Positions 1 to 64,000 of a DNA stretch of 64,000 nt are shown here, in pieces. The notes beneath the pieces were generated by a model. That model had not been told where the DNA came from. It worked only from the letters and a program-made list of their open reading frames with translations, and made no database searches. Location: NCBI GenBank assembly GCA_024704765.1, contig JAKMXF010000332.1, positions 194,259-258,258 of the forward strand, given 5' to 3'. The first letter of the stretch is position 1; every line of letters begins with the position of its first letter. This stretch comes from Oopsacas minuta (taxonomy: Eukaryota > Animalia > Porifera). The position numbers and the translations under genes are program-made.

Positions 1-1285
1 ATACCGGAAAAGGTAGACCAAAAGCTAGCAGTGAAGTCTTCACAAGATGCAGAAGAGTGTCGGCGTTAGTTCTAATTGTTGTGTGACAACCTAGAAAGAC
101 TTCTTCACTTTCCATATGGGCATTACAGAAACGAATGCAGAATGAAACTTGCTCCTTCCTGTTGATGTCGGATGTTTCGTCCAGAATTATTGAGTATATA
201 GACTATTCTTCAGCGCGCGTTCTTCCTACAGATTCTGATTTAATGCGAGTAACAAGATGGCGCTGGAGGCCGTGGGCGAAGATCTCCAAAATCTCGTTCT
301 GGGACTGAGGTGTCAGATATTTCAATTTGATGTCAACAGTGATGTATTTTTGAACAGAAGTATTCAACTTTCCAATTAACTTGAACAAGCAATTTAAGTT
401 GGCAGTGTTATCTTGATCACGGTGACCACGCAAAGCCAGACCCTGGTGCCCACATACTCTTACAACCTCGAACACAGCCTCTAGGCCAATCCTGTTCAAC
501 TCGTTTTCATTCGCGACCATTCATCTAAAATCACCCGATGAATATGCGCCAGTTTCACCGCATTCAGTGCGTATTCTCCACCCTTATGAATTCCACAACC
601 GTCGTGTTTCAAGATCCTATCACGCCCCCTTTTGAAGTCGGCCCATCCAGCCTCCCTGTTGATCCACAACATATTATTGCCACCTACATATGTTCTCATG
701 TCAGCATTGTTGAAACACTTGCACTTGAGAGAGCAAAAACAGGTCATGCACTACAACGATTTCCTGTTTTCTTCCAACTTCAACCAGGAAAACTCTCCAA
801 ACCAGCTACTGTTCATCTTGTGATTTGATGGGTTCATCTTAGGCATTTGGCCAGGAAGCTCGTACATGTTCTGGGTATCAGGGATCTCCAGTTCAATGAC
901 TTCAATAGGAGAAGTAGAGTTCGCGACACCAAGTTCTTCACCATGCTCAGCAATTTGCAGAACATTTCCCAAGTTCTCTAATACGGAAGGCGTGGTTTCT
1001 AGGGGAAAGGTCATCTGCTTCTTGGAAATGAAGTGGGTCAAAAGAGTTTGATCTTGCTTCCTTTTCGTAGACTGTTCTGCCATAACAAGGAGGAATAGTA
1101 TTATACTTAAGAAGTATTCAGTACCTAAGATAATTAGCAGAGGCTAATCTACAAAAGAGATAACAAAATTGAAGTAAAATACATAAAATCTTCTCAAAAA
1201 ACTGGAGGGGCGGAAGCACCTTCGCCCCCCAGTTTTAAAGTCTAGGGGGCCAGCCCCCCCCGGTCCCCCAGACTTTACGCCTATG
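1..1285 (-). mobile_element. hAT transposon (ZMYM1-like/DUF4371 type), 5' part only, disrupted transposase
   Basis: Minus-strand frames give LALRGHRD, YLTPQSQNEIL and YSIILDETSDINRKEQVSFCIRF (first catalytic Asp), plus a TTF-type Zn-finger remnant (496-747). A GC-rich terminus reading CATAGGCGT on the minus strand ends at 1285. The other end lies outside the window. Confidence 0.85.
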
Positions 1286-2061
1286 CAAATGCCATTAGCT
1301 AACAACTTTTTATCAATAATCATAAATAAATGTAGATAATGGGCGCTTTCGCGTTGGTAAATAATAAACTACAATCACTATTGGCATGCAACAAACTATC
1401 AAAGTATCATTATACGTATATGTTCGTCATACTTTGAGAAAATTTGGAGTATTGACCTTCCATCATTAACAAAAAAATATTACGCATACATGTAACTCGC
1501 TAGAAATACGTAGAAATAAGTCTCCATTGTAGATACGTAGCTAGCAGTCAAATTTACACAGACTTGGTAGCACTGACATAAAGAGAATTGCGGCTACCAA
1601 TACCTCTAACTGCAAAGAATCTAGAATGATCTTCTTGATCAAATCTTAGATCTATTATGGACAGATATCAGGATCCCATTATCATATTTCTATTAACCAG
1701 ATAGTAGTGAGCGAACACAGCCTCCAACTTTCGAATTTTATACAGGTGTTCGATCTTAAATATTCTTCTGCGTCTAGCTCTACATATGGTACTATATCTC
1801 TGAAATAATATCTCAACAGATTAGCTGACGATTGTGATTGTATAAATCAGGAACAACTTGATATAGAACATTATCTCACCTAATTGAATGAAATCGTACT
1901 TCCTGAAATACAGGGTGGCCCCAAAGTTCTGTCCCATCTTTTAATGTACAAGGAAATGAAGATACTAGAATCACTATACATGATTTAATGTTGTAATCGA
2001 AGCAATTGAGTCAGTATTACAAATGTTACTAAGTATATTCCTGGTTCACTTCCTCTAGCAC

Positions 2062-4312
2062 TGTTGCGTAGTATTTTGACCCGCAAGTAACAATTGCAAA
2101 TCAAGTAATATCAACATCTCATCCCTAGTCATATAGTATTCGTATTTATACATGTGTGACTTCCTAAATACACACAACATTTTACTTTGTTTCTAGATTT
2201 CAACATCAACACTTATATTTACTTTTGAGTTTTTCATTATGGATGCGACAGAGTATGAAGCAATTCGTGGATACCTCCAAACGAATATTATCCCACCAGA
2301 AATCAAGAGTGATCGCTACAGAAAGAAGAATTTTGTCAGAAAGTGCGAGGGGATTTACTTTCAAGAGAATAAGCTAATAAAGGTATTTTTCTGAATGATA
2401 TTTTTGATTTATACATATTTCCGGGACACAATGAGAAATCTTGAGGTAACTACATATCTGCGAGGAGGCAGAAGTATCAGAATATGAGAATATTCAAATG
2501 GATGCAAACGAACCACACCCATTTGACTTTCCTATAATTGATACCGAATGGATAGAAAATCTTTCTCCCACACGTAAAGCTGACAGGATGACTGCTATTG
2601 AAAACATCAAGGTAGGTCAGAAAGTTCAAAAGAATACATATGACAGCAAAGTTAAACACAACAGGTAAGCAATAACGAAACACATTCTTGTTGTGATGTA
2701 ACATGTTGGAATTTCATACATTATCTCTTACTAAAATCAAATTAAATTCACTGACTGTTGTATAATCAGGTAAATATGAAATATTCTTAAATCGGAAATA
2801 ATTTATTGTTTCCTCAATTATATGAATTCATAAATTCCAAAACACTTCCTTTAGTTATAAAATTAGCATCATTACAAACTGTACTTAATTGGCAAATTAT
2901 AATTCTTTGTATAATCATTGTTTTAAATTTAGATTAGCATTGTGGAAGGAGATGAAGTACTTGTGCATAATATAAAGAAAGCCAAGCGACTCCAAGGAAC
3001 AAAAGGTGCGAAGAAATATTTGGGACCATATACGATAGAGAAAGTTGAACCAAGCCACCTAGTTGCTCGCAGACCCAGATAGCAAAACAACAAAATTACC
3101 TATCCATCTATCAAGAAAATGTCATTCCCGCATGAACGAAAAAGGCAGGTTCGAACGAAGACAGGCAAATCAAAGAAGCCCAAAAGATCTTGCAAATTCA
3201 CTTCTAGCGGTAAATATACTAACGAGAAAATATTACACTGAACTATAGCTAATTGACTCAGCCCATGATTAAGTACATATAAACTAGTTGTGTTCTGTAT
3301 TGATTCGATTAATACGTAATAGCAATCCTATATTTCACATATTTATTATGTATTTAGATTTATTGGATGATATTGAACCTGGATACCATGGAAGAAACAT
3401 TTGAAACACCCCAACAACACTCAATCTATGAAATTATCGATTCTAAGCTACTTCTATTGAAACCTCGAATACTATCAGCCCTTGTTAATAACACCTACTT
3501 AACCCAACTACATGAGAAACTCGCTACAAAAGCTGCATCTCTAACTTCATTAAATTTGCTATATTCTTACCATCCACCCAACGAACTAAATTTTGAGATC
3601 AAGGAGAAATTTCCTGTATCAGCCGGTAATTAGTACGCAGAATATCGTTCCTCCTATCCTACTGAAATACCTGAAGAGATACGAAGAGATCTTGACTATC
3701 CAATTGCTGTTCTATTACCAGCAATAATTGAGTTAATATTCCCAATTGAGCAAGTATTTATTATGAGTAATTAAATACAATTATCAAATAACTACCACCT
3801 TCTGTACAAGTAATATTATCATAAAATATTTATATACACTGTCTATTTTTGGCATTTTGGATAATTATAAATATTGTAAATTTGTCATATGTAGTGGGAA
3901 TATAGTTTACATGTTATCAAACAAATTCACTACTTTCTAGAATCCAACTCTAAATTGACTTGTTTATTCAGTTAGGTATAAGTATAGCCAGTCTAAAGTT
4001 GAATTACATTATGTACATTTAGTGGTAATTACGTAATGAGAGTGTATGGAATTCGAAAAAGTCAAATGGAAGAGAAGTAAGATTACTTTAGGGCCAAAAT
4101 CCTACGACAATAATACATTATATGCGGGTCGAAATCCTACGGCTGTAATTAGTGTAATACAATTTGATGCGCTCAAAATCCTACAGCTGTAATTAGTGTA
4201 ATACATTTTGATGCGGGTCAAAATCCTACGCATATATTACATAGTAGGATTTTGACCCGCACCATGGATATGCTATTAGGATTTGTATTGCGGGTCAAAA
4301 TCCTACGCAACA
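2062..4312 (+). mobile_element. Non-autonomous Ginger-type element (double internal deletion derivative of the element at 60111)
   Basis: TGT...ACA termini with a 25-bp TIR (TGTTGCGTAGGATTTTGACCCGCAA, one mismatch on the left) and a 4-bp TSD GCAC (2058-2061 and 4313-4316). Near-identical to 60111-60543 and 62466-63760. Confidence 0.93.
4091..4312. repeat. Subterminal array of the TIR core motif GCGGGTCAAAATCCTAC (6 copies, one inverted), including a ~45-bp tandem unit
   Basis: Copies near 4091, 4125, 4170, 4213, 4245 (inverted) and 4290, read directly from the sequence. Confidence 0.85.
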
Positions 4313-4328
4313 GCACTTAGTTAAGCTA

Positions 4329-5348
4329 TTGGAAGTCGAGAGAGCAGGAATTATTCGTCTATTTGAAAATGGTAAGGCTCCAGGAGATTTTAAAGTTGCT
4401 CAATATGCCCAGGAGTCGACGGAAGTTTGTATATTGGAAGATCCAGAGGTACAAGCAAACAGGAGGTAAAGGACAAGGCTAGATCCGGTCGTCCTTCCTT
4501 AGTCACGACTCCCAGGCTTGTCAAGAGGGTACGGGAGCAAATCCGAGTTAACCCGCGTCGATCCATGAGGAAAATGGCTGTAGATCTTCAGATGTCACGC
4601 CATTCCATACAAAACGTCGTGAATACTAAGTTGGGAATGTATTCCTTCAAAAGAAAAAGGTCCATCATCTAACAGACCAAGTTAAGCAAAACGATAGTCT
4701 AGATGTAAAGGGTTGTTGGGCGGCACGCGAATCACGGTCTCGAAACGATTCGGTTTTCCGATGAGAAGATATTCACTATTTAGGAAGTTACAAACGCTCA
4801 AAATGACAGGACTATATCGGCAACACGTTCTAGTATCCCAGAAAAGTATCGAAACGTGAGTCGCATACAGAAACCTCAAACTGTAATGGTATGGTCTGGT
4901 GTCTTGGCAATTGGTCGGATACCATTGATATTTGTCCCCCCCTGGAGTAAAAATAAATTCTACCACCTATCGGGAGTTTACCTCGGAGCCCGTATTACAG
5001 AATCTAGGTCAAACAATGTTAAATGGAGAACCGTTTATATTCCAGCAGGATGGAGCCCGGCTCATACCACCAATAGTACCCAAACCTGGCTCCAACACAA
5101 TTTTCCAGGATTTTTCAGAAGACAGAATGGCCTCCCTATAGTCCAGACCTGAACCCGATGGACTTTGAAATCTGGTCCATCCTGGAGGCCAATGCTTGCG
5201 CCAAGTCTCATAGCTCTGTCAAGTGTTTGAAGCGGTCTTTGACAAGGGAGTAGAACAAAATACCTCAGGAAAGCATTCGTGCCGCGATTGGTGCGTTTTC
5301 TGGACAATTGAGAGCCGTAGTTAAAAACGAGGAGGTTATATTGAGTAG
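4329..5348 (+). pseudogene. DD37D (maT) transposase, frameshifts and stops
   Basis: Motifs RSGRP, FSDEKIF, VMVWSGV, FQQDGA, WPPYSPDLNPMDF and GGYIE* are spread over several frames. Confidence 0.9.
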
Positions 5349-6149
5349 TAAAAATAATTTTTATTTCTGATAGCATTCTGTAAGACGAGTAAATATTGCC
5401 AGCCTATAGCATCCAATTTAGGCAAGTTATTCACTTTATCAATGGGACAGGACTTCAGGGCCACCCTGTAGAAGTCTATTCCAGGAAGTGAGATTAAGTA
5501 CGTAGAACGTCTAATATATTACAAGATATGCAGTTGTTTCTTACATTAAGAAGTCTGATGGTTGTCAATCTTGTCAAGGCTTTAAACTTAATGTGGTGAA
5601 ATGTGTGAATATTTTATTTGAAACATTTATTCAATTTGACAAGTGTGAGTCCCTAAGCAAAGAATTATATACTGCATGACCTCGAAGCTTGTTGGCATAT
5701 ATATATATATATGAGCCTTCATGTAGATAAATACAGTGATATGTCAAAGATTGGTGTTATTTGGTGTCTGGAATTGGGATATATTGAGAAATTATGCTAA
5801 ACATGGTCAAATATCATCTTGTCGAAGAGGGTTCACAATTATAATGTCATGGTATTAAACAGAGATAACATTATCTAAAGAATCATTTTCGATTACAGTA
5901 TTCAAATATTAATACATGCCTGACTGACGGGTGGAGATAGTGAGATAACGAAGAGCCAGACAAGATAGTGGATCCTCCAAAAGCGAGGGACCAAATCTTA
6001 CGGGACCAACATTCCGGCTTCCGGTACACTGTAAATGAATTATTTATCAATATTATCTTCATATATACATATATACATATATAGTACTATGTTAAGCAGA
6101 ATGGATTGTGTTTCTACTCTTAATGTATTAGAAGCAAGTATCCCTTTCT

Positions 6150-6212
6150 ACCGCTGCGCGGCTCGCGAAGATTTCAAGTTCACGGCTGGCGCACCTCTGG
6201 TGCTCTTGTATT
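6150..6212 (+). other. Possible Helitron-like 3' end (short hairpin followed by CTTGT)
   Basis: GC-rich patch with GCACC-TCT-GGTGC followed by TCTTGT. No 5' end was identified. Confidence 0.3.
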
Positions 6213-8739
6213 CATATTAAGACAACGGGTCATTCAAAAGTTATGTACGCAAATTCCATAAATATTGATACCTCATCTTTGTGTCACACTTTGGATCGTA
6301 AATAATACAAAAGAATGGGGCTGTCAGACTTAACATACAACCAATGGGGTGGCCCCATATAGCGTTACATTCCGTTTGAACAACCCATATTATACATAAT
6401 ATAGATATGCAGAACATATATAGCATTAAAACAACTTACATCATGTGAAAGTGAACAATAATTACTTGTTATTCACGTTTTACCTTTGGCAATTTTCGCT
6501 ATTTTGACCCCCTTACTAATTGAAATATTAGATAATGGCATGTGTATTCAGTAACATTTCAAGTAATTAGCGCGAAAAATAACTTAAAAATCTAGTTTTC
6601 GATATATTTATGCCTAATTGTAAAAATTAGGTGAGTTTAATTGGTCAAATAGAAACAATAATACACATAGTTACATATTCATAGCATTGGAATTTCAATT
6701 AAATCACAATAATATATTCATTGAGTATGTACATATTATGAACAATATAGTGGTGGGTACATTCGATAAATATTGTGTAATTTTCAATTAACAAACCATA
6801 GCTACATGTCTAAAAACAGAAATTTAAAAGATTTTGCACAATTGGAATTATTGAGTAATTTTTGCACCCTAAATGAACTGGGTTAGAAACAAACTCATAA
6901 TATGGCAATATTAGAACTATTGGTAAACCCTCGAATCTGAAAGGGCGATGCATTTTGACGCCAATCTCAGAGAGGTTTTGAGATATCGCTTATATTTTAG
7001 ATATTGTTCATAGATTCATCACATTTGAAATTTGTAGTTCTTACCAGTTCTTCAATCAATTCGGGACAAAAAGAATCATTCAATAAATTGTATGTATTAT
7101 AATTTGGCAATGATATTTGGGTTGTGAGGTTGATCATTAAAATAGAACAAATGTTGCATTAGATCTCTTTAAAATAGCGTTGAATGGCATTATAACAATT
7201 ATTTGAAATTTTGAGTCCGGGGTAATTACCATCCATAGTCCAGAATTTAAATAGGGTGCCATTGCCTTAGTGTATAGAATGTAATGATCCAGCTTTTGAC
7301 TCCTATGAATACTTCATTACATCAATAGGATATTCTATTTATATTATGACATTTTCTGTTTAGAGATTCAATATATAGGCTCTCATGAAGTCCAATACCA
7401 AGAAATATTTTTGCATGTTTACATTATTTCATATTTCAACGTATGTCCTATGTATCCTTGTTCCATGAATGAAAACGAAAATTACAAAAAATTCTAGAGC
7501 AAACACCCTGAAATAATTCTCCTAAATTTCCTCCGCCGCTAGGAAAATGTTACCTTTTTGAACAGTCATAATGAATTAGCGTTTGAATAAAAGCATGAAA
7601 TATGGTTCAATTACAATCTTGTATATTGTTGAGCAGTGGCTAATTGTGTTATTCCATATATACTGAACCAAACTACTGTTTAGCAAAATGTTGATCGATT
7701 GTGATTAATGAATAATCCATCTTCAAAAGAATCCACATTCATTGAATGTACAGTCTTAGTGGATCAAGACATCACAGAAATGTCTTTATACATGTATTCG
7801 GCTATGCCGCTAAGTTTTCTTACCTAAGGGATGTTTTATGAGGTTTGAGAAAATCCAAAAATTGGGATGACATAGGTCAGGCATGGACAACTATATTATA
7901 CAGCTAGATAAGTGATGTATTTGCTAATTTCTTTATCAAGCAATTGTTCTTATCAAATTACTCGTAAATTTAAGTATCTATTATCATGGTATCAACAAGA
8001 ATTAGGTCTCAAAGCATGTGGAAACATCTAGAATTGATTTCTAACCCGATATAACCACAATAACGCAATCAAATATTTATGTACCTCTTATAATACTTTC
8101 TATAAACTAAATTCTGAACTAAAAGTAAGTACTATTATAATTTTTGATATAATCGTAACAAGAAACAAGAATTGCCATTATACTAAGGTAAACAATTAGT
8201 TTTTCTGACGCTTTTCAATTTAACATCCGTAACATGGTCCTCACGGTGGGTTCCATTAATCTGCTTCCACAAATTGTAAAAAAAATTATTGGAAAGGATC
8301 TTGTTCACAAGTTCTATTGATTGAATAAATTTTCAGAGCAAACATATCAAGTATCCAATCAGTTGTTGCAAGATTCAGCAATTGTTGAGGTATTGTTTTC
8401 CAAGCATAGCCAGAATTTCGAATGTGTCTTTCTGAAACAGCAAACAAGCAAGTCGCACATGCCACATAACGGTGTAAAGATGTTTGGGAAGAATTGAACT
8501 ACACTGATTTTGATAGGGATAATTCTCAGACTCTATTGTTATATTGCTTCGATATTAGTTGGATAATTGAATTTGTGCATACATTTCAGTTTCGCGTAAA
8601 AGAATCATATTCATTTTCATAGAAATTAGATCCATTTTGGGATGTCTGCTAAACGCACTGCTCCCATCTGTGGTGACAGCCAACAAAACATGTAAATTAT
8701 CAGGATTTCACTGCTTCTTCGCAGCACCAACATTTGTCT

Positions 8740-10130
8740 AAGGTTTCAAGAATCGAACATGATGGGTCATCAAATGGAATTATTGAAATACACAGAGAAA
8801 ATCAATGTGAACAAGGTGAATCAATGATTCTATCTCTCGGATCTTTTCCCAAACACATTGATGGTTGGATAGCAGATAGAAAGAAGCAAAACAGAATTAA
8901 AATGAATGTTTTCACTCTGAGCCCGAACGATGGTGTATACAGCTTGAGGTGTCGCGATCATGATAGAAAAGGCACAGGAAATACTGCTGACAACTATGGT
9001 CGCAACCTGCAGTTCCAACCAAGGGGTACATGTTTGTTGATCACCTCAAATCTGCAAAACATGAAAACGTAATCAAAATTGAGCGGTTAAAACGTTCCTC
9101 TGCAACCTATGAGCAATATAAAGATCGTATGCTTAACAAGGAGCGTACAGTGGCACAACGCATCATACTATATCAGCATATACATATATTGGTTACTAAA
9201 GTAGGAAATCGCCAATTGTATATTTCCATCGCTTCAACAGCTAATTGACCAAATTAGAAACAATGAACAACGCGATTTTCTCCACACAAGTTCATATAGC
9301 ACAAGCGAAATGCTCATCCTAATCAGAGTCAATCTATGCGACGAAGTGGTGTCTAATCTTAAATAATTCCGATATTGAGTAACGATGGTAGATAAAACGA
9401 ATGATATCGCACACTAAAACAGTAAATCACGTTCGTTCAGTATGTAAACCGAGGAAAAGTGGTAAACAAATTCATGGATATCCGTCCTATTGACGCCGCT
9501 GGTGCTACAGCCACATATCTCATTAAATATTGGGAGGCAAAGATCAATGATTATGGCCTGGAAGTCTCAAAACACACAGGTATTAGGTGCGATAGGGCGG
9601 CTGCAATAATTCGTCATACAATTCATTAGTGGAAAAGTAAAAGAAGTTGCTCGTGCTACCATAGTTGTCTATTGCTGTGCTCATGGACTAGCTCTTGACT
9701 GTACAAATACAGTTAGCTCTCTATGAAGATCAGATAATACGAAATAGCTTCAGCAGTGGAAACATTTAGCAGTTCCTCCACTGGAACCTTAAAAGCTGGC
9801 TAAGTACAGAAAATTGTCGGAAATTAAGGGCTGAGGCTATCCAAAGCATGTAAAACTCGATGGCTATCTTATGACGCTGCCATTACAGCTGTGATATCTG
9901 AAATATCTGCTTGTTGAATGGCACTTTACTATTTTGCAATCGAAAAGAACGATGCCACCGCCCATGGCATCTTCCATATTAAACGCAAAAGAATTGTAAA
10001 TTCATATTACGTTTAATATGGATGTTTGTATTTGCTAGAAACGGCAGTGAAAAGCCTCAAGAAGCTTTGGATGATATTTTAAAGCGGAGGCTGAATTTGT
10101 CCACACATTACATCAGAATTGGGGTAGAAT
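8740..10130 (+). pseudogene. hAT transposase remnant, ZNF862-like
   Basis: Motifs FVDHLKSAKHE, MVDKTNDI, VVYCCAHGLAL and CKTRWLSYDAA, with many stops and frameshifts. TIRs were not found. Confidence 0.8.
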
Positions 10131-10842
10131 GCTGTAGCAACAGGTAAAAAATTAAATAAATCCCTCAATATACCTAACAAATAAAGTATTGACAAGTATG
10201 TCAACGGCAAGTAATCACAACCATAATATCAAAATGCAATTAATTTGTATGTATCTACATATGTTGCAGTATAGAAGCGAGTTTGGCATGATTGTAATCA
10301 AACCAACTACTTGGTGTAATTGCGAGTTTCATTTCCTACTATACAGTTAAGTATGTAATCCTTAGCGCTTATTTGAGTATTTGGAAAGTGCTAGTTTCAT
10401 ATTTAGATCCCAATTCTAATAGTTAAAACATATTGAATGTTAATTACCGTTTTGAACAAAACCATGTAAATACAGATATCGATTTCTTGAGTAATATTTT
10501 AGTTGTAAATATCAATTCTACAATATGATTATCCTCATACTACTCTTGATATTGCCATTTTTCTAATACACAGTGAATTGAGTGCATGTTTCCAATTCAA
10601 ATTTCGAGGAGAAGGTTCATCTTGATTCAGGTTGAATCTTAGTGATTTACAATTCATATTTCGATCTTGGGTATAATATTGGAAAGGTGTTGAACAATTT
10701 TTCATCTGGGAGTTTATCTTGAAAAAAATATTATGTCTCAGCACTGACTCTTGCTGCAAAGACTTCCATCATTCTCTCCATAGTAAATACAATAAAAGGA
10801 ACTCTCGTATATTTCTCAAGTTATTGATGCATTCATATAAAT

Positions 10843-13331
10843 CAGTGGTTCCCAACCTTTTCTGGGTGCTACCCCATTTCAGAAACCAGCATTAGAGCGC
10901 GGCCCCTCAAAAAACGAAGGCATGTCTGTTACTATAATACGTACTCCATTAACATTCATTTCAACGAATTATTGATAATGCCACCCTAAGCAAGATTGGT
11001 ATCATATGATCAATGTGATGGTTGAACCTGTTTTCCAGCAACCAGTTTTCCAATGCAGGGCTCGGTGGATGATAATGCAACAATCATGTCCTTTTCTATT
11101 TCAAGCCGAATCCGGTGCTTCGTTTTCATCACTACCATTGTAGAGAACGACTGTTCTCATAAGTAGGTCGAAGGGTACGACATTAGGAGCCACATTACCC
11201 TCTCCGATAGACCTGGGTATGATTGGAACATTTTCACCAGAAACTGTGCAAAGATTCGGACTGAAATAATGCTTTCTCTCCGGAATCCTGCTTCTGCCTT
11301 ACGAGCTCCTCTTCAGTGGTATCTTCGTCAGTGATGGCGTCTAATGGCGCAGTGAAAGGTTATCTAGCTACAGTGAATAACTGGACGTCGAGCTCGAGAA
11401 AGTAATTTCCAAATTGACTAATCAGTGAGTGATTAGTTCAGGAATTTCGTGAGAAAGAGGCTCGATTTAGATCTTTTCGGATTCTTCCATGAGTACAGAG
11501 AGGCGTGGAAAGAATACAAAACGGCTGCGATTCATATCATCTTTTAACAAAGCCAGTGTTGCAAGAAACCCTTTTATTTTGTCATGGAAGAGCATCAGGT
11601 TCGTGTCTTTGCCTTGAAGTGTACAATTCAGCACATAGATAAGTTCAAAAATGTCACTCAAATAGCACAACTTAGCAAGCCAGTTACTGGACTCGAGCAT
11701 TATCACCCATTCATTCTTGATTTGTGTGCGTAAAACTCTTTTAACTCTTGACTTAGCTCGTGAACAAGCAGAATAACATTCCCTGAGAATGCCATCGTAC
11801 TTGAGTGTAGAAGAGTAAGTTCATGTGGTCAGCGTCCATTTAATCACAGAATAATTTGAATATCCTCGTGTTTAGAGTACTGGATTTGATGTGATTTACG
11901 ATTTTGATCACCAGAGAAAAAAAGTTCACCAGGCTTTCTGGCATTATACAAGTAGCTATCCGTCCCCAATAAATCATGCAATGTATCATAAATGTATGAG
12001 GAACCACTCGCTGTAATTTCGCTTTAAAGCCAGAATGTTTCCCAAGATTGCAGGAGCTCCATCTGTTGTTGATCCAATTAATTAATTGAAGTCCAGGCCT
12101 ACTTTATTGTAAATGGCATCGATTTTGGTGAAAATGTCCTCACCTTTAGTTGTCGTTTCCTATGATTTGCACAGTAAACGCTCGTCGACGAAATCACCAT
12201 CTTTGATAAATCTGGTCCAAACTATCAATTGCACGCAAGATGCAATATCCGTTGTTCATCCAGCTGTATTGCATACCAAGGTGACTCCTTGATAGCAGCA
12301 ATATTTTGTGCAGTGATGTCTTCACTCATGTCACAAATTGTGTGATGAACAGTAATATTTGAAAGAGGTATGATTACGAGTTTACTAACCATGTCTTCTA
12401 CGATCATGAGAGAAATCATTTCCTTGGCACATGGCATTATCAGTTCCTCACCTATTGTGTGTGGACTTTGGCTTTTGCAATGCACGACGAAACACGATAT
12501 TAAGCTTCCAGAGCATTTTCATTGATTAATGACATTTACTCTATTTATCCAAGCGGGTATTCCTAAGCAGGTTAACTTCCTTTCGAAAAAGGAGGGATCA
12601 CTATCTTTGTACGCTGGATGTTTTGATGACAGGTGGTGTTGTAACTGTTTTGCTTCATAGATTCATTCGAAAGTACTCCTTAACAAATAACGCACCGAGG
12701 TTTCTGGACTTCACGATCTATCACATAAAAGAAACTCAACTCAATGAATTTGTCATGATAAGGTCATTTGCGTGATGCACCCGCCATCTCGACATAAGTC
12801 CAGCTAATTAAATCATATTGCATGAAAATAATATCATCCATGTGAGTGTGGGACTCTAATTCGAAATATCTACAATTTAAGGATGAAAGCAATATTTTCG
12901 AAATTTTGCGATTTTTGCAAGTTGAAATTTTTAAATTAAGAGCTGATGGAGCAAAATTGGCTTTAGATTCGGAATCAGTGTACTCATATTAGCCTAAATC
13001 AGTGATCAAAATATAAATAACCACAGTAAACATTGTTTTTCTAGGCCTGTATAATTAACTGTTGTATGCAAATTGCAATAGGTTTTGTAATAACTCATAC
13101 TCCCTAGAATATGCAAACCACTCACACAATCATAAACAGACTGTATTTAATACAAGGATATATAACTCGAAAGAATAAATAACGATCATTTAGCTTGTCA
13201 GTATTGTTTACATATGGTACTGTCAATGCAAACATGTTTACATTTTAATAGTTTTGAGTCTAGCCTGCGACCCAACAAAATATGCTGGGCGACCCCAATT
13301 GGGGTCGCGACACATAGGTTGGGAACCAATG
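10843..13331 (-). mobile_element. hAT transposon, Buster/Charlie group (ZBED5/FAM200-like transposase, disrupted)
   Basis: TIRs CAGTGGTTCCCAACCT and AGGTTGGGAACCAATG, and a perfect 8-bp TSD ATATAAAT with central TA. Motifs SPHTIGEELIMPCAKEM, WYAIQLDE and WLAKLCYLSDIF. Confidence 0.93.
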
Positions 13332-14175
13332 ATATAAATAATCCATGTTCAAATAAACACAAAATATACTAATTACATTGTTTAAAATTCTAACAACTTT
13401 GTTTCTCCAATACATTAACAGAAAGAATGCAAATATTCAGTAAATATTCCAATATATAAGTAGTGTAACCGAGGGTGTATTGACGGGAATGCGAAGGCGC
13501 TTCTCTATTGAAATATTCGGATTATTTAACTATACTTTTCAGTTTAGAAATAAGAGTTCAACATTATAATCACAATTTTATCACTGAGTAATACATTCTT
13601 GTATTACACAATATTGTGAAGTATCGTTTCCATGTGTAAATGCTTATGTTCCTTCGATTTCAGCTAAAAAGTACTGGATATGTTTGCATCCACGGATATT
13701 AATTCAAATTTCCACATTTAGTGCAACTATCTTGTATTTCATAAGTCTGGAAAACTAGGACATCAAAAAGGCGCCGATTGGAGCATAAGATGCGGAAATT
13801 TGGTGGGAGGGTCAGTGGTATAGAGAGTTCCCTCACTTACATACTTAGGAATACACCCTTAGGCGTAAGATGACGGTGCTGGAACTGTAGCATTATCCAG
13901 GAATTGAGTGCTGGAAATGTACCATTATCCGGGAATTATTGAGATGTCTGTTCCTCAATGTTTTCATGATTTCAAGATGAGTGGAGGTGAGTTGATATAA
14001 GTACTGAGATCTACATAGCCGACTGGTCTGCTAACTTCATCTAATATTCATTAGTGACAACAAATAAGAATGATGATATCAATTATGCATTGAATAATTG
14101 ATTTCTTTAAAATCTACAGGCAACAGACTATGAACCCCGAAATCTATCTTTGAGATCATTAAAGAAGATATAATA

Positions 14176-15484
14176 CAGGGTGGCTGCTAAGTTCTGATAC
14201 AAAAATTCAACTACAATATGGCCTTGATGATAATGTATTTACAGTATTTTGACTATCTAGGACCTTTCATATAACATTCTTAATGCATTCAAATTCGATT
14301 TAGCCTACATTTTTCCCAAAAATTTATACTATTGACCATGAGTCATGAGAGGTCAGTAATTGCTGAATTATACAAGGCGGGAAAAGCCCTCCTGAGATTT
14401 TAAAAATTTAACTATTGCTAAAGGACGGAGAGCATCCATCTACAAGACAATAAAACGTTACAATGAAACTGGGAACACGAACGACAAACCAAGGTTTGGT
14501 CGTCCTTGTTCTGTGAGAATCGCAGCCCTCAAGAAGAGGGTGAGAGAACAGATTCGGCGAAATCCACGGTATGCATGAGAAAAATGGCTAAGGAGTTGAA
14601 AGTTGACCGTCAAACTGTCCAAAAAGTGGTACACCGCGACTTGAAAATGCGTTGTTTTAAAGGAAAGAAAGTATATTTCCTCTCAGAGTTAGTCAAGACA
14701 AAACGATTGTAGAGAAGCAAGGCGTTACTTGCAAGACACGCTACCGGCGGACTCGAAAAAATCATCTTTACAGATGAAAAGATTTTCACTATAGCTGAGG
14801 CTACGAATGTTCAAAATGATCGTGTGATCTCTACAGCTATCTCAAAGATCCCTGATAAGTTTAGGTACATCAAGTCGGAAATGAAACATCTCTCAATGAT
14901 GATTTAGGCTGGTGTCTCGGCTGTTGGCCGCACGCCATTGATTTTCGTACCTGTTGGAGTGAAAATCAATGCAAAAACTTACAAGGACTTGATCCTACAG
15001 CCTGTTGTAAAAGATCTGAGCCAGACAAAGTTATTCGGACAGCCATTTGTTTTCCAACAAGATGGTGCTCCTGCTCATACGGCGACTACCACACAGGACT
15101 GGTTAGAGGGCAAAATCCCCGATTTTATCCGAAAGGAAGAATGGCCTCCATATAGTCCTGAATTAAATCCAATGGACTATTCTCTTTGGTCCATCTTGGA
15201 GAATAGGGCTTATTCGGTTTCACACAACACTATAAAGTCCCTGAAAAATTCTTTGCGTCGCGAATGGGAGAAAATACCCCAGGAAACCCTGTGTACCGCA
15301 GTGGAAAGTTTCCCTACCAGACTCAAGCCTGTAATTTCCAAAAAAGGGGATATATAGAATAACTATTTTAGTAATTGAATCATAACAGTAGTAAATAGCC
15401 GTATATGCAATATTAACATTATATTCCAAGTTGTAAAAATATAATGGAGAAAATCCTTTGTATCAGAACTTAGCTGCCACCCTG
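14176..15484 (+). mobile_element. maT (DD37D) element, full length, transposase disrupted
   Basis: 28-bp TIR CAGGGTGGC(T/A)GCTAAGTTCTGATACAAA with TA TSD; 1309 bp. Motifs FTDEKIFT and QQDGAPAH...PELNPMDY, with 37 residues between the second and third Asp. Confidence 0.95.
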
Positions 15485-15601
15485 TACAGTGATCATTAAT
15501 CAAACCTAGCACTTAAGATAATCAGTGCTACCTCAAAATATAATGGAATGGTTATAGACTTTTCGTAGAGAACAACAAAGAGGTTTTTCTGATGTCTAGA
15601 T

Positions 15602-18277
15602 CAGTGATGGATCCCCCGGGGGGTTCAGGGGGGTGCGCACCCCCTCAAATTGGCTATTAATTAAATTTAATTATATATGTATAAATGCCCATGATTAATG
15701 AATGTACACTGTACTTAACATAATTATATAAATATAATTATTAACATCATAGCCCAATATTAAGTATCTTGCAAGTCAACCTGTTTAGTATTTATATGAA
15801 ACGAAAAGTGGAAAACCAACTTACACTGGATTATTTTCAATCCAAACTAGACAACAACAGACCAGATGGTTGCGAAGACGAATATCCATGCTACATGCAT
15901 ACTGAACAACAGGCAGTAGATAACAGTGTGCTTGAGATTAACAGCCCTGCTGGGATGATAAAGGGTAGGTTTTATGTTTTCAAACGCAGAGCTAAATTTA
16001 CGTACTAAATTTTCTAGATATAAACACCGACTGGTCTCAGGCTCAAGACATTGGTTGTAAGAAAGATGGACCTGCCCAACTACTAACCCTCTTCCCTGCT
16101 AAACCTGATTGTAACAAACGAAAAACAAACCGATTCCAGGCATCGTGGTATAGTAAACACCCCTGGATCACTTACAGCGAATCGCAAGACAAAGCATTTT
16201 GTTTTTCCATGTATACACTTCAGCATCACAAAGTTACAGGACAGGTTTACAAAAAAGGGATTTCATAATTGGCAAGTTGCAGTTGGAGACAAAAACAAGG
16301 GGCTAGACAAGCATGCTAGTGTGAATCCCACATTATAGCTATTATGAAATGGGAAACTATAAGTCTAACCCTGTCGAGATCCAGGAAAGACTTAATCCTA
16401 ATCGTCGCATGCAGGTTGAGCAAAATAAAATCTATTTCGGTAAACTTGTCAGCTATATCAGGTGGTTTTGTCTTCAGGAAGTCGCTTTTCGAGGTGAGGA
16501 GGAACACGATGTCGGATCAGTCTGTAGAAGAAACTTCAGAGAACTTCTTGAATTAGAATTCGAGCTGCATCCCGAATTTCTAGCCCAGAAGAAGTCTATT
16601 ATGGAGCAGTACTCAATTTACACAGATTACCTCAGTAAGGCGGTCTACGAAGAATTTATCTCAATCATGGCTGGCGAGATTAGGAAAATTATTGCAAGAG
16701 AGATTGCTCAAACAAAGTTCTACACATTAATGTTGGACGAAGCTTAGGATATCAGCAGCTATGAGCAGCTTTGTTTATGTGTAAGATATTGCTCAGGATC
16801 TGTTCCAGCTGAAAGATTAATGGGGCTCATACGTCTTTCAGAGGGTCTATTTGATGCATGTGTTATACTCCGTGAAGCTAAAGTTCTTATTCAATTGCTG
16901 TCTGGTTTTGGGTGTACACTAGTGGGATTAGCAGCTGATGGTGCTTCTGTTATGTCCGGTAAATTGGCTGGAGTGCAAGCACTACTTAAGGAAGAACATC
17001 CGTGGCTTATCTACGTGCACTGTGCTGCACATAGGCATAATTTGGTTTTAGTAAAGGCTCTCAAAAATTTGTGTCCAGCTATGATCAATATAGTGGACAA
17101 ACTCCACTCGCTATTCAATTCAGCTAAAACGAATGACAGTTTTGAAGCCGAGCAAAAGACACTCAAGATCAGGGTGCTAAAGATTCCATTACGATCAGAA
17201 ACAAGGTGGTCATCCATGTTCCACGTACTAGATGTTATATGCTCTCGCTTTAAACCGATCATGCTCACTCTTATGTAAAGGGCAGGGGATGACGACAACG
17301 CAGCACTAACTGCTGGCGGTCTTTACCACAAGATGGCATGTGGTGAGTTCATAATTAATTGCGTCGTTCTGAGGAAAGCCCTTGCAACTATTCACAGCCT
17401 GAGTGAATATTTACAGGGAGCATCAATTGAGTGGCATCACGTTGTACACGATATTAGAGCCTGTAAGTCGATGATTAGTCAGTTCGGAAACGAAATGTCT
17501 GTTGCTGAAATGTTGGAACAAGCAGAAGAAATCAGTACTGATTGCTGTATCCCCTAAATGTGACCTCACCAGTTAACATGACAAGAAATTCAACAGGACA
17601 TGTTGATTACTTGAGCCATATACAATCATTTTCAACAAAGGTTTGCCACAAAGTCTTAGCTGAATTAGAATTACGATTTCCTGACACTGGTATGGAGCTG
17701 CTCAAAGGCCTGGATGGCCTGAATAGCACTTCACAAAAGTACTTAAAAAGGAAAACACTTAGCAAATTAATTGCTCATTATGGTGACGTATTAGACGTTA
17801 ATGAGACGTTACTTAATGCAGAATTAGCAAAGTACTACATGTTTGCTAATTCTGGATCAGGTAGAGTAACCATGGATCCGGTTTTCTATCCCAATCTGAT
17901 GAAACTCTTTAATTTAAAGAGAAGCTTGCCTGTATCATCAGCAGAAGCAGAGAGAAGTTTCTCAACGATGAAACGGGTGAAAACCCCACAAAGAAACCGT
18001 CTTGATGACACACGTTTATCAGACCTCTGCCTCCTAGCTTCTGAAAATGAAATGACCAAAGCTTTCAACATGAATAGCATAATAGACATCTTCAATCTGA
18101 CAGAAAGAAGGGTGCCTCTATAATTATAAATTATCTATTAATTTACAATAATAAATAAATGCTTAGTTGATTAATTGTTGATTAATTGATAGTTATATAA
18201 CCCCGACTCAGATTCGGCTTGTTTGTCTCGCCGCTGGGCATTGCACCCCCAGATATTTTGTGCTGGATCCATCACTG
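15602..18277 (+). mobile_element. hAT transposon (ZMYM1-like/DUF4371), disrupted transposase 15769-18123
   Basis: 13-bp TIR CAGTGATGGATCC and 8-bp TSD GTCTAGAT. Motifs LMLDEA, AADGASVM, VHCAAHR, SETRWSS and LPVSSAEAERSFSTMKRVKT (C-terminal dimerisation domain). Confidence 0.95.
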
Positions 18278-18474
18278 GTCTAGATGTACAATAGTTAGAG
18301 CAAATTAATTTAGATAACATCCCAGAAATGAGGGGCACAGGAAATAACAATTAAGTCTAAACAAAATTTCCAATTTACTAGCATGACCAAAATATATGCA
18401 ATTATCAGGAGATGGTTTATGCCCAAATTCAAGTATCGGTATAAAATGATTTCCTTTTGGATGCAAAAAAATTA

Positions 18475-18642
18475 CAACCTGTGCCAACAACTTAGTCTTT
18501 TAATGAAATTTGGGAAAAGTGTCACCATTAATTGGAAGCACCATAGGAAGTTAGTTTTAATCTCATACACATAGTACGCCCAATGAATAGTGACACTTTT
18601 TAAACGAAAGTATATAATAAACTAAACCGTCGGTATAGGTTA
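18475..18642. mobile_element. Degenerate MITE (~165 bp)
   Basis: Inverted arms AAAAGTGTCAC...CCAAT and ATTGG...GTGACACTTTT, with outer imperfect arms AACCTGTGCCAAC and GTCGGTATAGGTT. Confidence 0.45.
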
Positions 18643-20901
18643 AAATTTTATATTCTTTCCAAGCGGAGCGAGGATTTTAAATCAATCAAACAAGTTATTT
18701 ACAAATTAATATGTTCAATTTGTTAGCAGTAATTATCAGTTGACAAAAATAATATTAAAAGAAGGAGATACTGGGGGAGATTTAATCGGTACAATTCAAG
18801 AGTGTCAAATTCGTAATCAGCGGATTAAATCATCCTCTTTTGGTGTTTAGAACGATCTTCTACGATTATTCAAAGGTTATATAATAAGGCAAATACATGT
18901 CTTTTAAATTATCCATGGTTAATTTGAAAAATATTTTATTCTTAATTATAATATAAATAATTAAAGCTACCGTTAAATTCAGATATTCAATGAATCTATA
19001 ATATATACAGAACTAGAAGTACCCATTGTTTAACAAATATATATTAATATCTAAGAACAATAGATTTAGTACCGATGACATAGTGCTATAATGAATATTT
19101 TTCATTTACTTTCAGTAAAAAAACTATAACAAAAATTTACATTCTAGGAGAGTATGAAGGTGTAATACATTTTCTCTTTCGAAAGGTGTGAAAATTTTGG
19201 CACCTTTCCTTTCATAATATTTTTGCTAGAGGCCAGACAAAAGTTTGAAAAGTGTGAAAAGTGGAACTTGGTGTCCGGTTGATTAGCACAAGGAGATGCA
19301 CACCCGACGAATTTCTTCAATTTTTTTCACACCATATATTACCTTAATTCTATCCAGTTTTGGTTGCAGGGCTTTCACGGAGATAAAACATGGGTACCCA
19401 TTTCAATGCTGGGCAGAGTAAAAACCTTTATTGGAAGGTGATTCATATGAATCTGGCAGATCTAATACCTGCCACCTTGCTATTGAATATCCTAAAACAA
19501 ATAAGAGCTGTAACAAGCTGCAAAACCTGTTCCCCAACTCCTGCCACTCGATCAATTTATATATTTTGATTTGTTTTCATGATAAGATTTTGGATATACA
19601 ATTTGGTCAATAGACAAATGATATAAAGTGAGACATTAATATTAATTAAGTGAATCATGTTCATTATATGAATAGGGTTATCCTGAGAAACAGATATTGC
19701 TTGTGATAGTGCACGAAAAGGAAATGTCCAACTCTAATGGTATTCGTAAATTTAGAAGGTACCAATTCTATAAATTGAGGTCTAGATTAGTAGTACCCTA
19801 TGCAAGATTCTGGTGATAATTTACTCCAAAACTTTAGACTAGGGTATACGTATATACATCTCATCCATTCTCAAAGATAATACACTTATACCTTCTATGT
19901 CTAACTTGATGTTCTTTTCAAAACAGATTCTAATTTGAATTTGCACTGGAGAAATTATAGGTGGACAAGATTTGGCCATACGGCATGATGTAGAAACGCC
20001 TGTTAATACTCCTGCATAATACATAATATCAGGTAAACTTGGACCTCAAATTTTAAGACCAAAATGTAAGGTCTTTGGAATCTTAGGAAGGTCTTGCTTT
20101 ATACAAAGATTCAAAGTCATTAAGAAACTGTGTTGTGATACATGAGATACTCCTTCTTTTCGAAGTACCACAGAAAGGAGTTGTTTTGGAGATGTGGCAC
20201 ATTCTCTTTAGGAATATTTACTAAAAGTGATGGTGCGGCTAAAGATCCATATAGTTTAGAAAATTTCTGAAGGTGGCATTAAAGAAACGAAGACACAACT
20301 ATCGTTTTTCACTTTGAGTGAATTCAACCTTTTTGACTAATTGTGAATGAGTTAAGCACTTATTATTCATCGTGCTCATTGATTGTTTTTCCATATCACT
20401 GTAGTTTCTGTCAATAACTTTTTAAAGCTGTTATTCAACTCTAAATACGCGGAAAAGCTATTTGGCTGTTCTCCAAAAAAGCAGAAAATATCATGTAATT
20501 ATTATCCAAGCAATCTTTATGATGGAACACCATTTCAAAGGAAGATGGGGAATTTATTAAAACAGTTGAAAGGAAATTTGTACTATGAAAATAGCTGTAT
20601 TATAATGCTCATGCCTACCGATTTTTAACAAAATAAAACAGATGACAACTTATCACTAAGCAAACTAAGCAAAAGTAATCATCATGAAGTACCGGGTACT
20701 TGGTGGAATACATACAAATGTAGTGACATACAATTCGTGGACTATAATTCGTCACATTAGAATGGCCTCACTTTGGATCCGTGAGATTTGTCAACTATGG
20801 TAACTGTAATCTGTTTGCCTCTCGAATACTTAAAACTAAATATGAGATGAAGCTTTAACACAATGTCTTTTTCATTTTTCTAAATTTCACTCCAAATTTC
20901 T

Positions 20902-21159
20902 ATGGGAAATTTAAGTTATTACAGTGATAATGACGCAATGTATAGAAACATGTTAATTTGGCTATATCCTGCTCAGCACCCTCAATTAATACACATTCTG
21001 CTCCTCATAGACAGCAATAATAATTTCGTTGTTCCCTACACATGGGCTGATGAGACCAGGGTATCCATGCAGTGGCGGCGGAAGGAAAATTCACTAGGGG
21101 CTAACTTGTGTAATTATGTCGATGGATACGGGGTTGTTACAATTGACCAAGAAAGCTAG
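20902..21159 (+). CDS. Short ORF of unknown function, possible host exon
   Basis: 85-aa ORF with protein-like composition and no transposon motif. No family recognised. Confidence 0.2.
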   Translation: MGNLSYYSDNDAMYRNMLIWLYPAQHPQLIHILLLIDSNNNFVVPYTWADETRVSMQWRRKENSLGANLCNYVDGYGVVTIDQES

Positions 21160-21369
21160 ATGTCATAATTACGTTACTCAATAATTATCCACTTGAAATT
21201 CAATTATCAGGTCAACAAGCGAGGGCGGAAGAGAGGTATGAATTCCTAAATACATTTAAAGTATAACCTCAATTACAGAGGTCTTAGTAAATGAGGAACC
21301 TCTTAAAGCCAGAAATTCTAAAACACCGAATTATTATTTTTTAATTTTGAAAATTATCGCTATGATAGA

Positions 21370-21890
21370 TTAAAATCTTTACATTCTTCAGTAAAAATGA
21401 TAAGTTGGGAATAGGGTGAAACAAGAATATTCACATCCCCGAACTCAACTACTTAAGAAGTTCGACTTTACAGACTACCTTGAAGCGAAATATCTATACG
21501 AATTGTAACTTCAAGAATCGTATTTGTCAAGAATTGTAATGTTACGAATTGTATGTATTCCATTGAATTGTATGCGTAATGGTGCCATGTATCAATTGTG
21601 GCAGAGTGTGCCAATACCTTTGGCCACGCAATGTATATAATGACATCGCATTTACCCCTCGATATCTGGTGTAGAATTTAACATATAAGTTGTTACTCAA
21701 ATGATCTACCAAATTTTGTTGATAATTATCATATTCTTCATAATTGTAAGGACTGTCGACTATCCAATTCGAGCCATTGTTATCTCTAAAACTATTGAAT
21801 ATTTTGTCATAAAATGAGTATTCTTGATATGAAGTTGTATATGGGGAGTACATTCCACAAAGTGGCATAATTCGAAAATGCCTGGTTTAT
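21370..21890 (-). pseudogene. Coding remnant or exon of an unidentified non-transposon gene
   Basis: 108-aa Tyr/Asn-rich ORF (21542-21868) that continues after a frameshift (TLQFLTNTILEVTIRIDISL...IIFTEECKDF). No recognisable family. Confidence 0.25.
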
Positions 21891-23386
21891 GAGGTGATCA
21901 CACCTCTTCACACGTATATATGTGGTATGCATACTGATAAAAATTCGCAAACAGTTGCAATTAGACCTGCAATATGTAATATGATTACAGGGAAAGTTGT
22001 ACATGGGGAGTGAATTGAACCGCTTTGCTTACCCATAGCATTCAATAAACAAAGGCAATGAGACAGTTGAATTCTCTGTCAGGGACAGTGGTATACTGCA
22101 ATGAATATATACGGGGAATCATAAAATTCCTATACAGTTGAATCGGGATATTTTGACACATGGTTTTTGTCCCATCAGGTTTTTGGTCGTCAAGTCAGTA
22201 GAAAATTGTAAATTCGATATTCTCATATAAAATAATCGTATACACTTGTCTGTTGACTTCGCGTTGCTTAGTCTTTCCGGATGTTTTCGTCTACCTGAGT
22301 GTGTAAACAAATGAAAATCTGTTCTACATATTTTGTCCTATAGTACATTTCTAGTGATTTTTCTAATACTCTATTAGTACATGCTCTAATTACTGGTAAA
22401 TATTTCCAACCCCAGTATTTATTATCAATAGGTGTATATAAGCTATAAAAAATACCTGTATATCAATAAAGGTATTATTGCAATATGGGACATTATGTTT
22501 GTTGGGATATTTGTATATCGGGGTATTTGGTCGTTTGGCAGTGCAATTAAATCTATAAATCTTTAAATCAAAGATATTAACACTATGTTAGAAGGGACCG
22601 AATTTCAAAATGTCATATTCTGGAATTTTTTGAGGTAAATTCGGAAATTCTAAATTGATTTTTTGAAAACTAAGGTGAAATATGTTGTAAATTTCAGGAT
22701 ACTATAGACTAGTAACAGACTTACAGTCTGTAATGTTTCAAACCGATCCATGCTGTTTGGTGAAATGATTGGATGATCCCATAGCTGCTGTATAAATTCA
22801 AATTTTCTAGCTGGAATTATTAAAGTTCTGGAAAAGTTGCAAATATTTCAAAAATTGAAGACACAATTTCAGAAATTCAAAGCCTGATGGAGAAAAGGGA
22901 TGAATATATGGGAATCAGTATAATAGACTAGCTACTAAAGGTTTATATATTATTGCTACAAATTCTTAAAGAAAATTAGACAAACGATTAAGTAAACACA
23001 CATAACTATTAAAGAGTATAAAGAAAGACGGATTGCCGTGAGAAATTCAAAGATTTCTTAATAAGTTCTCCACATACTGAAACACATAGAAAGCAGAATA
23101 TAATGGGCAAATGCAAGTAAAATGGTAAGAGCGTTTGTTAGTCCGAAATTAACAAACTAATACGGCAATCAATTTTTATCCTATTTGGTGGCACGCACGG
23201 CTGTGTACTAAGTATGACATGAATTTTACCAAATTTAAAGCCTTCGGAAATCTTCTAATCCTGGGGCATATTCAAGCCTGAAAGAAACCGAGAAAGGGCG
23301 TAGATACTCATTGTTATCGGAGAGCAAAGAATGCCAAAGAGTATTCCATCAAATATTTAGGAAATGAATTAGACAGGATTACTAAC

Positions 23387-23729
23387 CTCCAAAGAGTTCA
23401 CCATGTAATGACACCTGTAAAATAGATGGATATAATTTACTCAAGTATTCAAATAATTTTGGCAACTTTGGACTAATACTAGATATGATTGTAGAATTCC
23501 ATAGGCCAAAAAAGTAGTCCTCGGGTGAAAGAAATGATGAACGTTTTGCAACTTTCACAGTACCAAATGATGATATATAAAATGCCAAATTTGCACCATG
23601 AACTTTCTCGAGCACAACCCATTGGGGAATCTTCAATAAATCTCTACTATTCCAATCTGAGGAATCTTCAGGCATTTTCTCATAATCCATGAAGAAAGGC
23701 GAATCATGCAATGCAGAAACAGTTGCCAT
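23387..23729 (-). CDS. Rnl2-family (T4 Rnl2 / RNA-editing-ligase-like) RNA ligase, first exon
   Basis: FxxYEK N-terminal motif, motif I WVVLEKVHGAN (adenylated Lys), motif Ia AKR and motif III GELFGG. The frame ends at a phase-1 splice donor G|GTTAGT at 23386. Downstream exons were not located. Confidence 0.85.
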
Positions 23730-24204
23730 AAGGAAAAATCAAATCTAAAAGAAAGGTATCAAGGTACTGACAGCATGCTTACAAGAGACTTTGAGGATGC
23801 TCCTAAGCTAGGGACTGAGTGGACCAGGCTTCCCGGAACAAATATATACCTAAATCCTGGGCACATAATAAAAAGTTGAGTGTGCGTACTCAGTGAGTCG
23901 AATATTCATGATCACATGCAATCAGGACCGTGTAGCATTGCAAGGTAAAATTCTGAAACATTTGGGAATAGGTTCGTACAATGGAGTAATACGCAAATAA
24001 TACAAAATTGGATATCCGCTATTGAGAAAAGTAGGTTCCAACCAAAGTAAGCTGAGTACATCTTCTCATTCTACTATACGAGTACTCAGTAGGGAACATA
24101 CTCTCAATCACTAGTCAGCATGCCAACAATACTGTTCATTAAAAGCCTAGATGGCTAAGTAGGAGAATCTATGCGAATAAAACGCAATAAATCTGTATAT
24201 GTAT

Positions 24205-25200
24205 GCATATTGTGTCCCCTTATCTTGGATAAAGGGGCATCTAATTTCAAAACAAGTCCCTTTATCTGTCACATGTTGAGCTTGCCGGAAATTGGCTTGA
24301 TAGCTAGCAATGAGTTTTTGTGTCCCCTTTAGTTGGATAAGGGGACACCTAATTTCCAAACAAGTCCCTTTTCAGTCACATTTTGAAGAGCCTGAATTGA
24401 CTTGATCATAAGCAATTACAAACTGTCTCCCCCTTATCTTGGATAAGGGGCCATCTAATTCCAAAACAAGTCGCATTTCTGACCAAATTTTGAGGTAGTC
24501 TGCAGTGGCGTAGCTGGGTATTTGTTTACGGTTGTGTACTATGGTCCGGGTAATGGTGAATTGTATTGGACAATTAAGTAATTAATTGTAAGGTAGCTCT
24601 ACAAATTGATTGTATAATTGTTTCATTATCTGTCTCAAACAATTCAGAGATTAAATATACTAAATATGCGGTACAATTTTACTAATAATTCCTACGATAG
24701 TCAGAAATTATGCGAATGATGTATACTACCTTGGCTATGCCTCTGTGTTGTTGGAAATAGATACGATCGCTAGCAATTACAAACTGTGTCCCCTTACCTT
24801 GGATAAGGGGACATCAAATTACAAAAAGTCTCTTTGCTGACCAAATTTTGAGGTTGTCTGCAGTGGCGTGGCTATGTATTGGTTTATGATTGTGCACTGT
24901 GGTCCGGGTAGTGGTGAATTGTATTGGAGGCATAGCAAAGGTGGTGCGCATCATTTGCACATTTCAGACTAACGTAGGATGAAATGAGTAAAATGGTATC
25001 GGATATTCAATATATTTATCTCTGAATGGTGTGAGATAGATGTGAAACAATTGTACAATCAATTTGTGGAGCTCCATGACAAATGACTATTTAATTACCT
25101 GTGTTGTCAGAAATCGATATAATTGCTATCAATTATAAACTATCTCCCCTTTACTTAGATAAGGGGACACAAAATTTCAAGACAAGCCCCTTACTTCGAC
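24205..25200. repeat. Higher-order tandem repeat with a palindromic core TGTCCCCTTAT-CTTGG-ATAAGGGGACA
   Basis: Five cores near 24213, 24321, 24424, 24787 and 25143; spacings about 108, 103, 363 and 356 bp. Confidence 0.85.
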
Positions 25201-25399
25201 AAATTTTGATGTTTTTCGGAAATCAGCTTGATCGCACAGCATGTTTCATAAGTTTACATCAGTTCAAGCCATTACCGATCTATATAGTATGCGCCCATTA
25301 GGAAACATTCCTACTAGGTATGTTATAATTTTAACGCAAACATATTTTACTATAAAGTCTATACATGTCTCTTAATCTATGAATTTTATCAATATATTC

Positions 25400-25830
25400 A
25401 CTTTACGGATGGATAGAAGTCGTACAACATCCATGTCATTAGGAGCATGGATGCTGTACTACTTCCGTACGTCTGTCCGTTCGAGGGATCCTTCAAAATA
25501 TGTTAGTCATGATTGACATCAGATTTGGCACATTCCAAATTTTCCTAGAGATTAACCCACCTGTTAGTCAGGGGTAATCGGGAACCTAAAATATCATTCA
25601 AATATTTCAAAAGCATAGACACGTTTTCCATATGACTAAACATATTTTCACATCTGAAGTTTATTATTGAATTGTAATGTGAATTGTTTCATATATTCGG
25701 AGCATCACTTAGGGTCATTCTTCAAAATTCTGTATATATCAAGTAGTATGTCTGTGTTCGTGTTTGTATATGTGTTTCATCACATCTCCTCGGAGATGGC
25801 TGGACCGTTGTTTTGCAGGATACACTTTGG
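25400..25830. mobile_element. Possible Helentron/DINE-1-like non-autonomous remnant
   Basis: ~20-bp-stem hairpin GAAGTCGTACAACATCCATG/CATGGATGCTGTACTACTTC (25416-25464), GTCTGTCCGT motif, and CACATCTCCTCGGAGATGGCTGGACCG near 25780. Confidence 0.35.
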
Positions 25831-27599
25831 TCACCTATTATGAATAAGGAGTATTTAGAGATCGGATGATGTGATCAAAAGGTATGTGATTTTTTCAACA
25901 CGTCTTTCAATCAAATCAATGCATTATATTTGATATTAAATTAGCCAATCATATTATACTTTGTATTTTGCTGAATCACCGAGCATAACAGCATACTAAC
26001 CCATTGGGATACAGTTTCTACAGGTTATTCACAATAGATTGTAGCTGTCCAATATAATATCCGCCGTTGCGCTACTAAACAAATCAGATTTGTTGTTGTA
26101 CACGTGGTTACATACACCTTATAACATGTCCTGATATTGTTACTATCGTGGGGGTCCGCGATACAAAGGTAGTTCATTTAAATGAGGTATAATGAATGTT
26201 AGGGGAGGCTTCGGTATTTCAGCTATCAATATCAATTTTCGGAGTAAGGCTCGGACCCTAAAAGTAATTTAGGGAGGGTAAATTATCAAATTCTTTATAC
26301 ACTGAGATTTTATCGTTCGCATAGTAATTGTGAACAAAAATAATTTCGGCACAGTAAATGAGCTCAAGATTCTTCACCAAGTATATTTATTAATCAAGCG
26401 ACTACTCATATATGGCCTATTATAGCTATAAGTGATGATCTTGCTATTCACATATAAATGGGAAAAATACTGGAAGAATTCACAAATTTTATTCCAATAT
26501 GTTAGGAGCTAATTTATTCCTGAAGATTTATGAAAAATAAAATGCAAAAATTGGACAACTTTAGGTATTTGAAGAATATTAGATTATTTCCAGATTTAAT
26601 AATTGAAATTTGAGTGAAGACAAAATGAAGCGCCGTTACTGGTGCGCGCTCCTCAATTATATGAGCGACTCTCCAGTTTCGTTTCCTTATTTCACGAAAG
26701 AGCGACTCCAGCCTCCGCTCCTCAAAGTTTGACCGTGGACCTAGAGCGCGTTCTTCTAATGCTCTGCATATATGGACCACCATACGTAGACTTTGTGTCT
26801 TATACTGCCAGTATACGACACAAACTGTCCGAACGTGAAGATTATGAGAGGAAACAGATACTCTTGGGCTCAACTTAGCGATTGCAAAACTAGTACCAGA
26901 AGCAATACTAAAATTTCCACCTGTTCTTTCAACGAGAGGAGATTCATGCCAGAGGGAAAGCCATTGCAGAGAACGGATGGGTATACTAACATACTATCTA
27001 AAACGGAGGTGACTGATGATAAAATAGGTAGAATACCCCTCAGTAGATAATATGGAAAGTGTTCCTTTAGCTAAACAGAAAGGGAAGCGTACATCCCTCG
27101 TACGAAAAGAGCCAAATAGAATGGGCGAATGATCATAGTCCTCATGGGATTCGGTAATCTGAATACAAATTATAAGAGAATACATATACAGCAATGTAGG
27201 ATGGCTTCAATAAAAATCCCTATCCAACATCTACCGATGAGCAGCACCATTAGTGAGGTATAAATGCCCGAATCAATTCTAATAGATTTTTGTTTAACTA
27301 ATCAGATGAAAAGTCAGGTCAACAACTCCAGCGACTCAAAAAAACAATGTCCCTTGTCCTGACACACGTCCAAGGCGAGAAAACAAGAAATACACCCTAT
27401 TGTGTGCTATTGAGAAAGATCATAGGTGTTACCGTTGATCACAGTCTTCTCGAATAAAACTTATCTGAGATGGCCCTACCAATCTCAATTTTGAATCTAT
27501 ACATGTGCTATAACTGGTATTCAGTTGTTTATAACGAAGAACTAATTCGATTTTTCGTCTGCTCACTTTGTTTTTGGCACTACTTAACTGGTGTATCAG

Positions 27600-28347
27600 G
27601 AATTAGAGAAAAATTGAGGCGTGGAGTCGAAGGTGATGGTATGTCTGATAGACTTGAAGAATGGTCACTATACCAGAATTCCAGATCAATGTTTTTTGAA
27701 ATGTCTTCTGAAATAGGAGCTTCATCCCTATCAGATGATACAATAGCATATTTAATGCTGGTTCAGTTTTCTTCTCTGGACTTGCATGTGATGATCTATC
27801 ACCAAAGCTGTCTTTCTCGAAATTCTTCTCTTCAGAATCTCGGGTTTTTATGTATCTAATACACTTAATAAGCATTCGCGATTACTTTTCCTTACATTAC
27901 AGAATGGGGTATGCCTTGGCCACCATTTAGGTTGTTTCTGGCTCTTTAAGTTTCGTTTTCTTCCTAAACGAGTAAAATGGTAAACCCAGAGAATACGTAG
28001 TACAAATAATTGGGCAATTAAATACGTATTACCAAACTTACAGATTGCTGTGTTATCCAACCGACCATCCGCCGAAGTGTTGAGGCATTCAATCTGTGAT
28101 AGTTTTTTGTGGATAATTCTGCAAAATCTCTATCAATTTCTTGTTTTACTAATGGACTTGCCTGGCTAGGTATGCCATATTTCGCTCTTAATTTTCCAGT
28201 ACACTGCTTGAATGAATATCCCCCAATGACATTCATTTTTCCATTCCAGGTGGATGTTGCACCTATTGCTTCGTCAGTAACCTCAGTAAATACATCTAGA
28301 GCACTTTGAAGGTGTTGTCTAGCATTTGCTTTAGTGACTCGTGGCAT
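27600..28347 (-). pseudogene. Gene with an NRF1/Ewg-like DNA-binding motif (LRR...GR...PKWWPxxxPFxNV) and a Ser/Pro-rich tail, degenerate
   Basis: 109-aa first exon, a 78-nt GT-AG candidate intron (28041-27964), then GRKRNLKSQKQPKWWPRHTPFCNVRK. Splicing leaves a 1-nt frame offset. Confidence 0.45.
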
Positions 28348-28559
28348 TGATAAATTAGTATAAAATTGGAGTGCGATTCGTAAGTTAGTAATTATTATTC
28401 CTCCTGTGGATATTTTACTCGCATATATATATATATTATTGATCCTCCTACGAACATGCTCTAGATCTGTGTAAATTTATATGAGCATGCTCTGTTAACT
28501 TTTGGTTACCTTGAATTTGAAGAAGGAATAAGCTCTTAAATATTCAATACCATTTATTC

Positions 28560-29600
28560 TTTTTGAGATCATTCTTTGACTATATGCGCAGGTTCAAGAT
28601 CACTACAATTTAGAATGATGGACTATCGAAACATTATATGCATCTTTAATGCTCTAGGTGAAAATCATTTTTCAATTTCTCAAAATTGAACCACCATATA
28701 TCTAGTGAGTTGGAATCAGGTAAATCACAATCAACACTATATTCTAGACTATTAGCTATTTCGAGGTTTGTTGAATACTTAAAAATATATCGTCCCAATC
28801 TTCTACCTAATGAAAGCAAATTGCAGTTATTGATATCCACTATCAAAGGTATGATAGTTTCATTAACCAATTACAGAAAAAAAGACGGAAAGTGATATTT
28901 ACAAAGAGTCGAAAGGAATTTAGTGACACTACTAAAGTTCTTAAGATGTGGCGTGAGCAACGTAAAACTTACAATTCCTTGTTTCTTTTCGAGAGTTATA
29001 CCGGAAACGATGATATAAATGTATCACAAGATGACTATTTAAAGATGCGAAACTTTTTGATGACAGAGTTAATTATCCCAAATGGACTTAGACCGGGTGT
29101 TATTACTGGAGTCATTATTGAGGAAATAGAATCAGCAGAATTTGAAATTACTGAACAGGGTTATCATAAGATTATTGTTACAAATCATAAAACTGGAAAT
29201 ATTCAGCCAGCCACTTTATTTGTATACCCTGAAATTTTTCGTTCGCTTGATATCTTCGTGCATATAATTTTGTATAAACTTCCTTGTTATCTGTCTAATA
29301 CCATTCAATTATCAAAAGAATCTTTTGTTTTCCAGACTTATATGGGTCAACCAATACCATCGCCCAAAATCACTCTGATATTGAGGAATTTTCTCTCTCA
29401 AATGGGTATTTCTTTTACTGGTACATTAACTGATATTAAAAAAGCTACGGCTACATAAATTGCGAAATTTGATCCCCAAATGAACGATGTGATGTCTTTG
29501 TTTCTTAGCCACAGTAGAAAGGCCCACGACAAGTACTAAGTGATGAATGTTGGACATGATGGGCTAGGTGAAGCTTTTAAAAGTCTTGAGAATTATCAAT
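28560..29600 (+). pseudogene. Phage-integrase-family tyrosine recombinase (Crypton-like), disrupted
   Basis: Catalytic-order motifs NGLRPG (R), NHKTG (K), TDIKKATAT (degenerate H-x-x-R box), FLSHS (H) and HDKY (Y). N-terminal helical region 28686-28895. Frameshift near 28890 and stops at 29456 and 29538. Confidence 0.8.
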
Positions 29601-29989
29601 CTGATCCTGATCATTTGAATTATTGTAGCACTACTGTAGAATCTGGGAATCTATCTCTACTAGAAGATTCAGAGTTAATTAATGGACTATCAGAATGTTC
29701 TTCAGTACTTCTGATCATACCTCAACTCCCCTTAAAGATTTGTACTCTAAGACTATTGAAGTAACTCAATCGCACAATATTATTCTCCGTGATTTCCATT
29801 GCTCTGATAAAGATCTTCTGCCTACTACTACAGAACTTGAAGATTTTGTTCCAATTATACCTGAGATGCAATCAACTAACTTAAGTTCATCTCGTGTATC
29901 AAATTCTCCTCTCTCGGAATAATTGATATTTCCAGATTTTTCACAGGAGACCAACACACTTATAACAGCGGGTCCTATTCCAACGCACT

Positions 29990-30790
29990 GCTCATCGGAT
30001 TACCATTCATACAGAATCAAACAAGATCATGTTGTATGATTGCTGCATTGAATGATTTGGTGTGCAATTGGTGTACAAACGGAACGTTTAAAACGCGGCG
30101 AAACACTTCTTCCAACTGTATACAATTCATGCTGAGAGAAGATATTTATTCCTCGGATTCCGTTATTCCTGCGTTTATGCTTTGACTACATATAAGAGTG
30201 ATTCCAGCCATATTACTGTCCTGAGGAAATTATTAGAAAATCGAATGATAGTAATGTTGGATTTTGTAAAATGTGCCATAAATGCTTTTGAAGAAAATGT
30301 TATTGTGGCCATATCAGATTGTTTCTTATATTTCTCGCAAAACATCCCCACAAAAGATTCTATCTCTTGGGCTAGCATCCAAATGCAAGAATGATAAGGC
30401 CTGTGCTTTGAAATTAAAGATGCATCCGAGTCTGACTTTCATTCCAGAACACGAATTGCCTCATGTATTTGTGTTAATGCAGTACTTTCCCTAGCCAGCT
30501 CGTGAAACAAGTATATTGGTAAAATAATGGGCAATCACACCAGAAAAAATCTACCAGTTCCAAATTCAGATATTGAACAGGTACGAGAGGATAAGCACAA
30601 AACTGGCTAAAATAAATAACTCAGTCGAAGGATGGCACAATGCAATCAAATAAAGGATATCTTCCCTACACCAATCTCAAGTTAATTTCAAAATATTCCT
30701 ACAAAGAGAACAAACGTTTCAGGAAGCAAATGTCGCAGAGTGGGAAGCAGGGACTGTCATTGCAAATCGAAGGAGTGTCACTCGTGCAGA
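29990..30790 (+). pseudogene. Mutator-like (MULE) transposase fragment
   Basis: Motifs WCTNGTFKT (degenerate DGTF), FFQLYTIHA, VMLDFVKCAINAF, CFLYFSQNI and NNSVEGWHN. Confidence 0.8.
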
Positions 30791-31394
30791 ATGGCTATTA
30801 CACATTGTTATGGGTTATTAAAATAGAGATCCTGTTGATTTCTCGAGAGGAGCTAGCTACAATTTGGATTATGACAACACAACCAATCATTAATATCAGC
30901 ATAGTTTGTTTAAAGCTTTTACAATTATTCTTATCACTTATTATCTCTATAATCAGTTCGAAAGATGTTAAGAATAAGGCCAAATAGGTTTATCAAGTAT
31001 AATATAATATATACGCAAATACGCGCACTATCTCCTGTATCAATATGAGAAAAATTAGTGGTTATCAAATATCTAAGAATGTGGATAATATATATATTAC
31101 AAAGAAAAAAGTTGTTGCAGTGTTGATAAAGGTAGCACTAGATGACAATCGGGGTTTAGGATTGAAATATTATTCTGAGGAAAACCCCCAGACTCCCTCT
31201 AATACAATCGCTCACTACGTTCGCTCTTTTACAAATCCTGGATTCGCAAATGATACCCCAGATATGCTCGGACCGACGGGGACAAAATAAACATCTGAGT
31301 AAGTGATAGGAAATGCCTTTTTGATCAACAGAATACTTCAACACAATATTTAATCTGTACTTAATTACATAAAAGGAATAATATTATTTCTAAG

Positions 31395-31616
31395 GTGTAT
31401 TTCAGGCCGGGCGCCACAGTGGGTGTCCTGCTATCTGAACACACAACCACGAAAAATTTAGCATTTCCTTATATAGCAAGGCGTTGTAGACACTGTGAGC
31501 TCCCAATTGCACCAACTGGTAGTTGGCCATACATTAAATGTTCCGTTTGTGCATTAGATACCCAAAAAGCAACATTTATGTCCGGTAAGCAACATATATT
31601 TCCTAATAGTACTTGA
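31395..31616 (+). CDS. Short ORF with a C2-C2 zinc-ribbon-like motif
   Basis: CRHC-x13-CSVC in a 73-aa ORF; context unclear. Confidence 0.3.
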   Translation: MYFRPGATVGVLLSEHTTTKNLAFPYIARRCRHCELPIAPTGSWPYIKCSVCALDTQKATFMSGKQHIFPNST

Positions 31617-33779
31617 AATCTTCCGATAGCACAGTATATTCCAAAGGTAAGGCACCATAAAAGTCCCGCCAGCACTTTGATGTCCGGTTATCACATTAAA
31701 TGTCCCAATAGCACCATTAGTGTCCTGTTATAACTTTTTATATCCCGATATTAGGGATTGACTTGCCTACGGGGAAGAACGGGAGATCTTCCGGTGGGTC
31801 GATGGGCCAGTGAGCTGCTTATAAACCATTCTGTGCAGTGCAAGAATTTCTCAAAACACCATAGAACTGTCAAAAGACGATAAATATTATGGGAGTATTT
31901 CAAGGTCTGCTATTATCATGATCATTCTGCCCATTTCCTATTGTCAATATATTACGGTAATCTAATTCTCCAAAATATATTTACTCCTTATCTTGCTGCC
32001 TGGGCTACATTAGAGGTCGCAATCTCGGCGTTTCTTGCCTTCTAATTAGAACGTGTTAGAGAATATATTTTGATAGGGCAAGACATTTTGACACCTATCA
32101 CATCGAGTTTCTAGAGATATCATTTAGATATTACAATTTATCACATTCTATACACATGATAAAACTAATCTCTAGCTCTTACTATGTCCCAATTGCATCT
32201 TATGTCCCAATCGCACATAATATGTCAAGATATCACCTTATATGTCTCATTAGGCCCTTAAATTTCATAAAAACTTCAATACTTAGTCTAAGGCAACCCT
32301 CGTTGGACGAAGTACCCCTTTTTACAGTATGTAATATGCGACAAAGTGTAAAAAGATAATAATTCGAAATTTGAAAAAGATTATATGATCCAATTATCAG
32401 AAAATTTTAGCATGTAACTATTAATGTAGGAAATGTAAATATTTCAATTTAAGCGCTAAGAACGGCCAACTGTGTCGACCTTGTCAATAATCTTGCACAA
32501 AGGTATCCCTAAGGTACATACCTTTTTGATCATCTTTGTATTCACAATGTGTTCTGGATAACTTTCATATAGTACTGAAAGAATTGGAGAGAACTAATGG
32601 CATGTGTGAGCTCGTTCCAAAATATCGCTCTTAGATACATTGACTTTGCTAGCTAGATGCGAAATTAATTCAGAAAAACATCTTTAAAAATATTCTCATC
32701 ATTCTGGTTCTAAATATGCTTCTTGGATGGGCTTTTCGTAATTCCATTTTAGAATATGGACTACGACGATTTTCTTTACAGAAATAATTATTCGATTCAC
32801 ACATAAGTGAAAAGGCTTCATCTTGATTCCCATGTCAATCTTGTTCAGATTATGCTCACATTTCAAAGAGGTAGATTCATGGACAGATGATTCAATAGAT
32901 AAATTAAATGCAGAATCACTAGATTCACAGCTTAGTAATCAAAATACTACGGTTTAGAATGGGAAATGGATAAATTTCCATGCAAGAAATTTCATGAAAT
33001 CCATATATTTTAATTCAATCCGTTTTTCCAGACAAATTATATTGCATATATTGTTTATTGCATAAATGCATTTTAATTTAAGAGTACAAGGCACTAACCC
33101 AAGGCCTTCTTAAGTCAAGTACATGATAAGGGAGTTCTACTGTAGTAACCAGCTTAGGCATCGCATAACAGTTGTGGAATTTACAGGGTAAAGGGGGCAA
33201 TTGCCCAACCAGTCACCAAAATGTCATTATTCTCGTATAAAATGACATGGGGTTATATAAATATTAGAACTAAATTGTTGTTACAAATGTGATAAAAATA
33301 GCACTTGATGGATATTCGGGTGTTAGGTATTGAAATTTTACAAGGGGTAGACCCCCCAACAGGGGTGTCCCTGGGGGGTAGTTATTCTCCACCCATTTTT
33401 GAGCATGAAATATTCTTACTAATAGGCTTTTGACATTTTCTATACTTTTGATATTTCCTCTTCTACAGACTAAATATAACATTTCTTCATTCAATTTAAA
33501 CTTTTAAATACTTGGAAAATTATTCTAACTTTCTTGATTTTTCCCTTTTTATTTCCACAAAATTTTTCAAAAATTCCATTATTCCTAAATTAGAAGAGGC
33601 CGCAAAAATACAGATAACATCAGATAGCTCAGAATTTTTCAATAGTTATTCAATTATGTAATATATTTGACATACTAAACTATCTAAATGCGCTTTTATG
33701 AAAATAAAGTTAAGTTAATATTTACCATTTTGAACAATTTAGGTAGTTTAATCTTTTTATATATCATCTTCATAACAAT

Positions 33780-33990
33780 AAACTGAGTTGGTCTACAAAC
33801 TCTCCAGCTATTAAAGAATCCATGAAGTTATTCAATCCCTTATTCAGGAAAAAACTGGTTTGAAAGTTGACCTACCTGTTCCCAGCGGCGGAACGACTTC
33901 TACAGGGAATGTTGCTCGAGGAGCCTTTTCTGACGACACTGGTACCTCAAATGTGTATTATCTACAATTGGAATTTACCATCGACCAACT
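33780..33990 (+). pseudogene. Transib (RAG1-related) transposase fragment
   Basis: KTGLKVDLPVPSGGTTSTGNVARGAFSD resembles the Transib G-x-x-V-D-x-P...G-T-x-x-x-G-N-x-A-R-x-x-F motif. Confidence 0.6.
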
Positions 33991-34514
33991 TTAACGAAAT
34001 CCATACGTGAGATTAGCCTCCCAGAGCGATCCTATTTCTATAAGCTTTCGGCGAAGTTTAACTTGTGAAATATGTGGCCAATCTGGTCATTCATCGAGAT
34101 CAAAATGTTGTGAATCAGATAATATCCAATACCCATCCGATATAGATGCTCTATTCGCTTTCTTAACCAGTTCCTCATAGTTGCTATACTTGTACTTAGA
34201 TAAATAGTTATGTATTCATCTGTACACATGATTTTTGTGTTTTATGAATTAATTATTACCAACCATATTTTGAATAAATTTTATGCACTCTAATGACGTA
34301 ATATCAAGAAAAATGGATGTCTTAGAAGAAAATTAACATCCGCAATAGACTCGTAGATATCGATAATAAATATGCAAATAATACATTATACAATGATAGG
34401 ACTCATAAAATTACCTATTCCTTACCAAATGCCGTTTTAAACCACTGTGCAATGATCATGAATCTAGGATTATGAATGTGGGACAATTATTATAATATAC
34501 AAATAACTTATATA

Positions 34515-34630
34515 TAGCTCAGCTATACTATAGTACAGTTTTTGTGTGTTAGCTTTTCTATCTTCAAGGAAAGGTCATTTTTCGGATTAATGAAAGTCAC
34601 CTTTTGAATGAGGCCATGGGGTTTTTGTAT
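34515..34630. repeat. Dispersed ~120-bp repeat; inverted copy at 44925-45045
   Basis: Shared core TTTTTCGGATTAATGAAAGTCACC...GAATGAGGCCAT, read on opposite strands. Confidence 0.75.
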
Positions 34631-35354
34631 TGCAAAAAAATGTACTATACTATAGTTCAGATATATATATGGAATCTCTATAATATATGTGTTTATATAT
34701 TGCTAGAAAAGGATCCTCGACAGTTAACTGGGATGATTCTATTAGTGCATTATTGCAACACTGAATAATTCTCGGGAACAAGTATATAATGGATGTATAC
34801 TTTCCAACTTTTATAATTGACATTCCTAGATCCCATGGAAATATTTCCTTCATTTCTCAAGCACTTCGGCAGCAAAATTTTGCTCCCTCAATTTAATTTG
34901 TTATTCTAATGCCCCCAAGGTTGAAATTATGGAATATCCAATTAGCCAAAACTTATGTGATTTGCATCCCAAAATACTTTCGCCTTGTTATCCCACTGCC
35001 ACCAGACCCCTTCATACATTCGCTGGCGCGTTTCGCCTACCTTTTCTAAATTCTGGATCCGCCACTACATAAAGAATTATTTTATATGTAATTAAACCTC
35101 AATAATGCAAATACTTTGTTCTAAAATTTTTCAGATTATCTCTTCTCAGCCCCATGTAGCCCGATCTCTAGCTCCGCCGCTGATCAATATTCTTAAACGC
35201 GATTGATCTGTAAATGTGTACAGGGTGCGTTTTAAGTCCTGTCCTATAGCTAAATATCTTAAACTTCAATAAAACACTTGCTATAATTCTCAAACTTGTA
35301 CTACTAATTAGAAATGCCAGTATCTTCATTTATACACACACAAGTTACTCAATA

Positions 35355-37965
35355 CAGGGTGTTTCATAATTGATGCCCTATTCAGATTTAATATATTTTA
35401 TAGAATACCCATTAGTACTATTTTACTACAGGAGCATTCAATATATACTAATCACTGTATATTTTTAATGAAATAGCAGTTCTAAGCTAGTATTTCTCAG
35501 TGCAATTCTATAGAACCATAATTCAACTTTCTAACAAAACTTAGAGAGAGTTGATCACTTAATTATTTCCTAAGTTTCAGTTATTTTTAGAAACCTACAT
35601 TTTCTCCTTTACATTTTTCATGGCTTCTTGTCCAAATTTTCGGAACTTGAACAACGAACGTACATCAAATTTCGCACCATTCTCGAAATCCCTCCAGTCT
35701 ATTCATAACGAGTTGGCAACGATATGTGGAGAAGATACTTTATCGTATTCAACTGTCAGAAGGTGGGTGAGCCTATTTAGGGAAGGTAGGACCTCTGTCC
35801 AAGACGCCCCCCGTCCTGGAGCACCAAAACTGGTGACCAACAATGACAAATTGAGTGAAGTAAAGGAATATGTCGAGTCTTTTCCGCATTCTTCGGTTGA
35901 GGAGGTAGCTAACTATGTTGGCATTTCAACGAGAAGTGCACACACAATTCTGAAGGCGGATTTAGAACTGAGGAAGATCCAAGTGCGATGGATACCACAT
36001 TGCTTAACTTTTCCACAAAAGGCCGCGAGACTCCAAATGGCTAAGGAAAACCTTGAAATTTATGAAGGAAGTGACCCTAGGCGGTTATTAGAGATAGTGA
36101 CAGGAGATGAAACATGGATACAATTCAAACCACCGATCAGAAAGCAAGATGGCAGGGTATGGCTAAAGAAGGGAAAGGTACCCCCAGCTGTTTATGTATC
36201 CGACTTCCGTGCCCCGAAGGTCTTGTACTGCATATTTTTCGATGGCCTAGGTCCTGTAGCCCAAATCCCTGTTCCCAAAGGTGAGACACTCACAGGACAA
36301 TTTTACGCAGATGTGGTGTTGCCTGAGGTCGAAAAACATTATCTTAAGCGTCGTCCAAAGACTGGAACTCGTGGTCTCAAAATTTTGCACGATAATGCTA
36401 GACCGCATAAATCTTTGGCTGTAAGGCAAAAAATTAAAGATATGGGTATGCACGAAGTTCCACATCCACCTTACTCCCCTGATATAGCCCCATGTGACTT
36501 CTGGCTGTTAGAAAACTCAAAGATTACCTCTCCGGACGTGAATTTGAGGATCGGCTCAGCCTCGGTCGGGCAATTTACAGATACCTTGAAGTCATTCCCA
36601 AGGATGAGTACAGAAAGACATTTGAAAATTGGATTAAAAGGCTAAATTCAGTTGTAGCGTATAAAGGAGACTACTTTGAACATTCATAGCAAAAATTACC
36701 AACTTTACACAAGTATCTATAGTTTTAGATGGTATGATTAGTATTTATTGAATGCCCCTGTAGTTGGACTATTCAGCATATATCTCCATAATATGACTGC
36801 GTAGTAGCTTTTTACGTATCTTATGGTCAAAGAACAGACTATTCAAACTCGTAATCGAGCAATTGGCATGTTGTAGGGTGGGTTGACCCAGAAATCGGTT
36901 GCTCAACAGATTGGAGTTAATATCCGAACAGTTCGTCGTTGGTGGTTGTGCTTTCTTGGAGGTCAGTCGCTCAAAAACAAATGGGGTCGTGGCCGAAAAA
37001 CATCCGTCCCAATCCCAGCAAAATTAGTCATCACTAAGTCGACCCATAAAAGACACCAATCAACCAGATCCATCTCTCGGAAGTTGAAATCCAAGCGATA
37101 TTCAATCTCATACAACACCGTATATCGTTATTTACGGGATACCCTTAACTTCAAGGCATATAAACGCCAGCAGCAACCCAAATTAACGGACAAACAGAAA
37201 GAAAACCGATTGAAATTCTGTAAAGCACGTAAAGATTGGACAACAGAGGAATGGAAAAGGGTTATTTTCTCTGATGAATGCCCCTTTGAACTGATCCATG
37301 CACCAAATCGGCAGAATGATCGAATTTGGGCACCTGACAAGTCAAATGTTCAACTAGTAGAACTGGTGAAACACCCACCTAAAATACAGGTGTGGGGGAT
37401 GATCTCTTACCAAGTTGTCTCCGATTTGCACATGATAGATCCTGGACAAACAATAACTGGAGATTACTATGTGAACGAAATTATGAAGAAGACTCTTTGT
37501 GTCACATATAAAAGAAAACGAAAAACTGGATCGACTATCCAGAGAAAGATAGTGCACAACATGTCTCATTCAATTTTCCAACAAGACGGTGCACCAGCCC
37601 ATCACTCAAAAAAGTCTCAAGAATGGTTAAAAAATTATCTGCCTTCGTTCTGGGAGAAAGGTATTTGGCCTGGCAACTCGCCAGATCTTAATCCGATAGA
37701 AAATGTATGGGCAATAATGAAAAGTGACATGGATACTATGGCTCTTCCCAACAATCTGAAAAATGCTTGAAAATAACATAAAACTGGCCTGGTCGAGACT
37801 TTCGCGTGATACTTTAGAGTCATTATATAATGGGATGCCAAATAGAGTCAAAAAGTGCATCAAACTACATGGTGGTTACATTACAAAGTGAATTATTTGA
37901 TTGCTAGCTATTAGTGCTGCGTTAATTCATTGTGTATGATAGGGCATCAATTATGAAACACCCTG
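35355..37965 (+). mobile_element. DD37E ITm element (ORF 36883-37770) with nested mariner
   Basis: 26-bp TIR CAGGGTGTTTCATAATTGATGCCCTA with TA TSD. Motifs FSDEC and QQDGAPAH...PDLNPIE with 37 spacer residues. Length is 1277 bp without the insert. Confidence 0.93.
35429..36760 (+). mobile_element. mariner (DD34D) element; 341-aa ORF 35620-36645 frameshifted at both ends
   Basis: TIR CAGG(A/G)GCATTCAATA(T/A)ATACTAATCA with TA TSD. Motifs WIPH, TGDETW, HDNARPH and YSPDIAPCDF, with 34 spacer residues. Confidence 0.95.
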
Positions 37966-39007
37966 TATATCCACCTTTGTTTTGAATAACTTTTGATAAT
38001 CTATCAGGTAGGGCCTCTACAACAGCACGGAGTACCTCTTGTGGTATCTTTACCCATTCCTCTCTCAACTTTGATTTTAAAGCCTCGACAGTTTTGTGAG
38101 AGTTAGTCAAAGTCTAGTTTCAAGAATGAACCATTTGGAATAGTCCATTGGGTTGAGGTCTGAGCTATAGGGTGACCATTGTTCTTTCTCAATAAAGTGT
38201 GGAACATCTTATGGAGCCAGCTTTGAGTGACATTTGATGTGTGGGCTGGTGCCCATCTTGCTGGAATATATGCTGCTCACCATTAAGCATGTTTCCACTA
38301 CGGTTCTTTACTACGGGCTCTAAAATTAGGCTATAGTATGTCGTGAAGTTCATTTTCACCCCTGATGGAACAAATATCAGAGGCGTCTGACCCACAGCTA
38401 ATATTCCGGCCCAAACAATTACTGAGAGTAGAATTTGAACTCGAGGAACGTACTTTAGTGCTGGATCAATAGAAGAAGCCTTGTCATATATGATCTTCTC
38501 GTTCTGAGGGTTCAACACCTCAATTGTGAAAATATTTTCATCAGAGAATACAATCTTTTCCAAGGTTTTGGGTAACCTGACTACGGAGTTTTCCTTTGCA
38601 TCTCTCTAGCCTCTTCGCATTTACATGTTCAGTTAGGAAGTGAATTTTCCTTCGTTTGAATGAATGCATTCCAAAGTCGATATTAACAACTTTCCGGACC
38701 GAAGACTTGGAGACTTTAAGATCCTTGGCCATTCTTCTCATCGAACGCCGGGATTCCTACGAATGCGTTCATGAATAACCTTTCGGAGTGTTCGAGTTGT
38801 TACTGAACGTGGCCGACCACTTCTCACCCTGTCTGCAACACATCCAATTTCCTCGTATCTACGAATATTACTGTAAACGAACTTTCGCCTACTATTAGGA
38901 AAATTTACGAGCCTCTAAATTTCTTCTGACTCTTTCCATTTTGAATAATTCAACAATAGCTGACCTTTCCAGTTCTATCGAGTGAAAATGGAATAACTTC
39001 AATAATA

Positions 39008-40387
39008 CAGTCTGTCAACTTGAAATTGGGAAAATCTTTTCCGATGTTAGAATGTTCCTAATTGCATTTTCAAATTGGTTATCGTAATAATATTGATAGT
39101 TTGTGTTTTCAACTATTTCTAGTCATTTCTTAACCAACTGAACTTCTCTAGCTGACTGCGGTTACAAAATATTTCAATTTATACTTAGTTACTAATCAAA
39201 TATTCTATATAAACATTTATCACTTGAATTTCTCGCGACACTTCTATTTCTTCGCTAATAATTCTTTACTTTCATCAATTCGAAACCTTAAAATGAACGA
39301 GCAAGAACAGTGCAACAATATCAAGATACTTTTCGGCACATGAATCACGAATTGTATGGAATTATCTCGAAGAACTGGAGTTCCAAATGGTACAGTTTAT
39401 CGCACTGTTTACAAATTGAGGAATGCTGAATCCGTTGATAGAAAGATTGGTTCCGAGAAACAGCGTCAGATCAAAGCAAATAACGCTAGATCACTTGTTA
39501 GTTTGGCAATCAACAATCCTAGGTTATCTGTGAGGAAGTTGACTTGCAAATTTAACAAAAGGCGAGGTCTATCGTCCTCACACGAGGCTGTAAGGATTGA
39601 GATGAAGCGGCGTGGCTTCACCCGCAAGGTTGCTAGAAAGATTCCGATGCTTACACAAACCCATAAGGCTTATCGTGTCGATTGGGCTAAGTCTAACAGA
39701 TGTAGAGATTGGGAGAAAGTTATTTAGCAATGAGATGTCCATTTGGCTAGCTGGTGGCAGAGTATGTGTCTGGTGTAAAGGTGATTCGAAACCAGTAAAA
39801 CCGAGTACGAAACACTCTCCTAAATTGCATGTTTGGGAACGTTTTCAGCACGTGGAACGTTTCCTAACAAGGTTTTCAGAGAAAATCTCACCGGGCGACT
39901 TTATTGCGACATTCTGCACGAATGTTTAGTAGAACAAGCAAGTGTCTTGTACCCTGATGGATGGGTTTGCCAGGAAGACAACGATCCCAAACACACGTGC
40001 AACCTTGCTAAAGGATACATGGAGGAGAAAGGGATACATAGGATGGATTGGCCTGCTTCTAGTCCGGATTTGAATCAGATCGAGAACCTCTGGTCGTGGA
40101 TCAAGAGTGAAATCGATATGAAGTCACCACGAAATTTAAATGAGCTGGAAAGGGAGCTAAATGAAGTATGGAATCCTTTAGAACATGAATTTTACGTCCA
40201 TTTTGGTCATCGATGCCAAAAAGAGTCAAATTAGTACGGAAAAGTAACGGAAATAAGATAAATTATTAGGCCTACTATATTATTGATTGTTTAAGGATTC
40301 TAATAACATATTTAGAATAGAAATACACTAAATGTACTTGTAACTAGGGAAAAACAAAGATCTTCCCAATTTCAAGTTGACAGACTG
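39008..40387 (+). mobile_element. Tc1 (DD34E) element, disrupted
   Basis: TIR CAGTCTGTCAACTTGAAATTGGGAA with TA TSD. Motif QEDNDPKH...PDLNQIE with 34 spacer residues. Confidence 0.95.
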
Positions 40388-41686
40388 TAAATGTATTATG
40401 AGAAGTAGAAATATCAACTAGACGATATAGTAATGTAGATATCAAAAAATATGAATAAGGATAATCAATAAGTATGCAAGAATTCATCTTGAAGTTATGG
40501 GACAGGACTTAAAACGCACCGTGCATATACACTACTCAAATACAAATACTTGCACACCACTCAATATACTATTCTATATCCAGGCGATACAGCGAATATT
40601 TGAATACGCATACTATACCTGAAAAGTGGCGTCACGAACATAAGACAAGGATGGATAAAAGATGAACACCTTTCCTCTGTCCGAAATGTTTTCCATTCGT
40701 ACACACAATGTCCTAAAAGTCAACACCTCTATGTTGACACATTGGCTGTTCCCCATTGTTTCTTCCCGAATGTTTTACGAGTGTGAAGTTTTCAGACTAA
40801 TCCGCTGGGATAATTTCGGTCTCGAATTTAACTCACTTATACTCATCAGATTTAGACGAAATTAGTATCATTCGAAAGAGGAGAGTTGCACGTTTACACT
40901 TTATGTTTTGTTTGAGAAAAATTTACTTATATTTACTTTTTTGGTTAGAATTTTTCGAGCCACGACTCCCTCAAATTCCCTAATTACAAGTCAAAATTAG
41001 ATTCTGAAATCCTCAATATAGAATTTTTAGATCAATTCTTTAAGTTATTTCTCATCAGAACCTCTTCAAATTTGTAGATTCCTTCTGTCAATTACCCTAA
41101 AGACAGTAGACTGTTTTCAGTACTTTTATTTACGAGCGTGAAGTTGGCTAAATATTCGACCGGCAGTACTTCAGCCATTAACTTGGCTAACTTTCCATGG
41201 TTCGAATGTAGACATTTCTGGACCATTCGGAAGAAGAGATACAGACGTTTCTGAAAATGAATTTATATTTCATAAACTTTTATCATTTCTAATAGAAATT
41301 GGTGCATACAACCCGCAGTAGTTCACATATGAATCTAGTATACTTGACCAATTATTTTTTCCTGAAATCAAGGGCGTAGATTCCTGCTGCATGGAATTTC
41401 TGTGTTTAAAGTATTACGCTCAAATAGTCATAACTTTTTGAGATATTACGTAGGTTTGAAAACTGTCTTGTTTGAGTCAAGTCTCTATTAGATTTGTACT
41501 AAGCACACAAATTTAATGAAACATTCTAATCCATTCTAACTATAGTAACGCATAACAGATTACTGAAATATCAACTGTTTGATCTCAGTTGACTCATTAT
41601 GAATTGTTCAACGAATTATAGAATTTTCAAAGTAATTTGTTATGTCATAGTATTTGGTGTCCATATATTCCTAAATTGATTAAGTA

Positions 41687-42976
41687 CACCGTGTCTAATA
41701 AGTTCTGTCCTCATATTTCACATCTCATTGTATAGTTACTTGTGAACACCAAGAAGTTTTAGATGCATAATTTGTAACATTTTTTCTGCTCTTTCTAGCG
41801 ATATAATAGGCTTCTACATAATATTGTTTGCACTTGCGAAAATAATGACTGAAAAAATTAGATCCAAATTTATCGCATATTTCGAAACAGGTAGTTCAAA
41901 AAGGGAAATTTTTCAAAAGCTAAAAAATGGAAGGGTTTCACCTAAGTTACTATATCGTACCGTAAAACGATATAAGGATACTGGAAGCTTGAGTGACAAA
42001 CCTACGTAGATCCGGTCGTCCAAGGCCTGTAAGGATTCCAGCCTTGAAAAAAAGTCCGCTGCCGAATTTCTCGGAATCCCCGGAGATCCATCAGAAAATG
42101 GCCCGTGAGTTATCGGTTAACCATGAAACGATGAAAAAGCTAGTAGTTGAGGATCTATGGCTAAGGTCTTTTACAAGAAAGAAGGTACACCACCTTAACC
42201 CGAGTATTCAGACGAAGAAGCTGGTAATATCGAAAGCACTTCTTCAGCGGTTCGTCCTGGGGCCCAAGACCAGAAGGTCTTCTCAGGTGATAATTTTCAC
42301 GGGTAAAGAGGCTTGTAACAGACTGAATGATCGGATTCTTGCTACCAGTTCTACAAACAATCCCAGAAAACCTGAAATACATCGATAGAGTGCAGAAGCC
42401 ATTGTCAGTGATGGCCTGGGGTGGTGAGTCCACAAATGCACGGACTAATCTGATTTTTGTCCGTCAAGGGGTCAAAATCAACTCAGCAACATACTAAGAA
42501 TTGATATTGGAACAGGAGATCAGTGTAGCTGGACAAAATCTATCTAGAAATAACACTTGGATCCTTCAACAGTATTCTGCCCCTGTTCATGGACCCCCAA
42601 AAGCACTCAAGACTGGTTAAGGGAAAGAAACATCGAGTTTATTAGCAAAGACGAATGGTCCCCCATCTAGTCCAGATTTTAATCCGCTCGATCATAGTGT
42701 CTGGGCAAATCTGAAAGCAAGTGCCTGTGCTAAACCTCACAAGAGTTTAGACTCTATGAAGCTCTCCCTTTAGCGTGAATGGCAGAAAATACCACAAGAT
42801 GAGCTGCGAAATGCAGTAGGGAACTTTAGGATGCAGCTATAGGCTGTAATTTCTCAAAAGGGAGGATATATTGAGTAAACACTTTACTAAACAATTTATG
42901 ACAAAATATTTTGTTAGTTTGTAAGATATCAACCAAATTTGTTAAATATAGAAAATATCGCTTATTAGACACCCTG
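41687..42976 (+). mobile_element. maT (DD37D) element, disrupted, nested in MULE-NOF copy A
   Basis: Termini CACCGTGTCTAATAAG and CTTATTAGACACCCTG with TA TSD; 1290 bp. Motifs RSGRP, PSSPDFNPLDH and GGYIE*. Confidence 0.9.
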
Positions 42977-44099
42977 TATATTCAATGTCTGAAATATCGA
43001 GTAGAAATGGATAATTCAGAGTTATTTGCTAAACTTCGGTGAATTTATCAAGTAAGGTTAGATGTACCCTAAAATAATTTTAATAGATACATATTCATAT
43101 GATGATTTTCCCATACGAATCACTGTTGCTGAAAGTAAACCTCTGGAAATAGTCCTTTGGAATTTGTATCAATATTATCTTATATTTCATCCATTCATTG
43201 ACAAACTCTTTTATTTTTATCACTTTCATCAAAAAATCTTTCATGACTCTACAAATCCAAACTCTTACACAAGTCTTATTGACTTAGGTTTGTTTTCTAT
43301 TTTCAATATACAGTATTTCCCGATTAGTACGCCGGGACGATTATATATTTCGAGGTCCCTTCAGGGAGGCGCTTATTCGAAAAGGGATACTTTCTATTCG
43401 AGGATAAAGGTATCTAAATTCTGCCTTATTTACCAAAGATTGTATTATTTAAATTTCGAATTATACTTTCGTTTCGACCTTCTTTCAATGGAACCAAATA
43501 GTTTCATTGCTTCAAGTGAATCAATATTTCAAAATGTAACTTCATTCTTTCTATTTAAATTATTTCCGTCTCATCGGAATGCGTGGTAGATGTGTAGTAA
43601 TCGATTGCTATAACAAAGTAAGATTTATCTTGACCCCTTTTCTGTTGAGTACGACGCATGTAGTATATCTATGTTCCTTTTATAGTTCCACGAAAGCTTC
43701 AGCTGTTACTTTTTTATATTGAGCCCACTTTCAATTCATACAAAGAGGTTGTGAGTTCACTTTCTGTTGACCCTAGCCTTAGCGATTCTATTGGAGCATT
43801 ATTTGTAAAAAACTACATTGCCGAAATAATCTGGCTCAACGAAAATCTATTTATTTGAAATGGAACAATAATTACACAATATCCGTGTATTATTCGAGGG
43901 AGTAATCCCTTTATCAATCTCACCCCAGCAATCTATAGATTTCATACCGTTAAATCGCTTTCTCCATTTCCACCATCTCTACAGAGTGCAACAAAATCAT
44001 TGATTGTAAATTATAGTCTCGACTGAAGGCTTTGTAGGAAATTCTCACTTTATATAAGCTGTGATTGTATTTTGGTTATAAGAACATCCTCTGGCACTA

Positions 44100-44268
44100 C
44101 AGTAGACTATGCTGAATAGGGCTACCGTTTAATCGGGTCACTTGACGAGATACAGAACCATACAAATAGTGTTAAATAACTCTGGTTAATCGGGCCAACG
44201 CCTTTATTCCGCTTAATCGGGTCAAAATGGACAGGTATCAATGTGATCGCATTAAGCGGAGTCTACTT
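44100..44268. mobile_element. pogo/Tigger-type MITE
   Basis: Ends TA-CAGTAGACT and AAGCGGAGTCTACT; internal TTAATCGGG motif three times. Confidence 0.55.
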
Positions 44269-45248
44269 ATATTTACATAGGCACCAAGTTTGGGTACCTT
44301 GGGGGTTCTGAAGTCTCTGACTCCCCAGGCTTTGAAGTTGAGACAGTATTCATGTGAAATTTACATAGAAGTCCTAGTAATTTCGTAATGTAACCTTCCA
44401 GGTTTAATTTAGTTTCTAAATATGGGTGCCAATGTCTATATATGAAGTTAACATAATTTGCATGTGTTTAAAACTGTTGCTCTTATATCAGGCCTGGAGG
44501 AACAGATTTTGAAGTGGTCCAGTTAACAGTAACAAGCCCTAAGAAACTGGTCCAGTTAAAATCTCACTTAACATAGCAGTACAAAACTAACAGCACCAAA
44601 AGTGGTTAACCCGGACAGCGCCTGCTATATCATGCGCCCACTGTATTCAAGTTTGAAATAGCAGTAGTTGTTTGTGTCCTATTGTACGTATATTTGAAAT
44701 TCCTGGAGGGCGTAGTGAGTGTAGGTACAGTTTGGCATATAGGGTAACAACAAACCGCCCACCTGTTGAATCTCTATTAAAACCCTGTTTATTTGAGGCC
44801 CTGTACTACTTATATATATTTATCAAGTAGATTCAGGCATACTCCTGCTGTCCTAATCTTCGGTTATGTATTTCTATATCTGATTCCTTATATATAGCTT
44901 AGCTATAATACATTTTTAATAATAATACAAAAACATAATGGCCTCATTCGAAATGGTGACTTTCATTAATCCGAAAAAATGAAATATCCTTGATGTTAGA
45001 AAAGCTGATACAAAATACTGTACTTAGTATAGCTATCTATAAGCTATTTGTTTCTTTCTCTGCAGCTTCTATATTTACCGATATTAGCTTACTCATTATG
45101 CACCTATCGATGGGGTCTCAAAGTCCTTCTATCGGGTTCTGGCATTAAGTGAGGATTTATGGGGGATTTAACCCCAAATTGTGCGAGCATAGGATATCTA
45201 GACTTATAACATTACATAAGTAAAGATAATTTTCTCCCTAGTAACCTA

Positions 45249-46575
45249 CAGGGTGTTAAGAAATTGATGTCCCATTTTATAACCGCCGCTATTCTCTAGT
45301 TTAATCCAAATATATATGGTATTACTTTCCTATGTAATCTCCATGCAGTTTAGACATTTTCTAATTCGACCAGGCATCCTAGCTATGAGTCTTTCTAGTG
45401 TCTCCGGTGAGATTTCTTTCCAGGCCAAATTTAACTGTTTTTCTAAGACTTTTAAGTTGGTTACGCGCTCCATTGCATCCAGCTTGGTTTGCAAAGTAGC
45501 CCAGAGGTTTTCGATAGGATTTAAGTCTGGTGAGTTCGGAGGACATATTTCTTTTGTCCAAAAACCTGCCATATTGTTTTTCAACCACTCCTGGCTTCTT
45601 TTAGAATTATGTGCCGGGGGCTCCATCTTGTTGAAAAATTGCTTGGGACCTATCTGGCAACAATTTTCTCTCTGGGATCGTCCCTGAATCTCTCGTTCGA
45701 AGTAAGCTGGATGTTAGAGACTGTTTCAATATGACTTCCACATAATAGTCTGATGTCACAGTTTGTCTTTCGGGATTATATGAAGGTCTGAGAGTCCTTG
45801 GGATGACATCACACCGCATACCATGATTTTTCCAGGATATTTGACTTTTTCAGTGGGAGGGACATCAACCTTGGATTTCGCCCACACACGGTCGTTTTGC
45901 TTATTCGGAATGTGGAATAGCTCAAAAGAGGACTCATCTAAGAATATGACTCTTTTCCAGGTGTTAATTGACCAATCCTTCCTCTCATTGCAGAATTTTA
46001 GTCGAACTGTCCTCTGTTTTTCTGTCAATTTTGGTTGAACCTGCGGTTTGTAGGATCGAACATTGAGATTTTACGCAAGTACGAGTGTCATAAGAGATAG
46101 AAAACCCCTTAGATTGGAGATTCTTGGAGATATATCGTGTAGACTTCATCTTTTTAGCGATGGCCTTAGCAATTACCACTTTAGGTACCATAGTGATGGA
46201 CGTTTTTCCTTCTACGGCCCTTCATGTTCTGTAGAGACTCACCGGCCTTGAACCTCAGTAACCAGCGTCGAATGGTACGGGTAGATACACCTACAAGTTT
46301 AGCAACCTGATGAATCAATATACACGCTTCTATAAAGGAAACTGCACGTATACGGGTGTTTGGAGTGCTTCTTTAACAATATCAATTTCTAGTATATTAT
46401 AGATAGGAATATTTGAAAAATTGTGTATTTTGAGTAGAAAGAATTTTGGAAATTAACTGAAATTTAATAACTAAGGTAATTTTGAGTATGATTATAGAGT
46501 TAAAACATGATTCATTAAGTGAAATTGTGGTTCTATTTCATTACCAAAAGGGGACATCAATTTCTTAACACCCTG
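45249..46575 (-). mobile_element. DD37E ITm element, disrupted
   Basis: 25-bp TIR CAGGGTGTTAAGAAATTGATGTCCC with TA TSD; 1327 bp. Motifs FLDES, QQDGAP and PDLNPIE with 37 spacer residues. Confidence 0.93.
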
Positions 46576-47598
46576 TACATAAGAGATAAGACAGGGTATT
46601 TGACATTTGAAATGTCCCAAGGGGTGTGAAATTTGAAAAATCTTCGTATCAATTAATGGACAAACGATAGAAATAGACTTTGATTACATTAAAATTGAAG
46701 ATAAAAATCTAACCAGAATATATATGTGAATCCTTATAGTTTCATAACTTCTGCTGCATACTGAGAGGTACATAACAACTAAATGCATCAACTCGTAACT
46801 CTACAAATTAAGACTATACAAGGATTATATAATCTAATAATTTGATTATTCATTTCTACTCGAAATTTCAAACATTTATTATGTTTAATCTATTTTGGAA
46901 TAGACACCAAATACTATGACATAATCAAAATACTTAGCATATTCTATAATTCATTGAGTAATTCCTAATGAGTCAACTAAGATCAAACAGTTGATATTGC
47001 AGTAATCTGTTATGCGTTACTATTGTTACAATGGATCAGAAGGTTTCATTAAATTTGTGTGCTTAGTACAAATCTAATAGAGACTCGACTTCAACAAGAC
47101 CGCTTTAAAACCTAATTATCTCAGAATGTTCAACTATTTGAACTTAATATTTTAAACACATAAATTCCATGCCCATGATTTCAGAAAAAATATGATTACG
47201 TAACTTAATATGCTTATTGTAGCATAGTGATATCCTCCTTTGTTTAGATTTTTGCTCTTCTTTGGTATTTTTGCATTTATTGATGTATTTGGTGTTTCAT
47301 ATTCTTCTCTTATTTTCATTGTTTCAATTTTTTCTGAATTGTCTTTTCTGATATTCTTTCATATTAGATTTCACTGTGAGGGGGCATGATTTTTCTCAAA
47401 TTGTGGCGTGCTCGTATTGGCTTGCACTCTCTAATAATCGTATGCCCAAACTTCGCTGGAATATCTTTTGACTCTCTGGCTCTGTCTATTGCAACTTCAT
47501 CTGACCTACTGTCTGCTCTTTGTGCTTGTGTGACTCTTCTCCACATTTGCATCATTGAGATCAATCAGGATCGATCACACTAACTCAAAATACGAATC

Positions 47599-48041
47599 CA
47601 GGGTGGGCAAACTACAGCCCCCGGGCCTGGTCCAGTTCGCCTTGCTTAAATTTTCTGACTGCTCTAATTATTTGATCACTGTCTTACTCTTCCTTCGCAT
47701 TCGGAATTTTTGTCCCATTGAGAATTTTATTAAGTGATCTAGGAGATGTATAAATGACACAAAGTGAACCTTCCGCGATACCTTCCTGACCTATCAATGA
47801 ATTTGTTCTAGTTTTTATTCCTAATCCTGTCTTGGTACTGCTTTGAAATTACAAGAATCAGCTGCATTGCTCTCATTAACAATATTAGTGAAATATTATG
47901 TATAATTATTGTTTCCATTACAATTATCTAGGAGAGTTTCTGTAAAAATTAGAACATGGAAAGTAGTCGTTGGCTAATGCGGCCCGAATCAAAATTTGGA
48001 ATTAGAATGCAAGCCGCGCAGAAAAATGTATGCCACCCCTG
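47599..48041. mobile_element. hAT Charlie-type non-autonomous remnant
   Basis: Starts CAGGGTGGGCAAACTACAGCCCCCGGGCC and ends GCCACCCCTG. No matching 8-bp TSD. Confidence 0.45.
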
Positions 48042-48559
48042 GGTACTAATCACTAACAAGGTAATTAATTACTTTAGTTTACTAATGTTCTTCATTCCGT
48101 AATTTTGTATATTTATTTAATTGCCCGCATATTTTAGGATTACCTAGGGATATTATCTTAATGGTTAGCTTCATGATCTCAACTTTTCGTTTTTTGATGC
48201 TTTGATTCACAAGATGTCTGTTAGTGCTAAAACTTCTAAATCTATGCAGAGGATCCATTTGCAAAAGGGTTCTATTCTTGTAATAAACCTAACAAGGGAC
48301 AAACTATTTAAAGTGGAACAACAACTCCTGCAACATGAAGTCTATTGTCAGAAGTGGTTTCGCTAGAAGTTCCCATTTGAAATGTACAGTAAATTTCTCT
48401 TGTTCAGATGAAGAGTTTTAAGTGAGTTTTAGGATTGCCAAATTAGCTATTTCAAAGGGAGCATCAATATTAGCATCTAGTATTGCTAAGTGGTACATTG
48501 TTGCCTCAACAATACAACAAGCTTATTATAAATGGAGAAATCTGTGATTTTTTCACTCT

Positions 48560-49698
48560 TGCACCACAAATATGCTTGTCAATTGATGTTTTGTTCAAAC
48601 AGACAAATGCGAACTTATTTTGGAGTGACGAGTCACTTTATTATTGAGTTTAAATTGTAGAGTGTCATGTTTACGACGATCTCATTGGTCACACGCGTTG
48701 AATATATTCTCCAACATTTTGAGGAGATATTGTCATTATTGGTATCAATGGTAGACTAGTGATATGAAGAAAGCTTTCTGTCTCCTTGATGTTTGTGTTA
48801 CTGGGGATCAAGATGATATTGATGGGAATGAAAATTATGATAAGGAGGAACCAATATTGATTTTTGGACGGATGAACTGTCATTTCAACTCCACTTTAAA
48901 GTTATATGTCATCACTTATGTTTCGATCACACATGGCAACTTGTTGTTAAAGATGGCCTGAAAAATGCAATACAGATTCAAGAGTATTGGAAAAATCTTT
49001 CATGTGACTCACTCATCCCAATCCTGTGACCTCTTCGAAAATGATCTGAAATTCAGGTGGCTAATGCGACAAGATGGAACTCTCAACTAACATGATTACA
49101 TCATTACTTCTATCTGACTCAAATATGCAGATCCTTGATTTACCCGTACACACAATGCTTTTCTGAAATTGGCGCCAAACATCTGATCGAAATCCAAGGT
49201 GAGAACCAAGTGAGAGCTAGTTTACCAGTGATTCGTGGACTCCGAAATGGGATTACTAAATTGGAAATCACATATACATCTCCATTTGTGACAGTCCTCA
49301 AATTATCTCTTAATTCCTCCCTTTCGTATTTTGAAGTGCTTTCACTTGGCTGTTGCACTTGACCCAAGATGGAAGCTAGATTGGTGTACAAATGAGGAGT
49401 CCGCAAGATTGAAGAATTTTATAATTGAAAAAGTAACCTGCAACAAGAGTTATAGATGTGGATTCCACTATGAATTTGTCAAATTCTTTCGAAACTTCAC
49501 CAGTCCCTAAAATGCCCCCGTCAGTTCGAATTCATCCAGTCGTCTCCTAATCCCAGTCAAACCTCTGATGCAGACATTGACCTCAAATCTCAAAAGCAGA
49601 GTGAAGATTATTTCACCAAGCCCTGCTTAGTTGGTGTTACAGATCCTTTGAATTTTGGAAAGTAAATCAATACAAGTATTCAGAATTAGCACATCTTG
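48560..49698 (+). pseudogene. hAT transposase remnant (ZBED1/4-like), cut in its dimerisation domain by MULE-NOF copy B
   Basis: Motifs YFGVTSHFI, CFDHTWQLVVKDGLK, ATRWNSQL, AVALDPRWK and DPLNFWKVNQYKYSELAHL, then an abrupt switch to the element terminus. Confidence 0.8.
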
Positions 49699-51186
49699 AC
49701 GAGTGTGAAGTTGGCTGAATATTCGACTAGCAGTACTTCAACCATTAATTTGACCAACTTCCCATAGTCAGAATGTAAATATTATTAGGCCATTCGAAAG
49801 AAGAGATACGGACGTTTCTGAGAATATATTTATATTTTATAAACTTTCATTTTTTCTATTAGAAATTGGTGTAATTTAACCAGTAGTAGTTCACTTATGA
49901 ATTTAGTATACTTAAACAAATATTTTTCCTGAAGTCATGGGCATGTATTCCTGCTGTATGGACGTTTATGTGTTTGAAATATTATGGTAAAATAAGCAAA
50001 ACTTTTTGAGAGATTTACATTTGAAAACTGGCTTGTTAGAATCGAGTCTCTATTAGATTTGTACTAAGCACACCAATTTAATGAAACATTCTAATCAATT
50101 CTAACTATAGTAACGCATTTAGATTACTGCAATATCTACTGTTTGACCTCAGTTGACTCATTATGAATTACTCAAAGATCAGAATATACTTTCAATTAAT
50201 GCCATAGCATTTACTTTCCATATATTCCAAAATAGATTAAATAATAATCAAAGTTTACATGTCTAGTAGAAATGAATAATTCGGAATTATTGCTAAATTT
50301 CAATGACTTAATCAACTAATGTTAGATGTACCATGAAATCATTCTAATAATATACATATTCACATGATAACTTCCCCATTTGAAATACAAAACACTGTTG
50401 CTGAAGTATAAACTTCTTGAAATAGTCCTTTGGAATTTGTATCAATATTATCTTATATTTCATCCATTCATTGACAAACTCTTTTATTTTTATCACTTTC
50501 ATCAAAAAATCTTTCACGATTCTACAATTCCAAACTCTAATATAAGTCATATTGACTTGGATTTGTTGTCTATTTTCAATATACAGTTTTTCTCGAAAAG
50601 TACGCCGGGACTATTATATATTTCGAGGTTCCTTCAAGGGGGCGATTATTCGAAGAAGGGCTACCTACTATTCAAGGAAAAAGGTATCTAAATTCTTCCC
50701 TATATCAAAGATTGTATTATTTTCTCCACATTTAGAATCATACTTTCGTTTCGACCCTCCTTCAATGGAACCAAATAGTTTCATTACTTAAGTGGAATCA
50801 ATATTTCAAAATGTAACTTTCTTTCTTCCTATTTAAATTATTTCCGTCTCATCAGAACACACGCTTGATGTGTAATAATCAATTGCTATAACGAAAGTTG
50901 AATTTATCTTAGCACGTTTTCTGGTGAGTACGGCGCATATAGTATTTTTATGTCCCTTTTTTAGTTCCACGAGACCTTTAGCTGTTACTTTTGTATATCG
51001 AATCCACTTTCAATTCATACAAACAAGTTGCGAGTTCACTTTCTGTTGCTCCTAGCGTTAGTGATTCTATTTGGGGCATTATTTGTAAAAAACTAGATGG
51101 CCGCAATAATCCTGCTCAACTAAAATCTATTTATTTGAAATGGAGAAATAATTCACACAATATACGTGTGTTATTCGAGCGAATAA

Positions 51187-53442
51187 CACAACTCAACAAG
51201 ATTTCTCATCAGAGATCACATACATTTATCTTAGCATACTTTTGAATGCTGAACTCGAATCTGCAATCAGAATTTCTCTAGCACGTCTAGTTGTTCTGAA
51301 ATCCAATATCCATTTTTCAATAGTATAGTATTACCTAGTTACTAAATTGCTATATGATCATGCCTATTTTTATCCAATTATCTGGAATATAAATGACTTT
51401 ACTTATTTGAAATCAAGTAAATCAAATTATAAACATGCATCGTAATTGTAAAACTCATCTCGACAATTTTTGTTACGTTTGTGGTCATTTTTGCGTAAAA
51501 TCACAAAGACGGCCAATCACAAATCAATTAAAGAACATATACAAATTGACTTCGAATGTCCACTTGGTGACCAAGACAAGTCGTGGGCACCACATGTTAT
51601 ATGCACTTCTTGTTCAAGTGGACTACGTGATTGGTTGAACAAAAGGAAAGTTTCAATGCCATTTGCAATACCCATGGTCTGGAGGGAACAGAAATATCAC
51701 CTGGATGATTGTTACTTTTGCCTTATCGACATTACAGGATTCTCAGCCAAGAATAAGCACGCTCTTGTTTACCCAGACTTGGATTCTGCTCGCAGGCCAA
51801 TTCCACACGACATCTCATTACCAATCCCAATTCCCAAGCCACAGCAAATTAAAATCGGGTCTGATATGGTGGAAGATCTTCATCCAGATTCAACAGATGC
51901 TAATTATGTCCCGGAAGATGAATTACTAGAGCCACAAACATTTACACAGGGAGAATTGAATGACCTAGTCAGGGATCTAGACTTATCTAAAGACAAAGCT
52001 GAACTCCTTGCACCCAGGCTCAAACAGAAAAACCTACTCGACAAAGATGTCCTAGTATCCCACTATCGCAAGCGAAATTTCGATCTCGCTCAATACTACA
52101 CCACTGATGGTCCACTGTGCTATTGTAATGATATCGAAGACTCTATGCAAACCTATTACAAGAACATTCTTCCTCTGATAGGCGCCTTTTCATTGACTCA
52201 TCAAAACACAGTTTGAAAGCTGTTCTGTTGCATAACGGAAATCTAAAGCCTGGCGTTCCAATTGCTCACTCCGTCTATCTCAAAGAAACCTTCGTCAATT
52301 TGCAGGAAGTTTTGGAGGCAATACAGTATAGAACACATATATGGAATATCTGCGGTGATCTTAAGATAATCGGGCTATTGATGGGCTTGCAACAAGGTTT
52401 TACAAAGTATTGTTGTTTCCTATGTCTATGGGACAGCCGATCAACTGGTGAACATGATAAAAAATGTGATTGGCCGAAAAGAACCTATGAAGTGGGGAAA
52501 ACCAATTTACAGCATTCGCTATTGGTAGATCCAAACAAAGTTTTCTTACCACCACTTCATACTAAACTTGGATTATTGAAAACATTCGGATTTCTGCATT
52601 TAGTAGGCAAATTTCCGAAACTAAGCGAGGCAAAGTTAAAAGAGGGAGTATTTGTAGGACCACAAATCAGACAAGTATTCAGAGACCCAGATTTCGAGAA
52701 GACATTATCCGAATTAGAAATGAGTGCTTGGAATCCTTTCAAATGGGTTTGTGAAAACTTTTGGGCAACAAGAAGTCGTCCAACTACAGAGAAGGAGTGG
52801 AAACCTTGCTCAACGCATACAAGAAGATGGGCTGTCGCATGTTGCTAAAACTTCACCTCTTGCACTCTCACCTTTATTTTCTCCCTGAGAACCTTGGTGC
52901 TGTGAGTGATGAACAGAGTGAGAGTTTCCACCAAGACATACAGGAGATGGAAACCCGGTACCAAGGTTTCTGGAATGAGGGCATGATGTCCGATTACTGT
53001 TGGAGGCTCTTCAGGAATAATCCTAACAAGATATATAAAGGAAGTCGTACTCTCAACACTTTTAATTTAGTTAGCTACCTTTATACTTCTAGATGGATAT
53101 GTATTTCCCTTTAGTTTGTGAGTAGTTGATACATGCATGAATGTGAATAATTATATGTAAGAGCTAGGATAATAACTGATATTATCTTGGCATTAATCTA
53201 AAACATCGAAACGTTGATTTATTTCAGATGGCTATCATGTAAGAAGACAAAAGACAGCCACTGCAATAAAATAACAGGAAAAATTTAGGATTACATAAAA
53301 ATCGTTGACTTGTAGATGGAAATAAAACTGGGCGTGCTGGAAAGAATCTGAAAGTAGATTTGAATTCAGCGTAAAATACTAGCTTAGAAAATGTCAATCT
53401 AATACTTGATGAGAAAATGAAGTTAAATTTTGTTGACCTGTG
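51187..53442 (+). mobile_element. Chapaev3 (CMC superfamily) transposon, frameshifted transposase 51435-53070
   Basis: CAC...GTG imperfect TIRs and a 3-bp TSD TAA confirmed by the empty site in copy A (~43892). Motifs NFCYVCG, VWRE...DCYFC, ICGDLK, CFLCLWDSR, LPPLHTKLG and AVSDEQSESFHQD. Confidence 0.85.
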
Positions 53443-54239
53443 TAATCGATCTATCAGTCTCGCCTCAGCCATCTATAGATTTCATACCGTGTAAATCGCT
53501 TTCTCTATGTCCACCACCTCCACAGAGTACAACCAAATCATTGATTGTGAGTTATCGTCTCGACTCTTTCTCAATAGTGGATTTGCCATCTCTTCAAACT
53601 GCCACAATTTATCGAGATATTGTCCATTGCCTGGAATCTGCGTCTTCTTTTCATGATAATCATGAAGGAATATGTTGGGAGTCAATTGAACAGGATTTGT
53701 TAGATGATAGGCTAATGGTAATTTGGTCTTCAGCTGCATCAGACCATCTCATTACTATGATTTGAGAGATGAGCGATACAGTATCGACCTTTGCGGATGT
53801 AATGATAGTAGTAGTTTAGTCGAATATTATTATTACAACAATCACCAGGTTCAGTTGTGGATTGATGGTTGTAGCTTTTACCGTTATCGGAGTCCAAATT
53901 CTTACGAATGTTTTTGGGAATTTGAAAGCATTGAATTTGTAGTGTAGTTGATTCGTAAATAATTTTCCAAAAAGGTAGTATGAACATCAAGTCATTGAGC
54001 AGACAGCCATGTTGCTAATGTGGATAGTTCTACATAAAATTGATTGTAAATCAACTATTTTGTTTGAGAATAAGTACTTGCTTCTGACCAAAGATCAGAT
54101 GAGTTTATTTATTCATTAGGTAGTCAAATTGCGAGACCAGTTTTCCTGTATCGGTATTGAGGCATTTAAAGCTCTCTATACTAATTGCATTAATGCTAGG
54201 ATATGCGGAATAGAAATTTCCCCGGATTGTCACCAACTC

Positions 54240-56202
54240 CTGGTCTGAAAATACTCTTCATCTTCGTGTTGATGAGGATTTTGAAGATGAAGATCCTATC
54301 AAATGAACAATATTATGTCAAATACAGTTAATGACCAAATAGCCCCGTTATCTGATAAATCTCATGTATTTCTTATGACACCAGAGTCAAACGTCAATGG
54401 AGAATTTCTTCTTGAGATTGGTGAATGGGATAGTATTCATTTTATCGATTTTCAAGGTAGAGATATGTTGAATAGAGATTGGACAGCTGTGTTTAGCAAT
54501 AAAATATCTAAATTATATCCAGCATGTGTTCTTAAATTTAACAATTATTGGTTTAGAAAGTCTTCCAGCCGAAAATAAATGCGCCCTACTTTCGAGCATC
54601 TGCTGAATGCAAGTTTTCTAATTGTTACAAATTTTAGTTTTGTGTTGACGAGCTTGTAACTACGAATACAATCACAATACAATATGTAGTAAGTGGTTCA
54701 CTCTCCTTGCAATAGTCTGATGGAGAGACTGTATATGCACGTCATATATCTGGTAGTTTGCGAAAAATTTATGGAGAAAGTCTTCAGCATACATCTGTCA
54801 CAAATATTTTTCAGAAACAGTTCAACTGTCAAAGTAGCTCAATGGAATATTGTAGAGGTAATTTTACTAACCTGAGGTCTCAAGAATGCTTAAGACAGAT
54901 AAAAACTGAAGCTATATCATCAAATAGATTTTCTAATAATCTAATTACAGATATTTTATCACTCAAGAATATTATCGTAACTTATTGAGTGAAAAGCCAA
55001 TACCTGGTTATATTCAATATTTTGTTAAGCAACCTTTCATTATGCATCTATATATGAAGAGGCAGATAGAGGTGTTGAAATATGTAACTAAAGATATAGT
55101 TTTGCATTTGGATGCTACAGGTTCCATTATATGTAAACCTCAGTTTTGCACCAAATCTATTTATTACTATGCTTTAACTCTACAACATCCCGACAACCAC
55201 ATTACACCTATCCCTGTAGCAGAAATGATAAGTTCGGACCAAGGAACTGGTGAGATAACCCACTTCCTTAACAAATGGTACTTGAATTCAAAGTTAATTC
55301 TACACAAAGAAATATATTCATAACAAGAGTGGAAATAGATTACAGTTGGGCATTGATTCATAGCACATGTATCGCATTTAATAAAATTAATATTTTAGGG
55401 TATTTAGAGAGTTGTTGGAAAATGTAAATTCAGACGAAAGATCGGTTGATGTGGATGTCTTCACTGTATTTCATTTATGTTCTGCTCACGTAATGCATAA
55501 GTTGAGTCAGAACTTGTCAAAAACATTCAAAATCGATAAAACTCTAAAACAACTAATCCTGCATGTCTTTGCTGTAATTTTGAAAAGTATTACGATGAGA
55601 GAAATAAATTGACTTTTCATATTACTGTGTAATGTTTTATCTGTTAAGCATTCAACCGAAATTGTCAGTTCAAGTTTAGTAGAGTTAAACGATTTAGTGA
55701 AGGGTAAAATAGAATTACAGTTAGAAAACGAAGGAAAATTTGAACTTGATACTGATACGAAAGAGAATCCTATCACTTATCATTGTAAATCACCATTTGG
55801 TAGACATTTCGATACTCTGAGAAAAGAAAATTGCACAGATCATAATTCACAAAAGGCAATCGATCAAATCCATGTTATTCTCTAGAAGTTTTAGAATATC
55901 TGCTGACATATTATATGCCAATTGTACCTCTTTTGACTGGAATTATACTGTCTAAGAGCAATGAAAACCTGTGTAAGGCTAGTAATGCAAATGCAGAAAA
56001 TTGGTTCAGAATACTCAAACATCCAATTTTAGAAACGAAGGTAAACCTAAGAGCTGGCGATTTTATACGTACAATGTATGAATATGTGAATGACAGAATT
56101 GATGCATTTAATTTTGGATTTCATCCTTTGGCTATCAACATATTTAAAAGTAGGAAAAGGAAATTAGAAATACAAAATGAAGAAAATTCCAAAGAAAAAT
56201 GA
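54240..56202 (+). pseudogene. MULE-NOF-like DDE transposase core, disrupted
   Basis: LHLDATGS (D1), PVAEMISS, RVEIDYSWAL (D2), HLCSAH (MULE CxxH signature) and NANAENWF (E). Confidence 0.75.
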
Positions 56203-56589
56203 TGTCGCAGAAGTAAATGCCAACAGAGTTACATCAATCCTAATCTAAGTAGGGTAGATAAAGTTTTTGAAGCAATAAATGTGAATAAAACGGGTCGGAA
56301 AGTTAATAATAAGAGAAAGAATTCTGATTTTGTAATTCCACACAAAAAAAGGAATATTGGCAAAGATTCTGTAAGAAACACGAGCCCAGATGTTGTCCTC
56401 ACAGTTAATAACGTTGAAATTATAACATTTGGATCTAATAGAATTGTGCACTTTAAATTGTGATCTTCCAAGTTATAATCCCATCTCCCACACAGGAAAG
56501 TTAGATATTTGTAACACGTTACTTAATGTCAGGGTAAGTCTAAGAATAAATAATATTAATAGTCAAATGAACAGGCCGTTGAATTATTA

Positions 56590-57041
56590 TATACCTAGCA
56601 GAACTCAGTATATTCCTGGAGATGGGAACTGCTTATTTTCTTCCTTAGCATATTACGTGTCAGGTTCGCCAGATAATTCTCATATAATACGTAAATGCAT
56701 TGTAGACAGTACGTCAAGTTCGCTAAAAGAAAAATGTGGAAAATTTATTACTAACAAATACCCAAATACATATAGGAACATAATAGATTATATAAATAAA
56801 ACAAACATCAAAGACAATGGAGTATGGGGTGGAGATTTGGAACTATTTACAGCAGCGCTTCTATTTAAGACTGACATATGGGTGTTTATGAAAGAGACTG
56901 GAAATAGTTGGAATGTATTCTCGGCAAAGGTTCTCAGTTTGATGAGGTATTAAATTCGCCTCCCGCTAATGCTAATGGATCAATATATATTGTACATACA
57001 GGTAATCACTATGAACCTGTTTTAGAATTTTTAGACAAGAT
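56590..57041 (+). pseudogene. OTU cysteine-protease (deubiquitinase-like) domain at the end of the MULE-NOF gene
   Basis: IPGDGNCLFSSLA (Asp/Cys loop), WGGDLE and HTGNHYEPV (His loop). One frameshift near 56925; the natural stop is restored at 59846 when the hAT is removed. Confidence 0.88.
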
Positions 57042-59830
57042 CAGTGGCGTCGTGCTCTATGGGCCTGGGGGGGGCCTGGGCCCCCCCAAATTTCATGAGC
57101 CGCCTCCAGATAATTTATTTCTCCCTATTGACTAATGCTTTTCGCTTTTGGTCTTGATGCATACTACTGATAGCTACATCATGTACATAGGCCAACTCTT
57201 AATCTTTTGTTTTATATCTCAATTTTGAACATTATTTGATTCTTTTTTCCTAACTTTCGTATATAGTTATTATCTTTTGTTCGTCAATGAATTTGGATAA
57301 ATATTTTCACCCTTTGTCACCATGTTCTCCTCCAATTATCCAATCAAGTGATACTTCTACAGATGCAGTACCACTAATAGTTCTATATAATCGGAGACTT
57401 CGTTTGTGAATTACTCGTTGTTGAACGATGCTATGGGACAAGAATTTGTAATTCCAGTAGGCAGATTACTTCGTGCTGAATACATCAAATATGGACCTAT
57501 ACGACCGAAACTACCAAATAACTCGTACCCTCAGACATTATTTCATGGGAAAATGAGGGCTTTTCAGGCAAATTGGTATATTTCAAGACCCTGGTTAGTG
57601 TATAATAAGTATAATGATTCGGCTTTGTGCTTTCCCTTGTCGTGTTTTCGGTTCTGCATTAAATAAATATGATAGAATATTTGTGTAAGATGGATTTAGA
57701 CAGTGGTCACATGCGTTAGAGAAAAATAGAGGATTCGATAAACATTCAAAAAGTGAAAATCATTCCATGTGCATGGAAAAATGGACTAGTTATTTACATG
57801 AAACTCCGGTAGATGTCCTCATCAGCGAAGATATGAAGAAAGCATTATCTCTTGCGAATAAAGAAAGGCAATAAAAAAAAGATATTGTTTATCCCCTGAT
57901 TGATGTAGTTATTACATTAGCTCAATTGAACTTGCCTTTTCGTGGTCATAATGAAGGAGAAGTGTCTGCGAATAAAGCTGTTTTCAAGGGAATTGTCGAA
58001 CTTATTTCTCGTTATCACCCACCTTTAATGATTCATCTACAAAAGTGACAAGCAAATCCAAAAGGTTATCCCAGTTATTTATCACCTACTTCTCAGAATG
58101 AAATGATTCAGTATAGTGCCGAAATCTTGAGGGAAGATATTATTGAAAATATTCAAATAGCTCACTTTTTTTCAATTTGTTAAGATACTACTCCAGATAT
58201 AGTTAAGAAAGATCAGTTATTTATTGTAGTAAGATATGTTAATATAAATGGTGAAATAATTGAATCTCTACTTGACTTGATTGATCAGGCAAATTATACA
58301 GCTGTAGGGTTAGTGGCAACTATTGTTGAAGTTTTGTGTAAGCACGGATTATTGATCGAATCATTACGTGGTCAAGGTTATGATGGATGTGCAACAATGG
58401 CTGGTAGATATAATGGAGTCCAAAATTTATTTTAAGTAAAGAACCCTAAAGCAAATTTTGTACATTGTTATGCGCATCGGTTAAACCTAGTTATTATTGA
58501 TACTTGTAAACGCAATGTGATCACTAGAAATTTCTTTGGAATAATGCAAAAGCTGTACGCATTTATTGAGGGTAGCACAAAGAGACATGGGTTATTTAAA
58601 GATATCCAGATGAAATGCTATGCCAGTCAGGGTGAAGGGAAGAAAATAGGCACACTTAAATCACTAAGCGATACTAGATGGTCTTCCCGTGCAGAGGCAT
58701 GCCAAGTTTTGCTTGAAAATATTAGTGTTCTTCTAAAGGTTCTAGATTCTATTATATACGATGGTAAATATGATTCTGGTATAGCATCAGATGCTTTCTC
58801 TCTATCAAAATGTATAGATTTCCAATTTTGTCTATGTTTAGTTACCTTTACAGATATCTTCAAATTGTGTAGTATCATTTCAAAACATCTTCAAAGTGAA
58901 GATCTTAACATATCATCAGCAAGTCTACATATTGAATCTTTGATTAGTATATTACAAGGGTATACAACTGAAGCATATTTTGATCAATTATATTTATAAG
59001 CTGAAATAATTGCTGAGAATATTCGCGTCACATATAGTGAACCACGTCACATGAAGGTACCTACAAGGTTGGATGATAGTAAACACCATGTACCAATAGT
59101 GTTAACTGGAAAAGATCGTATGAAAGAGAAATTCTTTAATGATGTGATAGAGTTGATTAAAGAAGCGCTTCAGAGTAGATTCTCACATGAAACCATGCCT
59201 CTTCTCAAATCTATTGAATGCTTAAATCCTCCTAAACCTGAAACTATACAGGATTTAAGAGTACTATCAAGTTATTATATTGGCGACTTCGATGCAGATT
59301 TTATAGAATATGAATACAAACTTCTTGCGAAATCAATTGAATTATCCAATATCGGGAAAATTGGAATTCATAAACTTTATCTTGATATGGTCAAAGAAGG
59401 AATAGCCAAATTATATCCCAATTTGAACATTCTATATATGTTGATTCTTACACTACCAGTAACATCCTCCGCATTTGAACGTTCTTTTTCAACATTAAAG
59501 CTTATTAAGACTCGATTACGTAGCACGATGTGTGAAAACAGGTTAAGTAATTTACTGTTATTGTCCGTTGAATCTAACAGAATGAAATCAATCCCTGAAA
59601 CATTTGAGAAGATTCACGAGAGATTTTGGAATACTCCCAGGAAATAGTGTATATCAGTACTGAACATATGAACACTAATTTAGAAATATAATAGTATTTA
59701 CCATAGATTACTTGAAATATAGTTTGAAGCAAAGACAGTTCGAGTACTTTTATTATGATATTTATAACTCTTTTGGGATGTATTATTGACTCTATGCCCC
59801 CCCAGAAATTTTCCAAGCACGACGCCACTG
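57042..59830 (+). mobile_element. hAT transposon (ZMYM1-like/DUF4371), disrupted
   Basis: Perfect 15-bp TIR CAGTGGCGTCGTGCT and 8-bp TSD GACAAGAT. Motifs LPFRGHNE, DTTPDI, QGYDGCATM, VHCYAHRLNL, LSDTRWSSR and LPVTSSAFERSFSTLK. Confidence 0.95.
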
Positions 59831-60309
59831 GACAAGATTATAGTATAGATACAACAAGAGAGGTCAACTGGTAACACACATTTCAAGACTATGCAAGGAT
59901 CATATAATCTTATAATCTGATGTATTCTGTGAATTTTGATCAATGTTTTCGTATTTATTGAACTGAATATCAATTCACCAATAAATAAAACTATATTTAG
60001 ATTCACAAATCATTTCATATTACATCAAACAGTAGATATTGCAGTAATCTAAATGCGTTACTATAGTTAGAATTGATTAGAATGTTTCATTAAATTGGTG
60101 TGCTTAGTACTGTTGCGTAGGATTTTGACCCGCGTAGGATTTTGACCCGCAAGTAGCAATTGCAAATCAAGTAATATCAACATTTCATCCCTAGTCATAT
60201 AGTATTCGTATTTATAAATGTGTGACTTCCTAAATGCACACACTAACATTTTACTTTGTTTCTAGATTTCAACATCAAACACTTATATTTACTTTTGGCA
60301 TTTTTCATT

Positions 60310-63300
60310 ATGGATGCGACAGAGCATGAAGCAATTCGTGGATACCTCCAGACGAATATTATCCCACCAGAAATCAAGAGTGATCGCTACAGAAAGAAGA
60401 ATTTTGTCAGAAAGTGCAAGGGGATTTACTTTCAAGAGAATAAGCTAATGAAGGTATATTCCTGAATGATATTTTTGATTTATACATATTTCCAAGACAT
60501 AATTAGAAATCTTGAGGTAACTACATATCTGCGAGGAGGCAGATATGTAGATGCCTCATTAAATTTGCGTACAATAGGGAGATGAGAAGGGCGAAAACGC
60601 TAGGGGGCTCCTCTGCCCCTCAATGCTACCTATAACCTCTGCGTTTAACTAGAATAATTTTCTTGTAGATTTTCAGAAAGAAGAATGGCTGTGTGAAATA
60701 CTTGGAGATTCCACTAGTCTCAGAAATTGACAACATTATCGGATTCTATCACAATGTCACTCATCCTGGAATCAACACTACCATTGATGGAATCCGAAAC
60801 AAATATGATTGGAATGGTATATACAATGATGTTGGATCCTACGTGAGTTACTAAATTACGTATTTCTTTCATATATGATTTTCCAAGAAAATGTGGCTGA
60901 GAACACAGACTTACCAACCCTCCAGGGATACCTGGATTACAAATTTTGAAATCCAGGGATTTAGCAACGATAATCCAGGGAAATTTGCAAAAGGGGTTGG
61001 TAAGTCTGAGAACAGGATGTATTTTATAGTTTGAGGTTATTCACCTTGTAATTATTCTACTGTATACACCTTTATTTGTGCGATCTGATGATATTTAGTA
61101 TACCGGTATACAATTTTATCATATGGAAATCTATTTGTGCGGTACAACCAACCAATCATGTATCTAACAACTAATGATCCTTGCGGTAGTTAGTAATTGG
61201 GATAGGTAGTGGGAGTATTTCACATAAACATATTTGCCAACCTGAGTGAAGAAAAAGCGGGACGGAATGCTAATTTAGTGGGACATCTGGGACGTAGCAA
61301 ATTACATTAGACTGGACTGCAAACTGACAATTAAATCATTTCCCGTTCTAGATCCGAACTTGCCATGACTGTCAAACCTCTGCTGCTCTACCTCCTCAGC
61401 CACAACGAGAGCTTCAACCTATTCCTCCTCCTGAAGAACCATGGTGTCATTGTGGAATTGATCTCATATGTAATATGTCTCGCACTGTACTTGGATTTCA
61501 GCACATTCTTGTCATCGTGTGCTACCTGAGTAAATTTGTAATTGCCCGACCACTCAAGACTAAAACATCTAAAGAAATATTGGATTGTTTACAGGAAATT
61601 TATCTCTCATTCGGTGTGCCTAACATCCTCCAACATGATCAGGGAACAGAATTCTCAAGCAAGGTAACTCATATTTTTACATACTCGAGATTAGTAATTG
61701 TAAATACACCAAGTAAATTATTCCTGATACACAATGCGACTTACTATATTGGATATACGTACGTAACAAGTTGCATTGTCAATTGTCAACGCATTGCTTC
61801 AATATATACCCTGGTAGGAAATTATGCGTCCTGATGGCCATATTTAAGAAACCGTGTGGAAAATTGGATTTTAATTTATGTTAAATACTAATAAATAAGA
61901 ATTTACGAATTGATGCTACTAACTTCGGGAGGAAAATATACCTTATTAATCGTTTTATCTTTCTTACTATTGTTGTACAAGACTAAATACATGCGCGTAG
62001 TAGATTGTCATTGTTCTCTTATTTACTTTCAAAATAGGAATTTCAGGAATTTCACAAGAAGATAAATATCAACACCAGAAGAACCACAGCATACCACCCA
62101 CAAAGTAACGGACTTGTTGAGTCACACAACAAAATATTGAAAACGTGAGTATTGATGCTAAATATAAATGTATACCTATTCTAAGCCTTACATACGTTTA
62201 ATACACGTCGTTTATAATTAGATAGCTTTGAATCAATTTAACACTTTTTACAAATAGAAAAATCAACAAGATGCAATCTGATGGGGACACTGAATGGACA
62301 GAGAAATTACAGACAGCAGTACTAGCAGCAAATACTCAAACCAAAATCTCTACAAGCTACACACCCTTCTATCTCATGTTTGGGAGAGACTTTGATTCAT
62401 CTAACCTTCTCAATCTTATCACTTCTCCAACTAACCCCGGATTACTAACCGAAGCTGATATCTCAGAGGCAGAAGTATCAGAAGATGAGAATATTCAAAT
62501 GGATGCAAACGAACCACGCCCATTTGACTTTCCTATAATTGATAACGAATGGATAGAAAATCTTTCTTCCACACGTAAAGCTGACAGGATGACTGCTATT
62601 GAAAACATCAAGGCTGGTCAGAAAGTTCAAAAGAAAACATATGACAGCAAAGTTAAACACAACAGGTAAGCAATAACGAAACACATTCTTGTTGTGATGT
62701 AACATGTTGGAATTTCATACATCATCTCTTACTAAATTCAATTAAATTCACTGACTGTTGTATAATCAGGTAAATATGAAATAGTCTTGAATCGGAACTA
62801 ATTTATTGTTTCCTCAATTATATGAATTCTTAAATTCCAAAACACTTACTTTTAGTTATAAAATTAGCATCATTACAAACTGTACGTAATTGGCACATTA
62901 TTTTCTTTGTATAATCATAGTGTAAACTTTAGATCAGAATTTGTGGAAGGAGATGAGGTACTTGTACATAATATAAAGAAAGCCAAGCGACTCCCAGGAA
63001 CAAAAGATGCAAAGAAATATTTGGGACCATATACGATAGAGGAAGTTAAACCAAGCCACCTAATTGCTCGCAAAGACCCAGATAGCAAAACAACAAAACT
63101 ACCTATCCATCTATCACGAAAATATCATTCTCGCATGAACGAAAAACGGCAGGTTCGAACGAAGACAGGCAAATCAAAGAAGCCCAAAAGATCTTGCAAA
63201 TTCCCTTCTAGCGGTAAATATATTAGCGAGACAATATTGTACTGAACTATAACTAATTGACTCAGCCCATGATTAAGTACATATAAACTAGTTGTGTTCT

Positions 63301-64000
63301 GTATTGATTCGATTAATACGTAATAGCAATCCTACATTTCACATATTTATTTGTATTTAGATTCTTTGGATGATATATTGAACCTGGATACCATGGAAGA
63401 AACATTTGAAACACCGCAACAACACTCAATCTATGAAAATATCGATTCTGAGCTACTTCAATTGAAACCTCGAATACTATCAGCTCTTGTCAATAACACA
63501 TACTTAACCCAACTACATGAGAAACTCGCTACAAAAGCTGCATCTCTAACTTCATTGAATTTACTATATTCTTACCATCCACCCAACGAACTAAATTTTG
63601 AGATTAAGGAGAAACTTGCTGTATCAGCCGGTAATTGGTACGCAGAATATCGTTCCTCCTATCCTACTGAAATACCTGAAGAGACACGAAGAGATCTTGA
63701 CTATCCGATTGCTGTTCTATTACCAGTAATAATTGAGTTAATATTCACAACTGAGCAAGTTCATGAGATCATTGAAATACCAGAACAATCTATACAAAAT
63801 GCATCAGATCTTATCCCATATCCTAAATGGGGAGGAGAGTATAACAACATCGTGCAATCTAACACCTGTTCTATCGACAATATATTGGCTATTCTTAGTT
63901 CGAATAAAGCAACCATCATAGACTCACTGAAGTTAATCGGAAGTACACATATTGAAGCTGAATTCCACTACATATTCCAATTGGCTGCTAATTGTGAATT
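60310..64000 (+). CDS. Spliced Ginger integrase/transposase with H2C2 Zn motif, DDE core, GPY/F motif and a C-terminal USP-like Cys-box region (3' partial, >=688 aa)
   Basis: Exons 60310-60453, 60669-60842, 61352-61663, 62038-62144, 62258-62665, 62933-63213 and 63361-64000. All six introns are GT-AG with matching phases 0,0,0,2,2,1 and there are no stops. Motifs HNVTH...CHDC, GIDL, HDQGTEF, NGLVESHN, YTPFYLMFGR, LGPY and SNTCSIDNIL. Confidence 0.9.
60906..61008. mobile_element. 103-bp MITE in intron 2 of the Ginger gene
   Basis: Perfect 15-bp TIR CAGACTTACCAACCC, flanking duplication AGAACA, and internal TCCAGGGA three times. Confidence 0.8.

Follow-up and report, generated by a model that had tools for sequence, protein, structure and literature searches.

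RtcB and RLIG1 are the known RNA ligases of animals, joining RNA ends in animal cells, and RLIG1 is an ATP-dependent ligase of the 5'-PO4/3'-OH type. Reviews describe the ligases of the Rnl2 family as scarce and of scattered occurrence; few are known from eukaryotes, and a role is known only in the RNA editing of kinetoplastids (PMC4599027; PMC3400036). The premise of the original prediction, that animals are without Rnl2, was too strong, since members of the family are present in sponges and in bdelloid rotifers (PMC11258130). The RNA ligase genes of the rotifers are induced by a fungal pathogen and have been proposed to repair the damage caused by ribotoxins (PMC11258130). In the window (the whole 64-kb stretch of DNA that was analysed), positions 23729-23387 of the minus strand are very probably the first coding exon of an expressed nuclear sponge gene for an Rnl2-family ATP-dependent RNA ligase. 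The features of this exon are as follows.

23387..23729, minus strand: exon 1, coding part, of the Rnl2-family ligase gene (open frame; PF09414 and TIGR02307; structures 1xdn and 1s68; family HMM; exon-only depth in run X4)
23589..23609, minus strand: motif I, EKVHGAN, with K42 as the predicted AMP-accepting lysine and with H44, aligned to EKIHGTN of T4 Rnl2 (1s68) and TbREL1 (1xdn)
23538..23549, minus strand: motif Ia, AKRS, with R63, aligned to AKR (R55) of T4 Rnl2; the R is invariant in alignment A2
23387..23402, minus strand: motif III, GELFG(G), with E111, aligned to GELFG of TbREL1; GELFGG is invariant in alignment A2
23381..23386, minus strand: phase-1 splice donor GTTAGT, with its use in RNA seen in two X4 contigs that depart from the genome at this point (same place and phase of the intron in the relative loci L004, L007 and L011)

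The start ATG lies at 23729-23727 on the minus strand, and from there the reading frame continues without a stop to 23387, over 114 codons and one base of the 115th, so that 23729-23387 encode residues 1-114 and the first base of G115. The donor GTTAGT comes directly after the end of the exon, at 23386-23381, which gives the phase-1 junction GGAG/GTTAGT. Retention of the intron leads to an immediate stop (GGT TAG) and hence to a 115-aa ORF at 23382-23729. Both in the window and in L001 (987-992), the donor GTTAG is at the same time an in-frame stop, and an unspliced message would end right after GELFGG. This overlap of donor and stop is not conserved across the clade, as the frame is open for 5 more codons in L005 and for 43 in L007.

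The family of the exon was recognized by several profiles and structures. PF09414 (RNA_ligase) matched it with 29.9 bits (E 7.4e-07), above the cut-off of 27 bits, and TIGR02307 ('RNA ligase, Rnl2 family') matched it with an E value of 4.5e-14 over profile positions 13-105 of 326. The TIGR02307 score of 52.7 bits is under the 197-bit cut-off because only one third of the protein is present in the exon. The top match among solved structures was the editing ligase of T. brucei (1xdn, E 4.4e-07), followed by T4 Rnl2 (1s68/2hvq). With a family HMM that we built in this analysis from 107 full-length members, the exon scored 119 bits (E 1e-34), compared to 5 bits or less for all other stop-free segments of the window on both strands. 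The frame and these matches bore out the original prediction of a stop-free exon of 114 codons that contains motifs I, Ia and III and ends in a donor at GELFGG.

The exon carries the N-terminal half of the nucleotidyltransferase domain, with K42, H44, R63 and E111. K42 and H44 align with K35 and H37 of T4 Rnl2, and motif I is invariant in alignment A2. According to mutational work from the Shuman laboratory, K35, H37 and R55 of T4 Rnl2 are reportedly essential. In the alignment, the sponge protein shows no N-terminal extension; from about residue 10 it corresponds to the first residues of the Rnl2 proteins of bacteria and protists. Because no N-terminal presequence for an organelle was seen, as judged by eye, the ligase probably acts in RNA repair in the cytoplasm or nucleus and not in mitochondrial editing. 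The hallmark of the kinetoplastid REL1/REL2, which is mitochondrial targeting together with an editosome-binding C-terminal region, was not found; instead, the relatives carry a C-domain of the T4 type.

Four public runs of one sample (X1-X4) contain the stretch, and their depths were compared over 20000-25900. In X4, the depth was 1187-2186 on 23349-23742, compared to 45 on the flanks (26-48 times higher), and this high depth was carried by contigs confined to 23403-23746. X1-X3 had a flat single-copy depth across the exon, equal to that of the flanks, and a 4.7-kb contig of X1 spans 20000-24064 without a difference. Two contigs of X4 depart from the genome at 23386 and add 30 letters, which read on the gene strand, with the end of exon 1, GGA GG/C ATT TAC CAG CAT CCT GAT GTT TCT CAA, or GELFGG-IYQHPDVSQ. 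Exon 2 of this very copy was seen in these contigs for its first 30 nt only, or 10 residues. In the relatives, exon 2 starts with GG-VYKHPEVLKS (L007), GG-IYNHCDVMKS (L011) and GGHYPHP (Ephydatia and L004).

No library type is recorded for X4, and we infer from the pattern of depth and junctions at this locus that it is RNA-derived. Taking X4 as such, the exon is transcribed and is spliced at the phase-1 donor GGAG/GT to a true exon 2, because the X4 depth is limited to the exon and the junction leads into sequence resembling exon 2 of the relatives. The junction and the profile matches thus confirm what had been claimed before, namely an exon of an Rnl2-family ligase that belongs to the host genome and is spliced at the proposed donor. 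It had been considered earlier that the exon might have no transcript, or that read coverage might reveal a contaminant or a chimeric contig. The exon-only depth and the spliced contigs of X4 provide the transcript, on the reading of X4 as RNA-derived, while a contaminant or a local chimera is argued against by the flat, uniform single-copy depth of X1-X3 and by the undiffering 4.7-kb contig of X1. X3 has a loose end at 24921 that reads AGATGTGTATAAGAGACAG; this is presumably the Nextera transposase adapter, which would mark X3 as a Nextera (mate-pair) library and does not reflect biology. RNA-seq, DNA-seq and Nextera mate-pair libraries were all described for the source genome (PMC10280926).

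The upstream end of the transcript was also marked by an X4 contig, and two features were located there.

23730..23744, minus strand: short 5' UTR of 15 nt, from the AG acceptor to the ATG (the match of X4 contig 27 ends at 23746; ttttag/ATTTG is read in the sequence)
23745..23756, minus strand: acceptor AG with its pyrimidine tract, cctttcttttag (loose end of X4 at 23746)

Contig 27 of X4, a single contig, matches the genome up to 23746 and then has 11 foreign letters upstream, ...AAAAAACTTAC(AG). This overhang occurs nowhere in the window, and when it was extended by AGGT to a 15-mer, the form of a leader gene, there was no match in the fetched loci. On this evidence, the 5' end of the mRNA is made by splicing onto the AG 15 nt before the ATG, and the site at 23745..23756 is a 3' splice site, the partner of which could be a trans-spliced leader or a distant upstream 5' exon. 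Trans-splicing of leaders has been reported from glass sponges (PMC10282587). In L001, L005 and L007, too, there are AG sites with pyrimidine tracts 9-50 nt before the ATG. Further upstream, 24216-25210 is occupied by an array of repeat units of roughly 65-106 nt around the palindrome CCCCTTATCTTGGATAAGGGG. Because the summed depth of the DNA runs was 1200-7900 on this array, compared to about 113 for single-copy flanks, it is a very high-copy element or MITE that lies just upstream of the ligase gene.

On the other side of the exon, the rest of the window is filled by intron and transposon remnants.

1..23380, minus strand: the part of intron 1 inside the window, with transposon remnants (neither exon 2 nor exon 3 found with tblastn, the HMM or the junction 30-mer; Pfam matches on ORFs)
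14938-15354, plus strand: end of a DDE_3 (Tc1/mariner-type) transposase, a decayed DNA transposon (Pfam match on ORF)
17542-18120, plus strand: ORF with a hAT dimerisation domain, a decayed DNA transposon (Pfam match on ORF)

Motifs IIIa, IV and V had been stated to be absent leftwards of the exon, and tblastn and HMM searches extended this to the whole window. The tBLASTn check that had been proposed for the remaining exons found none in the window; the queries were the L004 exons 2 and 3, and there was no match in either the window or L001. Among the six-frame segments of the window, exon 1 was the only match of the family HMM, and a regular expression for motif IV gave chance matches only on all stop-free segments. 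With up to 3 mismatches allowed, the 30-nt overhang at the junction of exons 1 and 2 had no match in the window, and with up to 6 it had none in any of the fetched relative loci. Since this 30-mer is missing from the window, intron 1 is at least 23.4 kb long (donor included) and exon 2 lies beyond the window if the gene is colinear. On the minus strand, exon 2 would begin with GCATTTACCAGCATCCTGATGTTTCTCAATC, preceded by AG. An intron of at least 23 kb is extreme against the mean of 341 bp published for the source genome (PMC10280926).

The relatives show how such a gene is organized. A word search, by which proteins of 63-201 aa could be returned, gave short ORFs only, all ending at or just after GELFGG, with 64% identity for the best. 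An exhaustive search of representatives gave 457 relatives; the top two (61% and 54%) are exon-1 ORFs on large contigs, and the full-length proteins of 340-400 aa are at 40-46%. The whole gene is present in L007/L008. There, motif IIIa (...VFDIAIYH) is encoded by exon 2, which is separated from exon 1 by an intron of 6.0 kb, and motif IV (AEGVIIKP), motif V (RIILKRK) and a region matching T4_Rnl2_C are encoded by exon 3. Between exons 2 and 3, a transposase gene of the FLYWCH/MULE type lies in an intron of about 4.5 kb. The exons were scored one by one, and exon 3 of the relatives reached 139-145 bits with the family HMM (145 for L007); PF18043 gave 25.2 bits for exon 3 of L008, for a cut-off of 27 bits, and a PF18043 match is on record for P0297/L010. 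Exons 2 and 3 are 2.9 kb apart in L011, where exon 1 is more than 6.8 kb off. In L009 and L010, exon 3 is present and nothing was found in 10 kb upstream; in L001 and L005, exon 1 is present and nothing was found in 7 kb downstream. The introns of this gene measure 3 kb, 4.5 kb, 6 kb and more than 10 kb in four other glass-sponge assemblies. Long introns are the rule for this gene in glass-sponge-type assemblies, with transposon genes inside them in L007, and the main argument for a truncated copy therefore falls.

Two further observations concern the relative loci themselves. L006 and L007, contigs of 77 kb and 544 kb in one assembly, have the same neighbourhood of sulfotransferase, YjbQ, Rnl2 exon 1 and MULE with small offsets, and are probably two haplotypes. 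In L012 (6001-9476, GCA_022075345.1), there are two tandem Rnl2 genes, in each of which an exon-1 ORF and a C-domain ORF are about 350-500 bp apart; they are a compact form of the same split gene.

The similarity between the window and L001 starts at the ATG and stops at the donor. All four glass-sponge copies of exon 1 have an intact frame, with amino acid identities of 52-62%, saturated dS and dN/dS of 0.16-0.31, which indicates purifying selection on exon 1. This bears on the possibility that the exon is a dead fragment, that is, an exon-1-only remnant left by duplication or transposon capture that makes no ligase. Such a remnant would agree with the lack of exons 2 and 3 in the 23.4 kb downstream and elsewhere in the window, with the transposon-rich region in which the exon is set and with the in-frame TAG that overlaps the donor. 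However, it does not agree with the exon-specific depth of X4 and the junction into a bona fide exon 2, with the intact frame and catalytic residues and the low dN/dS against three diverged copies, or with the fact that long introns containing transposon genes are normal in the relatives, and we consider it very improbable. Two alternatives had been left by the original prediction: the one with exon 2 past a transposon-filled intron is favoured by the X4 junction and the transposon ORFs, and the one with a truncated copy is rejected by the same evidence and by the long introns of the relatives.

It is also conceivable that the exon is expressed and that the 23-kb intron is unreal, either with exon 2 on another contig or elsewhere, as a result of misjoining in a repeat-rich assembly, or with the two halves joined from separate transcripts. 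The short mean intron of the published genome, the nest of transposons in the window and the bridging of the region by short contigs only, in the runs examined, could all be explained in this way. However, the range of intron lengths in the other glass-sponge assemblies makes a long intron less surprising, and contigs of X1 and X4 are unbroken from 20000 to 24064 and to 23299, respectively. We therefore regard an unreal intron as unlikely, if less so than a dead fragment. In our preferred reading of an expressed nuclear gene, exon 1 is joined in the RNA, at its phase-1 donor, to an exon 2 outside the window. Judging from the relatives, three coding exons would encode a whole protein of about 350 aa, which would include the C-terminal domain specific to Rnl2 as well as motifs IIIa, IV and V. 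The completeness of this copy is presumed from the relatives, its exons 2 and 3 lying outside the window.

The positions of the introns are informative for the origin of the gene. Intron 1 (phase 1, in the second G codon of GELFGG) has the same place and phase in the window, L004, L007 and L011, and intron 2 (phase 1) has the same position in the glass-sponge loci and L004. L004 is probably from an animal because its contig carries a Pao-type retrotransposon. For the demosponge Ephydatia muelleri, a homologue of full length is annotated as Em0015g76a (P0044), from which the genomic ORF P0004 of Ephydatia departs right after GELFGG; Ephydatia evidently shares the position of intron 1. In the tree of exon 1, the glass-sponge copies formed one clade (SH-aLRT 90), and the glass sponges together with P0031 and an intron-bearing eukaryotic clade were split (84) from bacteria and other protists. 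In the tree of exon 3, the glass sponges were grouped with a support of 99 and were joined by P0031 (92) and then by Ephydatia, L004, P0048 and P0142 (76), away from cyanobacteria. The deep branches of both trees had modest support (76-84).

The gene forms one clade across five glass-sponge sources, and there are signs that it is an old sponge gene which has been passed on by vertical descent among sponges. A recent horizontal transfer from a bacterium or virus to the sponge, or contaminant DNA, might be suspected. The family is commonest in bacteria, especially cyanobacteria, and in phages; our representative search found it to be abundant in cyanobacteria and present also in Asgard archaea, protists and rotifers, and the rotifer members have been treated as horizontally acquired (PMC11258130). 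However, the gene has spliceosomal introns at places common to other sponges and to an animal-type contig, its exon region is AT-rich and host-like in composition with host transposons on both sides, its depth is single-copy like that of the flanks, and it falls into a clade with other sponges in the trees. A recent transfer or contamination is thus extremely improbable. The hint of horizontal acquisition in the original prediction, at least of a recent one, is unsupported in view of the glass-sponge clade, the introns shared with L004 and Ephydatia and the trees; the phylogeny that had been proposed as a check placed the ligase with sponge and animal-type sequences and not with bacterial members. 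An ancient transfer into an early eukaryote or into the ancestor of animals is possible.

Following what is described for T4 Rnl2 and TbREL1 in the literature, the sponge enzyme would act in three steps: K42 would be adenylylated by ATP, the AMP would be handed to the 5'-phosphate of the RNA, and an attack by the 3'-OH would then seal the nick in duplex RNA. With regard to function, the repair of ribotoxin damage proposed for the rotifer ligases is a reasonable lead for the sponge ligase. We tentatively suggest, as a scenario for which we would claim somewhat less than an even chance, that an Rnl2-type nick-sealing ligase with two fixed introns was present in the ancestor of sponges, and perhaps of animals, and lives on as an expressed gene for RNA repair in glass sponges and demosponges, whereas it was lost by most animals, which use RtcB/RLIG1. 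In the window, the gene would have been stretched by nested transposons to an intron of at least 23 kb, which would still be spliced correctly, and its message would possibly be capped by a trans-spliced leader. That two sponge classes share an Rnl2 gene which is expressed, carries introns and is maintained by selection may point to an overlooked RNA-repair activity of animals, and the sponge ligase is a tractable case for the study of enzyme and expression. A giant intron that is spliced correctly, in a genome that is compact elsewhere, is of side interest for the biology of splicing and transposons.

Our search of the literature found no paper on a sponge Rnl2, the Ephydatia protein included. 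Among the described systems, RtcB is unrelated to the sponge ligase and RLIG1 belongs to a distinct family, and the exon matches neither of them. T4 RNA ligase 2 (gp24.1; 1s68, 2hvq) is of the same family (TIGR02307/PF09414); KxHG of motif I, R of motif Ia and E of motif III align residue for residue, and in the sponge relatives motifs IIIa, IV and V are likewise found, together with the T4_Rnl2_C match. In contrast to the phage gene, the sponge gene is eukaryotic and nuclear and has two spliceosomal introns, and the identity to T4 Rnl2 is about 40%, over 41 aligned residues only. TbREL1 (KREL1/MP52; 1xdn) is likewise a eukaryotic ligase of the Rnl2 type and was aligned across motifs I to III. 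However, REL1 is mitochondrial, resides in the editosome and has another C-terminal region, whereas the sponge protein has no presequence ahead of the conserved Rnl2 N-terminus (FxxYEKM), and the C-domain of its relatives is of the T4 type.

Within animals, the PF09414 ligases of the bdelloid rotifers Adineta steineri and Didymodactylos carnosus are also genes of the Rnl2 family and have the same two-domain build, but in the tree they stand elsewhere, together with Anaeramoeba and further protists, and they are held to have been acquired horizontally. Em0015g76a of Ephydatia (P0044), together with its neighbouring models (KAL5477086.1, 'hypothetical protein'), has 337 aa with GELFGG-HYPHP and motifs IV and V, evidently has the same intron after GELFGG and groups with the glass-sponge clade; it differs in coming from a demosponge and in its identity of about 40% in exon 1. 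The sponge ligase thus adds a new member to a known family; the animal clade to which it belongs has received little notice, and the Ephydatia protein of this clade is already in public gene sets.
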